Source: an uncultured Alphaproteobacteria bacterium (GTDB lineage: Bacteria > Pseudomonadota > Alphaproteobacteria > RF32 > CAG-239). Taken from it: 64,000 nucleotides of DNA. The DNA lies in the NCBI GenBank assembly GCA_944392155.1, contig CALXVR010000004.1:9645-73644 (forward strand). The letters are read 5' to 3'. Shown one piece after another: positions 1-64,000 of this stretch. A program made the translations under genes and the position numbers. Every line of letters starts with the position of its first letter. The stretch's first letter is position 1. Below the pieces are notes generated by a model. It did no database searches. It had not been told where the DNA came from and saw only the letters and a list, made by a program, of their open reading frames with translations.

Positions 1-329
1 TTACAAATGTTTTGCCATGGCGGCCGCCGGGGAACCGAACACCGACAGATGGTGAAATTGCGGTTTGTTTACCGTTTTTGAAAAGACAAATTGAGCTGAT
101 TGAGCCTGATGTTATTATTGTTCTGGGTGGAAGTGCTGCCAATGCGCTTCTTGATAATGAAGAGCCGATTTCTCGGTTGCGCGGAAAGTGGTTGGAGTAC
201 AAAACTCTAAAAGGCAAGGTTATCCCTGTTTTGGCCAGTTTCCATCCGGCATATTTGCTCAGAAATACGGCTCAGAAAGCTAAGGCTTGGGGGGATTTGT
301 TGCGTATGAAACAAAAACTTATGCAATGA
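1..329 (+). CDS. Uracil-DNA glycosylase, family 4 (C-terminal part; 5' end outside window)
   Basis: Frame is open from the window edge to TGA 327-329. Translation VIIVLGGSAANALL...SFHPAYLLRN matches the family-4 UDG C-terminal motif (HPA/SxLLR). Confidence 0.75.
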   Translation, partial: TNVLPWRPPGNRTPTDGEIAVCLPFLKRQIELIEPDVIIVLGGSAANALLDNEEPISRLRGKWLEYKTLKGKVIPVLASFHPAYLLRNTAQKAKAWGDLLRMKQKLMQ

Positions 330-427
330 TGTTATCCTTTTATTCATAAATTGTTGGTAAATTAAAATAAATAGATTATTATTTTGACGATATACGGGTT
401 ATATGCGTAACATGTAAGGAAATAACT

Positions 428-1165
428 ATGAAAATACAAAATGGTTTTTGTTTTGGAATCGCCAGTTTAATGTTGTCAGCAAGCATTGCTTCCGCTCAAG
501 CACTTGATGCAAAAATTGTTTCAGATAGCGGAGAGCGTGATGAAGCTATTTTGTTTAAGGTGCATGACATTACATCGGTTAAAACTCCGAATGATAGTGA
601 TATTGTGGCTTGCGAGTTTTTTGTTACGTTTTATAACCGTTCCCAAAAAGAGATTAATGGTGCTCAGTTAGAGTTGAAGTGGGTTGATAATTCTTTAATT
701 CCGGTCGTTAATGCGGAAAAAGCGGAAAGTGCCGAACGGCATGCCAAAGGTGATGATATTGACGCCGATTTCTCCTTTACCCAAAACGGAAATCCCTTGG
801 AGTTATATGCTCCTATAAATATGCCCGCTATTAAACCGTATAAGCAGATTACGCTTAAGCAATCGATGAAGACGGATCGTTGTTATGTTTTGTTAAATAA
901 TCTGACAATTGATGTTAAGTCTTGTTCCGTAAAACAAAAAGGCGATGCGGCAATTCCGTCTAATGAAAATTGTAATGGTATGTTCCGTTTTATTTCTCAA
1001 GAAAATCCGGAATATTATACTGATTTTCAGAAGATTTCTTATGCTACGCAAAAAGAAGCTGATGTCAAAAAACGTGCAAATCAAGAAAAAGAAATGGAAG
1101 ATCAGTATCAGCAAGCCGTAAAAAATATGGATTTGTTATCTCAGGCGTTAGCAGAAATAAAATAG
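428..1165 (+). CDS. Secreted hypothetical protein, paralogue of the next gene
   Basis: 245-aa ORF with AAGGA upstream and an N-terminal signal peptide (..SASIASAQA). Shares the blocks C-x-F-x-V..IN..L.LKW and CY..(I/V).V..C.VK with 1187-1912. Confidence 0.7.
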   Translation: MKIQNGFCFGIASLMLSASIASAQALDAKIVSDSGERDEAILFKVHDITSVKTPNDSDIVACEFFVTFYNRSQKEINGAQLELKWVDNSLIPVVNAEKAESAERHAKGDDIDADFSFTQNGNPLELYAPINMPAIKPYKQITLKQSMKTDRCYVLLNNLTIDVKSCSVKQKGDAAIPSNENCNGMFRFISQENPEYYTDFQKISYATQKEADVKKRANQEKEMEDQYQQAVKNMDLLSQALAEIK

Positions 1166-1186
1166 CTTTTTACGGGAGTAAAATAT

Positions 1187-1912
1187 ATGGCAAAAGGTCT
1201 GTGGCTTAATGTTTGTTTTCTGTCGGCATTGTTGATGTGCGGGCAGTTAAATTCGGCATCGGCTCAGATTTTTGCGGATAGTGCTCCGGCTCAAAGTGAA
1301 AATTCAGGACAAGCTTCTCAGTTCAAGTTTAATAATAGCTGGGCTAATCCGCGTCGGCTTCCCGCAACTCAGAAGCAAAATGCTTTAAAAAATGCGGAAG
1401 AAGCAAATGAGAGTGCCGATGAAAACAAAATGTCCGGACAAGCGAAAGAAAATGCTGCACAGGCGGCTCAGCAAGCCAGAAAAAATGCCGCAGAAGCATT
1501 AAGTAAATCATTGGCCGGAAAGCGTGGTACAAGCGCTCCCATTCGTCGTGTGGTTCGTCCCGGAGAAAAACAGACAGAAGATGAAAGCTTAATTTTCTTA
1601 TTTTATCAAGATTTTAAAATCAGCCAGACGATGGGTGGTTTGGTTATGTGTGATGTTCGTTTTATTGTTATGCACACATTGGAAAATAAGATTAATAATT
1701 TAAGTTTTCGTTTGAAATGGCCCAGAATGGAGACAACATTAAGTTATAATGATGTTGAGCCTAATACTGAGACGTATTTTGATTATACTTTGGTAGGCGA
1801 TGGCTGTTATTCTATGGATAAGATTCCTAATGTAATTGTTAATCGGTGTCGGGTTAAAGGCTTGTCACAGAGCGCTTGCGCAAATAAAATTCGGTGGCTG
1901 AAAAAGCAATAA
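1187..1912 (+). CDS. Secreted hypothetical protein, paralogue of the previous gene, with an Ala/Gln/Asn-rich linker
   Basis: 241-aa ORF with GGGAG RBS and signal peptide (..LNSASAQI). The C-terminal domain aligns with 428-1165 (VMCDVRFIV..INNLSFRLKW ... CYSMDKIPNVIVNRCRVKG). Confidence 0.7.
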   Translation: MAKGLWLNVCFLSALLMCGQLNSASAQIFADSAPAQSENSGQASQFKFNNSWANPRRLPATQKQNALKNAEEANESADENKMSGQAKENAAQAAQQARKNAAEALSKSLAGKRGTSAPIRRVVRPGEKQTEDESLIFLFYQDFKISQTMGGLVMCDVRFIVMHTLENKINNLSFRLKWPRMETTLSYNDVEPNTETYFDYTLVGDGCYSMDKIPNVIVNRCRVKGLSQSACANKIRWLKKQ

Positions 1913-1972
1913 AATTTGAATTTTGTTTGATATTTTGTCGAGGGTAATTTTTTTGCAATTTGGGGGCTGGGC

Positions 1973-3712
1973 GTGTCTTATAGGATTATATCGGCAAATT
2001 TAGCCGTGGTTTTGGGAGTACTTTGGGGGGCCGAGGTATTTGCAGCGCCGTTGCCTGTTATTGACCGTACATGCTATAATCAGCTTTTGGATGAACTGAC
2101 CATAGATAAAGAAGATGTTACTCTTTATAAAAAAATTTTCAGAGCTATTGAGAAAGAAGATATAGAAGAAGCCGATGATTTATCTGATGATGTTGAAAAT
2201 CAGATTTTGATGGGTCATGTTTTGGCACAAAAATATTTATCTAAAACATATAAATCAAGTTATGACGAACTTAAAGAATGGTTGGAATTATATAGCGACC
2301 ATCCGCAAGCAGAACGGATTTATAGATTGGCGACAAGAAAAGGTGATAAAGATTGTCTTACGAAGCCGGATAGCTTGTCTAAAATTAATCGAACTCCTTA
2401 TAGTTGGTATAATAACGATTATGAAAACTTATCTTTGGCAAAACGTCAGCTTGTCCGCAAAAATGTAAATAATTTTTTGCGTAATATTAACCAAGGTAAG
2501 ACACTTAGAGCTAAAAGGATTTTGCAAAATAAGGCTTTTCGGATGGCGGTCCCTGATAGAGAATGGGACGCGATGGCTGCAACCCTGACGACGGTTTATT
2601 TTTTGGATGGGCAGGATAAACTCGCTTTGGAATGGTCTACAAAACCAGCCAGACGCAGCCAAGACGCAACCGGACTTTGGTTTAGAGGTTTGGCTTTTTG
2701 GCGGCAAGGGAAGTTTAAAGAAGCTGCTATTAACTTTGGTAAGCTTGGGTCAAAAAATGATAATGATGAATGGTTGATTTCCGCAGGTGCTTATTGGGCT
2801 TATCGGGCTTATGATAAAATAGGAGATGCTAAAAAGGCAAAGAAATATTTGACAATGGCTTCAAAATATCGGCGGACGTTTTATGGTTTGTTGGCAAATT
2901 ATGCTTTAGGTAACCCTCTTAAATATAATTGGGACAGTGTGCCTTACTTAAATGATTTCAGCAATTGTAGTGTCGTAAGCGAGCTGGTGGCGTCTCCGTC
3001 TATCCGTCGTGCTTTGATATTAATTCATGCCAAACAGTCTGATTTGGCGGCTCAAGAATTGCGTGGTGATTTGGATGCTATGAATGAAAAACAGCGAGAA
3101 GCGGCTTTGTTTATTGCAAAGCAATATGGCATGCATTCATTGGCGATTAGTATATCTAATTTGATTAAGGATAATGATAGAGAAATTTATTATGACGGGA
3201 TTGCTTATCCGGATCCGGATTGGGAGCCGAAAAGCGGCTGGCAAGTTGATAGAGCTTTGGTTTGGGCTTTGGTGCGACAAGAATCCGGTTTTAATGCAAA
3301 GGCACAGAGCGGGGCTGGGGCCAAAGGTTTAATGCAGCTTTTGTCAAGCACTGCGGCTTATGTTACCAAAGACAAGCGTTTGCGCAGAGATTCCACGCCT
3401 TTATTTGAAACAGAATATAATCTGGAAACTGGACAGCGGTATGTAAGCTATCTGATGGAAAAGGATTTTATAGGCAATAATTTGTTCTTTCTGACCACGG
3501 CATATAATGCGGGACCGGGGAATTTGTATAAATGGCAGAAAAGGGTGAAATACGGCAATGATCCGCTGATGTTTATTGAAGCTATCCCCTCGCGGCAGAC
3601 GCGTATTTATATTGAGCGTGTCTTGGCAAACTTTTGGATGTATAACGCGCGTTTCGGGCAGCCGAGCGAAAGTTTGGAAGAGTTGGTGCATGGGGAGTGG
3701 CCCAGGCTGTAA
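1973..3712 (+). CDS. slt: Soluble lytic murein transglycosylase (Slt70-like, superhelical N-domain + SLT domain)
   Basis: 579 aa with a GTG start and signal peptide. The C-terminal SLT catalytic motifs are present: VRQESGFNAKAQSGAGAKGLMQL and AYNAGPGN. Confidence 0.88.
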   Translation: MSYRIISANLAVVLGVLWGAEVFAAPLPVIDRTCYNQLLDELTIDKEDVTLYKKIFRAIEKEDIEEADDLSDDVENQILMGHVLAQKYLSKTYKSSYDELKEWLELYSDHPQAERIYRLATRKGDKDCLTKPDSLSKINRTPYSWYNNDYENLSLAKRQLVRKNVNNFLRNINQGKTLRAKRILQNKAFRMAVPDREWDAMAATLTTVYFLDGQDKLALEWSTKPARRSQDATGLWFRGLAFWRQGKFKEAAINFGKLGSKNDNDEWLISAGAYWAYRAYDKIGDAKKAKKYLTMASKYRRTFYGLLANYALGNPLKYNWDSVPYLNDFSNCSVVSELVASPSIRRALILIHAKQSDLAAQELRGDLDAMNEKQREAALFIAKQYGMHSLAISISNLIKDNDREIYYDGIAYPDPDWEPKSGWQVDRALVWALVRQESGFNAKAQSGAGAKGLMQLLSSTAAYVTKDKRLRRDSTPLFETEYNLETGQRYVSYLMEKDFIGNNLFFLTTAYNAGPGNLYKWQKRVKYGNDPLMFIEAIPSRQTRIYIERVLANFWMYNARFGQPSESLEELVHGEWPRL

Positions 3713-3716
3713 TATA

Positions 3717-3750
3717 AAAGTTTGTATAATGGACAGCTAATACAGATTTT
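3717..3750. repeat. Partial copy (left arm only) of palindromic repeat family 1
   Basis: AAAAGTTTGTATAATGGACAGCTAATACAGA matches the left arms at 12353 (AAAAGCTTGTATAATGGGTAACTAATACAGA) and 30974. No matching right arm was found. Confidence 0.5.
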
Positions 3751-3925
3751 GCAAGCTGAAAAAATGCTCACGTTTTTGTCATAAAAGTTTAAAAATTCCG
3801 GCTTTCAACTATTGTTGTCAAAGGGGGTTTTTTGTGATATAATCTAAAGTACAAAAATATAAATTGTGTTGATAATTGTGCGGTTGAGAGAGAAATAAAA
3901 AAATAATAATAAAAAAAATATATTT

Positions 3926-4159
3926 ATGGAAACAATCATTGCAATCATCTCTGTAGTAGTACTAATGTACTGCTTTGGTGGTTATATAGTAGATTTTATT
4001 TGTAAGATCATAGGCTCACTCTTTATGGGAGTTTGCGCTGGTCTTTTCTGTGGAGCTATCGGTTGGTTAATTGCCTCCGTGGTTTTTTCCGCAGGTGTAT
4101 TGGGATTTGGTGTTGGCTTTATTGTCGGTGTGATTATTTTGGTTTGTAAAGTAATCTAA
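3926..4159 (+). CDS. Small hydrophobic Gly-rich membrane protein
   Basis: The 77-aa ORF is almost entirely hydrophobic (2-3 predicted TM segments) and is followed by a terminator hairpin. Confidence 0.55.
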   Translation: METIIAIISVVVLMYCFGGYIVDFICKIIGSLFMGVCAGLFCGAIGWLIASVVFSAGVLGFGVGFIVGVIILVCKVI

Positions 4160-4180
4160 AAGTCGGCACAAAAATAACGA

Positions 4181-4217
4181 AAAAGGATTTTGACATTTAT
4201 GTCAAAGTCCTTTTTTG
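4181..4217 (+). terminator. Rho-independent terminator
   Basis: AAAAGGATTTTGACA-TTTA-TGTCAAAGTCCTTTTTTG: a stem-loop followed by a T-run. Confidence 0.7.
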
Positions 4218-4288
4218 TTGCCGGAAATTGAAAAAGCCTTTGTATGGATTATTTATAAGTCAGGTACATTTTTATAAAGGAAAAAGTT

Positions 4289-4621
4289 ATGGAATTATAT
4301 TTGTTTTTGGCAATGTTTTTGATGTATGTTCTGACGGCGTTTATGGTTCAAAAACGGGTCTTAAACCGCATTTGGTCTTTGGCTTTTATGCTTTGTTTTG
4401 CCATTACGGCGGTGGCTATCGGTTTTATTCGGGTTTCGGGGCAAGATGTGATGATGAGCGCCAATGAGCTGAACTGGTATTATATGCTCTATTTGTTCGG
4501 CTCTTTATCCGTGGTTTTGGGCTTGATTAATTTGTGGATGTATCGCAAGGCGGTGTTTCGGGTTTTCTTTTCTTCCGCAGATGATGACGACGATGATGAT
4601 TCGTCTAAGAAAGAGGCATAA
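4289..4621 (+). CDS. Membrane protein with acidic poly-Asp C-terminal tail
   Basis: 110 aa with AAAGGAAAAAG upstream and 3 hydrophobic segments. It ends ..SSADDDDDDDSSKKEA. Preferred over the overlapping ORF 4228-4467, which has no RBS. Confidence 0.6.
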   Translation: MELYLFLAMFLMYVLTAFMVQKRVLNRIWSLAFMLCFAITAVAIGFIRVSGQDVMMSANELNWYYMLYLFGSLSVVLGLINLWMYRKAVFRVFFSSADDDDDDDSSKKEA

Positions 4622-5267
4622 TTTTAATCTTGCGTTTTTGCCTGTTTAGGCTGACTTTATATAGATTTTTGCCAAACCAGCATTTCTTGGCATTAAGTAA
4701 GCGTGCCGCAAAATTTGGGTCGGAGGTTTTTATGCAGATTGGGGTTTGTTCAAAGTCCGCCTGGCAATCGGGAATTTTGTTCAAAATTTGGCTGATTTCA
4801 TTTTCATCTTGCCAGGGCTTAACCCCGACAGGGTCCGCGAATGAGATTTGGCTTCCTTTTTGGTTTTGGGCAAAGTCTGCCAGATTTTCTCCGGTAAGGA
4901 ACAAAAAGTTTTCAAAAGCTTCTTTAGCACAATCGCTGGCGTGAACCATATAGCCACCGCCGAAAAGCTTGCGATATTTAGATTTGCTGTTGGTGAGCTT
5001 GATGTTTTTGCCATTGTAATATTGCGGAGAATGGTCGGCGACCACAATCAGCAGGAAAGGTCCCGTGCCGCTTTCTTTGATTTTTTTGCGTCCTTTGCGC
5101 AAGTTTTTGCCGTAAAACCGAGCCAGATTGGCGGCAAAATGCTCTTTGCTCCAGTTTACTTCTGAGAGGCTGATAATTTCATATTGCTTTTGAATATCTT
5201 CAATAATTTGCTCTTCAAGCTTTCGGCCGTTGTTCCAGAGCATAAACAACTCTAAGTCCGTGGTCAT
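4605..5267 (-). CDS. Hypothetical protein with a nucleoside-diphosphate-kinase-like motif pattern
   Basis: 220 aa. The pattern EEQIIEDIQKQYEI...GTGPFLLIVV...YMVHASDCAKEAFENF resembles the NDK fold signature (..SGPVV.. / ..HGSDS..A.rEI..F). This rests on motifs only. Confidence 0.45.
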   Translation of the reverse strand: MTTDLELFMLWNNGRKLEEQIIEDIQKQYEIISLSEVNWSKEHFAANLARFYGKNLRKGRKKIKESGTGPFLLIVVADHSPQYYNGKNIKLTNSKSKYRKLFGGGYMVHASDCAKEAFENFLFLTGENLADFAQNQKGSQISFADPVGVKPWQDENEISQILNKIPDCQADFEQTPICIKTSDPNFAARLLNAKKCWFGKNLYKVSLNRQKRKIKIMPLS

Positions 5268-5365
5268 ATTGTCTTCCGCAATAGTTATTTTTGAACTTAA
5301 CTTTTAGCGCAATTTGTGTATATTGGCAAGTAAATTAGGTTTTATTTGATACAAAAGGCGCGCAA

Positions 5366-6958
5366 ATGATTAGAATAAATAACATTAAAGCAGATTTAGA
5401 CGTTGATATGGAGGGTTTGAAGGAAATCGTTTCCATGAAGACGGGGCTTGAGCCGGAGCGGATTAAGAGCCTGAAGATTGCCAAAAAATCGGTGGATGCG
5501 CGCAACAAAAGTAATGTGCAGTTTGTTTATGCCTTGGATATGGAGGTTTTTGGCGACGAAGACTATATATCTACCATTTTGGCATGGAAAGATGTTTTGC
5601 AAATCAAACAAGAAAAAATTGTTTCCTTTACACCTTCTCGTAAAATCTCTGCCTTACGCCCCGTGGTGGTCGGGACCGGTCCGGCCGGAATGTTTGCGGG
5701 TTTGGCTCTGGCGGAAGCCGGATTGAAGCCGATTTTGTTGGAGCGCGGCAAAAAACTTTCCGAACGCCAAAAGGATGTTGATTTTTTCTGGAAATGCGGA
5801 CAACTCAAAACCGAATCTAATGTGCAGTTCGGCGAAGGCGGTGCGGGGACTTTTTCAGACGGCAAATTGATGACGGGAATTAAGAAAGATGAGTTTACCG
5901 CTAAAGTTTTGCATGAGTTGGTTTTGGCCGGAGCGCCGGAGGAGATATTATATTTGGCAAAGCCGCATATCGGTACGGATAATTTGGCAATCGTGGTGCA
6001 GAATGTTCGCAAAAAAATCGTGGAGCTCGGTGGAGAATATCGTTTTGAAAACAGATTGGAAGATTTGATTGTTAAAGACGATGTCTTGGTTGGTATAAAA
6101 GTTCGTCAAGCAAACGGCGAAGTTTATGATTTGGCAGCGGATAAGGTGATTTTGGCGGTGGGGCACAGCGCTCGGGATACTTTTGAGATGTTATACCGCA
6201 ATGGTGTAAAAATAGAGCAAAAGCCATTTTCCGTCGGTGCCAGAATAGAACATAAGCAACAGATGATTAATCAGGCACAATATGGACGTTTTGCCAATCA
6301 CAAAGCTTTGGGGGCTGCAGACTATAAATTGGCGGCGCATTTTGCCAATAAGCGCTCGGCTTATACATTTTGTATGTGTCCGGGAGGCGAAGTGGTGGCG
6401 GCCGCTTCCGAGGAAGGTCGTGTGGTTACCAACGGAATGAGTGAATTCGCCCGCAACAAAGAAAATGCCAATGCGGCTTTGTTGGTCGGGGTTGAGCCTA
6501 AAGATTTCGGCGGCGAGCATCCGTTGCAAGGAATGTATTTTCAGCGCAAGTTGGAAGAGGCGGCTTTTCGGCTCGGCGGAGAGGATTACAAAGCTCCGGC
6601 ACAGTTGGTCGGCGATTTCTTAAAAAATCAGCCTTCTTCAGGGCAAGGCGAGGTTACGCCTTCTTATACGCCGGGGGTGCGTTTTTGTAATCTTGCCGAT
6701 ATTTTGCCGCCTTATGTCTTTGAAACAATGCGGATGGCATTATCGGAAATGGATAAAAAACTCCATGGTTTTGCATCTCATGATGCGGTCTTAACCGGTG
6801 TGGAAACCAGAAGTTCATCTCCTATCCGTATTTTGCGCGATGAAAATTTTGAAGCAAATATCAAAGGGCTTTATCCTTGTGGTGAAGGTGCCGGATATGC
6901 CGGCGGAATAGTTTCCTCTGCCGTGGACGGTCTCAAAATCTGTAAGGCTCTTATGTGA
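5366..6958 (+). CDS. FAD-dependent protein (COG2509-type NAD(FAD)-utilising dehydrogenase)
   Basis: 530 aa with a dinucleotide-binding motif (VVVGTGPAGMFAGLALAEAG) after an N-terminal ~90-aa domain, and a C-terminal GEGAGYAGGI motif typical of this family. Confidence 0.8.
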   Translation: MIRINNIKADLDVDMEGLKEIVSMKTGLEPERIKSLKIAKKSVDARNKSNVQFVYALDMEVFGDEDYISTILAWKDVLQIKQEKIVSFTPSRKISALRPVVVGTGPAGMFAGLALAEAGLKPILLERGKKLSERQKDVDFFWKCGQLKTESNVQFGEGGAGTFSDGKLMTGIKKDEFTAKVLHELVLAGAPEEILYLAKPHIGTDNLAIVVQNVRKKIVELGGEYRFENRLEDLIVKDDVLVGIKVRQANGEVYDLAADKVILAVGHSARDTFEMLYRNGVKIEQKPFSVGARIEHKQQMINQAQYGRFANHKALGAADYKLAAHFANKRSAYTFCMCPGGEVVAAASEEGRVVTNGMSEFARNKENANAALLVGVEPKDFGGEHPLQGMYFQRKLEEAAFRLGGEDYKAPAQLVGDFLKNQPSSGQGEVTPSYTPGVRFCNLADILPPYVFETMRMALSEMDKKLHGFASHDAVLTGVETRSSSPIRILRDENFEANIKGLYPCGEGAGYAGGIVSSAVDGLKICKALM

Positions 6959-7056
6959 ATTTTTTTAGTGGTGGAAAGGCGGTATATTTCCGTTGATTTT
7001 CTAAGGCCGACTGTTACAATGCGGTTATCTTTTAGACTTATGAATAAGGACTTGAT

Positions 7057-8358
7057 ATGAAAATTGCGATTATCGGAACGGGGTATGTCGGTTTGCCGAC
7101 GGGTATCGGTTTGGCTGAGCTTGGTAATGAGGTTGTTTGTGTGGACAAGATTGAGGAAAAGATTGCTTCTTTGTCTGCCGGTAGAGCAACTATCTATGAA
7201 GACGGTATGGAGGAGTTGTTCCAAAAACATCGCAAAAGCGGTGCTCTGTCTTTTACCACCGATATGGAAAAAGCAGTGAACGGAGCCGATGTGGTCATGT
7301 TGGCTGTGGGTACGCCGCCGCATCCGATTACCAAAGAAGCAGACCTTAAGTATATTTATGCCGCGGCTGAAGAGTTGGCTCAATATTTGAACGGATATAC
7401 GGTTGTGGCAACCAAGTCTACGGTTCCGGTCGGAACAGGCGATGAGGTGGAAGCTATTATCAAAAAAGTTAATCCGACAGCGGACTATGATGTTGTTTCT
7501 TTGCCGGAATTTTTACGCGAAGGTTTTGCCGTGCATGACTTCTTCCATCCTGACCGCATTGTTATCGGAGCAAACAATGAAAAAGCTCGTAATGTTTTGC
7601 TCAAGCTTTATGCACCTTTTGAAGGAAAAACCGAGTTTTTGTTGGTTAACCGTAAGTCTTCCGAGACAATTAAATATGCCTCTAATGCTTTCTTGGCAAT
7701 GAAGATTCATTATATTAACGAAATGGCTGATTTTTGCGAAAAAGCCGGTGCGGATATTAGGGAAGTTGCTAAAGGTATGGGACTTGATTCTCGTATCGGT
7801 AAAAAGTTTTTGAATCCTGGACCGGGATATGGTGGCTCTTGTTTCCCAAAAGATACCAACGCTATGGCCCAAATGGGACGCAAGTTCGGTGCGCATTTGA
7901 ATCTGATTGAAACGACCATTGCCAAAAATGATGAGCGTAAAGTTAATATGGCTAAGAGGGTTATTGATTCTTTGGATAAAAGCACAAACGGAAAAATTGC
8001 TGTTTGGGGTTTGGCTTTTAAGGGCGGAACCGATGATTGCCGTGAATCTCCGGCGATGGATATTGTTTCAGAAATAATTAAACATTCTTCCAATGTTACG
8101 GTTTATGACCCAAAAGCAATGGATAATGCCAAAAAAATTATCGGAGATAAGGTTAAGTATGCGCAAGATGCTTATGATGCTTGCAAAGATGCGGATATCT
8201 TGGTCATATTAACCGAATGGGAAGAGTTCAGAACCGCAGATTTGAATAAAATTCGGGGACAGATGAAAACGCATAAGATTTTGGATTTGCGTAATATGCT
8301 CAATGCAACCGAAGTTAGAGCTGCCGGTTTTGATTATGCCTGTATCGGTATGAAATAG
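7057..8358 (+). CDS. ugd: UDP-glucose 6-dehydrogenase
   Basis: 433 aa. MKIAIIGTGYVGLPTG Rossmann motif and the catalytic Cys context GGSCFPKD. Confidence 0.92.
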   Translation: MKIAIIGTGYVGLPTGIGLAELGNEVVCVDKIEEKIASLSAGRATIYEDGMEELFQKHRKSGALSFTTDMEKAVNGADVVMLAVGTPPHPITKEADLKYIYAAAEELAQYLNGYTVVATKSTVPVGTGDEVEAIIKKVNPTADYDVVSLPEFLREGFAVHDFFHPDRIVIGANNEKARNVLLKLYAPFEGKTEFLLVNRKSSETIKYASNAFLAMKIHYINEMADFCEKAGADIREVAKGMGLDSRIGKKFLNPGPGYGGSCFPKDTNAMAQMGRKFGAHLNLIETTIAKNDERKVNMAKRVIDSLDKSTNGKIAVWGLAFKGGTDDCRESPAMDIVSEIIKHSSNVTVYDPKAMDNAKKIIGDKVKYAQDAYDACKDADILVILTEWEEFRTADLNKIRGQMKTHKILDLRNMLNATEVRAAGFDYACIGMK

Positions 8359-8366
8359 GAGGAAAA

Positions 8367-9329
8367 ATGGTCAGGGTTTTGGTTGTCGGCGGTGCCGGTT
8401 ATATCGGAAGCCATGTGGTCAAGGCTCTTTTGCAAAAAGGTTATGAGGTTAGTGTATATGATAACCTTTCAACAGGCAGAGAGATAAACTTATTTTCAGA
8501 AGCCAAATTCATCAAAGGCGATATTTTGGATTTTGAAAAGCTCTCGGAAGCGATGCAAGAGCAAGATGCCGTGGTACATTTGGCGGCTAAAAAAGCAGTC
8601 GGTGAGTCTATGGAAAATCCGGCGCTTTATGCGCAAAACAATATGATTGGCTCGTTAAATATCTTGAATGCAATGCTCAAGAATGGGGTAAAACATATTG
8701 TTTTTTCGTCTTCTGCGGCGGTTTACGGAATGCCCGAGTATTTGCCGATTGATGAAAAACATCCTTTGAAGCCGATTAATTTTTACGGCTATACAAAACT
8801 TGACATTGAAAGATATATGGAATGGTATGGCAAGCTTAAGGATTTTCATTATATGGCATTACGCTATTTTAATGCTGTCGGTTATGATGCCGAAGGAAGT
8901 ATTAAAGGGCGTGAAATCGGTTCGCAAAATTTGTTGCCGATTATTATGGATGCGGCAACGGGACGCAGAGAAAAGCTTTGTGTCTTCGGAACGGATTATG
9001 ATACACGTGACGGAACTTGTGTCCGAGATTATATCCATGTTACGGATTTGGCCAAAGCTCATGTTTTGGCGATTGAACATCTGCTTAAAGGAGGTGTTTC
9101 TGCCAGTTTGAATTTGGGAACAGGGCAAGGTACGACCGTTAAAGAGATTATCGCAGCTACCGAAAAAGTTATTGGTAAAAAGCTTAGGGTCGAATATGTC
9201 GGACGACGCGCCGGAGATCCGGCCGTGCTGACGGCATCCTCCGAGAAGGCTAAGGAGATGCTTGGATGGGTTCCGCAATATACGGATATTGAAGAGATTA
9301 TTCGCACCGTTTGGGCGCTTGAACAATAA
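8367..9329 (+). CDS. galE: UDP-glucose 4-epimerase
   Basis: 320 aa with AGGAGG RBS. VVGGAGYIGSH, the YGYTK catalytic Tyr/Lys and DGTCVRDYIHV are all present. Confidence 0.9.
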   Translation: MVRVLVVGGAGYIGSHVVKALLQKGYEVSVYDNLSTGREINLFSEAKFIKGDILDFEKLSEAMQEQDAVVHLAAKKAVGESMENPALYAQNNMIGSLNILNAMLKNGVKHIVFSSSAAVYGMPEYLPIDEKHPLKPINFYGYTKLDIERYMEWYGKLKDFHYMALRYFNAVGYDAEGSIKGREIGSQNLLPIIMDAATGRREKLCVFGTDYDTRDGTCVRDYIHVTDLAKAHVLAIEHLLKGGVSASLNLGTGQGTTVKEIIAATEKVIGKKLRVEYVGRRAGDPAVLTASSEKAKEMLGWVPQYTDIEEIIRTVWALEQ

Positions 9330-9335
9330 AAATTA

Positions 9336-9362
9336 GGCCGGAGTTTTGCTCCGGCCGTTTTG
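9336..9362. terminator. Bidirectional terminator between convergent genes
   Basis: GGCCGGAG-TTTTG-CTCCGGCC hairpin followed by a T-run, lying between the galE (+) stop and the 9363-9764 (-) stop. Confidence 0.7.
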
Positions 9363-9764
9363 TTATCCCTTGGGATATTTTTCTTTTACTTTGAGGCAGG
9401 CATCATAGTATTTTTGTATTTGTTGTTTGCCTTCATTAATCAGACTTTCATCGCCTGAATTTATTTTTACCGTAGCATCTAAATATTCTCTGAAATCAGG
9501 ATATTCGGAAGCGCGTTTTTCTCGATAATCCGGCTCGACATAAGCGTCTGTATAGACGGAGATTATTTTATTCTCATTTTCAACATAGTATTTTTGCGGT
9601 ATTTTTAGATCGGGTGAAGGTTGGTTTTCTTCTACCGGTTTATAGCCGTCAGCCAACAGCATTTCGGCATTTGAGCTAAGGTTGTAGTTTTGGTAGAAGG
9701 TTTTGCCTTTGTTTATGTTGTTGGGTGCCGGAACGAGTTTTCCGTTAATTAATTTTGCATACAT
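9363..9764 (-). CDS. Hypothetical protein, phage tail-fibre-accessory-like position
   Basis: 133 aa, last gene of the tail-fibre-like trio. The N-terminus MYAKLINGKLVPAP...LLADGYKPV resembles small proteins encoded after phage receptor-binding genes. This is a recollection, not a search result. Confidence 0.5.
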   Translation of the reverse strand: MYAKLINGKLVPAPNNINKGKTFYQNYNLSSNAEMLLADGYKPVEENQPSPDLKIPQKYYVENENKIISVYTDAYVEPDYREKRASEYPDFREYLDATVKINSGDESLINEGKQQIQKYYDACLKVKEKYPKG

Positions 9765-9778
9765 TTTTTTCTCCTTAT

Positions 9779-10429
9779 TTATGGTTTGGGTTTAAGATAT
9801 TGAATTTTGACTTCACCGTACATGCCGTAGCCACCATCCAAATCCCATTGCTTTCCGCCGGCACCTCCTGCTCCCGGAGCAGTAGCGCAGCGTTCTTCGA
9901 AAGTTCCTTTGGCTATTCCTCCGCCATTATTAGTTAGGACAGAATTTGCTCCGGATCGTAATGTTGTGCCATTTACAACACTGTTTCCGGAATAGCCATT
10001 TGATTTTATTTGGCATGAAGTAATCTGAAGTTGTTCTGAAATTGTTAATGAGCCTCCGGCTCCGGCACCGCCATTATCGGTATAGCCAACAATACCTCCT
10101 CCTAATTTTATGATATCGCCTATGTAGCTGGCTTCTCCGCTTTTTCTGTTAGATTGTGGCGCAATTCCTGCATAACAGTTTATATTGTTTAGGTTGTCTG
10201 AAATTTTTATAATACCTTCAAATCCGGCTCCGGAGCCACCGCCGCCGCCAACACCATAAACACCGCAATTTCCGCCACCGCCGCCGGCTCCTTGAGCTCT
10301 GATATAATAATATCCTTTTTTTAAATTTACTTCTTTTGTATCCCCATTTTTTCCATCAAAAAGTATAGTATTGGGAGTGTATGCGCAGATGCTTCCTCCT
10401 AATGAATTTGATTTTCCCATTATTGTCAT
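9779..10429 (-). CDS. Glycine-rich domain protein (phage tail-fibre-type Gly-rich beta domain)
   Basis: 216 aa with runs GAGGGGGNCGVYGVGGGGGSGAGFEG, GGAGAGGS and APGAGGAGG. Its start overlaps the upstream stop (ATGA at 10426-10429). Confidence 0.65.
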   Translation of the reverse strand: MTIMGKSNSLGGSICAYTPNTILFDGKNGDTKEVNLKKGYYYIRAQGAGGGGGNCGVYGVGGGGGSGAGFEGIIKISDNLNNINCYAGIAPQSNRKSGEASYIGDIIKLGGGIVGYTDNGGAGAGGSLTISEQLQITSCQIKSNGYSGNSVVNGTTLRSGANSVLTNNGGGIAKGTFEERCATAPGAGGAGGKQWDLDGGYGMYGEVKIQYLKPKP

Positions 10430-11388
10430 GATGCTATTACTCCGTTTGCAACACCTAAAATTCTTCCGTCGGGATAGCGGCGGAAGGTCATTAAATAACT
10501 GCCGGATGGTGTGGCCGATAAACCATCAAGCCATTGAAAAGTTTCTGTCTCAGGGAAAGTGTATGAGTAGGTGTAATCTCCGGCATTTTGATTTAGTAAT
10601 AATGAAAAGCTGATTATCATGTCTGTATTGCATTTGCTGAAATCAAAATTAAAATCCGTATTGCCGGTGGGTGTTACGATATACTCAAAAATCCCCGGTT
10701 CAATTGTTACGGTAAAATCGCCCTCGGTTGTTCCTAAGTCTTTTTGAGAGGTGTAAATTGTTTCCGGGCGATTTTGTACATATTGGGCGTTTTCTGCAGC
10801 TTGATTTGCCGCAATAAGTGTTTGAGCACAAGCTGTTTCAGTTTTTTTTGTATTATTTTGTACTTCCGTAGCTTTTTGCATTACATCGCTGTAGCAGTTC
10901 GTTAATTTTTCTATTTCTATGGTTGAATTTTGCAGGCTGTTTTCATTGGCATTCCAGATGATAGCTTTGCCTGCTTCAGGCATTGGTAACGCTACATTCA
11001 ATTGGGTCGGGGCATAAGGCGGAAAAGTTACGGTGCGACTGATTAAATCTTGCAATTGTTCCATACAGGCTAATTGATAATCAAACTCAAGATTTACTTT
11101 TGAGGTGCGAAAAGGTCCGACCTCCTGAAAATTTGTTGTGCGTTTGAGTTCTAAGTTGCGATAAATGGTTATTATTGTTCCACTTGTCGGAGCTGTATCA
11201 AAGATTACTTTTCCTCCTTGTTCTTCTTTTTGGATGGTGTATCCCTCTGTTAATAAAGTATCTTCGGCGTATATATCAACATCGGTTTCATCAAAAATTG
11301 TGAAGGTGAAATTAAATTCCGTAGTTGAACCATCTCCTTCATAACGAATTCGTGGTTTGATACTGCCTATTTCTAAGGTTTCAGACAT
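10426..11388 (-). CDS. Phage tail fibre / tailspike-like protein (N-terminal particle-binding-type domain + coiled segment + C-terminal beta domain)
   Basis: Start moved to ATG 11388 (GGAG 8 nt upstream; the track ORF extends to 11508). The N-terminus IRYEGDGSTTEFNFTFTIFDETDVDIY...YRNLELKRTTNF...LEFDYQL follows the common tail-fibre N-terminal pattern. Confidence 0.6.
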   Translation of the reverse strand: MSETLEIGSIKPRIRYEGDGSTTEFNFTFTIFDETDVDIYAEDTLLTEGYTIQKEEQGGKVIFDTAPTSGTIITIYRNLELKRTTNFQEVGPFRTSKVNLEFDYQLACMEQLQDLISRTVTFPPYAPTQLNVALPMPEAGKAIIWNANENSLQNSTIEIEKLTNCYSDVMQKATEVQNNTKKTETACAQTLIAANQAAENAQYVQNRPETIYTSQKDLGTTEGDFTVTIEPGIFEYIVTPTGNTDFNFDFSKCNTDMIISFSLLLNQNAGDYTYSYTFPETETFQWLDGLSATPSGSYLMTFRRYPDGRILGVANGVIAS

Positions 11389-11599
11389 TTTTTTCTCCAT
11401 GATGTAGTTTAAAATAAAAAAAACAGCTTTGTTTTTACAAAGCTGTTTGGCAGATACACTTATAGCAAGTGATGTTTTGTTTTTAGCATAAAAAAATTTC
11501 CTTGTCAAGGAATTTATTCCTATTTATATCTCTCCTCTTATTGTTGACTTGACTGGGCTATGTGTTACGATGCTTTTCTAAATAATTTTTGAGGAGGGT

Positions 11600-12352
11600 A
11601 TGATGTCTGAAAATGTTTGTGAAGCATCAAGGTTTGGCTGCAAAAAACTTTGGGCTTTTGTTATTCTGGCTTTTGGTATTGCTTTGGGTGGTTTTTTTCC
11701 CGGGTATTATTACTATCAGGCCAAGCTTAAAGATAATTTTGTAACTGTTAAGGGCTTGGCAGAAATGGATGTTAAGGCGGATTTGGGAATCTGGAATATC
11801 AAATTTGTTGCAACGAGTAATGATTTGTTGACAGTGCAAAAAAATATGGCGACAAATCTTTCTCTTATTAAAAATTATTTGATAGAAAAAGGTTTTGAAG
11901 AAGCAGAAATTTCTGAAGGACGGATTGAAACAAACGATTTGATGACAAATCCTTATCGGGATAAAGATTTTGCCGCGCGCTATATCTTAAATCAAACGGT
12001 TACGTTGCGTAGCGAGAAGGTTGATTTGATTGAGCAGACACTTCGTTCAAGCGGTGAGCTTGTTGCAAAAGGAGTGGTCTTTGACAGTCAGACTTATGGT
12101 TCTCCCGTATCTTATATTTTTACAAAACTTAATGATGTCAAGCCGCAAATGCTTGAAGAAGCAACGAGAAATGCACGTCAGGCAGCTCTTGAATTTGCAA
12201 AAAGCTCCGGTAGTGAGGTTGGTAAAATCCGTCGCGCTTCTCAAGGCGTATTCTCTATTCAGCCACTTTTAGCCGTTGCCGGAGAGTCTGAAAGCTCACA
12301 AATCAACAAAAGGGTGAGGGTGGTGTCTACGATAGAATTTTGGCTCAACTAG
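11600..12352 (+). CDS. SIMPL (DUF541) domain periplasmic protein
   Basis: 250 aa with GAGGAGGG RBS and one N-terminal TM segment. VTVKGLAEMDVKADLGIWNIKF...ARQAALEFAKSSGSEVGKI fits the SIMPL/YggE-like pattern. Confidence 0.7.
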   Translation: MMSENVCEASRFGCKKLWAFVILAFGIALGGFFPGYYYYQAKLKDNFVTVKGLAEMDVKADLGIWNIKFVATSNDLLTVQKNMATNLSLIKNYLIEKGFEEAEISEGRIETNDLMTNPYRDKDFAARYILNQTVTLRSEKVDLIEQTLRSSGELVAKGVVFDSQTYGSPVSYIFTKLNDVKPQMLEEATRNARQAALEFAKSSGSEVGKIRRASQGVFSIQPLLAVAGESESSQINKRVRVVSTIEFWLN

Positions 12353-12479
12353 AAAAAGCTTGTATAATGGGTAACTAATACAGAAACTGCGCAATAAAAT
12401 TTTTAGTCGTGTACTATTTTGTACACTCAAAAAATTTTCCCCTTGTTTCTTATTATTTACCTCATTCTCCAAGCTTTTG
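12353..12479. repeat. Palindromic intergenic repeat, family 1 (complete, ~125 nt imperfect hairpin)
   Basis: The left arm AAAAAGCTTGTATAATGGGTAACTAATACAGAAACTGCGCAATAAAATTTTTAGTCGTGTAC pairs imperfectly with the right arm GTACACTCAAAAAATTTTCCCCTTGTTTCTTATTATTTACCTCATTCTCCAAGCTTTT. The element is related to 30974-31100. Confidence 0.7.
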
Positions 12480-12490
12480 TAAAAAGTCCA

Positions 12491-12511
12491 TATAGTGGGT
12501 AACTAATATAG
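12491..12511. repeat. Short direct duplication of the family-1 left-arm segment
   Basis: TATAGTGGGTAACTAATATAG repeats TATAATGGGTAACTAATACAG (12364-12384) on the far side of the palindrome. Confidence 0.55.
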
Positions 12512-12515
12512 TATT

Positions 12516-12547
12516 AAAAAAAGCCTCCATATTATGGAGGCTTTTTT
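12516..12547. terminator. Bidirectional rho-independent terminator
   Basis: AAAAAAAGCCTCCAT-ATT-ATGGAGGCTTTTTT, flanked by an A-run and a T-run, just downstream of the nagB (-) stop. Confidence 0.8.
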
Positions 12548-12552
12548 GGTTG

Positions 12553-13356
12553 TTATTTTACATTGACGAAGTTGCTTTGTTCAATGTCTTTGAAGTATTT
12601 TACCGTATCAGCTTTGAGTTCTTTAGTGGCATCATCATCGCAAACAATGATGGCATGTCGATGCATTTGCAAAATGCTGATGGTCCACATATGATTAATA
12701 CTGCCCTCAATGGCGTGGTGCAAGGCTCTTGCTTTGTTGGTGCCCGTTGCCAGAATCATAACTTCTTCGGCATCACAAATTGTTCCGACGCCGACGGTTA
12801 AGGCTGTTCTCGGAACTTGATTGATATCGTTGTCAAAGAAACGAGAATTTGCTTGGATTGTTTCGGTGGTCAAGGTTTTAACTCTTGTACGTGAAGTTAA
12901 GGATGAGCCGGGCTCGTTGAACGCAATATGCCCGTCAGATCCTACGCCGCCTAAAAACAACTTAATGCCGCCACAAGCTTTGATTTTTTCTTCATATTCG
13001 CGACATTCTTTGGCATAATCTTTAGTCATGCCGTTAAGAATATGAATATTTTCTTTTTTGATATTGATGTGTTTGAAAAAGTTTTCCCACATGAAATAGT
13101 GATAACTTTGCGGATGGTTTTCATCTAAGCCGATGTATTCATCCATATTAAAAGTAATAACATTTTCAAAGGAGAGTTTGCCTGCTTTATTTAGTTTTAT
13201 CAGTTCCTTATAAGTTCCGAGAGGGGTTGAACCCGTTGGTAAGCCCAGAACAAAAGGTTTGTCGGCAGTTGGGCGAAAACCGTTTATTTTGTAGGCAATA
13301 TAATTGGCAGCCCATACGGAGCATTTGTCGTAGTCAGGTCTGATTATAACGCGCAT
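12553..13356 (-). CDS. nagB: Glucosamine-6-phosphate deaminase
   Basis: 267 aa. [20 protein letters not shown]..., [14 protein letters not shown] and [17 protein letters not shown] are all present. Confidence 0.92.
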
Positions 13357-14528
13357 AGTTTTTCTCCTTCTTTGAAAAATTCGCCTTTGACGATGGTGTA
13401 TTGCGGGTTGAGGTCTTGGTCTAAAACAACCAAATCTGCATCATAGCCGGGGGCGATAAGCCCTAAATGTTCTTGTCTCATAATATTGGCAGGGTTGGTG
13501 GAGGCCATTTGGATGGCTTGGTCTAAGCTAATGCCAAAAGAAACCAGGTTTTTGACGCCGTCGCTCATGGTCAACGCAGATCCGGCAATGACATTGTCTG
13601 ATTTGCGATAAAAACAGCCGTCTAAATATACTTCTTCTCCGTTTGCCATTAGGGGTAATTCTTTTTGTTTGGTCGGTTTGAGCGAATCCGTTACAAGGAC
13701 AAGCTTATCTATTGGTTTGCAGCGGAGCAAAAATTTAATCAGGTTCGGGTTGATGTGGATGCCGTCGGCAATAATTTCACAAGAGATTTCCGGGTGTATA
13801 AAGACCGCGCCAACTGCGTTCGGGTCGCGGTGGTGCATGCGGCTCATGGCATTAAACAAGTGGGTTACATGTAAAATACGTACCTGCATACCTTCAACCA
13901 TTTGGTTATAGTTTGCGTTGGTATGTCCGGCTTGCAGAACTATGCCTTTACCGATACAATATAGCGAAAGTTCTCTCATGCCTTTAAGTTCGGGAGCAAC
14001 CGTCATATTAATAATTTTACCCTCAGATGCATTCCATAATTCTTCCATTAGGTTTAAATCTACGGGGCTAAGAGAATCCGGTGTTTGGACGCCTAAACGT
14101 TCCGGCGAGATGAATGGTCCCTCCAGATGAAGACCGAGAATCTTCGCGCCTTTTTCTTTACCCATGGCAGCCGTAATGGCCTTAATATCTTTTAGCATCT
14201 TTTCTTTGGGAGAAGAATACAAGGTTGGGATGAAGGAGGTTACGCCATATTTGGTCAAAGATTCCGACATCTTCAAAATAGAATCGGTAGATTGGTCATC
14301 CGTGCCGTGTCCTTCAATGCCGTGAATATGTGTATCTATATAACCCGGGGCTATATAGGCGCCTTTTAGGTCTATAAATTTTACATCATCTTTAAATTGT
14401 TTGGTAGCGAATCTGGTTTCGTTAAAAACATCTATGATTTTGTAGCTTTTGATTAAAATCGCACAGTTTTTCATTACCGAATATCCGGTTAGGACTGTGG
14501 CGTTATGCAAGCAAATTTCGGAATTCAT
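13344..14528 (-). CDS. nagA: N-acetylglucosamine-6-phosphate deacetylase
   Basis: 394 aa. GYIDTHIHG metal site, HLEGPF, and AGHTNA. Overlaps the nagB start by 13 nt. Confidence 0.9.
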
Positions 14529-14664
14529 GAATCTCTCAAAAAGTTGTTAATTAATTATGGTCATATTATGCCCTAAAGGTAAAAATTCAGCAAACAAAAT
14601 CTGGACTTTCTAAAAAATAGATTTTATGCTTTTTGTGTTTTGAAAAATTAGGGAAAATATCAAT

Positions 14665-15603
14665 ATGAAATTAAAAAACATATGGCGTAAGATTTGGGCA
14701 CCGAAAATTTTTAATCAGGGATATTTACCTGAGTTTGACGGGCATCAGATATATTTTGTGGAGATGGGTAATCCGAATGGGGTGCCCGTATTGGTTTTTC
14801 ACGGGGGACCCGGCGGTGGTATGAACTTGCGCTATGCTCTTCCGTTTGACCGCAAAAAACACAGAGTGATTTTGTTTGACCAAAGAGGTTGCGGAAAATC
14901 TCTTCCCTTAGGCGAGATGAAAAATAATAATACCGAAGCCTTGATTGATGATGCCGTAAGGCTTTTGGATTATTTGAATATTGATGGTAAAATTATTCTC
15001 CGCGGTGCTTCTTGGGGATCTACGTTGGCTTTGCTTTTTGCTGAAAAATATCCTGAAAGAGTGGAGAAAATTTTGGTCTCCCAAATCTATTTGGCTGACG
15101 AAATCGGGCAAAAATGGAATGTGGAGACCAGTCGCTTATTTTATCCGGATATTTGGGAAAAAATAGAAAAAGAAGTTAAAAACGGTGAGCCGGTGTTGGA
15201 ATATTATGCTGATTTAATCAATTCGGATGATGTCATGAAGCAGGTTAAAGCCGCAAATTTGGCCGGAAGTTATGAGCGTTGTTTGGGCGCGGTTAATCCT
15301 AAACTTGGGTACAAAGAACTGTCTCCGGAAGATTTGGCGGAAATCAGAATCTCTTTGACTTATTTGAGTAAACGCTATTTCTTGGCTGAAAACCAGATTG
15401 CAAAAAATGTTCAAAAAATTGCACATATTCCGATGCTGATGATTCATAATCGTTTGGATATGGTTTGTCCGATACTCTCTGCTTATAATCTGCACAAGAA
15501 ACTTCCAAAATCAAAATTTGTAATTGTGCCGGGACGAGGACATTTCGGACCGAGGCTTAATGAGGTTATCTACCAAGAAATAAAGGCTTATTTGAAGGAT
15601 TAA
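14665..15603 (+). CDS. pip: Prolyl aminopeptidase (proline iminopeptidase, alpha/beta hydrolase)
   Basis: 312 aa. VFHGGPGGG, FDQRGCGKS, and the nucleophile elbow GASWGSTLAL. Confidence 0.85.
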   Translation: MKLKNIWRKIWAPKIFNQGYLPEFDGHQIYFVEMGNPNGVPVLVFHGGPGGGMNLRYALPFDRKKHRVILFDQRGCGKSLPLGEMKNNNTEALIDDAVRLLDYLNIDGKIILRGASWGSTLALLFAEKYPERVEKILVSQIYLADEIGQKWNVETSRLFYPDIWEKIEKEVKNGEPVLEYYADLINSDDVMKQVKAANLAGSYERCLGAVNPKLGYKELSPEDLAEIRISLTYLSKRYFLAENQIAKNVQKIAHIPMLMIHNRLDMVCPILSAYNLHKKLPKSKFVIVPGRGHFGPRLNEVIYQEIKAYLKD

Positions 15604-15698
15604 AAAGTTTGTCTTGTTCACACAAGGCAATTGTGTGGTTGACAAGCAAAGTTTTTATATCTAACTTCAAAAACAAAGTTAACTTGTGGAATTTTTGA

Positions 15699-17027
15699 AT
15701 GCGACGTTTAATTATAAGTATTATCCTGACCCTGTTGCTTACGCTGTGGGGGCATAGGCTTTATCTGACAGATGTCGGTTTTGACTATAAACTTTTTATC
15801 ATTATCATTACGCTCTCTTATATGATTTGTTATAAGTTGGTGCAGTATTTGGCGCGTTTTAAGATTGTTGAAAATAATTCGCGCATAGATATTGTTTTTG
15901 TGGTTTGCGTCGTGGCTTTTATGTTTGTGCCGATTATGCATATTAATCGTGATGAAATTTCGGTGCAAGAAAACAGGTCTTTGGCTAAATATGTACCGCT
16001 TATTGATGATGAGACGGGGTTGATTAATTATAATTTCGGTAAGGATTTTGAAAACTGGTTTAATGATCGTTTCTTTGGACGGCGGCAATTTATTAAAAAC
16101 AGCAAAGTTATTGATATGCTGATTAATAATGAGATGAAAAACTTTGATGCCATGGCCGGCAAAGAAAATTGGTTGTTTACTAAAAGATGGAATTCCGAGG
16201 ATATGTTCCGCAACAAATATTTGTTTGATGATGAGGAACTTTCGAAAATTAAGCATCGTTTGGAAAGTTTGCAGATTTGGTTGGATAAACGGAACATTAA
16301 GCTCTATTTGATGTTGGTGCCTGATAAAGAGCGTGTTTATGGGGAGTTTTATCCGGATGGATATACTAAAATTAATAAGCAAGCAAAAATTGAACAAGCT
16401 TATGAATTTTTGAAGGAAAATACTCATATTCCGGTTGTTTATCCGATTAAGGCCTTGGAAAAAGCTAAGCAAAAGCATTTGGTTTATTATAAAACAGGAA
16501 CGCATTGGAATCATCGCGGGGCTTATGTGGCTTATCTTGAGATGATGAAAATGCTTAAAAAAGATTTTCCGTCGCTTAGAATTTTGAAAGAAGCTGATTT
16601 TAATATTGAGCCCCAGTTTAGCGCCGATGAGGATATCGCAAATGCTTTGGGAATTGATGCAAAATCAACCTTTCCGAAGGAAGATATGACTTATGATGTG
16701 TTTAAGCTTAAAAAAGAAACAACGACGGTTGAACATGAGTTTGTAAACAAAGAATTACGAATTGAGACCTTTGATTTTGTAAGTAATAATCAAGCTAATA
16801 AGCTTAAAGCCATTTTTTATGCGGATAGTCAGTTTTTGCGAATGAATTGGTATGTGGCGGAGAGCTTCAAGGAGATGCAGCATATCTATGTCGGTTACGG
16901 ACGTGATTTTGATATTCCGTATATGGCTGAAGATATTGAAAATTTTGCACCCGATATATTTGTGATAGCTACAGGCGAGCGTTTTCTTAACCGCTTGATG
17001 AAGATTGAAACTCCCGGAGAAGAATAA
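15699..17027 (+). CDS. AlgJ/AlgX-like (SGNH-like) polysaccharide O-acyltransferase component, membrane-anchored
   Basis: 442 aa with N-terminal TM segments. FENWFNDRFFGRR and YYKTGTHWNHRGAYVAY align with the paralogues at 27721 and 28838 (FE.YYND.FA.RKK; KDTHWN..GAY). Confidence 0.7.
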   Translation: MRRLIISIILTLLLTLWGHRLYLTDVGFDYKLFIIIITLSYMICYKLVQYLARFKIVENNSRIDIVFVVCVVAFMFVPIMHINRDEISVQENRSLAKYVPLIDDETGLINYNFGKDFENWFNDRFFGRRQFIKNSKVIDMLINNEMKNFDAMAGKENWLFTKRWNSEDMFRNKYLFDDEELSKIKHRLESLQIWLDKRNIKLYLMLVPDKERVYGEFYPDGYTKINKQAKIEQAYEFLKENTHIPVVYPIKALEKAKQKHLVYYKTGTHWNHRGAYVAYLEMMKMLKKDFPSLRILKEADFNIEPQFSADEDIANALGIDAKSTFPKEDMTYDVFKLKKETTTVEHEFVNKELRIETFDFVSNNQANKLKAIFYADSQFLRMNWYVAESFKEMQHIYVGYGRDFDIPYMAEDIENFAPDIFVIATGERFLNRLMKIETPGEE

Positions 17028-17038
17028 GGATAAGATTG

Positions 17039-18445
17039 ATGCTGTTTAGTTCTATGACATTTTTGTTTGTGTTTATGCCGGTGGTAATGAGCATTTATTT
17101 GCTCTCTAAAAAAGATATCAGAAATTATGTTTTGTTAGCGGCAAGTATTATCTTTTATGCTTGGGGTGAGCCCAGATATTTGGCGATTATGATTATGACT
17201 ATCGTCGTTACTTACGCCGGAGCCAGAATCGTAGACAGATGTTTGGATGATAAAAAACGCAAATGGGCGATGACTGCTACGATTTTGGTAGATTTAGGGT
17301 TCCTTATTTATTTTAAGTATTTTAATTTTATTGTTGATAATGTTAACGCGGCTTTGCAACTTAATCTTGACTTTATTGATGTGGTTATGCCGATCGGTAT
17401 TTCTTTTTATACTTTTCAGGCCATATCTTATTTGATAGATGTTTATCGTCGGGAAGTTGAAGCACAGGAAGATATTAACAAATTGGCTCTTTATATTGTG
17501 TTGTTTCCGCAGTTAGTGGCAGGACCGATTGTTAAATATCACGATGTTTGTGAGCAGATTGATGACAGAAAGGTTACTTTTGCCGATGTTTCTTTTGGCT
17601 TAAAACGCTTCATTATTGGTTTGGCTAAAAAGGTTTTGATAGCTAATACCTTAGCTGTTGTCGTTGATAGAATCTTTATGCAACAGCCGGAAACTCTTGG
17701 CTTTGGATATGCTTGGCTCGGCATTATAGCCTATATGATACAGCTGTATTTTGATTTTTCAGGATATTCGGATATGGCTATCGGTTTGGGGCGGATGTTT
17801 GGTTTCAGATTCTTGGAAAACTTTAATTATCCCTATATTTCCAAATCAATTTCTGAGTTTTGGCAAAGATGGCATATTTCTTTGGCAACGTGGTTTAAAC
17901 AATATTTATATATTCCGCTTGGTGGAAATCGGGTTTCGCCGGTGCGTACTTATATAAATTTGTTTGTGGTCTTTTTAGTTACCGGTGTTTGGCACGGAGC
18001 TAGTTGGACTTTTGTTCTGTGGGGTGTTTGGAACGCCATCTTTATTTGTTTTGAAAAGTTTGTCGGTTGGCATAAACCTAAAGATGAGAGCCGGTATATT
18101 TCAGCATTAAGACATATCTATGCGATGCTTGTCTTTGTTTTGGGATTGGTTTTTTTCCGCTCCGTTAATATGGATTATGCTTGGGATTATTTGCATCAGA
18201 TGTTTATGCTGAATCAGCCCGAGGTTGTGACGGAAGTTGATTTTGGTATCAACAATAAATTTATTTTAATGTTGATTTTAGGAATTATTTGTTCTGCACC
18301 GATATTTAAGAATATGCTTTATGTAAAGTACGAACGTAAAGTTTTGCGTAGCATCATTAATATCTGGATATTTATCCTCTTTTATTGGTCTACCATATCT
18401 CTTGCATCGTCAACGTATAATCCGTTTATTTATTTCCGTTTCTAG
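17039..18445 (+). CDS. MBOAT family O-acyltransferase (AlgI/DltB/PatA-like)
   Basis: The first codon of the track ORF is TTG 17036, with ATG at 17039. FYTFQAISYLIDVYRR and WQRWHISLATWFKQYLYIPLGGNR carry the MBOAT His. Paralogue of 26315-27718; both end TYNPFIYFRF. Confidence 0.88.
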   Translation: MLFSSMTFLFVFMPVVMSIYLLSKKDIRNYVLLAASIIFYAWGEPRYLAIMIMTIVVTYAGARIVDRCLDDKKRKWAMTATILVDLGFLIYFKYFNFIVDNVNAALQLNLDFIDVVMPIGISFYTFQAISYLIDVYRREVEAQEDINKLALYIVLFPQLVAGPIVKYHDVCEQIDDRKVTFADVSFGLKRFIIGLAKKVLIANTLAVVVDRIFMQQPETLGFGYAWLGIIAYMIQLYFDFSGYSDMAIGLGRMFGFRFLENFNYPYISKSISEFWQRWHISLATWFKQYLYIPLGGNRVSPVRTYINLFVVFLVTGVWHGASWTFVLWGVWNAIFICFEKFVGWHKPKDESRYISALRHIYAMLVFVLGLVFFRSVNMDYAWDYLHQMFMLNQPEVVTEVDFGINNKFILMLILGIICSAPIFKNMLYVKYERKVLRSIINIWIFILFYWSTISLASSTYNPFIYFRF

Positions 18446-18446
18446 G

Positions 18447-18618
18447 AAAATCACGCTTAATGGGAAATTTGGGTGTCGCTGTCGGAATTTTGAAAATTCA
18501 CGTAGGTCATACTACGCTAAAATTTTCAAAATCCTAAGCTTCTACAACTTTCCTCATTAATCGTGATTTTCAAAAGAGGGAGATGGGAAACTTGGGTGTC
18601 GCTGTCGGAATTTTGAAA
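18447..18618. repeat. Palindromic intergenic repeat, family 2, plus 36-nt direct duplication
   Basis: Nested hairpin: AAAATCACGCTTAATGGGAAA (18447-18467) pairs with TTTCCTCATTAATCGTGATTTT (18549-18570). The inner stem is GGAATTTTGAAAATT / AAATTTTCAAAATCC around CACGTAGGTCATACTACGCTA. ATGGGAAATTTGGGTGTCGCTGTCGGAATTTTGAAA (18460-18495) recurs at 18583-18618 with 1 mismatch. Confidence 0.75.
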
Positions 18619-18622
18619 GAGA

Positions 18623-19231
18623 TTATGCATTATGAATTTCTTCCCAAGCTTCCAAAAGCCAAGGGTGAGGTGTTTTAATCTTGTCTTTATCAAGCATCAG
18701 GTTTTCAAAATAACATTTGATAGCATTGTCTAGGGAGACCTCTGCAGCTTTTTTTACTAACGGCATATAAGCCGGAGTATCTTTGCTATCCCAACTTAAT
18801 TTATCTGCTAAAAAGAGAAGTTTATCCAAGTTTGAGGCGCTTTTGCGTAGAGTTGTGTGGCAGTTGATGGCATTAAGAACTTCTTTATCTACAATATTAA
18901 ATGTTTCAACCGCAACAATACGTGATATTCTTTGATGAAGAAGATATGGATTTTCGCGTTCTACGGCAAAAATTTCTAAATCAAGAGCCTCAGCCATCGG
19001 AATGTAATGCTCAACGGGAATAAGCGTGCTTATGTCATGTAAAAGAGCGGCTGTTTTGGCTTGTTCATAATCTATAACAAATCTTTTAGCCAAAGCTAGG
19101 GCATTGTCTTTTACTTTTAGAGTATGTGCTAAAATTTCGGGCTTTTTGTTGGTTGTAAAATTGTGGATGATATTTTCTTCCAGAGAATAAAAATCCGTGC
19201 AAGTAATTGTATTATCAGTCATTCGGTTCAT
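18623..19231 (-). CDS. HD-domain phosphohydrolase (YqeK-like)
   Basis: 202 aa. HTLKVKDNALALAKRF...AKTAALLHDIS carries the His..HD metal-binding pattern of HD-superfamily hydrolases. Confidence 0.7.
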   Translation of the reverse strand: MNRMTDNTITCTDFYSLEENIIHNFTTNKKPEILAHTLKVKDNALALAKRFVIDYEQAKTAALLHDISTLIPVEHYIPMAEALDLEIFAVERENPYLLHQRISRIVAVETFNIVDKEVLNAINCHTTLRKSASNLDKLLFLADKLSWDSKDTPAYMPLVKKAAEVSLDNAIKCYFENLMLDKDKIKTPHPWLLEAWEEIHNA

Positions 19232-19442
19232 TCCTCCTGATGAAATTTTTGGCTCTTGCCGATATGATATTACTATATATAATTGATTTTATTATAAAAA
19301 TCCAGTTTTTTTTGAAAATGGCTAAAATATATGCGTCAAAAATGCGTAAGTTGTTAACAAATATAAACTACTGGTAGAAATTATAAAAAGTTCATTATAT
19401 ATTAAATATAATTAATACTTTATATACAAGTCAGTAAAGAGA

Positions 19443-20693
19443 ATGGACGAAGATTACGGTTTTGAAGCCTCCAAAGCCAAGTTATCAAAACTGAAAGCAG
19501 GCGCCTTGTTTATGAAGATGGGTGCCAAAAAGATAAAAATGGCTTTGGATTTGGTTAAAGATAAACAAGATGAGATAGATGTTGTGGTGTGGATTGCTCC
19601 TTCTTCTTTTTTGGGGTGGGAGGGGTATACAAAAGCAATAGACGATAGTTTGGTCGGCTTGCGTAAGCAAATCTGTTTCTTTTCTGTTGAAAATATTTCT
19701 TGTTCTGATGTGCATTATTTACAACTTTATTCTTTGGCGGAAAGGTATAAAGTTTTTTGTGTCGTGGATGAAAGCATATCAATCAAAAATAGTGAGGCCG
19801 GGCGGACAAAACGTTTGCTGATGATGCGAAATTTGTTTGATTATCGTCTGATATTATGTGGGTTGCCGTTGACGCAAGGTTTGGTCGATTTGTATTCACA
19901 GATTGAATTTATGCATCCGTCTGTCCTTAATATGTCAGAGACACAATTTTTGAATACATATTTATCTCCTTATGATGACGGGACAACTCGAAAATGGTCT
20001 AAACCCGAAAATGAAAAAATTTTGATTGAGCAGATGCGTCCGTTTATTTTTGAGTGTGATTTGGACAGTACTCAAAAAATTAATTATGTTGATCTTTGTT
20101 TTGATTTGACCCCAAGAGAAGCCGAAAGTTATGAAGAAGAAAAAAATGCTTTTTTGAAGGATAAGGAGCAGGTCGTATTTATGGAGGTAGTACAACGATT
20201 TCAACATATTTATACGATTGCAAAAAACAAAGTTGAGGGTTTGTTTAAGCTAGTGGATGAGATTTTGGCAAGAGGTGAAAAGGTCATCATATATCTTAAG
20301 TATCTTGATGAAATTCATTTTTTTAAGGAATGCGGTTTTTTGCAACGGGGAAAATATGTTGTTCTTTCCGGTAGGTGCAACAAGAAAAAAGCAGTTAAGT
20401 TATTCGGGCAGAGAATTAATATTATGTTTTCTACCTATGGGGTTGATTCTCGCGGTTTAGATTTATGCACATGCAATAATATTATTTATTTTTCGCAGAC
20501 TTTTGATTATAAATGTAAGGTGCAATGCTTGTATAATGTTTATCAGTCTTATACGGGAAAATGTATTAATGTTTATAATCTTTGGATAAATACGGGATTA
20601 GATAAGCTTATCAGGCAGAATTTGCATCGTAAGAAAAATGTCCTTTCCAATGTTTGCCGAATGATTTCAAAGGAGGAGGCTTTGGCACTATGA
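19443..20693 (+). CDS. SNF2-family helicase-like protein with degenerate ATPase motifs
   Basis: 416 aa. Blocks Ia VVVWIAPSSFLGW, II VVDESISIKN, III RLILCGLPLTQG, IV EKVIIYLKYL and V IMFSTYGVDSRGLDL are present. Block I reads MGAKKIKMAL (no GxGKT) and block VI reads QCLYNVYQSYTG (no Arg). Confidence 0.65.
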   Translation: MDEDYGFEASKAKLSKLKAGALFMKMGAKKIKMALDLVKDKQDEIDVVVWIAPSSFLGWEGYTKAIDDSLVGLRKQICFFSVENISCSDVHYLQLYSLAERYKVFCVVDESISIKNSEAGRTKRLLMMRNLFDYRLILCGLPLTQGLVDLYSQIEFMHPSVLNMSETQFLNTYLSPYDDGTTRKWSKPENEKILIEQMRPFIFECDLDSTQKINYVDLCFDLTPREAESYEEEKNAFLKDKEQVVFMEVVQRFQHIYTIAKNKVEGLFKLVDEILARGEKVIIYLKYLDEIHFFKECGFLQRGKYVVLSGRCNKKKAVKLFGQRINIMFSTYGVDSRGLDLCTCNNIIYFSQTFDYKCKVQCLYNVYQSYTGKCINVYNLWINTGLDKLIRQNLHRKKNVLSNVCRMISKEEALAL

Positions 20694-21991
20694 AGAAATA
20701 TTTGGATAAAAACGTATATGAGGCTTTACAGGAAAGGCTGAAGTTTATTTTTGATAATTTTGATAATATTTATGTTTCTTTTTCCGGCGGCAAAGATAGT
20801 GGTTTGTTGCTGAATATGGTTTTGAGTTATAAGAGAAGAAACAAAATTACTAAAAAAATAGGCGTTTTTCATCAGGATTTTGAGGCACAATATCAGACAA
20901 CTACGGATTTTGTTACCAGAATGTTTGAAAATAATATGCGCGATATTGAGCCTTATTGGGTTTGTTTGCCTATGGGATCTCGTTGCGCGGTTAGTAATTA
21001 TCAGATGTATTGGTATCCGTGGGATCCGGACCAAAAAGATTTGTGGGTGCGTCCGATGCCCCAAATGCCTTATATTATTAATATGGATAATAATCCGTTT
21101 GATTTTTATCGTTACAAAATGGTTCAGGAAGATTTATATGCGGAATTTGGTGATTGGTACTCCAGACAGAAAAAAGGCAAGACAATTTGTCTGTTAGGTA
21201 TTCGGGCTGATGAATCTCTTAATCGATATCGGGCATATGCAAATGATCGTAAAACCATTATGAAAGGAAATCAGTGGACGACCAAAATGGGTGAAAACTG
21301 GTGGAATGCATATCCGATTTATGATTGGACCACTAAAGATGTATGGATTGCGAACGGTAAGTTTGATTATGATTATAATCGGATTTATGATTTATTTTGG
21401 AAAGCCGGACTTTCTATTCATCAGATGAGGGTGGCCAGTCCGTATCACGAAAGTGCTAAAGAAAGCCTTAATTTGTATAGGGTTTTGGAGCCGTCTACTT
21501 GGGTACGCATCGTTTCTCGCGTGCAAGGAGCAAATTTTGGTGCAATTTACGGCGGGTCCAGAGCGCTGGGGTCGCGCAAGATTGAATTGCCTCCGGGGCA
21601 TACGTGGCGCAGTTATGTTAAGTTTTTGTTGGCGACATTGCCTGATGCCATGCGGCGAAATTATATTGAGAAGTTTAAAACCTCCATTCGGTTTTGGTGG
21701 AAAAAAGGCGGCGTGGTTGATGAAGAAGCTATTAAAGAATTGGAGGCTTGTAATTATCCTATTCGACACAATGGCAAGAGCAACTACAAAAGCAGTAAAG
21801 AAAAAATTGTGTTTTTGGGAACGCCGGATCATACGGATGATATTAAATCTACCATTGATATTCCGTCATGGAAAAGAATGGCTGTTTGTATTTTGAAAAA
21901 TGATCATTTGTGCAAATATATGGGTTTTTCACAGACACAGAAACAAAACTTAAGACAAAAGGAATTAATCGAAAAATATAGAAATTTATGA
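20690..21991 (+). CDS. PAPS-reductase-like PP-loop ATP pyrophosphatase with C-terminal extension (IbrA-like, DUF3440-type)
   Basis: Start set at ATG 20690 (GGAGG RBS, ATGA overlap with the upstream stop). PP-loop YVSFSGGKDSGLL, LGIRADESLNR, and a ~200-aa C-terminal region typical of IbrA-like proteins. Confidence 0.75.
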   Translation: MKKYLDKNVYEALQERLKFIFDNFDNIYVSFSGGKDSGLLLNMVLSYKRRNKITKKIGVFHQDFEAQYQTTTDFVTRMFENNMRDIEPYWVCLPMGSRCAVSNYQMYWYPWDPDQKDLWVRPMPQMPYIINMDNNPFDFYRYKMVQEDLYAEFGDWYSRQKKGKTICLLGIRADESLNRYRAYANDRKTIMKGNQWTTKMGENWWNAYPIYDWTTKDVWIANGKFDYDYNRIYDLFWKAGLSIHQMRVASPYHESAKESLNLYRVLEPSTWVRIVSRVQGANFGAIYGGSRALGSRKIELPPGHTWRSYVKFLLATLPDAMRRNYIEKFKTSIRFWWKKGGVVDEEAIKELEACNYPIRHNGKSNYKSSKEKIVFLGTPDHTDDIKSTIDIPSWKRMAVCILKNDHLCKYMGFSQTQKQNLRQKELIEKYRNL

Positions 21992-22001
21992 GGTGTGGTA
22001 A

Positions 22002-22520
22002 ATGAACGAATTTGTAAGTCCTGTTTATAATGTCAGAGCTATTCCGCTTGAGAAAATCAAGGCGAATAACTACAACCCCAATAAGGTTGCTCCGCCGGAG
22101 ATGAAGCTTTTGGAAATATCTATTTGGGAAGATGGTTTTACCCAACCGATAGTCTGTTATTATGACAAGGCTAATGACGAGTATATCGTTGTGGACGGGT
22201 TTCACCGTTTTACAACGATGCTGACGAGTGAAAGAATCAGAAATCGCGAAAAAGGCAAAATGCCGGTGGTGGTTATTGATAAAGAACTTGGCGAACGTAT
22301 GGCGTCAACTATTCGTCATAACCGTGCGCGCGGCAGCCATAGCGTGGATTTGATGAGTAATATTGTGGCTGAACTTTTGGAGATGGGAAAAAGTGATGCA
22401 TGGATTTGTCGTAACATTGGAATGTCGGCAGATGAGTTATTGCGCTTAAAACAAATTACGGGATTAGCTAATTTGTTTAAAGATGAGGAATTTTCCAAGA
22501 GCTGGGAAGTTACTACATAA
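22002..22520 (+). CDS. ParB N-terminal (ParB/Srx nuclease-like) domain protein, IbrB-like
   Basis: 172 aa starting 10 nt after the upstream stop. NYNPNKVAPPEMKLLEISIWEDGFTQPIV, VVDGFHRF and IRHNRARGSH are present. Confidence 0.75.
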   Translation: MNEFVSPVYNVRAIPLEKIKANNYNPNKVAPPEMKLLEISIWEDGFTQPIVCYYDKANDEYIVVDGFHRFTTMLTSERIRNREKGKMPVVVIDKELGERMASTIRHNRARGSHSVDLMSNIVAELLEMGKSDAWICRNIGMSADELLRLKQITGLANLFKDEEFSKSWEVTT

Positions 22521-22613
22521 AAAAATCGGCGCATAACTTAGAAAAAATGCTTTTTATCCCGTAGATTTTGCTGTCTTTTATGAGGAGTAATGAATTTTGT
22601 TCGGAGGATTAGT

Positions 22614-23951
22614 ATGGATAATTTGAATGATGTGTCTTTAATTTGGGGAATGAATCCGCAAATGTTGGCAATCGTGATTATGTCTGTTTGTTATCTGATT
22701 ATTTTCAGCGAAAAAATTAACCGCGCGATTATTGCTTTGCTGGGTGCCGGTGTAATGATTGTTTCCGGAATTTTGACACAGTCGACGGCACTGGAAGGAA
22801 TCGACTTCAACACGCTGGCTTTGCTGACGGGAATGATGATTATTGTCGGGATTGCCGAAAAATCCGGTATGTTTCAGTTTGTTGCGGTCTGGGGCGCTAA
22901 GAAGGTAAAAGCTTCGCCGCGCGGCCTGCTTGTTGTGTTGCCTTTGGTAACGGCTGTTTTTTCGGCTTTTCTTGACAATGTAACGACGGTGCTGTTGATT
23001 GCTCCCGTGACGTTTCAGATTACCCGGACGCTGAAAATAAATCCGTATCCGTATCTGATTTTGGAGATTTTTGCTTCAAACATCGGCGGTACGGCAACGC
23101 TTATCGGTGATCCGCCGAATATTCTTATCGGCTCGTCCGTCGGTTTATCTTTTATGGATTTTGTTTATCATTTGACGCCGGTTGTCGTTGCGACGATGAT
23201 TGTGTTGCTTATTTTGGCTGATTTGGTCTGGGGACGCCGGCTGACAACCCACGACGAGTACCGGGCGGCGGTTATGGAGATGAAGGCGGCAGACTGCATT
23301 GTTGACAAAGGGCTTCTTTATAAGTCGCTGTTTGTTCTTGCCTGTGTTATAGCCGCGTTTATTTCTGCAAGGCAGATTAACCTCGATAACGGTACGATTG
23401 CTCTGGTTGGTGCGGCGGTTTTGTTGCTGCTTTACAGCTGGAAGTTCAAAGGAGAAGAAAGAGACGCCAAGGTTCAGGAAGTTTTCGGTCTGGTTGACTG
23501 GACGACGATATTCTTCTTTACGGGATTGTTCGTGATTGTTTACGGTCTGGAAGAAACCGGTGTACTCCGCGCATTGGGAAGCTGGTTTCTGGAGTTGACC
23601 GGCGGCAGCCTGACGGCCATGACTTATTTGGTTTTGTGGAGTTCGGCAATACTTTCCAGTGCGATTGACAATATTCCTTTTGTGGCAACAATGATTCCGA
23701 TGATTAAGTCTATGGAAGCCTCTGTCGGTGGGCGTGAAGTAATGATGCCTGTTTGGTGGGCATTGTCTTTAGGCGCATGTTTTGGCGGAAACGGAACACT
23801 TATCGGCGCTTCAGCCAATGTGGTCGTTGCCGGAATGGCTATGCGTGAAGGCCACCCAATCAAGTTTTTGGGATTTTTGATTTGGTCAATTCCCGTTATG
23901 CTTTTGAGTGTGGCTATTGCTAATATCTTCTTGTTTTTAGAATATAATTAG
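22614..23951 (+). CDS. ArsB/NhaD-family (ion transporter superfamily) permease
   Basis: Start set at ATG 22614 (GGAGG RBS). ~445 aa and polytopic, with the motifs FLDNVTTVLL, GGTATLIGDPPN and GGNGTLIGASANVV. Confidence 0.75.
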   Translation: MDNLNDVSLIWGMNPQMLAIVIMSVCYLIIFSEKINRAIIALLGAGVMIVSGILTQSTALEGIDFNTLALLTGMMIIVGIAEKSGMFQFVAVWGAKKVKASPRGLLVVLPLVTAVFSAFLDNVTTVLLIAPVTFQITRTLKINPYPYLILEIFASNIGGTATLIGDPPNILIGSSVGLSFMDFVYHLTPVVVATMIVLLILADLVWGRRLTTHDEYRAAVMEMKAADCIVDKGLLYKSLFVLACVIAAFISARQINLDNGTIALVGAAVLLLLYSWKFKGEERDAKVQEVFGLVDWTTIFFFTGLFVIVYGLEETGVLRALGSWFLELTGGSLTAMTYLVLWSSAILSSAIDNIPFVATMIPMIKSMEASVGGREVMMPVWWALSLGACFGGNGTLIGASANVVVAGMAMREGHPIKFLGFLIWSIPVMLLSVAIANIFLFLEYN

Positions 23952-23965
23952 TTCTTTAAAGCACT

Positions 23966-23993
23966 AAAACCCCGCTGTTTGGCGGGGTTTTTT
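23966..23993 (+). terminator. Rho-independent terminator
   Basis: AAAACCCCGC-TGTTTG-GCGGGGTTTTTT immediately after the permease stop. Confidence 0.8.
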
Positions 23994-24081
23994 GTGAATA
24001 TGATGGGGAAAAAGATTGCTTTGCCGAAAAGCTGGTATAGAATATGCCCATTCTGTTTGTGTAACTAGAGAGGATTTTGTT

Positions 24082-24966
24082 ATGAAAGGTATCATTTTAG
24101 CTGGAGGAAGTGGTTCCAGACTTTATCCGCTGACCAAAACAACCAGTAAACAACTTTTGCCGGTTTATGATAAGCCGATGATTTATTATCCTTTGTCAAC
24201 TTTGATGTTGTTTGGTATCAGAGAGATTTTGATTATTTCCACACCGCAAGATACTCCGAATATTGAAAAGCTTTTCGGTGACGGTAAGCAACTTGGCTTG
24301 GATATTTGTTATAAAATTCAAGATGAGCCGAAAGGTATTGCGCAAGCTTTTACCATCGGTGCCGATTTTATCGGAAATGATGATGTTTGCTTGATTCTGG
24401 GTGATAATATTTTCTATATGGGCGAGCAATTGAAGCTCTTTCGTGAAGAGATTGCCAAGAATGTCGGCGGAACTGTTTTCGGATATCATGTTTCGGATCC
24501 GGAACGTTTCGGAGTGGTTGAGTTTGATAAAAACCACAAAGCTATTTCCATTGAAGAAAAACCCAAACAACCTAAGTCTAATTATGCTGTTGTCGGTTTG
24601 TATTTTTACAAGTCTGACGTGGTTGAAAAAGCCCGTAAATTAAAGCCTTCTGCCAGAGGCGAGCTTGAAATTACGGATTTGAACCGTGAGTATTTGGAAG
24701 AAGGACGCTTAAATGTGGTTACAATGAAGCGCGGTAATGCTTGGCTTGATGCCGGTACGCCGCAATCTTTGTTGGACGCTTCTAACTTTATCGGCATTAT
24801 TGAAAAACGTCAGGATTTGAAAATTGCTTGTATTGAAGAAATTGCATATAAGCGCGGTTTTATTGATGATGCCCAAATGCTTAAGCTTATTGATATCTTA
24901 AAAGACGGTGTTGATTATAAGAGTTATTTGAAACGCGTGTATGAGGATAGCCATGAAGATTATTAA
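24082..24966 (+). CDS. rfbA: Glucose-1-phosphate thymidylyltransferase
   Basis: Start at ATG 24082 (GAGAGGA RBS; the track ORF starts at an upstream TTG). MKGIILAGGSGSRLYPLT and the EKP motif (SIEEKPKQPKSNYAV) are present. Confidence 0.93.
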   Translation: MKGIILAGGSGSRLYPLTKTTSKQLLPVYDKPMIYYPLSTLMLFGIREILIISTPQDTPNIEKLFGDGKQLGLDICYKIQDEPKGIAQAFTIGADFIGNDDVCLILGDNIFYMGEQLKLFREEIAKNVGGTVFGYHVSDPERFGVVEFDKNHKAISIEEKPKQPKSNYAVVGLYFYKSDVVEKARKLKPSARGELEITDLNREYLEEGRLNVVTMKRGNAWLDAGTPQSLLDASNFIGIIEKRQDLKIACIEEIAYKRGFIDDAQMLKLIDILKDGVDYKSYLKRVYEDSHEDY

Positions 24967-25498
24967 TACGGCAATTGAAGGGGTTTATGTTATTGAACCT
25001 CAGGTTTTTGAGGATAACCGCGGTTATTTTTTTGAAAGCTATAATAAGCAAAAAATGGATGAAGCCGGTTTGACGTATAATTTTATTCAAGATAACCAGT
25101 CTATGTCCAAATATGGCACAATTCGCGGTATCCATTTCCAGAAAGGTGAGTTTGCTCAAGCAAAATTGGTTCGCGTATTGGAAGGAACAGTGCTGGATGT
25201 TGCTGTTGATTTGCGCAAAGGCTCTAAGACTTTCGGAAAATATGTGGCGGTTGAACTTTCAGCAGAAAATAAGCGCCAGCTTATGATTCCGAGAGGTTTC
25301 GGACATGGTTTTTCCGTGTTGTCGGAAACAGCCGTGTTCACTTATAAATGTGATAATGTATATAACAAAGAATCTGAGGGCGGTATTCGCTTTGATGATC
25401 CGGATATTCATGTGGATTGGAAGATTAAGCCCGAAGAAGCCATTTTGTCAGAAAAAGATAAAAATGCGCCATTTTTGAAGGATGTTACATGTTTTTAG
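24953..25498 (+). CDS. rfbC: dTDP-4-dehydrorhamnose 3,5-epimerase
   Basis: Start at ATG 24953 (GAGGA RBS). VFEDNRGYFFESY, RGIHFQ and KLVRVLEGTVLDVAVDLR are present. Confidence 0.92.
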   Translation: MKIINTAIEGVYVIEPQVFEDNRGYFFESYNKQKMDEAGLTYNFIQDNQSMSKYGTIRGIHFQKGEFAQAKLVRVLEGTVLDVAVDLRKGSKTFGKYVAVELSAENKRQLMIPRGFGHGFSVLSETAVFTYKCDNVYNKESEGGIRFDDPDIHVDWKIKPEEAILSEKDKNAPFLKDVTCF

Positions 25499-26325
25499 TC
25501 GTTGGAGCAAACGGGCAACTCGGAAACGAGTTGCGCCTTATTTTGGGTGATGCTGCCGAGTATGTGGATCGTGAGCAGTTGGATATTACGGATGAAAAAG
25601 CCGTAAAAGCTTTTGTTAAGCCAGAAAAATATGCCGCAATTATTAACTGTGCGGCTTATACCGCGGTTGATAAAGCAGAAGCTGATGCTCAGCTGGCAGA
25701 AAAAATTAATGTGGATGGTCCGAAGAATTTAGCAGAAACAGGTGTGCCTTTGGTACAAGTTTCAACGGATTATGTCTTTGACGGTTTGGGACACAGACCA
25801 TATAAAGAAGATGATGAAACTCATCCGCAATCTGTTTATGGTGTTACGAAGTTGGCCGGCGAAAAGGCTGTTTTGGAGAAAGCAAGCGGATGTTTTGTTA
25901 TTCGTACGGCGTGGTTATATTCAACTTTCGGCAATAATTTTGTTAAAACGATGCGTCGTTTGGGGGCTGAACGTGAAAATCTGACCGTGGTTTTTGATCA
26001 GATTGGAACGCCGACTTATGCACGAGATTTAGCGGAAGCTATTGTGGCTATGTTGCCCAAACTTAAAACAGGCGTGAAAGAAGTTTATCATTTCTCAAAC
26101 GAGGGCGTTTGTTCGTGGTACGATTTTGCTGTCGAAATTATGAAATTATCAGGCTTGAAGTGTAAGGTTAAGCCTATTGAAAGCAAAGATTATCCGACAC
26201 CGGCGAAGAGACCTTTTTATTCGGTTCTGAATAAAGGAAAGATTAAGGCTGATTTTGGTTTGGAAATCAGACATTGGTCCGAGAGTGTACGAGATTGTGT
26301 GGAGAAGTTGAATAATGGTCTTTAG
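25489..26325 (+). CDS. rfbD: dTDP-4-dehydrorhamnose reductase
   Basis: 278 aa. VVGANGQLG, STDYVFDG, YGVTKLAGE and QIGTPTYARDLA. Overlaps the rfbC stop. Confidence 0.9.
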   Translation: MFLVVGANGQLGNELRLILGDAAEYVDREQLDITDEKAVKAFVKPEKYAAIINCAAYTAVDKAEADAQLAEKINVDGPKNLAETGVPLVQVSTDYVFDGLGHRPYKEDDETHPQSVYGVTKLAGEKAVLEKASGCFVIRTAWLYSTFGNNFVKTMRRLGAERENLTVVFDQIGTPTYARDLAEAIVAMLPKLKTGVKEVYHFSNEGVCSWYDFAVEIMKLSGLKCKVKPIESKDYPTPAKRPFYSVLNKGKIKADFGLEIRHWSESVRDCVEKLNNGL

Positions 26326-27718
26326 TTCTTTGGTGTTTTTGTGGCTTTTTCTGCCAGTCGTTTTTGCTTTGTATTTTACCGCAAAGGAGCAATATCGTAA
26401 TGTTATATTATTGATAGCCAGCTTGTTCTTTTATGCATGGGGCGAGCCGGTTTATGTCTTGGTGATGATTTTATCAATTATCGTAAACTGTTTTTGCGGT
26501 TTAAAAATAGGCGCGGCGGAAGAGCACAAACGCAAAAGAGCTTTGTTTTGGGGTGTGTTTGTAAACTTGGCATTGTTAGGTGTTTTCAAATATACCGGTT
26601 TCTTTACGGAAAATGTGAATGCAATTTTCGGGTTGCAGGTTGAGGTTAAGCATTTGCCTTTGCCGATTGGTATTTCCTTTTATACTTTTCAGTCTATTTC
26701 TTATTTGGTGGATATTTATCGTAGAGTTTGCGAGCCACAGAGAAATATTATCAAAATGGGCTTGTTTATCTCTTTCTTCCCGCAGTTGATTGCCGGTCCG
26801 ATTTTGAAATATTATGATATCGCCAGTCAGATTGATAAGCGTCAGGTTACTTTGCCATTGTTTAACGAAGGTGCTGTTCGGTTTTTACAAGGTTTGGCTA
26901 AAAAGGTTATTATTGCTAATATTATGGCCAAAACTGCCGATGAGATTTTTGCTTTGGGTCTTAATGATTTGAGCACTCCGGCTGCATGGATTGGGATTAT
27001 TGCTTATACATTCCAAATTTATTTTGATTTCTCCGGATATTCGGATATGGCTATCGGTTTGGGTAAGATGTTTGGGTTCCATATTCATGAGAACTTTAAT
27101 TATCCTTATACGGCCACGTCTATTAAAGACTTTTGGCGGCGGTGGCATATTTCTCTTTCTACCTGGTTTAAGGAATATTTGTATATTCCGTTGGGTGGTA
27201 ACAGAGAAGGGACGCTGAAGACTTATCGGAATTTGATGATTGTGTTTTTCCTGACCGGTTTGTGGCACGGTGCCAGTTGGAATTTTGTCGTCTGGGGTCT
27301 GTTTCACGGAACGTTTTTGGTTTTGGAACGAATCTTTCCGATTGAAAAATTTTTGAGATTCCGCTTGTTGCAAAGTGTTTATACGCTACTGATTGTTATT
27401 GTGGCTTGGGTCTTCTTCCGCGCAGAAAATATTGGAAGCGCATGTGATTATTTGAGCAGAATGTTTGTTCCTTATGATATGGCTTCTTATAGCAAATATC
27501 TCTCGAACGAGTTTGTCTATGTGGCTGTTTTGGCCTTCGTGTCTTGTGGCTTCGGTACAATGTTTTATCAGAAGGTTTTTGCCGCTTTGAGACGAGAAAA
27601 TTGGGGCGCCATGCTGCTCAAGGTCGTTAATCCTGCTTTTTGTGCGGTAATTGCATATTTCAGTGTTTTGTTGTTGGCCAGCAATACATATAATCCGTTT
27701 ATTTATTTCAGGTTCTGA
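26315..27718 (+). CDS. MBOAT family O-acyltransferase (AlgI/DltB/PatA-like), second copy
   Basis: 467 aa, overlapping the rfbD stop by 11 nt. FYTFQSISYLVDIYRR, WRRWHISLSTWFKEYLYIPLGGNR, and the ending TYNPFIYFRF. Confidence 0.88.
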   Translation: MVFSSLVFLWLFLPVVFALYFTAKEQYRNVILLIASLFFYAWGEPVYVLVMILSIIVNCFCGLKIGAAEEHKRKRALFWGVFVNLALLGVFKYTGFFTENVNAIFGLQVEVKHLPLPIGISFYTFQSISYLVDIYRRVCEPQRNIIKMGLFISFFPQLIAGPILKYYDIASQIDKRQVTLPLFNEGAVRFLQGLAKKVIIANIMAKTADEIFALGLNDLSTPAAWIGIIAYTFQIYFDFSGYSDMAIGLGKMFGFHIHENFNYPYTATSIKDFWRRWHISLSTWFKEYLYIPLGGNREGTLKTYRNLMIVFFLTGLWHGASWNFVVWGLFHGTFLVLERIFPIEKFLRFRLLQSVYTLLIVIVAWVFFRAENIGSACDYLSRMFVPYDMASYSKYLSNEFVYVAVLAFVSCGFGTMFYQKVFAALRRENWGAMLLKVVNPAFCAVIAYFSVLLLASNTYNPFIYFRF

Positions 27719-27720
27719 TA

Positions 27721-28845
27721 ATGGCAAAAATATTGCGTATATATTTTTTGTTGCCGACCATATTAATTTTATTTATGGTTTTTTATCCGTTTGCTGCAAA
27801 TTTGTTTTATACAAATACAGAAATTATGGATAATCGTCCGTTGCATGAAAAGCCGACAGAGTTTTCCAGAACTTATGCGAAGGAATTTGAAGATTATTAT
27901 AACGACAGCTTTGCCGGTCGAAAGAAATTGATTTCTAAATATGTGAAATTGCAGGGAAAATTAAATATAGATACCGGACAATATTTTTATGGTCAGAACG
28001 GTTGGATGTTTTATGATTCCATTAAAGCAAACAACGGTAATACCTTGGTTGACTATTATGCCGAAGTTTATTTTGATGATGAAGATTTGGCAAAAATGGT
28101 GAAGGGTATTAATATGGCATATGATTTTTATGCCCAAAGAGGAATTAAATATGTTATTTTTGTTGCTCCCAACAAAGAAAATGTTTATTCCGAATTTATG
28201 CCTGAAAGAATGCAGAAAATCAGAAAATCTAATATTTCGCGTATGGACAAGGCTGTTGAATATTTGAAAAAGCATGTTAAAGCCGAAATTGTTAATGCAA
28301 AGCCTGCCATGTTGTCCGCTAAAGATAAGGTTGCTCAGGATTTGTATTTTAAAAAGGATACTCATTGGAATAATATTGGAGCTTATGTCGGATTTTCCTC
28401 TTTGGCTCAGGTATTGAATCAGTGGGGTGCCGGTATAAAGCTACCGTCTTTGGCTGCTTTGGATATTACTTCGGGCGAACTTCGCGATATGGATATGGAA
28501 GCCGGAGCTAAAGAGTGGACTTATGAGGTGGCATATCGTCCGAATTTGAATAGTGTTTGTGTTCAATTTGAGCAAAATGAGCGGGTTAGTGTTTGTAAGA
28601 CTTCCGGCACGGGAAATTCTCAAAAACTTTTAGTCTGGACAGATTCTTTTGCATCTGCGTTGAAGCCATATTTTAATCGTTCTTACAAAACAGTCTTTTA
28701 CTCGGTTGCAGGTTTGAAGAAACTTTCTGAAATTGAGGCTATTGTTGATGAAACTAAACCAAATATTGTGGTTGATGAGTTAGTTGAAAGATATTTTCAA
28801 CGTTTTGCAAATTATCCGAGAATTTTCGGAGGAGAGTATGACTAA
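27721..28845 (+). CDS. AlgJ/AlgX-like O-acyltransferase component (membrane-anchored)
   Basis: 374 aa with an N-terminal TM segment. FEDYYNDSFAGRKK, VAPNKENVYSEFMP and KKDTHWNNIGAYVGF (D-x-H motif). Confidence 0.75.
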   Translation: MAKILRIYFLLPTILILFMVFYPFAANLFYTNTEIMDNRPLHEKPTEFSRTYAKEFEDYYNDSFAGRKKLISKYVKLQGKLNIDTGQYFYGQNGWMFYDSIKANNGNTLVDYYAEVYFDDEDLAKMVKGINMAYDFYAQRGIKYVIFVAPNKENVYSEFMPERMQKIRKSNISRMDKAVEYLKKHVKAEIVNAKPAMLSAKDKVAQDLYFKKDTHWNNIGAYVGFSSLAQVLNQWGAGIKLPSLAALDITSGELRDMDMEAGAKEWTYEVAYRPNLNSVCVQFEQNERVSVCKTSGTGNSQKLLVWTDSFASALKPYFNRSYKTVFYSVAGLKKLSEIEAIVDETKPNIVVDELVERYFQRFANYPRIFGGEYD

Positions 28846-29974
28846 GTTTTTTAATAAGCTGTTTTCTTTGTATCTTTTGCTTCCGACGGCGGTTGTTTTG
28901 TTCTGGGTTTTTGTTCCGTTTGTGAGAAATCTGTTTGTGAGCAATACAGAGCTTTTGGATAATCGTCCGCTTAATGAAAAGCCGGAAAAATTGACCAGAA
29001 ATTTTGCAAAGGAGTTTGAGGCTTATTACAATGATACTTTTGCTGATCGTAAAAAGATGATTAAAAAGCTTACAAAGCTAAGGATTAAGTGGGGATTGGA
29101 CAGTGGTGCAACAATTAACGGTAAGGATGGATGGCTCTTTTATGATTCCGGAAAGCTTCCTGATGGTTATACGTTGATTGATTATTTTGGAAAAATTCAG
29201 TTTTCGGATGCGGAGTTGAAGCAGATGGCTGAAGGTTTGCAAAAGGCCAAGGCGTATTATAAGAAAAGAGGAATTGAATATTATTTGGTTGTTGCGCCAA
29301 ACAAAGAAGGTATGTATTCCGAATATATGCCGGACAGATTGCAAGCAGAAAGAGTTTCTGAAAAATCAAGAACCGATGTGGCGATTGAATATTTGCAAAA
29401 GCATACGGATGTTAATATTATTAATTTCAGAGACGTTTTAGATGATGCTAAAAACAAGTATGGCATTAATTTGTATTATCCTAAAGACTCTCATTGGAAT
29501 GAAGTCGGCGCTTATTTAGCATTTACTGATCTGGCGTCATTGATGCGTAAACAAGGTATTCGTAATGTCCCTGTGAAGGGGTTACGCAAAAATATGATAA
29601 GCGAGGACGGATATTATGTTACAGATTTGAATAAGCTGGATCAAAATATGGATGTTCGTTATAAAGTCGATTATTTGTCGGGGAAAGAGGGAAAACTTTC
29701 TTTGCAAGAAGATAATGGATATTTTGCGGTCTATGAAAATTCTAAAGCCCCGGTTAAAAAGACTGTGTTTATGATCAGAGATTCATTCGGGTTGGCTTTA
29801 ATCCCTTATTTTGATAAGACTTTTGCCAAAAATATATTTGCTCATAATAAATATAATAAAAGGCAAGAACTTGACCGGCTGGTTGCCGAATATAAGCCGG
29901 ATATTATGGTGGATGAGGTGGTGGAAAGATATTTTGACCGCTTGTTGAAGTATAATGAACTTTATGGAGAATAA
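28838..29974 (+). CDS. AlgJ/AlgX-like O-acyltransferase component, tandem paralogue
   Basis: Start at ATG 28838 (GGAGGAG RBS, overlapping the upstream stop). FEAYYNDTFADRKK, VAPNKEGMYSEYMP and PKDSHWNEVGAYLAF. Confidence 0.75.
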   Translation: MTKFFNKLFSLYLLLPTAVVLFWVFVPFVRNLFVSNTELLDNRPLNEKPEKLTRNFAKEFEAYYNDTFADRKKMIKKLTKLRIKWGLDSGATINGKDGWLFYDSGKLPDGYTLIDYFGKIQFSDAELKQMAEGLQKAKAYYKKRGIEYYLVVAPNKEGMYSEYMPDRLQAERVSEKSRTDVAIEYLQKHTDVNIINFRDVLDDAKNKYGINLYYPKDSHWNEVGAYLAFTDLASLMRKQGIRNVPVKGLRKNMISEDGYYVTDLNKLDQNMDVRYKVDYLSGKEGKLSLQEDNGYFAVYENSKAPVKKTVFMIRDSFGLALIPYFDKTFAKNIFAHNKYNKRQELDRLVAEYKPDIMVDEVVERYFDRLLKYNELYGE

Positions 29975-29975
29975 T

Positions 29976-30989
29976 ATGAAGTCTATCTTAGTTACCGGCG
30001 GTGCCGGTTTTATCGGTGCGAATTTCGTACCTTATTTTGCCAAGAAATATCCGGAATATAAGGTTATTAATTTGGATAAACTGACTTATGCCGGAAATCC
30101 GGATAATCTGTCCGATTGTGCAGACTGTGCAAATTATCAGTTTGTGCAAGGTGATATTTGTGACAGAGCCTTGATTGAAAAACTCTTTGCCGAAAATGAT
30201 ATCAGAGGTGTTATTCACTTTGCCGCGGAAAGCCATGTGGATAATTCTATTACTGGTCCGAAGGCGTTTATTGAAACAAATATTGTCGGTACCTTTACGT
30301 TGCTTGATGTTGCTCGAAATGCTTGGATGGAAGCTCCTCATAAGGTTAAAGCCGGTTATGAAGATTGCCGCTTCCACCATATCTCTACAGATGAGGTTTA
30401 TGGCGCATTGGGTGAAACAGGTTTCTTTAAAGAAACGACGCCGTATGATCCGAGCTCTCCTTATTCCGCTTCTAAAGCTAGTTCGGATATGTTAGTGCGT
30501 GCATATCATCGTACTTATGGTATGAATGTTACTGTTTCCAACTGTTCTAATAACTATGGTCCGAAACAGCACCCCGAAAAGCTTATTCCCAAAATCATTT
30601 CCAATGCTTTGAGCGGCAAAAATATTCCGATTTACGGTGATGGTAAAAATGTTCGTGATTGGCTCTATGTCTTGGATCACTGCAAAGCTATTGACCTGAT
30701 TTTCCATAATGGTAAGTCCGGTGAGACTTATAATATCGGCGGGCATAATGAGCGCAACAATCTGCAGATTGTTGATGCAATTTGCTCTATCTTGGATAAG
30801 AGATGTCCGAAGAAAGACGGTGGTTCTTACAAAGATTTGATTGTCTTTGTTACGGATCGTCCGGGACATGATCGTCGTTATGCCATTGATGCAACCAAGC
30901 TCACGACACAACTTGGTTGGAAAGCTGACGAGAACTTTGATACGGGTATTGTTAAGACTGTAGACTGGTACCTGAAAAAGCTCGCATAG
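29976..30989 (+). CDS. rfbB: dTDP-glucose 4,6-dehydratase
   Basis: Start at ATG 29976. ILVTGGAGFIGANF, HISTDEVYG, YSASKASSD and DRPGHDRRYAID. Confidence 0.93.
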   Translation: MKSILVTGGAGFIGANFVPYFAKKYPEYKVINLDKLTYAGNPDNLSDCADCANYQFVQGDICDRALIEKLFAENDIRGVIHFAAESHVDNSITGPKAFIETNIVGTFTLLDVARNAWMEAPHKVKAGYEDCRFHHISTDEVYGALGETGFFKETTPYDPSSPYSASKASSDMLVRAYHRTYGMNVTVSNCSNNYGPKQHPEKLIPKIISNALSGKNIPIYGDGKNVRDWLYVLDHCKAIDLIFHNGKSGETYNIGGHNERNNLQIVDAICSILDKRCPKKDGGSYKDLIVFVTDRPGHDRRYAIDATKLTTQLGWKADENFDTGIVKTVDWYLKKLA

Positions 30990-31100
30990 AGAGCATCTAA
31001 TACAGAAATTGCAGGGCGAAAGTTTCCTCGCGTACTTCTTTGTATGCTGCGGGACTTTCGCCTTTATTTCTTATTATATGCCTCACTCTCCGAGCTTTTC
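30974..31100. repeat. Palindromic intergenic repeat, family 1 (complete); left arm overlaps the rfbB stop
   Basis: GAAAAAGCTCGCATAGAGAGCATCTAATACAGAAATTGCAGGGCGAAAGTTTCCTCGCGTAC pairs with GTATGCTGCGGGACTTTCGCCTTTATTTCTTATTATATGCCTCACTCTCCGAGCTTTTC. The ends match 12353-12479 but the interior stem has a different sequence. Confidence 0.7.
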
Positions 31101-31120
31101 AAAAATCTTGTTTGGAGGTT

Positions 31121-31195
31121 TTCTAGAGCAATTTTACGAGATTGATAAAAATTCACTTAGTTCAATCTACGCTAAAATTTTTATCATCTCTAGAA
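31121..31195. repeat. Palindromic intergenic repeat, family 2 (core hairpin)
   Basis: TTCTAGAG..GATTGATAAAAATT-CACTTAGTTCAATCTACGCTA-AAATTTTTATCATC-TCTAGAA. The loop matches the 18496-18520 loop (CACGTAGGTCATACTACGCTA) while the stems differ but still pair. Confidence 0.65.
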
Positions 31196-31494
31196 ATTAC
31201 TCTATAAATTCCATCAGCCAAAGTTTTTAATCTGTACAACAAACTGTTGCCACAAGCTGGCTACCTTTGTTGAACCGTAAAATATCCAAAAAAATATGTA
31301 CCTTCATTAATGGTAGACAAAAATAAATGTAGTCTCATTAATAGTTGACTAATTCACAAAATTAGTTTATTCTAATATCTGATAGGTGTGATGTATTTAA
31401 CGATTGTGAACAGTTTTTACTGTTTTCTCGTTTGTTTTTGCGCACACCCGTGCCTGTCGCAGGCTCTGTCTTAATTAACTTTTTGAGGTGTGCC

Positions 31495-32496
31495 ATGTTT
31501 CGTTCTTGTCTGCTTCTTTCTCTTGCTGTCGTCGGTTGTTGTTATTACCCGTCCAAGGCTGAGGCGATTAAGCTACCTAATATTGCCTCTTCAAATAAGT
31601 TTATTTTACACACATACACACATATATCCACACCCAAGATTGAGCCTGCGACCTCTTTTGCTCAATTAGATAAATCTTTTAAAACAGCTGCCGTTTGCTT
31701 TTTGGGCTTCGGCGAATGCGGAGATGTTTCCTTCGGAAAAGGCGATGATAACTACGATCTTGATGGAGATGTGATGTGTCAGGCAGAAGGTTATAACGTG
31801 ACAGCTTGTACCGTACCTTCTTATCTTTATAATCAATGCCCGTATGACCCTAAGTATTATAAATCATGCAAAGAAGATACCGACAAAGCCTGTAAAGATG
31901 CCGGATATGTCTCTTCTTGCGCTGATGGATATATAAAAGATGAAACTCAAGTCTGCCCATATAGCGATTCATATTATAAATGCAAATGCAATCCCTGTGA
32001 CGGATATTCTTATACATTAAGCGAAGCCACGGCTCAAGGTTATGTTACAGATGGAAGTTGCAACAGCTGCGGTACAACAAAGTATAAACGCAAAAATAAT
32101 CCTTGTACCGGATATCTGACTTGTGAATGCGGCGGCGAAATTGGTACTCCGACTTGCAAAAGCGGTACGGTTACTAAATATCAAACCTGCAAAACTTGTT
32201 GCGAATATAAATGCTCAGAAATAACCTGCCCTGATGGATATATTTGCGAAAAAGAAACCTGCTCTAACAAATATTGTATAATCGGCTGTAAAAGTGGTTA
32301 TGGTGACTTGAATACATATTGGAGCGATGGTTTGCTTGGATGTTGGCTTAGCGGTAACATAATTAACGGTTATGGTTGCGTAAAAATTCCTGATTGTTCG
32401 TCTTTAGGTTTTTCTCAAACTGTTAGCGATTGTAGTGGAAAAAAGTATCTTGTTTGTCCATTTAATTGCAATCAGGTGTTTTGTCTCAGCGACTAA
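31495..32496 (+). CDS. Cys-rich secreted protein (about 37 Cys in 333 aa by hand count)
   Basis: Start at ATG 31495 (GAGGTG RBS; the track ORF starts at an upstream TTG). Signal peptide MFRSCLLLSLAVVGCCYYPSKAEA, repeated CPY..(Y)YK.C motifs, and a C-terminal 5-Cys module CVKIPDCSSLGFSQTVSDCSGKKYLVCPFNCNQVFC. Confidence 0.7.
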   Translation: MFRSCLLLSLAVVGCCYYPSKAEAIKLPNIASSNKFILHTYTHISTPKIEPATSFAQLDKSFKTAAVCFLGFGECGDVSFGKGDDNYDLDGDVMCQAEGYNVTACTVPSYLYNQCPYDPKYYKSCKEDTDKACKDAGYVSSCADGYIKDETQVCPYSDSYYKCKCNPCDGYSYTLSEATAQGYVTDGSCNSCGTTKYKRKNNPCTGYLTCECGGEIGTPTCKSGTVTKYQTCKTCCEYKCSEITCPDGYICEKETCSNKYCIIGCKSGYGDLNTYWSDGLLGCWLSGNIINGYGCVKIPDCSSLGFSQTVSDCSGKKYLVCPFNCNQVFCLSD

Positions 32497-32512
32497 TTTT
32501 AGGAGAATAATT

Positions 32513-33352
32513 ATGAAAAAAGAAATTGCTTCTATCTGTGTTTTATCTTGTATAAGTTATTCGGCAAATGCAGCAACTTGTACAACGCCTCCGTCTTGTT
32601 CTTCTCTCGGATATACGCAAACAGCTGCTGATTGTGAAGGAAAGAATGCAATTAGATGTCCGATGGATAATTCAGCTTTGTTTTGCGGAAACGCAAATGA
32701 TGGCACACAACCGTCTCCGGCAAAAATTCTTTATGCAGACCATACGGTAAGCTCTACCTACTATCCCAATAAAAAAGCGATAGGAATTGTTTTTGATGAA
32801 AAAAAACGTAAAGCTATCGGTCTTGAGTATTTTATGAATCAACCTTCTTGTATGGGAGATAGTACTTATTATGAGGTTTCAGATATAACATCCTGTGAAG
32901 AAGAAGAGCTGGAAACTTGTGCTACAGACGGAAAGATAAATACGCAAAAAATTAAACAACTTTGTTGGTCAAGTAGTAGTTTTATAAATATGACGGATGA
33001 TGGAGTATTAAAAACTTATGTCCCCGATGGATGTTCTGCGGCTTGGTGTGGAGCTGGGCAATGGTACATACCGAGTATTGCCGAACTCAAACAAATTTAT
33101 AAAAATTTGCGCAATATTAATGCGGCTTTAGCTCTCAATGGTATTGTCGGATTGTTAAATACAACTTGTACCACTTGTTGGGAGTATTCTAATTATTATG
33201 ATTGGTTTCCGGTTTTCTCGTCTAATGTTTATCATAGACAATCTAATGATGAGGAATATGCTGCTTATTATATTTATAGTTTTAATTCTGGTAGCGTTAG
33301 TCGTCAGTCTTCTTCCGGAATTAATAAGATTGTTCTTGCCATACAATATTAA
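32513..33352 (+). CDS. Secreted protein: N-terminal 5-Cys module + DUF1566-like (Lcl C-terminal-type) domain
   Basis: Start at ATG 32513 (AGGAG RBS). Signal peptide ..SYSANAA, then CTTPPSCSSLGYTQTAADCEGKNAIRCPMDNSALFC. The later WYIPSIAELKQIY resembles the DUF1566 W.LP...EL motif. Confidence 0.65.
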   Translation: MKKEIASICVLSCISYSANAATCTTPPSCSSLGYTQTAADCEGKNAIRCPMDNSALFCGNANDGTQPSPAKILYADHTVSSTYYPNKKAIGIVFDEKKRKAIGLEYFMNQPSCMGDSTYYEVSDITSCEEEELETCATDGKINTQKIKQLCWSSSSFINMTDDGVLKTYVPDGCSAAWCGAGQWYIPSIAELKQIYKNLRNINAALALNGIVGLLNTTCTTCWEYSNYYDWFPVFSSNVYHRQSNDEEYAAYYIYSFNSGSVSRQSSSGINKIVLAIQY

Positions 33353-33384
33353 ATTTATTTTTGGATTATAAAAATCTTTATAGC

Positions 33385-33414
33385 AAAAAAAAGCTCCCTT
33401 GCGGGAGCTTTAAT
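33385..33414. terminator. Terminator hairpin between convergent genes
   Basis: AAAAAAAAGCTCCC-TTGC-GGGAGCTTT. The T-run is on the minus strand, so it serves the TerC-family gene and possibly also the plus-strand gene. Confidence 0.7.
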
Positions 33415-34377
33415 TTATTTTACCTGAGGTTGTTTGGTTTTTATCAGTGAGGCAAAAATACCTATAAACAAAATACCAAAGGTAATACTCAAGGAATGAA
33501 CCGCCTCAATATTTATACCGATATGCGGCAGGAAGATTTTGGTGCCGATGAATATCAGAATAACAGCTAAGGCCGGTTTTAAGTAAACAAAGCGGTTGAC
33601 CGCGGCAGCCAGCAAAAAGTACAAAGACCTTAAGCCCAAAATGGCAAAAATGTTACTTGTATAAACAATAAAGACATCTTGAGTAATCAAGAAGATGGCC
33701 GGAATACTGTCTACCGCAAAAATAACATCCATTGTTTCAATGACCAACAAGGCAAAGAACAATGGGGTGATGAAATATATGCCGCGGCGATGGATGAAAA
33801 AGTGTTCATTATGAATGCGCTTGGTTACATTGAATTTGCGACGAATGAATTGGTAAAGTTTTGTCTCGGTTAAGGGTGTGTCGTCCTCTTTCTGAAGAAC
33901 CATTTTGATACCTGTATAAAGTAAGAAAAGAGAGAAAATGTACAGTATCCAATGGAAACGGCTAACCAGCTGCGCGCCGATACCAATCATTAATGCACGC
34001 ATGACAATAGCGCCTAAAATACCCCAGAACAAAACACGGTGTTGGTATTTTGTCGGAATGTTTAGGCTTGAGAAAATCAGCGAGATAACAAAAATGTTAT
34101 CCATGGAAAGGCTTTTTTCTACCAGATAGCCGGTGTAATATAACATACCGTCTTGTGTGCCGTGCTCATAGATAATAAACACACCGAAGATAAGCGCAAT
34201 GATGATATAAAAGGCGCTGAGTTTGAATGTTTCTGCAATCGTGGGTTCTTCGTCTTTTTTATGAAAAACGCATAAGTCCAAAAACAAAAGTACGCAAACT
34301 ATTACGCCGAAGATAATCCACATCATATAGGTCGGCATAATAAAGTGGTTGGTAAAAATTTCATGTAATTTTTCCAT
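33415..34377 (-). CDS. TerC/Alx-family integral membrane protein
   Basis: 320 aa and polytopic. YFTGYLVEKSLSMDNIFV and FAVDSIPAI motifs are characteristic of TerC-family proteins. Confidence 0.85.
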   Translation of the reverse strand: MEKLHEIFTNHFIMPTYMMWIIFGVIVCVLLFLDLCVFHKKDEEPTIAETFKLSAFYIIIALIFGVFIIYEHGTQDGMLYYTGYLVEKSLSMDNIFVISLIFSSLNIPTKYQHRVLFWGILGAIVMRALMIGIGAQLVSRFHWILYIFSLFLLYTGIKMVLQKEDDTPLTETKLYQFIRRKFNVTKRIHNEHFFIHRRGIYFITPLFFALLVIETMDVIFAVDSIPAIFLITQDVFIVYTSNIFAILGLRSLYFLLAAAVNRFVYLKPALAVILIFIGTKIFLPHIGINIEAVHSLSITFGILFIGIFASLIKTKQPQVK

Positions 34378-34531
34378 AGCAGAATATAATTCCTCGTTTT
34401 ATAAAATTAGTTTCGTTCAGAAGTGAGGGTATGTTATGTGACGGCTTACGTCAATGATAAATTTTAGGTTTTCTTGAACTTATTTTTCTGGTATTCTTTA
34501 ATATACGGTTTGAAAAAGACGGATTGAAAAA

Positions 34532-35293
34532 ATGAAAGCACATTTATTTTCATTTATGACTTTGCGTGTAAAAAAAGCAGCTTTTTTGTTGGGCGGAGCA
34601 AGCCTTATCTTATTTATGGCATTTAGCGGTGGAGATTGGCGCACAGCCAGCCGTGAAAGTGCCGGTTTGGCTCCGTTACCGAAAGAAGTTTCTGAAGCAG
34701 TTGTTCAAGTCTATGCCGCCAGAACTTTTAGTTGGCGCGGGTATTTTGCCGTACATACTTGGATTGCGACCAAAGAAAAAAATGCGCCTTTTTATATAAC
34801 TTATCAGGTTATGGGATGGCAGTTGCGTTATCGGGGAACTGCGGTTGACATTAAACAGGATGTTCCTGACCGAAAATGGTATGGTGCAATGCCTGAGCTT
34901 GTTCAGGAATTGCGTGGTGAAAAAGCCGAAAAAGCTATTCCTCAAATAAAAAAACTCGCTCAGAATTATCCTTATGGCAAAACTTATCGGGCTTGGCCGG
35001 GGCCAAACAGCAATACCTTTATTTCTTATATTATTCGTAATGTGCCGGAGCTGACGGTTGAGCTTCCGCCACATGCCATCGGAAAAGATTGGACGCCTAA
35101 TTTGATTGAGAAAGCGGAAAGCGGTAGGGGGTATTTGTTGTCTTTATATGGTTTGTTGGGGATTTCTGTCGGCGTTGCGGAAGGTTTGGAATTTAATTTG
35201 TTGGGATTAAACTTTGGGGCGGATTTTTACCGCCCCGCGTTGAAGCTTCCGTTAATCGGAAGAATCGGTCTTAAGGATAAACCTCTGGAATAA
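34532..35293 (+). CDS. Membrane-anchored hypothetical protein (DUF3750-like, tentative)
   Basis: 253 aa with one N-terminal TM segment. AVHTWIATKEKNAPFYITYQVMGW...WPGPNSNTF recalls DUF3750. This is a recollection only. Confidence 0.55.
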   Translation: MKAHLFSFMTLRVKKAAFLLGGASLILFMAFSGGDWRTASRESAGLAPLPKEVSEAVVQVYAARTFSWRGYFAVHTWIATKEKNAPFYITYQVMGWQLRYRGTAVDIKQDVPDRKWYGAMPELVQELRGEKAEKAIPQIKKLAQNYPYGKTYRAWPGPNSNTFISYIIRNVPELTVELPPHAIGKDWTPNLIEKAESGRGYLLSLYGLLGISVGVAEGLEFNLLGLNFGADFYRPALKLPLIGRIGLKDKPLE

Positions 35294-35956
35294 TTATATC
35301 TCAACATGAACGGAGATGCGCCGGTTCTTTATTCTATTTTCAGGAATCGGCGTACCATTTAAATCTCTGTTGGGATATTTTGGGGCTATATCTGCCATAC
35401 CGACAGCTTGGAAACGGTCGGGATTTAGACCGGCTTTGATGAATTCTCGAACAACCGCGGCGGCTCTAGCTGCCGAAAGTTCCCAGCTTGAGGCAAAGGT
35501 GTTGCTGACGATAGGCATATCGTCGGTGTGTCCTTCAACGATGACACGGAAGCGTTTGTAGCGATTGTTGCTCAAAAGAGGTGCAATTCTTTTAATGGTT
35601 TTTACGCCTTCAGGGGTGATGTTTGCCTCACCTTGTTCAAAGAGGTTTATGTCTGCAATATCTAATACAGCACCTTTAGAATCGGAGCCTAAACCGACAC
35701 CTTCACCCAAATCCATCTCTTTGGCGTCATCCATAAAACTTAAAATCGTGCCGTTTAATTGTTCGGTCGGAATGCTGTTAAATGCAGCAGCCATGGCATA
35801 TTCCATTTGAGCCGCTTTCTCTTTGTCTAAGCTTGATGATGCAAAGAGCACGATAAACAGGGCCAAGAGCAAGGTTAACAAATCCGAGTAGGGGATTAAC
35901 CATGTTTCGTCGGCATGTTCTTCATGTGGTTCGGAATGTTGTTTTTTTCTGGACAT
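35294..35956 (-). CDS. motB: Flagellar motor stator protein MotB (OmpA-like C-terminal domain)
   Basis: 220 aa. WLIPYSDLLTLLLALFIVLFA is the plug/TM segment carrying the conserved Asp. The C-terminus has VEGHTDDMPI...SNWELSAARA-like (SSWELSAARAAAV) peptidoglycan-binding motifs. Confidence 0.88.
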   Translation of the reverse strand: MSRKKQHSEPHEEHADETWLIPYSDLLTLLLALFIVLFASSSLDKEKAAQMEYAMAAAFNSIPTEQLNGTILSFMDDAKEMDLGEGVGLGSDSKGAVLDIADINLFEQGEANITPEGVKTIKRIAPLLSNNRYKRFRVIVEGHTDDMPIVSNTFASSWELSAARAAAVVREFIKAGLNPDRFQAVGMADIAPKYPNRDLNGTPIPENRIKNRRISVHVEI

Positions 35957-35957
35957 A

Positions 35958-36734
35958 TTATTCCCCGCCTCTTAATGATTTGCGTTCGCTCAGCGGAATG
36001 AAGGATTGCAACTTTGCTTCCATTGCGATGGAAGAAGCGCCGCTTTGAAGAGCCAAAGCACCTTCAAGAATCATTTTCTTGACTTCTACTTCTTCGGCAG
36101 AGATGCGTTTGAGCTTGTTGGCAAAGGGGTGCCACATAACATATCCGGTAAAAATACCGAGCAGGGTGGCGACAAAGGCCGCGGCGATGGAGTGACCAAG
36201 CATTTCGATGTCGGATAAGTTTCCCAATGCCGCAATAAGACCGATAACGGCACCTAACACACCAAGAGTTGGTGCGTACATGCCGCCTTGAGCAAAAATG
36301 GCGGCACCGGACCGGTGACGTTCTTCCATTTGTTTAATTTCACCTTCTACCGTTTCGGCAATAAAGTCTGCCGGAAAACCGTCAGCAACCAAAATCAAAG
36401 TAGATTTGAGAAAGGGATCTTCTTGTTCATTGGCTTTCTTTTCAATGGCCATAACACCTTCGTTCTTAGCTGCTTTGGCAAGGTTGACAAACAGTTCTAA
36501 GATTTCTTGTTTTGAGGTGGTTTTGTTGCCTTTAAAAATAATTTTTAAAAGCTTTCCGAAGCGTTTAATATCTTTCATCGGAAACGCATTTAACAAGGCA
36601 GCAAATGTTCCGGCAAAAATAATCAAGAATGCTGCAGGATTGATTAAGGCGTGCGGGTCTGCGCCTTTTAGGTACATGCCGTAGCCAACAGCAAATAAAC
36701 CCAACAACATTCCGTAAGTGGTACTTTTTTCCAT
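35958..36734 (-). CDS. motA: Flagellar motor stator protein MotA
   Basis: Start at ATG 36734 (AAGGAAAG RBS; the track ORF extends to 36821). 4-TM MotA/TolQ/ExbB fold with AAIFAQGGMYAPTLGVLGAVIGLI. Its stop is 1 nt from the motB start. Confidence 0.88.
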   Translation of the reverse strand: MEKSTTYGMLLGLFAVGYGMYLKGADPHALINPAAFLIIFAGTFAALLNAFPMKDIKRFGKLLKIIFKGNKTTSKQEILELFVNLAKAAKNEGVMAIEKKANEQEDPFLKSTLILVADGFPADFIAETVEGEIKQMEERHRSGAAIFAQGGMYAPTLGVLGAVIGLIAALGNLSDIEMLGHSIAAAFVATLLGIFTGYVMWHPFANKLKRISAEEVEVKKMILEGALALQSGASSIAMEAKLQSFIPLSERKSLRGGE

Positions 36735-36823
36735 TGAAATTCTTTCCTTAAAGTGAATTATTTTTTTATTTTTATAAACAAAATCATTTAATTTAGGGTT
36801 AATGATAAGACGTTGATGCATAT

Positions 36824-36849
36824 AAAAAACCGCCGATGCGGCGGTTTTT
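36824..36849 (-). terminator. Rho-independent terminator after the BOF-family gene
   Basis: AAAAAACCGCCG-ATG-CGGCGGTTTTT, symmetric with T-runs on both strands. Confidence 0.75.
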
Positions 36850-36854
36850 GTCGG

Positions 36855-37232
36855 TTATTTTGTGGTGATGTAGGTGATGCTTTCGACTTCAATGTCTGTT
36901 GGTTTGCGCCAATGTTTATCTACTTTACCGCGGATTTCTACAATATCTTCAGGGCTGACGCTTAGTCCGTTCCAATCATCGTCGTCAATTTCAACAACGA
37001 TGCTGCCGGTTTTGTCTTCAAACAAATATTTTTCTTTACCGACCATTTGTTTAATGCTGCCTTTCAAGACAACAAAACTTTCATCTTTTAAATTTTGTGC
37101 TTCGGCAACGGTTACGGATGCAGATGGCGCCGTAGGACCATAAAAACCTCCGCTTTGCGGTTTAGCAAAAGTGTGTGTGCTGAAAATTAAAGCTGATGTT
37201 AAAATTGATAAGCTAAGCAGTTTTTTATTCAT
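36855..37232 (-). CDS. YgiW/YdeI-family periplasmic OB-fold (BOF) protein
   Basis: Start at ATG 37232 (AAAGGAGAA RBS; the long track extension to 37496 has no support). Signal peptide MNKKLLSLSILTSALIFSTHTFA, then TVAEAQNLKDESFVVLKGSI...YLFEDKTGSIVVEIDDDDW. Confidence 0.8.
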   Translation of the reverse strand: MNKKLLSLSILTSALIFSTHTFAKPQSGGFYGPTAPSASVTVAEAQNLKDESFVVLKGSIKQMVGKEKYLFEDKTGSIVVEIDDDDWNGLSVSPEDIVEIRGKVDKHWRKPTDIEVESITYITTK

Positions 37233-37396
37233 GATTTTCTCCTTTGCTGATGTTGTTGTTTTGAGGCTAGAAGAAAAATGTTTATTTGGCAAGTGGGTTT
37301 TTGGAAATGTAAAAAAATCTGTTTTGTTATTTGCTTTTGTAGAATATAAACTATATATTGATGTAGAACGAAGAGTAGTAATTAAAGGACATGTAG

Positions 37397-38293
37397 ATGA
37401 CTGACAGTAAAAAGATTTTGGCATTTGATATCGGCGGAACGAAAATTGCTTATTCATTAATTGATGAAAAGGGTTGTCTTTGCAGTGAGGTGACAAAAAT
37501 CAGTACGCCTCGCGATAGTGCTGAAATTTTGGCAACATTAAAAAGAGTTGTCTCTGGTTTTGAAGACCAGATTGAGGCTGTAGCTGTGGCCACTGCCGGT
37601 GAAGTCAGCAAAGATAATGACAGGATTATTGCATCAGTCGGAAATATGCCTAAAAATTATATGAATACGCCTTTTGCAGAACTTTCTTCCAAGCCTGTGG
37701 TGGTTGAAAATGATGCTAATGCGGCTATGTGGGCTGAATATAAACTCGGTGCGGCTAAAGGTATGCATGATGCAATGTTGGTTGCAATCGGTACCGGTGT
37801 CGGTATCAGTTTTATTGTGAACGGGCAGCTGCTTAAGGGAAAGTCCGGTGCTGCGGGCGAGGCGCATTTTAAGGTGGCCAGAGGAAATAAGCGTCGGTGT
37901 GGTTGTGGTGCATATGACTGTTATGAGATTTATGCTTCCGGCACGGCTTTAGGAATCGATGCGAAAGAGGCTTATAAAGATGACACCGTTACGAGCCATG
38001 ATGTTATCAGAGGGATGAAAGAAAATAATCCGTTAGCCATAAAAGTTTTTAATGAATGGGAGCAAGATGTGGTTAACGGAATTATCGGGTTAGTTAATAT
38101 CTTTGATCCGGAAATTGTTTTGTTATTTGGTTCTTTAACGGAATTCATGAATTATGACAAATTGGAGAAGATGGTTAATAAGGATATTTTAGCCAGACCG
38201 ATTAAGCTCAGACGAGCTACTTTTGAAAATAATGCCGCTATGATTGGGGCTGCGTTAATTGCTGCTGAAAAAATTAAGAAGGAAAAGAAATAA
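37397..38293 (+). CDS. ROK-family sugar kinase
   Basis: 298 aa. ILAFDIGGTKIAYSL, ENDANAAMWAE, and the Zn motif CGCGAYDCYE. Confidence 0.85.
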   Translation: MTDSKKILAFDIGGTKIAYSLIDEKGCLCSEVTKISTPRDSAEILATLKRVVSGFEDQIEAVAVATAGEVSKDNDRIIASVGNMPKNYMNTPFAELSSKPVVVENDANAAMWAEYKLGAAKGMHDAMLVAIGTGVGISFIVNGQLLKGKSGAAGEAHFKVARGNKRRCGCGAYDCYEIYASGTALGIDAKEAYKDDTVTSHDVIRGMKENNPLAIKVFNEWEQDVVNGIIGLVNIFDPEIVLLFGSLTEFMNYDKLEKMVNKDILARPIKLRRATFENNAAMIGAALIAAEKIKKEKK

Positions 38294-38580
38294 TGAACGG
38301 ACTTATGGCTCTTTTGATGAGAATCGGTACTATGGCTTTTGGTTTGGGGGCTGTGCTGTTGTTGTTTTATACGGCGGCTCTTTTGTTGCCGTTTGTTTTG
38401 TTAATGTTTGCGGTCTTGTTTGCTATAGGATGGTATCGGCAATATAAAATCAGAAAGCAGTTTGAGAATCTTCGCAGCTTTGTTGAAAATGCGGAAGATT
38501 CAACAATGGAAGAGGGAAGAGCTTCTAAAATTATTGATGCAGAATTTGAAATTGTTGATGCTAATGGATTGAAAAAATAA
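38293..38580 (+). CDS. Small membrane protein
   Basis: 95 aa with 2 hydrophobic segments. Its ATG overlaps the ROK stop (TAATG). Confidence 0.55.
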   Translation: MNGLMALLMRIGTMAFGLGAVLLLFYTAALLLPFVLLMFAVLFAIGWYRQYKIRKQFENLRSFVENAEDSTMEEGRASKIIDAEFEIVDANGLKK

Positions 38581-38618
38581 TAATATTTCTTTTATGAGGA
38601 AAAGTTATAAAATAATTG

Positions 38619-38647
38619 TTGACAAGAGGCGGTAGAAAGTTTATTAA
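38619..38647 (+). promoter_or_regulatory. Candidate sigma70-type promoter for tRNA-Met
   Basis: TTGACA (38619-38624), a 17-nt spacer, then TATTAA (38642-38647), 17 nt upstream of the tRNA 5' end. Confidence 0.5.
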
Positions 38648-38664
38648 ATACACGACTTTCCAAT

Positions 38665-38741
38665 GGCGGGGTAGCTCAGTTGGTTAGAGCAGCGGAATCA
38701 TAATCCGCGTGTCGACGGTTCGAATCCGCCCCTCGCTACCA
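38665..38741 (+). tRNA. tRNA-Met (anticodon CAT; elongator type, or tRNA-Ile2 if lysidine-modified)
   Basis: Hand-folded 77-nt cloverleaf: GGCGGGG TA GCTC AGTTGGTTA GAGC A GCGGA ATCATAA TCCGC GTGTC GACGG TTCGAAT CCGCC CCTCGCT A CCA. It has two G.U pairs in the acceptor stem and one A.C mismatch in the T stem. Confidence 0.85.
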
Positions 38742-38743
38742 AT

Positions 38744-38775
38744 AAAAAAAACCACTCAAAAGAGTGGTTTTTTTT
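38744..38775. terminator. Terminator hairpin after tRNA-Met
   Basis: A8-CCACTC-AAAA-GAGTGG-T8. Confidence 0.8.
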
Positions 38776-38922
38776 ATTGGTAATAAAGACAGGGATTCGA
38801 ACCGGAGACGGCGTGAGCCGATAGAAAAGCTCCGGTGGAGCTTTTCGTTGCGAACGGTGCAGCTTTGTTGATTTGCGAGAAGCGGCAGCGCAACGAAGCA
38901 AATGTTACAAAGCAAACTCGGG

Positions 38923-38975
38923 GAATCCGCCCCTCGCTACCAATAAAAAAACCACTCAAAAGAGTGGTTTTTTTT
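38923..38975 (+). repeat. Direct duplication of the tRNA-Met 3' end plus terminator
   Basis: GAATCCGCCCCTCGCTACCAATAAAAAAACCACTCAAAAGAGTGGTTTTTTTT repeats 38722-38775 with one A fewer in the A-run. Confidence 0.85.
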
Positions 38976-39016
38976 GTAACCAACTTTGAAAAAAAAAGCC
39001 TCCGAAGAGGCTTAAA

Positions 39017-39379
39017 TTATTTTAAAAACGGTTTGATGTAATTTTGGAACTTTTGTTCATATCTGGGGCTCCAGCCCATAATATAGTTGTCACCTATGCA
39101 AAATAGCGGAACGCCCAGACCTTGCTTAATTTTAAATTTTTTGGCGCATTGTCTGAGTAGCTGTTGTCCTTGAGGTGTGGCGACATTGAGCTTTATGATA
39201 TTTAAGTCTGGGTATTTTTTGTTTAAAAATGTCTGTGCGTCGTGGCAATGCGGACAACCATTTGAGTAAAACATGTAAGCCTTATCGGGAACAATTTCGG
39301 TTAGTTCTTTAGGGGTGTTATCGCAGCCTGAAGTTATAAAAAATGCGGCAAAAGCTAAAAAAATCGGTAGTTTTTTCAT
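39017..39379 (-). CDS. Thioredoxin-fold (glutaredoxin-like) lipoprotein
   Basis: 120 aa. Lipobox FFITSGC after the signal peptide, and redox motif CPHC. Confidence 0.7.
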   Translation of the reverse strand: MKKLPIFLAFAAFFITSGCDNTPKELTEIVPDKAYMFYSNGCPHCHDAQTFLNKKYPDLNIIKLNVATPQGQQLLRQCAKKFKIKQGLGVPLFCIGDNYIMGWSPRYEQKFQNYIKPFLK

Positions 39380-39463
39380 TTTTTTTCCTTGTTTAAGAAA
39401 TTTTTTTAGTTAGGTTGAATGAAGATTGTGTTTGTGTCAAGACAAATTGGGAGTTGTGGAAAG

Positions 39464-40057
39464 ATGGATTATCTTAAAATTGCCAAAGAAAACCAACAAA
39501 AAGCAAAAAAGATTGTTGCCGAATCCGGGGTGGAAGAGATTTGGCAAAAATATGGGGCAAAAGTTAATCTGGTCGGTTCTTTGGCTATGGGACTTTTGAT
39601 GAAGCATAAAGATATTGATTTTCATATTTATACTGATGATATGGATGTGGCTAAGAGTTTTTCCGCGGTTGCAGAGTTTGCCCAATCTCCAAAAGTTAAA
39701 AAAATTGAATTTGCAAATTTGCTGGATACGGAAGATGCTTGTTTGGAATGGCATGCGTGGTATGAGTATTCAGCTAAAGATGTGTGGCAGATTGATATGA
39801 TTCATATTCGCAAAGCTTCAAAATATGACGGGTATTTTGAGAAAGTGGCGGAATGTATTAAAAATATGATGACGGAAGAACAGAAGAAAATAATTCTACG
39901 CTTAAAATATGAAACGCCCGATGAAATTAAAATTCCCGGTATCCAATATTATAAGGCAGTAATAAAACATCATATCCACAATTATGCGGATTTTGAAAAG
40001 TGGTGTATTTATAATCCTTTGTCAGGTATTGAAGTATGGCCGCTTGAGACCGATTAA
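39464..40057 (+). CDS. Nucleotidyltransferase-fold protein (DUF4269-like, tentative)
   Basis: Start taken at ATG 39464; ATG 39419 is also possible. VGSLAMGLLMKHKDIDFHIY fits the GS...D.D minimal nucleotidyltransferase motif. Confidence 0.55.
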   Translation: MDYLKIAKENQQKAKKIVAESGVEEIWQKYGAKVNLVGSLAMGLLMKHKDIDFHIYTDDMDVAKSFSAVAEFAQSPKVKKIEFANLLDTEDACLEWHAWYEYSAKDVWQIDMIHIRKASKYDGYFEKVAECIKNMMTEEQKKIILRLKYETPDEIKIPGIQYYKAVIKHHIHNYADFEKWCIYNPLSGIEVWPLETD

Positions 40058-42420
40058 TCCACCTTTTCAAGGTAAGAACTCATAATCTTTTTGCGGCCGT
40101 GTTTGTCAAAGTTTACTTCCATACAGTTTTCTTCGGCGGCGATGATTTTGCCATAGCCGAAAGTTTGGTGATATACTTTTGTGCCGATTAACCGCCGGTC
40201 ATCATATATACCATAAGAATCGCTGCCGGTACTGCTATAATCAGAAAAGCCATAGTCGTTTCCTTTCTTTGTTTTGTTTGTGTTCCATGAGTTATAAGTG
40301 TTCTTTTTATAATAATTGTTGTTATATGACCGATAGTTGCCATTGTCGTTTTGTTGACGTGTTGCTCCATAGTCATTATAACCGCCACCGTAAAATTTAG
40401 CGGCGTTGTTGCAAATTTCAATATTCTCGGGTGGAAGTTCATTGATAAAGCGAGAGGGAATATTGTTTTGCCATTGTCCATATACACGGCGGTTGAGTGC
40501 CGTCATGATATATAATTGTTTGCGGGCGCGGGTGATGGCAACATAAGCCAAACGGCGCTCTTCCTCCAGGGCTTCCGAACCGCCTTCGTCCAAAGCTCTT
40601 TGGTGCGGAAACAGACCTTCTTCCCAGCCGGGGAGGAAAACAATGTCGAACTCCAGACCTTTGGCTGAGTGTAAGGTGATGAGCATAACTTTGTTGGTGT
40701 CTAAGGCATCATCATTATCCATTACCAAGCTGACGTGTTCCAAAAATTCTGATAAATTTGGGTATTTTTCCGTGTCAGACATAACCGAAATTAATTCTTT
40801 TAAGTTTTCTATGCGTCCGGGGGCTTCGGCTGATTTGTCGTTTTTCAGCATTTCAAAATAGCCTGAATCTTCCAAAACCTGAGAAGCTAATTCATCGGGT
40901 GTGACGGCGTTCATTGTTTTGCGCCATTGTTCAAAGTTAGCAATCAGATCAGCAAGCGCGGTTTTTGCTTTGCCGCTGAACTGATTCTCAGCAAGCATTT
41001 TTTCAACAGCCATATACATGGATATTTGGTTGAAGCGGGCTTCCTGCTGGATTTTTTCAATACTCTTGGCTCCAATACCTCGGGCTGGCTTATTGATGAT
41101 GCGTTCAAAGGCCAAATCATCATGTGGTTGCAAAATGACTCTGAAATAAGCTAAAGCGTCGCGAATCTCGGCTCGTTCATAGAACTTCGGACCGCCGATG
41201 ACTTGGTAAGGAATTGCTTCGGCAATAAACTTTTCTTCAAACTCGCGGGTTTGAAAGGCGGTACGAACCAAAACAGCCATATCCGAATATTGTGCTCCTT
41301 GGCGCAAGTGATAATCTATTTGGTCAATGACGTAGCGGGCTTCATCTTCGCCGTTGTAATTGCTGACGACTTTTATTTTGGTGTTGTCGCAATATTTGGC
41401 CGGAGAATTTTCTGCAACTTTTAAGGTTTTGCCCAATCTGCCGTCGTTGTGGCTGATGAGGCAAGATGCTGCCGCCAAAATATTGGCGGTTGAACGATAA
41501 TTGCGCTCCAGACGAATCGTTTTGGCGTCCGTAAAGTCTTTTTCGAATCTTAAAATATTTTCAATCTCGGCGCCGCGCCATGAATAAATGGATTGGTCAT
41601 CATCGCCGACACAACACAAGTTGCGGCTTTTTTGACTGAGAAGGCGCAGCAAAAGATATTGGGTGACGTTGGTGTCTTGATACTCATCAACCATAATATA
41701 TTTGAACTTGGCTTGATATTTTTCCAAAACATCTTGGTTGGAGAGCAAAATATTCAGGGCATAAAGCAATATATCGCCAAAGTCTACACAGTTTAGCTCA
41801 AGCAGGCGTTCCTGATATTTTTTATATAAATGTGTTACGATGGTTTCTTTAAACTCGTTTTGGATTTTATCAATGGTTAAGCCTTTATCTTTCCAACGGC
41901 TGATTTTATCCAGTACAGATTGCGGCGGATATTTTTTTTCATCAATGCCTTCGGCTTCCAAGATTTGTTTGATGACGCGTTTTTGGTCATCTTCCGAGAG
42001 AATCGTGAAATTTGAGTGCAAGCCGACAAGCTCCGCATGGTTGCGTAAGATTTTGACGCAGATGCTGTGAAATGTGCCGAGCCAGACAGAGCTAGCCACA
42101 TCACCAATCATCTTTTCAACACGCTCTTTCATCTCGCGGGCAGCGCGGTTGGTGAAGGTTACGACCAGACAGTTCCACGGTTGGGCTTTGCCCATTGCTA
42201 AAATGTAGGCCAGACGCGTGGTTAAAACTTTTGTTTTTCCCGTGCCGGCACCGGATAAGACCAGAAGAGGACCTTCCGTTGTGGTTACGGCTTGTTTTTG
42301 TTCGGGGTTCAGCTGCTCAAGCCACGCGTAGCCAGGCATTAAGGCTTGAGTGTTGTTATATATGGGAGCTTGAGAGGCGTTCGAAGCCGCAGTTTCGTCT
42401 AGGTCAAATATATTATCCAT
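40054..42420 (-). CDS. uvrD: UvrD/PcrA/Rep-family ATP-dependent DNA helicase with N/Y-rich linker and C-terminal Tudor-like domain
   Basis: 788 aa. GAGTGKT Walker A, MVDEYQDTN, YRST, and VTLHSAKGLEFD-like ITLHSAKGLEFDIVF. Tail: GGGYNDYG...NNNYYKKNTYNSWN, then GTKVYHQTFGYGKII. Confidence 0.9.
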   Translation of the reverse strand: MDNIFDLDETAASNASQAPIYNNTQALMPGYAWLEQLNPEQKQAVTTTEGPLLVLSGAGTGKTKVLTTRLAYILAMGKAQPWNCLVVTFTNRAAREMKERVEKMIGDVASSVWLGTFHSICVKILRNHAELVGLHSNFTILSEDDQKRVIKQILEAEGIDEKKYPPQSVLDKISRWKDKGLTIDKIQNEFKETIVTHLYKKYQERLLELNCVDFGDILLYALNILLSNQDVLEKYQAKFKYIMVDEYQDTNVTQYLLLRLLSQKSRNLCCVGDDDQSIYSWRGAEIENILRFEKDFTDAKTIRLERNYRSTANILAAASCLISHNDGRLGKTLKVAENSPAKYCDNTKIKVVSNYNGEDEARYVIDQIDYHLRQGAQYSDMAVLVRTAFQTREFEEKFIAEAIPYQVIGGPKFYERAEIRDALAYFRVILQPHDDLAFERIINKPARGIGAKSIEKIQQEARFNQISMYMAVEKMLAENQFSGKAKTALADLIANFEQWRKTMNAVTPDELASQVLEDSGYFEMLKNDKSAEAPGRIENLKELISVMSDTEKYPNLSEFLEHVSLVMDNDDALDTNKVMLITLHSAKGLEFDIVFLPGWEEGLFPHQRALDEGGSEALEEERRLAYVAITRARKQLYIMTALNRRVYGQWQNNIPSRFINELPPENIEICNNAAKFYGGGYNDYGATRQQNDNGNYRSYNNNYYKKNTYNSWNTNKTKKGNDYGFSDYSSTGSDSYGIYDDRRLIGTKVYHQTFGYGKIIAAEENCMEVNFDKHGRKKIMSSYLEKVD

Positions 42421-42496
42421 TTTTATTACTTCTTGTTTTTTTGCTTGTTACGAAATATATATAATAATATTAAACGAATTAAAAGGAGTTTTTATT

Positions 42497-43438
42497 ATGC
42501 CGAGAACAAGTCAGGGAAAATATGTTACTCAAGCGTCTCAAGTTTTTCAGGAAGGGGATAATTTCTGGCATGCCGGCAAATATGATGAAGCACGCTCCTG
42601 TTATGAAAAATCTGCCGGTCTTTATGATGAAAAAAACGATGTGGAGGGCGAGGCTTTTGCTTTGTCCAGACTCGGCGAATTGGAGCTCAGTCTTGAAAAT
42701 TATGAAGCTTCGGCCAAAGCATTAAATGCTTCCATAGAGTTGGTCAAAAATTTTATAGATGGTCAGAATACTTATGGTGATGCGCTTATCAAGCTTTCTA
42801 AAGTGCATCTGGCAGAGGGGAATACATCAGACGCTATAGCTATTATTCGTCGGGCCGAGGAAGTTTTGAGCGCGATTGATAACCGTGATTTGCTCGGTGA
42901 TGCTTATGATCATGAAGCTTATATTTATCTTATGCTTAACCGCGAAAATGATGCTTTGCAAGCTTATAGAAAAGCAGCTGATTTGTTTGAGCAAGATCGC
43001 AACTCGCTCAAAGAAGCTTCAACTTTGCGTGCGATTGCAAGAATCGAAATGAAAAATAAGAACTATGACGTGGCGCATGATTTGTTGGAAAAATGTCGCA
43101 ATCTTTATCGCGAAAACGGCGACTTGCTCGGTGAAGCAAGCGCATTGTCGGCAATCGGTTGCTTGCGTTATATTATCAGAGATATTGCCAATGCGCGTAA
43201 GGCGTTGATGAAATCCGTTTATCTGTATGGCAAAGTTTCGCACCATTTTGCCGAGGCGGAATCGTTGCTTTATTTGGCAAGGGTTGAGGCTTATGATCGT
43301 GAACAAGGCGACTTTGACCGTGCACGCGCCCATTATAAACGCTCTATTGAGTTGTTTGACTTCTTGGGCAACGAAGATATGAAAAAAGCGGTTTTGGACG
43401 AGTATTATAATTTTTTGAATCGGATTATGGCTAATTAA
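42497..43438 (+). CDS. TPR-repeat protein
   Basis: 313 aa with repeated 34-aa-type units containing A..Y.KA..L and GEA/GDA motifs. Confidence 0.7.
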   Translation: MPRTSQGKYVTQASQVFQEGDNFWHAGKYDEARSCYEKSAGLYDEKNDVEGEAFALSRLGELELSLENYEASAKALNASIELVKNFIDGQNTYGDALIKLSKVHLAEGNTSDAIAIIRRAEEVLSAIDNRDLLGDAYDHEAYIYLMLNRENDALQAYRKAADLFEQDRNSLKEASTLRAIARIEMKNKNYDVAHDLLEKCRNLYRENGDLLGEASALSAIGCLRYIIRDIANARKALMKSVYLYGKVSHHFAEAESLLYLARVEAYDREQGDFDRARAHYKRSIELFDFLGNEDMKKAVLDEYYNFLNRIMAN

Positions 43439-43456
43439 CGGAAGGGATGAAAGTAA

Positions 43457-44434
43457 ATGTCTGAACTCAGAGAAAAGCTGATTTCGCTTAAGAATTTTAT
43501 GGAAACAAAAATTATCGGCCAAGAAGATTTGGTTAAGAAACTTCTGATTACGCTCTTGGCTGACGGGCATGCTTTGGTGGAAGGTGCTCCGGGGTTAGCC
43601 AAAACAAAAGCTATTAAGACTTTGGCTAGCTGCGTGAAGGCGCAATATAATCGTATTCAGTTTACGCCGGATTTGTTGCCGTCTGATATTACGGGAAGTG
43701 AAATATATGTGGCGGCAACCGGAAATTTTGAATTTCGTAAAGGTCCGATTTTTGCAAACTTGGTCTTGGCAGATGAAATTAACCGTGCGCCGGCAAAGGT
43801 ACAGTCCGCTTTGTTGGAGGCGATGGCCGAGCGGCAAGTCAGTATGGGCGGCAAACGCTATGCTCTTCCGGAGCTATTTATGGTTATGGCAACGCAGAAC
43901 CCGATTGAGCATGAAGGAACGTATAACTTGCCGGAAGCGCAGTTGGACCGCTTTTTGATGTATGTTAAAATAAATCAGCCGGATGCAGCTGCCGAGAAAA
44001 AAATTCTGCGTTTGGTGCGTGGCGAAGACGGTTGCGCCAATGACGGGGCTGAGCAGGCAAAAACTTTTGCCGCTTTGGAAGTGGCTGATATTTTGGCTGC
44101 ACGGAAAGAGGTTTTGCAAGTGCATATGAGTGAGGCTATTGAGGAATATTTGGTGCAGCTGATTATGGCAACCAGACAGCCGGATAAATATGATGCCAAG
44201 CTGGCCGGTCTTGTTCAGTTCGGTGCCAGTCCGCGTGCAACAATCGCCTTGGATAAATGTGCGAAAATAAATGCATGGTTGAATAATCGGGATTTTGTTA
44301 CGCCGGAAGATATTCATGCCGTGGTTTATGACGTGTTGCGGCACCGTATCATCCTGACCTTTGAGGCTCAGGCTGAAGGGGTTACGACCGATGATATCAT
44401 TGCAACTTTGCTTCGGACTGTTCCGCTGCCTTAA
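43457..44434 (+). CDS. MoxR-family AAA+ ATPase
   Basis: 325 aa. Walker A EGAPGLAKT, Walker B LADEINRAPAKVQSALLEAMAERQV, and ATQNPIE. Confidence 0.9.
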   Translation: MSELREKLISLKNFMETKIIGQEDLVKKLLITLLADGHALVEGAPGLAKTKAIKTLASCVKAQYNRIQFTPDLLPSDITGSEIYVAATGNFEFRKGPIFANLVLADEINRAPAKVQSALLEAMAERQVSMGGKRYALPELFMVMATQNPIEHEGTYNLPEAQLDRFLMYVKINQPDAAAEKKILRLVRGEDGCANDGAEQAKTFAALEVADILAARKEVLQVHMSEAIEEYLVQLIMATRQPDKYDAKLAGLVQFGASPRATIALDKCAKINAWLNNRDFVTPEDIHAVVYDVLRHRIILTFEAQAEGVTTDDIIATLLRTVPLP

Positions 44435-44464
44435 GGTTAGAAAATTTTAAGAAAGCGAGTCCGT

Positions 44465-45415
44465 ATGGGAAAGCTCAAGAAATTAACCGAAAAACTTTTT
44501 AAGCCGAAAGATGTTAAGCCTTTGGGCAACGGCTTGTATGCTTCTTTGGAAGAGTTGATGGAGCAACGCCGCTTTGTGCCTTATCTAAAAAACTATCAAT
44601 TCAGCAATGTGGTATCGGCCCGAGCCGGAGATGTGAAATCGGCATTTAAGGGACGGGGAATGGAGTTTGAGGAGATTCGGAGCTATGCTTTCGGTGATGA
44701 TGTCCGCGATATTGACTGGCGGGTTACGGCACGCAAGCAAAAGCCTTATACCAAGCTTTTTGCCGAAGAAAAAGACCGCGAGATTTATGTTTTGTTGGAT
44801 TTATCCGCCTCTATGGTCTTTGGTACCAAAGTTGAGCTAAAATCAGTAGCGGCGGCAAAAATTGCAGCGTTGTTCGGTTGGTTGAGCTTGGAAAACAAGG
44901 ACAGATTCGGTTGTTTGATTTATGACGGCAAGGAAACTTATGTCTTTAAGCCCCAAAACAGTCGAGCCGGAATGATGGCGGTATTGAAAAAAATCTCAGA
45001 GGTTAGTGCTTTGGTTCTAAAACAAAGCAACGAGGGACGATTGGCTAAGCCTTTGCAGGTTTTGCAAGCCGGACTTAAGAGTCGGGCGGCGGTCTTTGTC
45101 ATCAGCGATTTTTACGGCTTTGACGAGGCAGATAAAAAAGCCTTGGCAACCTTGAGCAAAAAAGCTCAAGTTTATTGTGTGAATGTTTATGACGTGTTGG
45201 AAGATAATGCGCCCAAAGCCGGGGAATATATGGCGGCGGAAGGCAAGGAACGCGTGGTTTTTGAAACAAAGTCTAAGGGTTTTCGCAATACGTATCACGC
45301 GTATTTTGCCGCCAAACGCCAAGCTTTGCGCGATTTTTGCCGCAAGTTTGCTTGCCGGTATATTCCGGTACGTACAGATGAAGGACCTTTTTATAAAATT
45401 TTAATGCACCGCTAG
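44465..45415 (+). CDS. DUF58 (vWA-like) protein, MoxR partner
   Basis: 316 aa. RSYAFGDDVRDIDWRVTARK followed by VLLDLSASM. Confidence 0.85.
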   Translation: MGKLKKLTEKLFKPKDVKPLGNGLYASLEELMEQRRFVPYLKNYQFSNVVSARAGDVKSAFKGRGMEFEEIRSYAFGDDVRDIDWRVTARKQKPYTKLFAEEKDREIYVLLDLSASMVFGTKVELKSVAAAKIAALFGWLSLENKDRFGCLIYDGKETYVFKPQNSRAGMMAVLKKISEVSALVLKQSNEGRLAKPLQVLQAGLKSRAAVFVISDFYGFDEADKKALATLSKKAQVYCVNVYDVLEDNAPKAGEYMAAEGKERVVFETKSKGFRNTYHAYFAAKRQALRDFCRKFACRYIPVRTDEGPFYKILMHR

Positions 45416-45511
45416 AGGCTTTTTTGAGCGGGGAATCTTGACAGTTTGGGGCAAAAGTGATATGTCTTAAGCTAAATTATTTTGTAACTATAATTTGAAA
45501 AGAGAAAAAAT

Positions 45512-46480
45512 ATGGTTAAATCAAACGAAAATAGTGCATATAAAAGAGGGCAAGAATTGCTTGACCAAGGGTTGTATAAAGAAGCGATTGAGCAGTTTGA
45601 TATCGCAATCAACGAACAACCTAAATCGTGGAAGGCGCTTAACAGCAAAGGCTTCGCTTATCAGAAAATGAGTCGGTATACTGATGCCGTGGAGTGTTTT
45701 GATAAGGCATTGCAGATTAATCCGCAATCGGTCGAGGTGCTGAATAATAAGGGCGTTACATTAAGTATGCGCGGCTTGTATAAAGACGCGATTGCATGCT
45801 TTGATGAAGCTGTGGCTATTGATCAGACCTCATTGGAGGCGCTGAACGGCAAAGCCATTGCGCTTCAACATATGTTCTCTTACAAAGAAGCTCTGGATGT
45901 TTTGGAGCAGGCAATGAAAATTGACAACAAGCATACTCAGACCTTGTTGAGCATTGCCGTTACGTTACAAAAACTGAAACAGTACGAACGTGCTATTTCT
46001 TTCTTCAAAAAAGTTTTATCTAACGACAAAACCAATATTAAGGCTTGGAACGGTGTCGGTGTTACCTATCAGTTGATGGGCGACAATAACTCCGCTTTGA
46101 AATGTTTTACCAAGATTTTGAATATTGACAGCCATGAAATTCAGGCATGGATCAGTATCGGTTTTGTTTATCAAAAAATGCTTAAGTTTAATGATGCGTT
46201 GAAGTGCTATAAAAAAGCGCAGATGATGATTAATAATCGTTATCATCATAAATTATATGACGGTTTGGCAAGTTGCTTGACCAAGTTGTCAGAGTTTGAC
46301 CAAGCGATTGAGGTTTATAAGCAGATTTTTCAGCGTGAGGAAGGTAAGAAAAAATGGGATGCACAGCGCTCCATTAAGTTTGTGAATAAGCTTAAGCGCA
46401 AAAAGGCTATCGGTACATTGAATGTTCCGGGAAGCGCACCGGCGGGTGATGCGGCTCCTGCAGAAGGTGAGGGCGAATAG
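45512..46480 (+). CDS. TPR-repeat protein
   Basis: 322 aa with about 7 consecutive canonical TPR units (..A...F.KAL.I.P....A.N.KG...), followed by a basic/Ala-Gly tail. Confidence 0.8.
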   Translation: MVKSNENSAYKRGQELLDQGLYKEAIEQFDIAINEQPKSWKALNSKGFAYQKMSRYTDAVECFDKALQINPQSVEVLNNKGVTLSMRGLYKDAIACFDEAVAIDQTSLEALNGKAIALQHMFSYKEALDVLEQAMKIDNKHTQTLLSIAVTLQKLKQYERAISFFKKVLSNDKTNIKAWNGVGVTYQLMGDNNSALKCFTKILNIDSHEIQAWISIGFVYQKMLKFNDALKCYKKAQMMINNRYHHKLYDGLASCLTKLSEFDQAIEVYKQIFQREEGKKKWDAQRSIKFVNKLKRKKAIGTLNVPGSAPAGDAAPAEGEGE

Positions 46481-46500
46481 CTTATCGGATAATCGAAATT

Positions 46501-46531
46501 AAAAAGGCTCTGTGAAAACAGAGCCTTTTTT
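46501..46531 (+). terminator. Rho-independent terminator
   Basis: AAAAAGGCTCTG-TGAAAA-CAGAGCCTTTTTT. Confidence 0.8.
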
Positions 46532-46632
46532 CTTGACGTAAATTTGACAAAATGCATTGACGGGTTAGCCTGATTGTGCTATGTTCTGTTTTAAGTGATT
46601 AGATATATGTTAATTTTTATGTTTAACTAAAA

Positions 46633-46830
46633 ATGTTTCGTATGAAAAAGTTAAAATTTTTTGGCAGTTTGATTGCTGCTCTTTATTGTGTTTTTTTCGG
46701 AATTTTAGTTGCTGTTACGGTTACTGAAGTTCCAGAAAAGTGGTATTTATTCGGCATTAGCTTAATCGCGGCCGGATTTTATTTTGGTTTCACTTGGAGT
46801 AATAGACCGAGTCAGTGGTGGCTTTGCTAG
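46633..46830 (+). CDS. Small 2-TM membrane protein
   Basis: 65-aa ORF with two hydrophobic segments. Coding status is not independently supported. Confidence 0.45.
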   Translation: MFRMKKLKFFGSLIAALYCVFFGILVAVTVTEVPEKWYLFGISLIAAGFYFGFTWSNRPSQWWLC

Positions 46831-46963
46831 TTAGTTCCAAACAAACCGTACAAAAGTCTCTTAGCTTTTTAGCCAAGAGGCTTTTTTTTGTGTTCAGACT
46901 TGAAAGCTGTTAAAAGGTGATTATGTGTATCGGCGTAAGAATCTTTTTTGTTAGGAGACTGAA

Positions 46964-47122
46964 ATGGGAATGGTTTTAAAATATATTTTTTATATTGCTT
47001 TATTGGTTGTTGTCAGTTGGGTTGGTTTTACGGCTTATGAAGCTTGGAATGCCGAAGAGAATGCTCCCGAAGTTGTCGGTGTAGTTGAAGTTCAGGAAAC
47101 AACGATGGGACAACAACAGTAA
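46964..47122 (+). CDS. Small single-TM protein (52 aa; below the ORF-track cutoff)
   Basis: AGGAGACTGAA-ATG gives MGMVLKYIFYIALLVVVSWVGFTAYEAWNAEENAPEVVGVVEVQETTMGQQQ*. A strong terminator follows. Confidence 0.5.
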   Translation: MGMVLKYIFYIALLVVVSWVGFTAYEAWNAEENAPEVVGVVEVQETTMGQQQ

Positions 47123-47123
47123 T

Positions 47124-47150
47124 AAAAAACCCCGCATTTGCGGGGCTTTT
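47124..47150. terminator. Bidirectional rho-independent terminator
   Basis: AAAAAACCCCGCA-TTT-GCGGGGCTTTTT between the small ORF (+) and mlaC (-). Confidence 0.8.
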
Positions 47151-47156
47151 TATTTT

Positions 47157-47762
47157 TTATGCTTTCTTGGTTTTGTTTTGCAAATCCTTAATCAAGTCAT
47201 CAATGCCGCCGGGGGCTGTCTTTATATAAGCCGTATATTCGTTGCGAGCGGTGATGGCTAAGCTGACGTTCTCGATGATGATGTCAACAATTTTGAAGTT
47301 GTCTCCGGTTTGCTTAACACGCCAGACAACTTTTGCAGGTTCCCCTTGATCCATCGGTACAACAGAATTTACAAAAACCTGATTGGCAGAGTTAGATGGG
47401 GTTGTGCCTTTGAAAATGAAGTTTTTGCCTTTGAATTCATCAAAACGTTGAGACCATGTTTTGATGTTGAGCTCACGATAGGCGCTGATAAATTCTTTTT
47501 TCTGTTCAGCAGTGGCTGTTCTCCAATAACGTCCCAAAACAAACTGACCAATGAAGTTCAAATCCAAGGCATTGTTGAAAAGCTTTTCAAAGCGCTCATC
47601 TTTAACGCTTTGTGATACATTGGCGTTGATAATTTCTTCGATGCCTTCTTTGGTTACCTTTTGTACGAATTCTTCAGCTTTTGCAGCATCAACAGCCGCA
47701 TTTGCCGTAGCTGAAAACATAAAGATTGAGGCAAAGATTGCAGCAAATAAGTTCTTTTTCAT
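47157..47762 (-). CDS. mlaC: MlaC (Ttg2D/toluene-tolerance family) periplasmic phospholipid-binding protein
   Basis: 201 aa with a signal peptide. FIGQFVLGRYWRTATAEQKKEF and KIVDIIIENVSL fit the MlaC family pattern. Adjacent to mlaA. Confidence 0.8.
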   Translation of the reverse strand: MKKNLFAAIFASIFMFSATANAAVDAAKAEEFVQKVTKEGIEEIINANVSQSVKDERFEKLFNNALDLNFIGQFVLGRYWRTATAEQKKEFISAYRELNIKTWSQRFDEFKGKNFIFKGTTPSNSANQVFVNSVVPMDQGEPAKVVWRVKQTGDNFKIVDIIIENVSLAITARNEYTAYIKTAPGGIDDLIKDLQNKTKKA

Positions 47763-47783
47763 ATTTTTGTGTTCTCCAGTTCG

Positions 47784-48611
47784 TTAGTTGTTCATTTCAT
47801 CAAAAATCTGATCTTCTTCTTCAAAGCCAAAGTCAAAGTCATAAGAGATGTTTTCATCGCCGTTTATGCAGTTTTGATTTTGACGATTTTGTAAGAATGC
47901 AGAACGCATCGTGGTATAATAATCAACTGAATTTCTTTCCAGATCATCCAGCAAATCAAGTGCGGATTCACGAAGCGCAATAACCGAAACAGCTGAATAT
48001 CCGTAGTAAATCTTGTCTTTGACGTCTGCCGGGGCGTTTAATGTTGCCAGATAAACCGGATTGGTCAGACTGTCGACTGCCAGACCTACCGTCGAACGAG
48101 GTGTTGCTGGACCTAACAACGGTAAAACAATGAATGGTCCATCTTTTATGCACCATTTTGCCAATGTTTCGTCAAAGCCTGCTTTGGATGGTTTTAAGCC
48201 CCAGCCTCCTGCGACATCATACATGCCAGCCAAGCCTAAGGTGGAGTTAATCACTAAACGAGATAAATTGATGCCACTTTCTTTAATCTCGCCTTGCAGC
48301 AAGTGGTTGAAGGCAGAGATTGGTTCTTTGATGTTGGCAAGAGCGTTGTTTACGCGTTCACGAATGTATGGCGTTGTGATGGCTCTGTAACCTTTGGCTG
48401 TCGGTTTTAAGATATATTTGTCAACCTGATAGTTGAACTCAAACATTTTACGATTGTATGCTTCAAGTGTCGGATGTTCGTCCGCGGGCATAGATGAAGT
48501 TCTGTCATTCGGGTTGGCGCAGGACGCGGTTGTCAGTGCAATGAGAGAACAAGCTGCAAAAATACTATATATTCCACGCACGGGGTAATTCCTTATTCTG
48601 GGTTTTTGCAA
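47784..48611 (-). CDS. mlaA: MlaA/VacJ outer-membrane lipoprotein
   Basis: 275 aa. Lipobox LTTASC, NRKMFEFNYQVDKYILKPTAKGY, and GPFIVLPLLGP. The track start is TTG 48611. A GTG at 48581 with an AAGGA RBS is an alternative. Confidence 0.85.
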   Translation of the reverse strand: MQKPRIRNYPVRGIYSIFAACSLIALTTASCANPNDRTSSMPADEHPTLEAYNRKMFEFNYQVDKYILKPTAKGYRAITTPYIRERVNNALANIKEPISAFNHLLQGEIKESGINLSRLVINSTLGLAGMYDVAGGWGLKPSKAGFDETLAKWCIKDGPFIVLPLLGPATPRSTVGLAVDSLTNPVYLATLNAPADVKDKIYYGYSAVSVIALRESALDLLDDLERNSVDYYTTMRSAFLQNRQNQNCINGDENISYDFDFGFEEEDQIFDEMNN

Positions 48612-48781
48612 AAATTATTCTAAATATAGCAGTAAATTTAAGTAAATCAATAGATTTGTTTATTTTGGGATGAATGGGAATGTTTCTTTTGTTACAAAGC
48701 GGAAATTTTTTGTGTTTTGCATTCGGTTTTTTTTTGCCCTAGTATCACTTTCAGTTAAAACTTACAACGAAAAGGAATTTT

Positions 48782-49945
48782 ATGATGACTAATAAACCTT
48801 CTAAACCGATTAATTTGTTCGATGTTCAAGCTTCGCAGAAAGTAATCGGTCAGGAAAACTTCTTGAAAGCTTTTGAAACAATTTTGAACCACGGTGGTTA
48901 TGCTCAGGGTCCTGAGTGCCGCGAGCTGGATGAAAAATTGGCCGCTTATTCCGGCACACAATATTGCTCTACTTGCGGTTCCGGTACGGATGCTTTGACC
49001 CTTGCTTTGATGGCTTGGGATGTTAAGCCGGGTGATGCCGTATTCGTTTCTTCTTTCACATTCGTTGCTTCTGCTGAATGTGTTGCTATCGTTGGTGCTA
49101 CCCCGATATTTGTTGATTCTGATCCTAATACCTATACTATGGATCCGAAAGACTTGGAGAAGGCTATTGCCAATGTTAAGAAAGAAGGCAAGCTTAACCT
49201 TAAGGCCGTTATTGCCGTAGATATCTTCGGTAACCCCTGCAATTATGATGAGATTATGAAAATTGCTCACTCTAACGGTATGAAAGTTTTGTCAGACGCT
49301 GCTCAAAGTTATGGTTCTGAATATCATGGCAAACGTGCAGGTAACATTGCTGATATGACAGCTACAAGCTTCTATCCGACAAAACCGTTGGCCGGATATG
49401 GTGATGGTGGTGCCGTATTTACGAATAATGTTGCTGAAAATGATTTGGTTAAGTCTTGCCGTGTTCACGGTATGAGCCCTGAAGACCACTATGATAATGT
49501 TCGCTTGGGTATGACAGGCCGTATGAACTCTTTCCAAGCAGCCGTTATTTTGCAAAAATTGAAAGTATTTGAGCAAGAGCTTAAAGACCGCTATACAATT
49601 GCAAAGCGCTATGATGACGGTTTGGACGCTTATTTTGGTAAACAGAAGATTTTGGATAACTGCAAATCAGCTTATGCTCTTTATACCATTACCTGCGAAG
49701 ATCGCGATGAGTTGATGGCTTATTTGAAGGAAAATGGTATTCCTTGCGGAGCTTATTATCCGCGTCCGGTTAATACACAGACAGCTTATGCTAAGTGGAA
49801 TACTCGTTCATTGCCGGTTTGCGAAAAGTTGGCTAAGACTGTTTTGAGTATCCCGATGCATCCGTATTTGGATAAGGAATCTCAAGATTATGTTATTGAG
49901 ACAATGAATGCTTTTGCCGCTAAAAAAAACTCTAAAGCAGCATAG
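48782..49945 (+). CDS. DegT/DnrJ/EryC1/StrS-family PLP-dependent sugar aminotransferase
   Basis: 387 aa. GSGTDALTLAL, and SFYPTKPLAGYGDGGAV with the Schiff-base Lys context. Confidence 0.85.
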   Translation: MMTNKPSKPINLFDVQASQKVIGQENFLKAFETILNHGGYAQGPECRELDEKLAAYSGTQYCSTCGSGTDALTLALMAWDVKPGDAVFVSSFTFVASAECVAIVGATPIFVDSDPNTYTMDPKDLEKAIANVKKEGKLNLKAVIAVDIFGNPCNYDEIMKIAHSNGMKVLSDAAQSYGSEYHGKRAGNIADMTATSFYPTKPLAGYGDGGAVFTNNVAENDLVKSCRVHGMSPEDHYDNVRLGMTGRMNSFQAAVILQKLKVFEQELKDRYTIAKRYDDGLDAYFGKQKILDNCKSAYALYTITCEDRDELMAYLKENGIPCGAYYPRPVNTQTAYAKWNTRSLPVCEKLAKTVLSIPMHPYLDKESQDYVIETMNAFAAKKNSKAA

Positions 49946-49962
49946 CTCTTATTAGGTTCAAG

Positions 49963-49994
49963 AAAAACTCCGCAGAATTTGCGGAGTTTTTTTT
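49963..49994. terminator. Bidirectional rho-independent terminator
   Basis: AAAAACTCCGC-AGAATTT-GCGGAGTTTTTTTT. Confidence 0.8.
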
Positions 49995-49998
49995 GTGG

Positions 49999-50730
49999 TT
50001 AGTTTTGAGAATAAAACTTTTCGTAAATCTTTAGATAAATGATAATTTGAATTAGGCTCATAGTGGCGGAAACTGCAGCAACAACTCCGGCTGAATATCC
50101 CCTGAATAAAAGTATTGTCAGTGGCAAAATGCCATAAATGAGCAAAAACATAAATATTAGACGGAGGTAGTTGCCTTTGGTGCGGGCAAAGCTTCTGGTA
50201 ATGGAAGAATCGCGTCCGATGATGGCGGATATCCAAGCAAAGGCAGGAATGAAAAATGTGAAACTCAGAATCACAAATACAAAGGCGGATAAAAACCATG
50301 TGAAGTATGGGGAAACAAGAATATTGATGTATATGTCGCGCAGTTGTTCATAGGTTTCCGGAAATGCTTTTAATGTGCCGGCCAGAAAAAACAGAATCTT
50401 GAAACAAATTTTTAGGATTGCGAGCGCGGCAAAAGCCAATAGAAAAATAGCAACCATTCTAATCAAGGCGTTGGCGAAGCGGCGTTTGTTTAACAAAATT
50501 TTTTGCTTAAAATAAAAACAAATGAAAAAGTAATAGAAAAAGTAGGTATAAACCAAATAGGCGAAAACAATAGGGAGGTTGGTTGAAATATTAAGCGCCT
50601 GAGCATAGTAAACAGCAGCGTAAGCTAATAGAAAAAAGCTTAGCGAAAGAATGTAGTTTTGGCGCAAAAAAAGGCAGCTGTCCCATAAAATATTTCGTAT
50701 GGATAGTTTGATGTCCATTTTTCCCTCCAA
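49999..50730 (-). CDS. Polytopic membrane protein of unknown function
   Basis: 243 aa with about 6 hydrophobic segments. No motif was recognised. Confidence 0.6.
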   Translation of the reverse strand: MEGKMDIKLSIRNILWDSCLFLRQNYILSLSFFLLAYAAVYYAQALNISTNLPIVFAYLVYTYFFYYFFICFYFKQKILLNKRRFANALIRMVAIFLLAFAALAILKICFKILFFLAGTLKAFPETYEQLRDIYINILVSPYFTWFLSAFVFVILSFTFFIPAFAWISAIIGRDSSITRSFARTKGNYLRLIFMFLLIYGILPLTILLFRGYSAGVVAAVSATMSLIQIIIYLKIYEKFYSQN

Positions 50731-50762
50731 TCAATTATACTTTATCATAACGAGAAAATAAT

Positions 50763-50792
50763 AAAAAAAACAGCCCTGAGTTCACAGGGCTG
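50763..50792 (-). terminator. Rho-independent terminator after accC
   Basis: The minus strand reads CAGCCCTG-TGAACT-CAGGGCTG followed by T8. Confidence 0.8.
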
Positions 50793-50803
50793 TTGATAGT
50801 TGT

Positions 50804-52156
50804 TTATTTTTTATTTTGTTTTAGCTTTTCCATAAACTGTTCCAGCCAGTGAATGTTATATTGTCCATCAATATATTCTGCTTGAGAAATAATTTCCTGG
50901 TGGAGCGGAATGGTTGTTTTTACGCCTTCGATGACAAACTCTTCCAAAGCGCGACGCAAACGCATCAAAGCAGCATTGCGTGTTTTGCCGTGAACAATGA
51001 GTTTGGCAATCATACTGTCGTAAAACGGTGGAATGGTATAGCCGGAATAAATTTCTGAATCTACACGAATTCCTAAACCTCCCGGAGCGTGCCATTCGGT
51101 GATTTTGCCAGGGCAGGGAACAAAGGTTTCCGGATCTTCGGCATTGATACGACACTCAATGGCGTGACCGGCAAAGGAAATGTCGTCCTGCGTATAACCC
51201 AAGGCGGCGCCGCTGGCAATGCGAATCTGCTCGCGAACAATGTCTATTCCCGTAACAGCTTCGGTTACCGGATGTTCTACTTGCAGACGAGTGTTCATTT
51301 CCATAAAGTAAAAACGACCATCTTCATACAAAAATTCTAAGGTTCCTGCATTGGTGTAGCCGATTTTCTCAATAGCTTTGCGAACAATCTCGCCAATTTC
51401 TTTTCTTTGTTGTTCATTTAATGCCGGAGAGGGGCTTTCTTCAATGACCTTTTGGTTGTTGCGTTGGATAGAACAATCGCGCTCACCCAAATGAACAACG
51501 TGACCATATTTGTCAGCCAGAATCTGCATTTCAATATGACGTGGTTTTTGGAGGTATTTTTCCATATATACCACATCGCTGGTGAAGGCCGCTTTAGCTT
51601 CGGCGCGAGCCATTGTGTAGGCTTCTTTCATTTCTTCATCGTTAAAGGCAATTTTCATACCTTTACCGCCACCGCCGGCTGTGGCTTTTACAATAACCGG
51701 ATAGCCGATTTTGTGTGCCCACTCAATAGCCATGTCAACGCTTTCCAAGGCCGGAGAACCGGGGGTTACCGGAATGCCTGCTTCCTGTGCAACTTTACGC
51801 GCAGTAATTTTGTCGCCCATCAAGCGCATTTGTTCGGCGGTAGGACCAATAAAGGTTATGCCATGGCGTTCAACCATCTCTGCAAAATCAGCGTTTTCAG
51901 AAAGAAAACCGAATCCGGGGTGGATGGCATCGGCACCTGTAATCAGCGCGGCGGAAATAATTGCCGGCTTATTTAAATAAGAATCGCTAGAGCGGGCAGG
52001 ACCAATACAAACGGCTTCATCTGCCAAACGGACGTGCATTGCATCGGCATCGGCTTCCGAATGCACGGCTACGGTTCTGATGCCCATTTCGCGGCAGGCA
52101 CGATGAATGCGAAGAGCAACTTCGCCGCGGTTGGCTATCAATACTTTTTCAAACAT
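50804..52156 (-). CDS. accC: Acetyl-CoA carboxylase biotin carboxylase subunit
   Basis: 450 aa. [17 protein letters not shown], the ATP-grasp motif GGGGKGM, and [14 protein letters not shown]. Confidence 0.95.
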
Positions 52157-52174
52157 ACGAGAATCCTAATGTTG

Positions 52175-52666
52175 TTATTCAATGATGATTAACGGTTCGC
52201 CATATTCAACAGGATCACCGCCGGCAACCAAAATCTTGGTAACCTTACCGCTCTTGTGAGCCTTAACCGGATTAAAGGTTTTCATGGCTTCAATCAAGCA
52301 AACCGTGTCGCCTTCGGTTACGGAAGAACCGACTTTAACATAGTCAGGCGAATTAGGATCAGCTGAAAGATAAACAACGCCAACCATCGGAGATTTTACG
52401 CAACCGGGGAGTTTGGCATAATCTTCATCCGAAGATGCTGCCGGAGCTGCAGGAGCGGCAATAGCGGGAGCTGCTGCGGGAGCGGGAGCAACGGGCGCCA
52501 TCGGTGCGGGCATCGGCGGAACAACCGGTGCGGCAATGCGACCGGAGAAATCTCTGGTTAGGCAGATGCGGCAACCTTCATCTTCATATTCAAGTTCGGT
52601 CAGGTTGCTTTTATCTAAAATTTCAGCCAGTTTGCTGATTACTTTTGTATCCAACGGATTTGACAT
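52175..52666 (-). CDS. accB: Biotin carboxyl carrier protein of acetyl-CoA carboxylase
   Basis: Start at ATG 52666 (the track ORF extends to 52783). Pro/Ala linker, and biotinylation motif CLIEAMKTFN. Confidence 0.92.
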   Translation of the reverse strand: MSNPLDTKVISKLAEILDKSNLTELEYEDEGCRICLTRDFSGRIAAPVVPPMPAPMAPVAPAPAAAPAIAAPAAPAASSDEDYAKLPGCVKSPMVGVVYLSADPNSPDYVKVGSSVTEGDTVCLIEAMKTFNPVKAHKSGKVTKILVAGGDPVEYGEPLIIIE

Positions 52667-52932
52667 AATTTGTTTTCTCACTTGTTTGTTAAATTCAAAA
52701 AATACTCCTAACTCATACCCCCGATTTTTGATAAAAACAACAAAAATATTCAATTTTGTGTCCAAAAATGAATATTTTTGCACAAAATTCGTAATTTTTG
52801 AGCTTTTTTTTGAATTTTTGTTTGTCTCAGTATAAGCGAGTTGTTATTCTTTTATTTATCAATTAAAAGTTATTTTTAATGTTGGTATGGTTTTTGCATT
52901 ACCTTGGGGGTTGAAATATATTAGGAGGAAAA

Positions 52933-53367
52933 ATGACGGAATATTTATGGTTGGTTTATGCTGTGCTGTCGGCAGTTATGGCGGCATTTGTCAGTATTTT
53001 CGGAAAAATCGGATTGCAAGGATTGGATGCTAATACGGCGACGGTTATCAGAGCTGTGATTATGGCTTTGTTTTTGGTGGCCGTTATGGTTGTACAAAGA
53101 AATTTCAGCCATGTTGCAGAAATCTTGTCTAATCGTAAGGCTATTACTTTTATTATATTAAGCGGTGTGGCCGGAGCGTTATCTTGGTTGTTTTACTTCG
53201 TGGCTTTAAAATACGGTAAGGTTTCTCAGGTTGCTCCCGTGGATAAGCTTAGCGTTGTTATTGCGACTGTGGTTGCCGTTCTTTTTTTGGGAGAAAGTGT
53301 TTCTTTATTGTCGGCTTCAGGTATTGGTTTAATTACTGTCGGAATAATCATGGTTGCTCTTGGCTAA
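52933..53367 (+). CDS. Half-size EamA-domain (DMT superfamily) transporter
   Basis: 144 aa with GGAGGAAAA RBS, 4-5 TM segments and a single EamA-type repeat. Confidence 0.7.
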   Translation: MTEYLWLVYAVLSAVMAAFVSIFGKIGLQGLDANTATVIRAVIMALFLVAVMVVQRNFSHVAEILSNRKAITFIILSGVAGALSWLFYFVALKYGKVSQVAPVDKLSVVIATVVAVLFLGESVSLLSASGIGLITVGIIMVALG

Positions 53368-53420
53368 AATGGCATAAAAATTGCATGTGATTGTGTAAGG
53401 TAAATTTTGAGGTAAATAAA

Positions 53421-54644
53421 ATGGCTTTGAGTATTTTTTCTCCTTCGGTTTCCGGGCTTTATGCTCAATCGCATGCTTTGGAAACAGTGAGTATGAACTT
53501 AGCTAACGTTTCAACGACAGGTTACAAGTCGGCAGAGACGTTGTTTTATACAATGCTTGGGAATCAGCCTCTGGTACGAGAAAATGCAAGCGGTTTATCT
53601 TCTTCACGTGTCGATGTGAACGGTGTCGGTTATTATGATCGTACAAGTATTACGGTCGGAGGAACCATCTCGTCCACGGGAAAACCGTTTGATGTGGCGA
53701 TTGAGGCCGGTAATAATGCATTTTTTGCCGTTAGGAATTCTTTGAACCAGACCTATTATTCTCGAGCCGGAGATTTTTCTACCCGAAGCGAGAACGGAAC
53801 TATTTATTTGGTTAACTCCAGCGGATATTATGTTCAAGGGTTTGAGGCAAATGAAGACGGAACGTTTAGTTCTTCTCTTTCCGATTTAACTATTAAATAT
53901 CCCGATAGTATTCCGGCGGTGGAAACAACTCAGATGGAAATTTCTGCCAATGTGCCGGCGGATGTTGATAACAGCAGTTACGGTTTAACTTTTTATGGTC
54001 CGAATAATCAGGAAAAAACCGTTAATATGCTTTTCCAAAAGGTAGAGGGACAGAACAATGTTTGGAATGTTACCTTCAATATGGAGGGGGGGACAGTTAC
54101 TCCAACAGAGCCTTTGGAAGTTGTGTTTGATGAAAAGGGCGGTTTACTTTCTCCCAAGACATTTAATGTTAATGTTACTTGGCCGGACGGAAGCAGCAGT
54201 AGTGTGGCTATGGATATTTCTCCCATGACTCAATATGCGGGAAGTTCTGAGATTGTTAATGTATCTCAAGACGGTCGTATAGGAGGAGATTATCAATACA
54301 CATATATTGATAGCGGTGGCGTGATACAATCTAAGTATACAAACGGGGAGACTATTGCCAGCGGAAAATTGGCTTTGGTTGGTTTTTCTTCTCCGGAGAA
54401 TCTTATTCCGATAAGCGGAACTCTTTTTGAGGCTTCTAATGATGCCGGCGAAAGTTATTTTGTAATAGATTCAACATCAAACGATAATACGGCGTTTAGA
54501 TCGGAATCTTTGGAAAATTCTAACGTTGATCCCTCAAAAGAATTTTCGAATTTGATTGTAGTGCAGCGTGCGTATAATTTGAATGGTACAGCTTTTACAA
54601 CAGCGAACGAAATGACGCAGACGGTTGTAAATTTAAAATCATAA
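53421..54644 (+). CDS. flgE: Flagellar hook protein FlgE
   Basis: Start at ATG 53421 (the track start is TTG 53391). The N-terminal rod/hook motif is SGLYAQSHALETVSMNLANVSTTGYK, and the C-terminus is IVVQRAYNLNGTAFTTANEMTQTVVNL. At 407 aa the size fits hook rather than rod proteins. Confidence 0.82.
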   Translation: MALSIFSPSVSGLYAQSHALETVSMNLANVSTTGYKSAETLFYTMLGNQPLVRENASGLSSSRVDVNGVGYYDRTSITVGGTISSTGKPFDVAIEAGNNAFFAVRNSLNQTYYSRAGDFSTRSENGTIYLVNSSGYYVQGFEANEDGTFSSSLSDLTIKYPDSIPAVETTQMEISANVPADVDNSSYGLTFYGPNNQEKTVNMLFQKVEGQNNVWNVTFNMEGGTVTPTEPLEVVFDEKGGLLSPKTFNVNVTWPDGSSSSVAMDISPMTQYAGSSEIVNVSQDGRIGGDYQYTYIDSGGVIQSKYTNGETIASGKLALVGFSSPENLIPISGTLFEASNDAGESYFVIDSTSNDNTAFRSESLENSNVDPSKEFSNLIVVQRAYNLNGTAFTTANEMTQTVVNLKS

Positions 54645-54715
54645 TTAATAATATTTGACAAAAAACACCCTTTTGTTTATATTTTGACAATAATATTGCA
54701 GAAGGGTGTTTTCTT

Positions 54716-56827
54716 ATGGATAAGCGTTTTATCAGACTTAGTTTTATTAAGACTTTTGTCAATACCTCCAAAGTTGTTATGGAAAATTTGGATATTGAAG
54801 AAGCTCGGGATGTGCGTTATTGGCGCATAGCTAAAGATTTGGCAGAACTTTATCCTACACTGCAGTTGATGGCTGAGGAACTTAATGAAGATTGGGGATT
54901 CAATATCCGTATTCCCCAAGATGAGGGGCAAGGTTATTTTGAAAAGGCCGAGGATTTTTATGGCCTCTATTCGGATATATCGGAACAAGCGGAAAGAAAT
55001 GAGTATTATGCTCAGGCGAAAGTTTTGCTTAATCCTAATGGTAAGAAGTTTGTAAATAAGGCTGAAAATTTAGCAAAATGGTGCTTTGAGGAAGGGGATG
55101 AATTTGACCGTTTCTGGTTAAATAAAAATATGGTTTTGGCTTCTGCTTTTACTAAAGAGATGAACGATGAAGTGTATTCAAATATGCTTAATTCTCTTTT
55201 GGAAAAACGTTTGGCAGAGAAAATAAATGTTGCGGTTATGATGATGGGGGGAATTTTTAATACGGAAGTTGAGGATATCCGTAATGTTTTGGGCGGAACG
55301 GCTGAAAAGCTTTCGTTAATGTCCGGTTTTGTAAGTGAAAAGAAGGTCAGAAACGAATTATTACAAAGATTTCATGAAGATTGCAATTGGGATAGTAAAA
55401 ATAATGCGGTTGTAGATGTTGTGGAGACCTTTGTAGAGCCGTTTACTCAAATTGTATCTGAAAACAGAGAGAAGTTCTTTTATTATCATAATAATCATGA
55501 TGCGGCAGTACAGATTCGAGATGATTTTTATAATGTGATGGGGGAGGATACTTATCTTCAACTTCAGAGACAAAAAAGAAACAAGGAAAATTTGTCTTCC
55601 GAAAATAGTAATGTTGCGTTTTCGAATCGGGATAATGAAGATTGCGATTTAGAAAAGTTGGAGGCAGAGGTTCCGCCGTTTAAACCTGGTTCTGAAGATG
55701 CTTTTTGGGAAAATTATGAAGATGCGGAAAATGTTGACGGCGAATTAAAAACAGATGTGGAAAGATTTATTTCACAATTGGTTCGAAATTTTGATGATTC
55801 TTTGGCCTATGCCGTTGATAATTTGAGATATTTGGAAAGTGTTTCCGATGAGTATGATGAGGAAGATGAAGATGCTCAAATCCCAAATTCAGGTGGCAAT
55901 TTGAGCGAGGATAACTTTGAGGTCAAAAATGATATTCTGTCTGTTGCAAAAAATGCCTTAGATTTATCCGCCGTTATAAAAAATTATTATAATATTGAGC
56001 TTAATGATACTCCAATCGATAGAAAAGTTGTTCGGCAGTTTAAGGCAGAAGACTATTGGGATGATTTTACTTTTAATTCATTAAATATGCTATTTAATGC
56101 GCTAGATGTAAATTTAACAAAAAATCAGGATAAACTTTTATTGTCGCAGGAGCCCAGAATCGAATCTGTTGATGAAGTATTGTCCTTGCCGCAGAGTCTT
56201 GAAAAGAGAAATATTCTAAAATTATATCATCAAGGTTTGTCTGTAATGGAGAAAGCGGCTCTTGAAAGTAAAAAACAAGAAGAAGATTTTGCTGTGGATG
56301 ATTTTACCATTTATCATCAGGATGAATATAAGACGTTGCTTGATGAATTGCGCTGGGGAAAAGAGATATTTTCATCTTTTACCGATGAAAAGGTTGAAAA
56401 CTGGGCTTATGACATAAATCATGGAGTTGTGTTGGCTCAAGTTATTCCTCTTTATGATGATGTAGAGGAAGAACCAGATGCTTTACAAACTGTGGTTTCT
56501 GGTGTTGAGAATTATAAATCAATGTCGAAAGAAGAGCAGCAGTATATTAAAGGTTTGGTAAAGCGTCATTCTGATAGAGTTGTTAAAACGCATAATCAAA
56601 TTTTAAATGACGGAGTATTTGATCGTGGTTTGTTTGATGATGTGGAAGTTATTCATATGTCGCAACAGCACTATGAAGAAGTTAAAGCTCTAAAAGATAA
56701 AGTTATCTTGGCTCGGCAAGATGAAGAGCCTGTTTATAAAAAGTATAGAGCGTTCAGAAAAACACATATGTCTCGGCAGCAATTGCTGATGCAGGCTTTA
56801 AAACAGCAACGTTTTTATAATAAATAA
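54716..56827 (+). CDS. Large acidic hypothetical protein
   Basis: 703-aa uninterrupted ORF, rich in Glu/Asp. No TM segment, signal peptide or known motif was recognised. Confidence 0.6.
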   Translation: MDKRFIRLSFIKTFVNTSKVVMENLDIEEARDVRYWRIAKDLAELYPTLQLMAEELNEDWGFNIRIPQDEGQGYFEKAEDFYGLYSDISEQAERNEYYAQAKVLLNPNGKKFVNKAENLAKWCFEEGDEFDRFWLNKNMVLASAFTKEMNDEVYSNMLNSLLEKRLAEKINVAVMMMGGIFNTEVEDIRNVLGGTAEKLSLMSGFVSEKKVRNELLQRFHEDCNWDSKNNAVVDVVETFVEPFTQIVSENREKFFYYHNNHDAAVQIRDDFYNVMGEDTYLQLQRQKRNKENLSSENSNVAFSNRDNEDCDLEKLEAEVPPFKPGSEDAFWENYEDAENVDGELKTDVERFISQLVRNFDDSLAYAVDNLRYLESVSDEYDEEDEDAQIPNSGGNLSEDNFEVKNDILSVAKNALDLSAVIKNYYNIELNDTPIDRKVVRQFKAEDYWDDFTFNSLNMLFNALDVNLTKNQDKLLLSQEPRIESVDEVLSLPQSLEKRNILKLYHQGLSVMEKAALESKKQEEDFAVDDFTIYHQDEYKTLLDELRWGKEIFSSFTDEKVENWAYDINHGVVLAQVIPLYDDVEEEPDALQTVVSGVENYKSMSKEEQQYIKGLVKRHSDRVVKTHNQILNDGVFDRGLFDDVEVIHMSQQHYEEVKALKDKVILARQDEEPVYKKYRAFRKTHMSRQQLLMQALKQQRFYNK

Positions 56828-56858
56828 TAAAAAAAATATAAAAAAGTAAAATTTCTGC

Positions 56859-56887
56859 TGGACAAGCTCAAAAATATGAATTATAAA
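56859..56887 (+). promoter_or_regulatory. Candidate sigma70-type promoter for tRNA-Phe
   Basis: TGGACA (56859-56864), a 17-nt spacer, then TATAAA (56882-56887), 17 nt upstream of the tRNA 5' end. The geometry matches the tRNA-Met promoter. Confidence 0.5.
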
Positions 56888-56904
56888 CCTTCTCGTTGAT
56901 TGAT

Positions 56905-56980
<76 letters not shown>

Positions 56981-56982
56981 TT

Positions 56983-57016
56983 AAAAAAAGCCGCTCTTAG
57001 ATGAGCGGTTTTTTTT
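56983..57016 (+). terminator. Terminator hairpin after tRNA-Phe
   Basis: A7-GCCGCTC-TTAGAT-GAGCGGT-T8. Confidence 0.8.
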
Positions 57017-57185
57017 ATGGTTGCTCGGACCAATCGGGCGGCGCAGACTTGCCCTCTTGGGGACGGGCCCCGCTTTGAAACCTAAGTTTCGCCGAAGGCT
57101 ATCTTACAATAGCTCGGCGCAACCAAGTTTTCCAAGATGTTGCAGACAAAAACAACCGGAGCAACGGTTGTTTTTGCTTAGCCAT

Positions 57186-57225
57186 CCCAACTCGCACCAA
57201 AAGCCGCTCTTAGATGAGCGGTTTT
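57186..57225 (+). repeat. Degenerate direct duplication of the tRNA-Phe 3' end plus terminator hairpin
   Basis: CCCAACTCGCACCA-AAAGCCGCTCTTAGATGAGCGGTTTT compares with CCCCGAGCACCA-TTAAAAAAAGCCGCTCTTAGATGAGCGGTTTTTTTT at 56969-57016. Confidence 0.75.
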
Positions 57226-57434
57226 CTGTTTATACATAATTTATGTAGTATTTTTTATAGAGTAAATTGTTGAGAAAATTTTATCATTATAAAATATTTG
57301 TAGACGGTTGTTTATTTTAAAAGAATTTTGTTGCATTTAATATTTATTATAGTAACTTTAGTGTAACTTTTTTTGACATCAATTTATGGTTGATTGTCGG
57401 TGTGCATAACGGCTTTTGTTAAATGGTGAGTAAC

Positions 57435-58526
57435 ATGGAAAAAGTTTATGTAACAAAGTCTTTTCTTCCCCCCGTAGAGGAGTATGAGTTTTATGTTAGG
57501 CAGATTTTTGATAGTCATCATTTGACAAATCAAGGAATGCTTTTACAAAAATTTGAAAGGAGTATGTCTTCATTTTTAAATGTTGATCACTTTCAATATG
57601 TTACCAATGGTACAGTAGCATTGCAGTTGGCTTTAGATGCTTTAGATATAAAAGATGGCGAGATAATAACGACTCCGTTTTCTTATGTTGCAACAACTTC
57701 GAGTATTTTGTGGGAAAGATGTACTCCGGTCTTTGTTGATATAGAACCAAATAATTTTACGATCGATGTTAATAAAATTGAAGAGGCTGTTACTTCAAAG
57801 ACTAAAGCCATTTTACCAGTCCATGTTTTTGGTTATGCGTGTGATGTTGATGGAATACAGAAAATTGCAGATAAGTATGGTCTAAAAGTCATTTATGATG
57901 GTGCACACGCTTTTGCGGCAAAGTATAAGGGACGATCTTTATTGGATTATGGAGATATTTCGACGTGTTCTTTTCATGCTACGAAACTTTTTCATACAGT
58001 TGAAGGTGGTGCTTGTATTGTAAAAGATAAAGAAGTTGATAAAAAACTAGGTTTTGCTAAGTGTTTTGGGCATGATTGTGATGAATATTTTAGAATAGGG
58101 ATTAACGCTAAACAATCTGAATTTCACGCGGCAATGGGATTAGCTAATCTTGTACATTTAGATGAGATATTACAAAAACGTAGGAATATTAGTGAATTAT
58201 ATGATAAATTATTGAATGGGTGTGTGGAAAGGCCTAAAGAGCAAGAAAGTTTAGATTATAACTATGCATATTATCCTGTTCTATTTAAAAATGAGCAAGA
58301 GTTGTTGAACGTGTTTGAGGCGTTGAATGCGGAAAATATTTTTCCAAGAAGATATTTTTATCCATCACTTAATAAGCTTTCATATCTTAAGAAATATATG
58401 CCTTGTCCGATTTCTGAGGATATTTCTTCTCGTGTGGCTTGCTTACCGTTGTATCCTGATTTAGAAAAGGAATGTATTGTTAAAATTTGTCAGATTATTA
58501 AGAAAGCTCAGATGGGAACAAATTAG
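57435..58526 (+). CDS. DegT/DnrJ/EryC1/StrS-family NDP-sugar aminotransferase (WecE/VioA/FdtB-like)
   Basis: Start at ATG 57435. TNGTVALQLAL, VHVFG and SFHATKLFHTVEGG with the PLP Lys context. First gene of a tightly packed operon. Confidence 0.82.
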   Translation: MEKVYVTKSFLPPVEEYEFYVRQIFDSHHLTNQGMLLQKFERSMSSFLNVDHFQYVTNGTVALQLALDALDIKDGEIITTPFSYVATTSSILWERCTPVFVDIEPNNFTIDVNKIEEAVTSKTKAILPVHVFGYACDVDGIQKIADKYGLKVIYDGAHAFAAKYKGRSLLDYGDISTCSFHATKLFHTVEGGACIVKDKEVDKKLGFAKCFGHDCDEYFRIGINAKQSEFHAAMGLANLVHLDEILQKRRNISELYDKLLNGCVERPKEQESLDYNYAYYPVLFKNEQELLNVFEALNAENIFPRRYFYPSLNKLSYLKKYMPCPISEDISSRVACLPLYPDLEKECIVKICQIIKKAQMGTN

Positions 58527-58542
58527 TTGAAAAGGATATTTT

Positions 58543-58839
58543 ATGAAAGAATTAATTAGAGAAATTTTAAAAGAAGCAATTGATGAATTAAACGAACAGT
58601 TAGATGATAATGAGAAGGTAGTGTTTGGTGAAGATACTCGTTTTATAGGTTCTCACGCTTGTATTGATTCAATGGGATTTGTAACATTTATTTCCATTAT
58701 TGAAGAATTAATTGCAGATAAGATGGGTAAAAATATTCAACTGGTTAATGAAAAAGCATTTTCTCAGAAGCATAGTCCATTTTATTCAATTGAAACATTA
58801 GCAAATTATATTGAAACCTTATTGAATGAGAAAGACTGA
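58543..58839 (+). CDS. Acyl carrier protein (phosphopantetheine-binding)
   Basis: 98 aa. The IDSMGFVTFI Ser attachment motif sits in the expected helix-2 position. Confidence 0.75.
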   Translation: MKELIREILKEAIDELNEQLDDNEKVVFGEDTRFIGSHACIDSMGFVTFISIIEELIADKMGKNIQLVNEKAFSQKHSPFYSIETLANYIETLLNEKD

Positions 58840-59534
58840 TGGTTATTGTTATTACCGGAACGAGCCGTGGTATCGGGCGTGGGCTAGCCGAATATTATTT
58901 GTGTAAAGGTTATACAGTAATTGGGTGTAGTCGTTCGGAGTGTGATTTAAAACATAAAAATTATAAGCATTTTATTGTTGATATGTCAGATGAAAAAGCT
59001 ATCCTAGCTTTTGCCAATGATGTTCGCAAGCAATTTGGTTATATAGATGCATTAATTAATAATGCTGGGGTTGCATCAATGAATCATTTTATGTTGACGC
59101 CTTTAGCTACGGCAAAACGATTGATGGATGTAAATTTTTTTGGTCCATTTTCTGCAATTAGAGCTTTTATTTCGTTATTAAAAAAATCAGAACATCCACG
59201 AATTGTTAATTTTTCGACGGTTGCTGTTCCGTTTAATTTAGATGGTGAATTGGCGTATGTTTCATCTAAGGCGGCTGTCGAGGAATTAACGAAAATTCTG
59301 GCGAAGGAGTTGGCTGGTTTTAAGATAACAGTTAATGCTGTTGCTCCAACTCCAATTAAAACGGATTTAACAGCAAAAGTTCCAGCGGATAAAATTCAGG
59401 CGCTTTTAGATAGACAGGCAATTAAGAGATTTGGAAATTTTGAAGATGTCTATAATGTTATTAATTTTTATTTATTGCCAGAAAGTGATTTTATTACGGG
59501 ACAGGTTATTTATCTAGGCGGAGTAAGTAAATGA
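58839..59534 (+). CDS. Short-chain dehydrogenase/reductase (FabG-like 3-oxoacyl-ACP reductase)
   Basis: 231 aa. ITGTSRGIGRGLA, NNAG and YVSSKAAVE. The start overlaps the ACP stop (TGATG). Confidence 0.82.
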   Translation: MVIVITGTSRGIGRGLAEYYLCKGYTVIGCSRSECDLKHKNYKHFIVDMSDEKAILAFANDVRKQFGYIDALINNAGVASMNHFMLTPLATAKRLMDVNFFGPFSAIRAFISLLKKSEHPRIVNFSTVAVPFNLDGELAYVSSKAAVEELTKILAKELAGFKITVNAVAPTPIKTDLTAKVPADKIQALLDRQAIKRFGNFEDVYNVINFYLLPESDFITGQVIYLGGVSK

Positions 59535-60862
59535 ATATAGATTTTTTTAAGCAGAGTATGCTGAAAAATAAAGATGTCATAGCTGTTATTTCAGATGGTG
59601 AAAAATATACTTTTACTGAAATCTATAAAAAATATGAAAAATCCGTTGAATTTTTAGAGCAGTTGAATATTCCTGCGGGAAGTGTTGTGTCTTTAAGGGC
59701 TGATTTTAAAACTCAATCAATAGCTCTTTTGTTGGCATTGATTGAAAGAGATGCAATTATTGTTCCAATATCTCCGACAATTAAAGAGCCTGGGCGTTAT
59801 ATAGAGATTTCTGAAAGTGAATATTTTTTTGATATTAGTGGAAGCGAAACAATTGTTAAGGCTACGGGTAATGTTGTTAAGCATCCAATGTTGTCTAAAT
59901 TAAGGGTGGAGAAAGTTCCTGGTTTGATTTTGTTTTCTTCTGGAACAACAGGAGAGCCTAAGGCGGCGGTGCATGATTTATCTCTTTTGTTAGAGAAATT
60001 TAAAAGACCAGGGAAGACGCTGACTACAGTTACTTTTTTATTGTTTGATCATATTGGTGGATTTAATACCATGATGCATACAATAGCAAATGGAGGAACA
60101 ATTATCACGTTAAAAACTCGTTCTCCTGATGAAGTGTGCTCTTTAATAGAAAAATATAAAATAGAACTTTTACCAACGTCTCCAACATTTATTAACTTGA
60201 TTTTGCTTAATAAAATGTATGAAAAGTATGATCTATCGTGTTTGAAAATGATGACATATGGTACAGAGCCTATGCCTGAAGCGACATTAAAAGCAATAAA
60301 TAAAATATTGCCTAATGTTAAATTAAAGCAGACCTATGGTTTATCTGAGATTGGTATTATGCCTACTAAATCAGAGGAAAATACATCTTTGTGGATGAAA
60401 TTAGGTGGTGATGGTTTTGAAACAAAAATAATTGATGGTATCTTATATGTAAGAGCAAAGTCTGCGATGTTGGGATATTTGAATGCGCCATCCCCCTTTG
60501 ATGCTGATGGTTGGTTTAATACAAAAGATAAAGTTGAGGTTAAGGGAGATTATATTAAGATTTTAGGAAGAACTACAGACTTGATTAATGTAGGCGGAGA
60601 AAAGGTTTATCCAGTAGAAGTTGAAAGTTGTCTTCTTGAGTGTGCAGGTGTTCTTGATGTTCGAGTTTATGGAGAAGATCATCCCCTTATGGGAAAGGTT
60701 GTTGCTGCGGAAATAAAAGTATCTGAGGAAAATGATAATAGGGATTTTATAAAAAAGGTAAGAGCTTATTGCAAAGATAAACTCGAAGGTTATAAAATAC
60801 CCGTAAGGTTTAAGTTGACGACAGAAAATTTATATGGTGATAGGTTTAAAAAGAAACGGTGA
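59531..60862 (+). CDS. AMP-dependent synthetase/ligase (acyl-ACP/CoA ligase-like)
   Basis: 443 aa. The AMP-binding motif is ILFSSGTTGEPKAAVH, with YGLSE and GRTTDLINVGGEKVYP. ATGA overlap with the upstream stop. Confidence 0.85.
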   Translation: MNIDFFKQSMLKNKDVIAVISDGEKYTFTEIYKKYEKSVEFLEQLNIPAGSVVSLRADFKTQSIALLLALIERDAIIVPISPTIKEPGRYIEISESEYFFDISGSETIVKATGNVVKHPMLSKLRVEKVPGLILFSSGTTGEPKAAVHDLSLLLEKFKRPGKTLTTVTFLLFDHIGGFNTMMHTIANGGTIITLKTRSPDEVCSLIEKYKIELLPTSPTFINLILLNKMYEKYDLSCLKMMTYGTEPMPEATLKAINKILPNVKLKQTYGLSEIGIMPTKSEENTSLWMKLGGDGFETKIIDGILYVRAKSAMLGYLNAPSPFDADGWFNTKDKVEVKGDYIKILGRTTDLINVGGEKVYPVEVESCLLECAGVLDVRVYGEDHPLMGKVVAAEIKVSEENDNRDFIKKVRAYCKDKLEGYKIPVRFKLTTENLYGDRFKKKR

Positions 60863-60866
60863 TTTG

Positions 60867-61940
60867 ATGTCTTTTTTTGAATTTGAAAATGCAAAAGTAG
60901 CAGGAATTAGTGTTTGTCTGGGTGAAAATGTATGCTTGTTTGATGAACAGCCTGAATATTATAACAATAATGAGTTACTGTGTCGTAGATTAAAAAAAAC
61001 GATTGGATTTGGTAAAAGATATGAGGCAGCAGAAAAAACAACAACAGCAGATTTATGTGCAGAGGCAGCTTTAAAACTCATAAAAAGTATGAGATTGGAC
61101 GTTAATGAAATAGATGCAATTATTTCTGTGACACAAACGCCAGATTATTATATGCCAGGAAATGCACATGTATTACATGAGCGCTTAAATCTTTCTAAGA
61201 ATTGTTTGGCTTTAGATGTTGAATTAGGTTGTTCAGGGTTTGTTTATGCACTTTTTTTATCCTATTTAATGATTTCGGCAGGAATGAACCGTGTTTTAGT
61301 TGTAGCAGGTGATACTTTAAGTAAAGTTATTAACAGAAAAGATCGTTCAGAGGCCCCTTTATTTACAGATTCTGGGAGCGCTTGTATTGTAGAGAGAACT
61401 ATTCAGAAAACAGAATCATTTTTTTTATTAAAGTCAGATGGTAAAGGTGTGACGAAGATGTTTCAACCTGCCAGTGCTTATAGATGTCCATCTGATGAAA
61501 ATACAAAAATTGAATACATGGATAGGGATGGAAATATTAGATCCGCAGAAAACTTTTTTATGAATGGTTTAGAGGTATTTAATTTTACGTTGACTGAACA
61601 GCCGATGATGTTGCAAGAACTGTTGACAAGAAGTGGTAAAGAGGCTGTGGATGTGGACTATTTTATATTTCATCAAGGTAATAAATATATAGTTGAAACG
61701 TTAGCAAAATCTATGAAAATTCCTTTTGATAAAGTTCCATGTTTTTTTCCTGAATATGGAAATCAAAGTTCGGCGTCTATCCCGGGAACAATCTGTGCGC
61801 AAGGAATGATGAAAGAAAAATTTTCTTATTCTTTGGTTTTGCAAGGTTTTGGTATAGGATATTCTTGGGGAGGATGCTTCCTCGACATGAGAGATCCTTT
61901 GATTCTTCCACCTTTCGTTTATGGAGAAGAAAATGCCTGA
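60867..61940 (+). CDS. KAS III-like 3-oxoacyl-ACP synthase (FabH family), copy 1
   Basis: Start at ATG 60867. Cys-His-Asn triad contexts are ELGCSGFVYAL, FHQGNKYI and YGNQSSASIP. Confidence 0.82.
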   Translation: MSFFEFENAKVAGISVCLGENVCLFDEQPEYYNNNELLCRRLKKTIGFGKRYEAAEKTTTADLCAEAALKLIKSMRLDVNEIDAIISVTQTPDYYMPGNAHVLHERLNLSKNCLALDVELGCSGFVYALFLSYLMISAGMNRVLVVAGDTLSKVINRKDRSEAPLFTDSGSACIVERTIQKTESFFLLKSDGKGVTKMFQPASAYRCPSDENTKIEYMDRDGNIRSAENFFMNGLEVFNFTLTEQPMMLQELLTRSGKEAVDVDYFIFHQGNKYIVETLAKSMKIPFDKVPCFFPEYGNQSSASIPGTICAQGMMKEKFSYSLVLQGFGIGYSWGGCFLDMRDPLILPPFVYGEENA

Positions 61941-62985
61941 GTTTTGCCTTAATAATGTTAGATTGGCGGCGGTTGCAACGGTTGTGCCTCAAACCGAGCT
62001 TAAATTAGAAGATGATAAAACTCTGTATGGCGGAAATGAAAAGCAGTTGAAGAGAGTTATGAAATCTTCTGGTTTTGATAAAAGGCGAATTGTTGCGGAA
62101 GGAGTTACTACATCTGATTTGTGTCAGCAAGCTGCGGAAAGATTGTTTTTAGAATGCAATGTTAATAAAGAAGAAATTTCTGCTGTTGTTTTTATTACTC
62201 AGACACCGGATTATCCAATGCCAGCAACGGCATGTTTGATTGCATATAAACTAGGATTACCGTATACAGTAGCGGCGTTTGATATTAATCAAGGTTGCGC
62301 GGGGTTCGTTTATGGGCTATGGGTCGGCGGTTCATTATTAAACAGCACAAAAAAGAAAGTTTTACTATTAATTGGAGATACTCCGAGTAAGTATACTGAT
62401 ATGTTTAGAGATGGCGCAGCGCCAATTTTTGGAGATGCGGGAAGCGCAACGCTTTTAGAATATGATGAAAGTGCTGAGCCAATATATTTTGATATTGGAA
62501 CTGATGGAAGTAATTTTGATGCAATAATTGCTCAGAATGGAGGTTTTAGGAATCCTCCCCAAAAGGATATGTTTTATAGTAATGGTACTTTTGAATATTT
62601 GGCACAAATGGATGGTATGAGAGTTATGGAGTTTACCCTGAATCAAGTGCCTGCGTCAGTAACAAAAGTGCTAAAATATGCTAAAGTAGATAAGTCTGAT
62701 ATAGATTGGTTTGTATTGCATCAAGCAAATAAAATGATTTTAACTAATATTGCTATGGTGGCTGATTTGGACTTAGCTAAAGTTCCTATGCAGACCTTAT
62801 CAAAATATGGAAATCAAAGTTCAGCATCAATACCCTGTACATTATGCGATTGCTTAAAAAATAATTTAGCGACAGGCGTACATAAATTATTATTTAGTGG
62901 CTTTGGAATAGGATTGTGCTGGGCGAGTTGTGTTGTAAGTGTAACAAATCTTTATTGTTCAGCTGTTTATACGTATAAGGAGTAA
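61933..62985 (+). CDS. KAS III-like 3-oxoacyl-ACP synthase (FabH family), copy 2
   Basis: Start taken at ATG 61933 (GGAGAAG RBS; the track ORF starts at 61921). INQGCAGFVYGL, LHQANKMI and YGNQSSASIP. Confidence 0.82.
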   Translation: MPEFCLNNVRLAAVATVVPQTELKLEDDKTLYGGNEKQLKRVMKSSGFDKRRIVAEGVTTSDLCQQAAERLFLECNVNKEEISAVVFITQTPDYPMPATACLIAYKLGLPYTVAAFDINQGCAGFVYGLWVGGSLLNSTKKKVLLLIGDTPSKYTDMFRDGAAPIFGDAGSATLLEYDESAEPIYFDIGTDGSNFDAIIAQNGGFRNPPQKDMFYSNGTFEYLAQMDGMRVMEFTLNQVPASVTKVLKYAKVDKSDIDWFVLHQANKMILTNIAMVADLDLAKVPMQTLSKYGNQSSASIPCTLCDCLKNNLATGVHKLLFSGFGIGLCWASCVVSVTNLYCSAVYTYKE

Positions 62986-62989
62986 AAAA

Positions 62990-63217
62990 ATGAAAAGAGC
63001 AGAATTTCTTCAGGAAATAATTGATACGGTGGAAATTGAAGACGTTATCAATGAAAATACAGTTTTAGATGATTTGGAAGAGTGGGATTCTCTTGCATCG
63101 ATTACGACGTTGGCCTTATTTAAGCAGAAATTAGGTTTAAATGTCGGGGCTCAAGAGGTAAAAAAATGTCAAACGGTAAAGGAATTATTAGATTTAGGTG
63201 TCGCTAAATATGAATAA
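62990..63217 (+). CDS. Acyl carrier protein, second copy
   Basis: 75 aa. EEWDSLASITTLA carries the Ser attachment motif. Confidence 0.75.
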   Translation: MKRAEFLQEIIDTVEIEDVINENTVLDDLEEWDSLASITTLALFKQKLGLNVGAQEVKKCQTVKELLDLGVAKYE

Positions 63218-63962
63218 TGGCGCTTTGGTGTTGGTTGATGGGGCCAGTTCTGGTATTGGTAAAGCAATAGCACTTAAGTTGAATGCATTAGGCGTAAAGG
63301 TTATTGCTGTTGCAAGAAATAAATTGAAACTAGAACAAGTTAAGGCGGAGAGTCTATTTCCTGATTTGTTTTTTTGTGAAGAAAAAAATTTAGAAAAAGA
63401 CGTTTTTCTGTTGCCAGAATGGGTTAAAGGTTTGGTTGAAAAATATGGAAGTTTTTCAGGATATGTTCATGCGGCTGGAGTATTAAATCCTCAGCCGTTG
63501 AAGGTTTTAGTTTATGAAGATATTATTCGCGATTTTAATGTAAATTTATTATCGTCTTTGTTTGTAATAAAAGAATTGGTGCGCAAAAAAAATAGACAAG
63601 AGAGATTGGATATTGTTTGTGTATCGTCAATTGCTTCAAAGATTGGTAATCCCGGGAGTATAGCATATGGAATGTCAAAAGCAGCTTTAAATAATATGGT
63701 ATCTTCTGTTGCTCAGGAAGTTGGAGGAAGGCAATTGCGTATTAATGCTGTTTGTCCAGGAGGAACGAAGACATCTATGGCGGAATCTTATAGTGAAAAA
63801 CTTCCCTATGATTATTTGCAAAGATGCAGAGAAAAAAATGTTTTTCACGAAGATGGAATGCCTGAGCGTATAGCTGATGTTGTTTGTTATTTGCTTTCGG
63901 ATGAATCTTATTGGATACAAGGTCAATGTATTACCGTTGATGGAGGAGAGACTTTATCATGA
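63210..63962 (+). CDS. Short-chain dehydrogenase/reductase, second copy
   Basis: Start at ATG 63210 (the track start is GTG 63198). VDGASSGIGKAIA and YGMSKAALN. Confidence 0.8.
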   Translation: MNNGALVLVDGASSGIGKAIALKLNALGVKVIAVARNKLKLEQVKAESLFPDLFFCEEKNLEKDVFLLPEWVKGLVEKYGSFSGYVHAAGVLNPQPLKVLVYEDIIRDFNVNLLSSLFVIKELVRKKNRQERLDIVCVSSIASKIGNPGSIAYGMSKAALNNMVSSVAQEVGGRQLRINAVCPGGTKTSMAESYSEKLPYDYLQRCREKNVFHEDGMPERIADVVCYLLSDESYWIQGQCITVDGGETLS

Positions 63963-64000
63963 GATTAGTTATAATGCAGCCGTATTTTTTTCCATACTTG
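63959..64000 (+). CDS. WbqC-like family protein (N-terminal 14 codons only; continues beyond the window)
   Basis: ATGA overlap with the SDR stop. MRLVIMQPYFFPYL matches the characteristic WbqC-family N-terminus (MQPYFFPY). Confidence 0.55.
   Translation, partial: MRLVIMQPYFFPYL

What the first reader, a model, noticed from the sequence alone, without database searches (positions are those of the whole stretch)
19232..22520. AT-rich three-gene cassette: SNF2-like protein + IbrA-like PAPS-reductase/PP-loop protein + IbrB-like ParB-domain protein (candidate uncharacterised DNA-modification or defence module)
SEEN: 19443-20693, 20690-21991 and 22002-22520 are co-directional and tightly packed. 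There is an ATGA start/stop overlap at 20690-20693 with a GGAGG RBS inside gene 1, and a 10-nt gap before gene 3. A ~210-bp very AT-rich leader precedes them. The cassette looks more AT-rich than its surroundings (hand count 14 G+C in 20461-20520 versus 28 in 23041-23100). It sits between a palindromic repeat element with a divergent HD hydrolase on one side and a housekeeping-type permease on the other, so it looks island-like. Gene 2 carries the PP-loop YVSFSGGKDSG of the PAPS-reductase/ATP-pyrophosphatase family plus a long C-terminal extension. Gene 3 is a ParB/Srx-type domain with VVDGFHRF and IRHNRARG. ESTABLISHED: this pair corresponds to the IbrA/IbrB type, annotated only as co-activators of prophage gene expression in E. 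coli, with unknown biochemistry. DndC of DNA phosphorothioation belongs to the same PAPS-reductase-like family. From memory (to be verified), a PAPS-reductase-domain gene is also a component of type 4 BREX. ParB/Srx domains are NTP-binding DNA clamps or nucleases. INFERENCE: operonic coupling to an SNF2-type DNA-translocase-like protein points to a DNA-directed modification or restriction-like conflict system. I know of no experimentally characterised system with exactly this composition.
Basis: partly seen in the sequence, partly recalled or inferred. Interest (0 to 1): 0.8.

Follow-up and report, generated by a model that had tools for sequence, protein, structure and literature searches.

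The report
Domesticated phage IbrAB module, dead helicase
This three-gene operon of unknown biochemistry is common in phages, and one lineage of gut Alphaproteobacteria has kept it in the chromosome with the helicase motor motifs destroyed but all three genes under strong selection, so it is not a recently acquired AT-rich defence island.

Summary
The three ORFs, the ATGA overlap, the GGAGG site and the quoted motifs are all real. Pfam supports SNF2-like, PAPS_reduct+DUF3440 (IbrA-type) and, weakly, ParB_N (IbrB-type); PHROG 2159 supports the last strongly.

The claim that the cassette is AT-rich and island-like fails. Its GC is at the 18th percentile of same-size windows, its tetranucleotide usage is typical, and its GC3 is at the window mean.

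The linkage of the three genes is conserved. All 69 genome loci with enough sequence keep the order SNF2-like, IbrA, IbrB, and so do 44 IMG/VR viral contigs and cultured phages of Lactobacillus, Streptococcus and Flavobacterium. The composition is therefore a widespread phage module that is annotated but uncharacterised. In phages it also has a fourth small ORF.

In phages the helicase has canonical motifs (GTGKT, RxxRxGQ). The window copy belongs to a monophyletic clade found in 68 gut alphaproteobacterial species genomes. In this clade motifs I and VI are destroyed and the small ORF is lost. The trio sits in recurring housekeeping neighbourhoods, and all three genes are under purifying selection (dN/dS 0.04, 0.005, 0.013).

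There is no PADLOC match, no nuclease partner and no conserved cysteine in IbrA.

Best reading: a domesticated phage IbrA/IbrB module, probably a PP-loop-dependent DNA-directed modification or regulatory system, with an SNF2 pseudo-ATPase as scaffold. The biochemistry is inferred, not shown.

The parts
19232..19442 (+). AT-rich leader or promoter region of the operon, with no ORF of 60 aa or more on the + strand. The phage-type fourth small gene is absent here.
   Evidence: GC is 22.7%. There is one sigma-70-like match, TTGCCG-16-TATAAT at 19256-19283, but such matches are no more frequent than in shuffles. Only short ORFs of 56 aa or less are present. tblastn with the phage small protein finds nothing in the window.
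19443..20693 (+). Gene 1: a minimal SNF2-fold protein (416 aa, two RecA-like lobes, no accessory domains) with degenerate ATPase motifs. It is a predicted pseudo-ATPase.
   Evidence: Pfam SNF2-rel_dom at 7.9e-07. The family profile hits Ino80 at 4e-19 and SsoRad54 1z63 at 7e-18. The AF2 model has pLDDT 80, and Foldseek gives TMq 0.65-0.71 to Rad26/CSB, ISWI and DDM1. dN/dS is 0.04 against L001.
19521..19535 (+). Remnant of helicase motif I (Walker A): G27-A-K-K-I31 in place of the canonical G-T-G-K-T.
   Evidence: Family alignments. All 68 gut-alphaproteobacterial loci lack GxGK[ST]. All phage-type loci with a complete match have it.
19767..19778 (+). Helicase motif II, D109-E-S-I. It is retained here, but is DD or DN in 25 of 90 clusters of the degenerate clade.
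   Evidence: D109 is invariant.
20523..20555 (+). Remnant of helicase motif VI: Q361-CLYNVYQSYT-371 in place of QSLxRIYRxGQ. Both arginine fingers and the GQ are lost.
20672..20679 (+). Shine-Dalgarno-like GGAGGAGG for gene 2, inside the 3' end of gene 1. The ATGA overlap at 20690-20693 suggests translational coupling.
   Evidence: Abutting or overlapping g1/g2 coordinates recur in most loci.
20690..21991 (+). Gene 2: an IbrA/YbdN-type protein (433 aa). It has an N-terminal PP-loop ATP-pyrophosphatase (PAPS-reductase-like) domain and a C-terminal DUF3440.
   Evidence: Pfam DUF3440 at 3.8e-78 and PAPS_reduct at 1.9e-09. PHROG 2302 at 2e-111. It is 36% identical to E. coli YbdN and 44-49% identical to phage IbrA. 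dN/dS is 0.005.
20780..20800 (+). PP-loop F31-SGGKDS-37, invariant from phages to E. coli YbdN.
22002..22520 (+). Gene 3: an IbrB/YbdM-type protein (172 aa). It has a ParB/Srx-fold N-domain followed by a short helix-turn-helix-like tail.
   Evidence: Pfam ParB_N at 3.2e-05, just below the cut-off. PHROG 2159 at 6e-78. It is 48% identical to E. coli YbdM, E = 2e-51. It matches Spo0J and Noc weakly in PDB, with an HTH-like match at residues 121-154. dN/dS is 0.013.
22191..22208 (+). V64-DGFHR-69. This occupies the position of the ParB 'GERR' arginine patch and resembles the DGxHR variant recalled for DndB.
   Evidence: The HMMER alignment to Spo0J places vvdgfhrf opposite lvagerry. D65, G66, H68 and R69 are invariant.
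22314..22334 (+). R105-HNRARG-111. This signature is invariant in all IbrB/YbdM-type proteins compared.

Best explanation
The cassette is a chromosomally fixed, vertically inherited descendant of a widespread phage module. In phages the module has four parts: a small protein of unknown function, a minimal SNF2 helicase, an IbrA-type PP-loop enzyme and an IbrB-type ParB/Srx-fold protein.

SHOWN. The gene linkage is conserved. The phage versions have intact helicase motifs and sit in phage early, lysis-proximal or packaging-proximal regions, in two metagenomic phage contigs alongside DNA methyltransferase and restriction-alleviation genes. The window copy belongs to one monophyletic clade found in at least 68 gut alphaproteobacterial species genomes. 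In that clade the small gene is lost and helicase motifs I and VI are destroyed. All three genes remain under strong purifying selection, and the trio sits in housekeeping neighbourhoods.

INFERRED. IbrA uses its invariant PP-loop to adenylate a substrate with ATP, so that a nucleophile can then replace the activated group. It has no conserved cysteine, so a sulfur relay or Fe-S chemistry of the DndC or CysH kind is unlikely. An amine or oxygen nucleophile, or a partner-supplied group, is more likely. IbrB, with its ParB/Srx nucleotide-binding fold and HTH-like tail, brings or activates IbrA on double-stranded DNA. Other ParB-like partners do this for DNA-modifying enzymes. The SNF2-fold protein contributes DNA binding or scaffolding. 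It acts as a motor in phages, where a whole genome must be marked quickly, and as an ATPase-dead scaffold in these bacteria.

The likely output is a covalent mark on DNA. In phages this would protect against host restriction. In this lineage it would have been co-opted as an orphan epigenetic or regulatory function, which fits the only genetic phenotype known for IbrAB (activation of prophage eib genes in E. coli).

The confidence given (0.5) is for the whole statement. I hold the evolutionary part at about 0.85 and the DNA-modification part at about 0.4-0.45.
For: Linkage. SNF2-like, IbrA and IbrB lie in the same order in all 69 genome loci with enough downstream sequence. IbrA and IbrB adjoin the helicase in 38 of 44 IMG/VR loci, and each of the other six lacks sequence on at least one side of the helicase match. 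The order is either H-A-B or A-B-H. The same trio occurs in Lactobacillus phage CR28, Streptococcus phage Pika and Flavobacterium phage FCL-2.

Phage origin. Four of four canonical-motif relatives looked up lie in phage or prophage DNA carrying holin, amidase, integrase, terminase, portal and capsid genes. Two of them also carry N6_N4_Mtase, Lar_restr_allev or Tad2-like genes. PHROG matches are 2e-111 and 6e-78.

Dead motor. Ninety of 115 homologue clusters and 68 of 72 genome loci lack GxGK[ST] and RxxRxGQ. The degenerate clade was monophyletic in 30 of 30 resamplings, and canonical phage sequences are its sister and outgroups.

Still functional. For window vs L001, dN/dS is 0.040, 0.005 and 0.013 for the three genes. 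RmlA gives 0.025, and dS is comparable at 0.54-0.94. Length is conserved at 416-420 aa, and the AF2 model shows an intact two-lobe fold.

Vertical inheritance. About five recurring housekeeping syntenies were found, including FlgK-FlgI | trio | MnmA and Pgi-MutL-ZIP | trio | AKR-LpxK-WaaA. These map onto mostly contiguous clades of both gene trees. IbrA and IbrB identities (75-92%) are comparable to those of the NagA-like amidohydrolase (69-80%) between the same genomes. Composition is ordinary.

Enzyme inference. The PP-loop FSGGKDS and some 50 other residues are invariant from phages to E. coli YbdN. IbrB has invariant DGxHR and RHNRARGxH.

Precedents for a ParB-like partner of a DNA-modifying enzyme. 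A phage T-dioxygenase needs its ParB on dsDNA (PMC13229309). DpdB works with DpdA (PMC12839542). DndB accompanies DndC (PMC10853773). IbrB also matches a PHROG of DNA methyltransferases, phrog_498, over residues 10-149.
Against: No biochemical or modification data exist for any IbrA/IbrB protein in the sources searched, so DNA as the substrate is an inference from the partners. The AF2 model of IbrA was poor (pLDDT 52), so DUF3440 remains structurally uninterpreted. IbrA/IbrB pairs work without any helicase in E. coli K-12 (ybdNM) and in S. thermophilus phage CHPC1230, so the helicase is accessory. A basic residue (K30, or R in some members) and D109 survive in the degenerate helicase, so nucleotide binding cannot be excluded. 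Very strong conservation in a reduced genome could equally fit a housekeeping RNA or metabolite function. Whether every genome of the lineage carries the trio was not testable, because only presence was scored.
Confidence: 0.5

Rival explanations
1. The trio is a DNA-binding transcriptional co-activator or anti-silencing complex that leaves no covalent mark on DNA. IbrB binds DNA like a ParB, the SNF2-fold protein remodels or occludes nucleoid proteins, and IbrA has a regulatory nucleotide-consuming role.
For: The only genetic phenotype on record is activation of prophage eib genes by the IbrAB island. This is known here only from the title of Sandt et al. 2002, cited in PMC8065619. E. coli ybdNM is itself tightly repressed by CitR/YbdO and H-NS-linked (PMC9068703). 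IbrB has an HTH-like tail. The motor motifs are dispensable in this clade.
Against: IbrA's catalytic PP-loop and many other residues are invariant across phages, Enterobacteria and Alphaproteobacteria, and its dN/dS is 0.005. That points to an enzyme with a defined substrate. In two metagenomic phage contigs the module sits with DNA methyltransferase and anti-restriction genes rather than regulators. A regulatory phenotype could itself result from DNA modification.
Confidence: 0.15
2. The trio is an active anti-phage defence system, either modification-based self/non-self discrimination or abortive infection.
For: There is domain-level resemblance to defence components: ZorD 2e-12, DpdE 6.6e-09, DndC 4.1e-07 and BrxP 1.1e-04. 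PAPS-reductase and ParBc proteins appear as candidate effectors in PANGU-like systems (bioRxiv 10.64898/2026.04.06.716658). Phage-derived modules are often recruited for defence.
Against: There is no nuclease or other effector in or next to the operon, and no defence-island neighbours in any of the recurring contexts. No PADLOC family matches IbrB, and there are no system-level matches. Conservation is extreme and inheritance vertical over 68 species, with housekeeping-like dN/dS. That is the opposite of the patchy, fast-evolving pattern typical of defence genes. The canonical form is encoded by the phages themselves.
Confidence: 0.1
3. The trio is a housekeeping RNA (tRNA or rRNA) modification enzyme, or a sulfur or small-molecule enzyme. 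This includes the reading of IbrA as an auxiliary 'CysH' PAPS reductase, with IbrB acting as a ParB/Srx-fold kinase-like partner.
For: The PP-loop superfamily is dominated by RNA-modifying and metabolite-activating enzymes. Weak NCBIfam similarities are to TilS, TtcA and LarE, and the fold matches to LarE, CysD and Asn synthetase cover the PP-loop region only. Phage IbrA-type genes are counted as cysH sulfur AMGs, with a DUF3440 clade noted (bioRxiv 10.1101/2021.01.05.425418). Conservation is housekeeping-like. From established knowledge, ParB/Srx-fold proteins include sulfiredoxin and serine kinases.
Against: IbrA has no invariant cysteine. The thiosulfonate chemistry of CysH, which needs its C-terminal ECGLH cysteine (established knowledge), and the DndC cysteine dyad (PMC10853773) are therefore both excluded. 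The obligatory partners are a ParB-fold protein with an HTH-like tail and, in phages, an active SNF2 DNA motor. Those are DNA-directed proteins. The phage neighbourhood contains DNA methyltransferase and anti-restriction genes.
Confidence: 0.12
4. The cassette is a recently acquired genomic island or decaying prophage remnant, with gene 1 on its way to becoming a pseudogene.
For: The family is of phage origin. Gene 1 has degenerate catalytic motifs. Gene 1 has the lowest GC of the three genes, 35.4%. In one synteny class terminase genes lie a few genes upstream.
Against: Composition and GC3 are ordinary. There is no integrase, tRNA or att-like repeat. The trio is present and intact in 68 species genomes, and its synteny classes track the gene tree. 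dN/dS of gene 1 is 0.04-0.10, with dS equal to that of neighbouring rmlA. Gene 1 keeps full length and an intact fold.
Confidence: 0.03

Closest known systems
[quoted passage not shown]
   Same: The two-gene core has the same architecture: PP-loop + DUF3440, followed by a ~170-210 aa ParB-fold protein with DGxHR and RHNRARGxH. IbrA is 36% identical to YbdN and IbrB is 48% identical to YbdM. Biochemistry is unknown in both.
   Different: E. coli ybdNM has no SNF2-like gene and is controlled by the adjacent LysR repressor CitR (PMC9068703). Here a dead SNF2-fold gene is translationally coupled upstream, and no regulator is adjacent.
Phage helicase + 'PAPS reductase' + 'ParB-like partition protein' module (Lactobacillus phages CR28/phiAQ113, Streptococcus equinus phages such as Pika, Flavobacterium phage FCL-2, many IMG/VR contigs; PHROGs 62, 2302 and 2159)
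   Same: The same three families occur, usually in the same order and with overlapping or abutting genes. IbrA is 44-51% and IbrB 67-79% identical to the closer phage versions (lower in the more divergent viral loci). The helicase is 27-50% identical (31% to CR28) and of the same minimal size of about 390-415 aa.
   Different: The phage helicases keep GTGKT, DES and RxxRxGQ. Many phage-type loci also carry a fourth small ORF (82-107 aa; phrog_5809/8389, unknown function) at the 5' end. The window copy has lost both and sits among chromosomal housekeeping genes.
DndB/DndC of the Dnd DNA phosphorothioation system
   Same: Both pair a ParB-superfamily protein with a PAPS-reductase-like PP-loop ATP pyrophosphatase that acts on DNA (PMC10853773). 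The DGxHR-type motif is recalled for DndB from memory and was not tested here. There is a weak DndC profile hit.
   Different: The DndC score is 23.9 bits against a cut-off of 290. IbrA lacks the DndC cysteine dyad and has no invariant Cys at all. No DndA, DndD or DndE is encoded in or next to the cassette. DUF3440 is absent from DndC.
ParB-like partners of other DNA-modifying enzymes: DpdB with DpdA (7-deazaguanine Dpd system, which also has the SNF2-like DpdE), ParB activators of phage thymine dioxygenases, and ParB-fused DNA methyltransferases
   Same: The logic is the same: a ParB-fold protein enables a base-modifying enzyme on dsDNA (PMC13229309; PMC12839542). Gene 1 gives weak DpdE hits. 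IbrB matches the DNA-methyltransferase PHROG 498 over residues 10-149.
   Different: The catalytic partner here is a PP-loop enzyme, not a TGT, a dioxygenase or a methyltransferase. No DpdA or DpdC is present. The resemblance is one of working logic, not of membership.
BREX type 4 BrxP (PAPS-reductase domain protein)
   Same: Both have a PP-loop or PAPS-reductase-like domain in a DNA-conflict context (PMC12839542).
   Different: The PADLOC BrxP hit covers only the 26-residue PP-loop (18.6 bits). No PglZ, BrxC or BrxL, no DUF4007 fusion and no Cys-rich region are present.

Membership tests
IbrA/IbrB (YbdN/YbdM) type pair | IbrA architecture: an N-terminal PP-loop/PAPS_reduct domain plus a C-terminal DUF3440 | tested here: met
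   PF01507 at 1.9e-09 and PF11922 at 3.8e-78, covering 180 of 182 profile positions. It aligns end to end with E. coli YbdN (36% identity) and with phage IbrA.
IbrA/IbrB (YbdN/YbdM) type pair | An adjacent, co-directional small ParB-fold protein with the IbrB signature (NYNPN, DGxHR, RHNRARGxH) | tested here: met
   It is 48% identical to YbdM, E = 2e-51. The signature residues are invariant. The gap after gene 2 is 10 nt.
IbrA/IbrB (YbdN/YbdM) type pair | Function: activation of (pro)phage gene expression | not testable with these tools
   This is a genetic phenotype reported only for E. coli ECOR-9, and the paper is not held in the library.
SNF2 family ATP-dependent DNA translocases | A two-lobe RecA-like core with SNF2-specific sequence and fold | tested here: met
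   Pfam SNF2-rel_dom is above the cut-off. The profile hits Ino80 at 4e-19 and SsoRad54 at 7e-18. Foldseek gives TMq 0.65-0.71 to Rad26, ISWI and DDM1.
SNF2 family ATP-dependent DNA translocases | Motif I (Walker A, GxGK[ST]) | tested here: not met
   The window has GAKKI. All 68 gut-alphaproteobacterial loci lack the motif, whereas phage-type relatives have GTGKT.
SNF2 family ATP-dependent DNA translocases | Motif VI arginine fingers (QxxxRxxRxGQ) | tested here: not met
   The window has QCLYNVYQSYT. The motif is absent throughout the clade and present in all complete phage-type copies.
SNF2 family ATP-dependent DNA translocases | Motif II (DExx) | tested here: met
   The window has D109-E-S-I. 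D109 is invariant, but E is replaced by D or N in 25 of 90 clusters of the clade.
Dnd phosphorothioation (DndB/DndC) | DndC equivalog score and its characteristic cysteine dyad | tested here: not met
   TIGR03183 scores 23.9 bits against a cut-off of 290.4. There is no invariant Cys in IbrA. The dyad is described in PMC10853773.
Dnd phosphorothioation (DndB/DndC) | Accompanying DndA (cysteine desulfurase), DndD and DndE genes | tested here: not met
   The ORFs from 12.5 to 28.8 kb are NagB/NagA-like, an alpha/beta hydrolase, AlgX/MBOAT, HD, CitMHS, RmlACD and MBOAT/AlgX. None of the recurring neighbours in other species whose families were identified is a Dnd gene.
Assimilatory PAPS reductase (CysH) | A catalytic C-terminal cysteine (ECGLH) that forms the thiosulfonate intermediate (established knowledge) | tested here: not met
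   No cysteine is conserved across IbrA-type proteins. The PP-loop is a full SGGKDS of the ATP-pyrophosphatase type.
BREX type 4 | BrxP together with PglZ, BrxC and BrxL/BrxHII | tested here: not met
   The BrxP hit is 18.6 bits over residues 19-44 only. No such neighbours are present.
Dpd 7-deazaguanine system | The DpdA (TGT-like) transglycosylase with DpdB and DpdC | tested here: not met
   There are only weak DpdE helicase-domain hits for gene 1. No TGT-family gene lies in or next to the cassette.
Any system in PADLOC-DB v2.0 | Full-length matches of all components to one system's models | tested here: not met
   Gene 3 has no hit. Genes 1 and 2 have only partial, domain-level hits to different systems.

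The most novel reading that the evidence does not exclude
The helicase/IbrA/IbrB module encodes a so far undescribed, PP-loop (adenylation)-dependent covalent DNA modification that phages use against restriction. One lineage of gut Alphaproteobacteria captured it once, disabled the motor, dropped the small fourth subunit, and has since kept it as a lineage-wide orphan epigenetic system. That would be a chemical counterpart of orphan methyltransferases such as CcrM or Dam. It would also explain the 20-year-old 'co-activator of prophage gene expression' phenotype, the E. coli K-12 y-genes ybdN/ybdM, and the many phage 'cysH AMG' annotations.
Probability: 0.3. Interest if true: 0.85.

Novelty: new variant of a known kind. 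Interest (0 to 1): 0.58.

Why it matters
IbrA/IbrB-type pairs are very common. More than 8000 protein clusters matched here, and the pairs occur in E. coli K-12 (ybdNM), in the Listeria core genome and in hundreds of phages. Yet they have no known biochemistry, and phage copies are often counted as sulfur-metabolism auxiliary genes.

This locus adds three things.

(1) The helicase, IbrA and IbrB form one conserved functional unit, with a fourth small gene in phages.

(2) The unit is primarily a phage module that sits near methyltransferase and anti-restriction genes, and IbrA has no conserved cysteine. Both facts argue against the sulfur-metabolism reading and for a nucleic-acid-directed enzyme.

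(3) The gut alphaproteobacterial clade is a natural experiment. The motor motifs and the small subunit were lost while the rest stayed under very strong selection. This separates what is needed for the core activity (IbrA, IbrB and the SNF2 fold as scaffold) from what is needed only in the phage setting (ATP-driven translocation).

If the product is a new DNA mark, it would be a new class of DNA modification and a clear case of a host adopting a phage counter-defence tool. If not, the locus is still a well-supported example of an SNF2 pseudo-ATPase retained by selection.

Tried and rejected
(1) PADLOC, NCBIfam and PDB sequence searches found no named system or solved homologue. There were only domain-level hits, and IbrA has no solved relative by sequence.

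(2) The AlphaFold2 model of IbrA was poor (pLDDT 52). The only homologues that could be submitted were 76-95% identical alphaproteobacterial sequences plus one 49% sequence. Its Foldseek search matched only the ~85-residue PP-loop core (LarE, CysD, Asn synthetase), with no hit at E <= 0.001. DUF3440 remains structurally uninterpreted.

(3) A profile search with a diverse IbrA alignment, meant to widen the alignment, again returned almost only the alphaproteobacterial clade.

(4) Literature searches on IbrA/IbrB, DUF3440, ybdN/ybdM and PAPS reductase + ParB found only annotations, the CitR regulation study and the sulfur-AMG reading. No biochemical characterisation turned up. The recent ParB-CTPase-fold survey (PMC12704722) contains none of the search terms PAPS, phosphoadenosine, sulfotransferase, IbrB, YbdM or DUF3440. 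The original Sandt et al. 2002 paper is not held.

(5) Compositional island. Rejected.

(6) Pseudogene status for gene 1. Rejected on dN/dS, conserved length and intact fold.

(7) The HD hydrolase as a fourth component. Rejected, because it is divergent and conserved upstream only in the window's own synteny class.

(8) The upstream hairpin/repeat element as an island boundary. Rejected, because it lies beyond the HD gene between two convergent gene ends, and the only copies found anywhere are its own two adjacent repeats.

(9) Mycobacteriophage Gaia gp102, annotated 'exonuclease/helicase' upstream of its IbrA, does not align convincingly with gene 1.

(10) Promoter and terminator scans gave nothing above chance.

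Full report
OBSERVATION. The ATGA overlap at 20690-20693 is real and is preceded by GGAGGAGG at 20672-20679. The gap before gene 3 is 10 nt, and the 211-bp leader is very AT-rich at 22.7% GC.

Profile searches support the family calls.
- Gene 1 matches SNF2-rel_dom above Pfam's cut-off and Helicase_C weakly.
- Gene 2 matches DUF3440 (3.8e-78) and PAPS_reduct (1.9e-09).
- Gene 3 matches ParB_N just below the cut-off, but PHROG 2159 'ParB-like partition protein' at 6e-78.
- A profile of the gene 1 family hits Ino80 (4e-19) and the Sulfolobus SNF2 core 1z63 (7e-18).
- An AlphaFold2 model of gene 1 (pLDDT 80) superposes on Rad26/CSB, ISWI and DDM1 motor cores with TMq 0.65-0.71.

COMPOSITION AND 'ISLAND' STATUS.
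- The cassette has 36.5% GC against 39.3% for the window. Same-size windows have an sd of 2.9%, so the cassette is at the 18th percentile.
- Its tetranucleotide distance from the window is at the 39th percentile.
- GC3 of the three genes (0.35, 0.37, 0.42) brackets the ORF mean of 0.37 +/- 0.07.

There is no tRNA or integrase nearby. The neighbours are NagB/NagA-like genes, an alpha/beta hydrolase, an AlgX-like + MBOAT pair, an HD protein, a CitMHS transporter, RmlA/C/D and a second MBOAT + AlgX-like pair. The palindromic element at 18446-18618 is real: a 36-nt direct repeat present twice, 22-nt inverted arms, and a fold with z = -4.5. It lies between the convergent 3' ends of the MBOAT and HD genes and is not adjacent to the trio.

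GENE LINKAGE ELSEWHERE. A scan of one genome per species (GTDB) with a gene 1 family alignment returned 72 loci. tblastn shows SNF2-like, IbrA-like and IbrB-like genes in that order in every locus with enough downstream sequence. That is 69 loci; the other three are cut by contig ends.

Sixty-eight loci come from uncultured gut Alphaproteobacteria, including 'Proteobacteria bacterium CAG:495', Candidatus Scatocola and 'uncultured Azospirillum sp.' bins. NCBI places Ca. Scatocola in Rhodospirillaceae incertae sedis. The window is 95-100% identical at protein level to one such MAG, L001.

In IMG/VR, 44 viral loci encode a gene 1 relative. IbrA and IbrB adjoin it in 38 of them, and each of the other six lacks sequence on at least one side of the helicase match. 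The order is either helicase-IbrA-IbrB or IbrA-IbrB-helicase. A permuted order with conserved linkage is a good sign of functional coupling.

Cultured phages show the same set.
- Lactobacillus phage CR28 has helicase, PAPS reductase and 'co-activator of prophage gene expression'.
- Streptococcus equinus phage Pika has the same three.
- Flavobacterium phage FCL-2 has helicase, ParB and PAPS reductase.

IbrA-IbrB also occur without a helicase, in S. thermophilus phage CHPC1230 and as E. coli K-12 ybdN-ybdM. Listeria lmo1309/lmo1310 is listed as a core-genome pair (PMC7020466). The composition is therefore not rare. It is a widespread phage module that is annotated but uncharacterised.

TWO FORMS OF THE MODULE. 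In 115 homologue clusters of gene 1, 24 have canonical motifs in all three positions: GTGKT, DESITIKN and RxYRxGQ. Ninety have lost both motif I and motif VI, and 25 of those have also lost the glutamate of motif II.

The window protein has GAKKI in place of GTGKT and QCLYNVYQSYT in place of QSLxRIYRxGQ. Among the genome loci, all 68 gut-alphaproteobacterial copies are degenerate. The four others (Arcobacteraceae, Holosporaceae, Melioribacteraceae and Opitutales MAGs) are canonical. Every IMG/VR copy with a complete match and all three cultured-phage helicases are canonical.

The four canonical relatives whose contigs I looked up all lie in phage or prophage DNA. That DNA carries holin, amidase, integrase, terminase, portal and capsid genes, and in one case a polyvalent ART protein, a Toprim-DnaB primase-helicase and ERF. 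Two of them also carry DNA methyltransferase, Lar restriction-alleviation or Tad2-like genes near the module.

A neighbour-joining tree puts the 90 degenerate clusters in one clade in 30 of 30 resamplings. Canonical phage sequences are its sister and outgroups. The motifs were therefore lost once.

Many phage-type loci also have a fourth conserved small ORF at the 5' end of the module. It is 82-107 aa long, belongs to phrog_5809/8389 of unknown function and has no Pfam match. tblastn detects it in 25 loci, including FCL-2 gp06 and the four canonical bacterial loci. It does not detect it in the most divergent viral group, and it is absent from the window and from all 68 degenerate loci.

THE DEGENERATE FORM IS A FIXED, SELECTED CHROMOSOMAL OPERON. 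In the gut Alphaproteobacteria the trio sits in about five recurring neighbourhoods made of housekeeping genes.
- FlgK-FlgN-rod-binding-FlgI | trio | MnmA and an ABC-F protein.
- M16 peptidases-Pgi-MutL-ZIP | trio | aldo-keto reductase, LpxK, Kdo transferase and DUF374.
- NagB/NagA, alpha/beta hydrolase and HD | trio | CitMHS and RmlACD. This is the window's class.
- Two further classes.

These synteny classes fall into mostly contiguous clades of both the IbrA+IbrB tree and the SNF2-like tree, with class C in two blocks. Pairwise distances of the two trees are correlated, with Spearman r = 0.58. Between the same genomes, IbrA (75-82%) and IbrB (80-92%) are as conserved as the NagA-like amidohydrolase (69-80%). 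The SNF2-like protein (35-58%) behaves like a fast-evolving protein such as the alpha/beta hydrolase (49-53%).

For the least saturated pair (window vs L001) the values are:

| gene | dN/dS |
|---|---|
| gene 1 (SNF2-like) | 0.040 |
| gene 2 (IbrA) | 0.005 |
| gene 3 (IbrB) | 0.013 |
| flanking rmlA | 0.025 |

dS is similar for all four, 0.54-0.94. Gene 1 is therefore not a decaying pseudogene. It is a constrained protein that has given up its ATPase motifs, with length and fold preserved.

WHAT THE SEQUENCES SAY ABOUT MECHANISM. I compared IbrA across phages of Firmicutes, Bacteroidota and Actinobacteria, E. coli YbdN and the Alphaproteobacteria. The PP-loop FSGGKDS and about 50 other positions are invariant, including D63, E65, G170-x-R172, E175-S176, R179 and Y208-P209-x-x-D212. 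No cysteine is invariant.

This argues against CysH-type PAPS reduction, which needs the C-terminal catalytic Cys (established knowledge). It also argues against DndC-type chemistry, which uses a cysteine dyad (PMC10853773). It leaves the generic PP-loop reaction: ATP-dependent adenylation of an oxygen on the substrate, followed by displacement.

IbrB keeps an invariant NYNPN, a DGxHR at the position of the ParB 'GERR' arginine patch (HMMER alignment to Spo0J), and an RHNRARGxH signature. It is followed by an HTH-like segment.

ParB-fold partners of DNA-modifying enzymes are now documented.
- A phage thymine dioxygenase needs its ParB specifically on dsDNA (PMC13229309).
- DpdB works with DpdA (text of PMC12839542).
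- DndB accompanies DndC.
- IbrB also matches a PHROG of DNA methyltransferases, phrog_498, over residues 10-149.

Add an active SNF2 motor in the phage form and a neighbourhood of methyltransferase and anti-restriction genes. The most economical reading is then a DNA-directed modification module that phages use to mark their own DNA. One bacterial lineage would have co-opted it, with the SNF2 fold retained as a DNA-binding or scaffold subunit. This last chain is inference. Nothing here shows DNA as the substrate or any modified nucleotide.

COMPARISON WITH KNOWN SYSTEMS. Membership in the IbrA/IbrB (YbdN/YbdM) type is met on architecture, signature motifs and adjacency. Gene 1 is a member of the SNF2 fold family but fails two defining catalytic features, motifs I and VI. 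It should not be filed as an ATP-dependent translocase.

Dnd, type 4 BREX, Dpd and Zorya are resemblances at domain level only. Scores are far below cut-offs, for example DndC at 23.9 against 290 bits. BrxP matches over the PP-loop only. The defining partners (DndA/D/E, PglZ/BrxC, DpdA, ZorAB) are absent. No PADLOC family matches IbrB.

In the literature library IbrA/IbrB appear only as annotations. They are described as possible virulence factors (PMC4541368), as targets of the CitR repressor in E. coli (PMC9068703), or as a DUF3440-bearing clade of viral 'cysH' sulfur AMGs (bioRxiv 10.1101/2021.01.05.425418). The original genetic paper is known to me only by its title, as cited in PMC8065619.

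VERDICT. It is a real, conserved and uncharacterised functional unit that is probably DNA-directed. It is not a defence island, not a novel composition, and its 'translocase' is predicted to be dead.

What is new is the variant. It is a phage-derived helicase/IbrA/IbrB module captured once, stripped of its motor motifs and its small fourth gene, and kept under strong purifying selection in at least 68 gut alphaproteobacterial species. I rate it a new variant of a known but biochemically unknown kind, with interest about 0.58. The evolutionary statements rest on direct computation and I hold them at about 0.85. The biochemical statement (PP-loop-dependent DNA modification) I hold at about 0.4-0.45.

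LIMITS.
- Only presence was scored, so universality in the lineage is not shown.
- Trees are neighbour-joining on protein distances.
- dS is saturated for all but the closest pairs.
- The IbrA model was too poor to interpret DUF3440.
- The contexts of three of the four canonical bacterial loci (L051, L059, L069) were not annotated.
- Loss of ATPase activity is predicted from motifs and has not been measured.

Noticed in passing
window 18446-18618: An intergenic element between the convergent 3' ends of the MBOAT gene (17036-18445, +) and the HD gene (18623-19231, -). It has a 36-nt direct repeat present twice (18460-18495 and 18583-18618) and 22-nt inverted arms, and folds into a long hairpin (dG -54.7 kcal/mol, z = -4.5). 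The window holds only these two copies, and none of the 130 fetched loci has an exact copy. It is probably a bidirectional terminator or a REP-like element.
   Followed up: partly
L077 9769-10017; L084 and L086 9751-10017; L085 1888-2136; L079 (phage FCL-2) 3825-4148: A conserved small ORF (82-107 aa; phrog_5809/8389, unknown function; no Pfam match) sits at the 5' end of the phage-type helicase/IbrA/IbrB module. It often overlaps the next gene and follows whichever gene comes first. tblastn detects it in 25 loci. It is absent from the window and from all 68 gut-alphaproteobacterial loci. It is possibly a fourth subunit, lost together with the helicase ATPase motifs.
   Followed up: partly
window 15699-18445 and 26315-28845: Two paralogous gene pairs, each an AlgX-like SGNH domain protein plus an MBOAT acyltransferase, flank the region on either side of rmlA/rmlC/rmlD (24082-26325). 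The window's first MBOAT is about 47% identical to the second-copy MBOAT in L001. This suggests a surface-polysaccharide O-acylation locus.
   Followed up: partly
L084 6329-7474 and 18503-18703; L086 3698-4123, 15064-15903 and 18644-19066: In two metagenomic phage contigs, the canonical module lies on the same contig, several kb from DNA methyltransferase genes, Lar-type restriction-alleviation genes and a Tad2-like anti-defence gene, downstream of the integrase and repressor genes.
   Followed up: no
L081 (E. coli K-12 NC_000913.3 634747-636569): E. coli K-12 ybdN-ybdM is an IbrA/IbrB-type pair without a helicase. It lies next to the LysR repressor citR and near dsbG and ahpCF. In Listeria monocytogenes the equivalent pair, lmo1310/lmo1309, is listed as a core-genome locus and was guessed to be a toxin-antitoxin pair (PMC7020466).
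   Followed up: partly
L049 4635-6413 (also L054, L055, L056, L065): In one synteny class of the gut Alphaproteobacteria, phage terminase small- and large-subunit genes lie three or four genes upstream of the trio. This could be a gene-transfer-agent-like or prophage remnant.
   Followed up: no
   Followed up: no
L083 (Mycobacterium phage Gaia) 5308-6207: The IbrB-type protein of mycobacteriophage Gaia carries an extra N-terminal domain of about 125 aa, annotated 'ectoine synthase/ParB multidomain protein'. The gene upstream of its IbrA is not an SNF2 relative.
   Followed up: no
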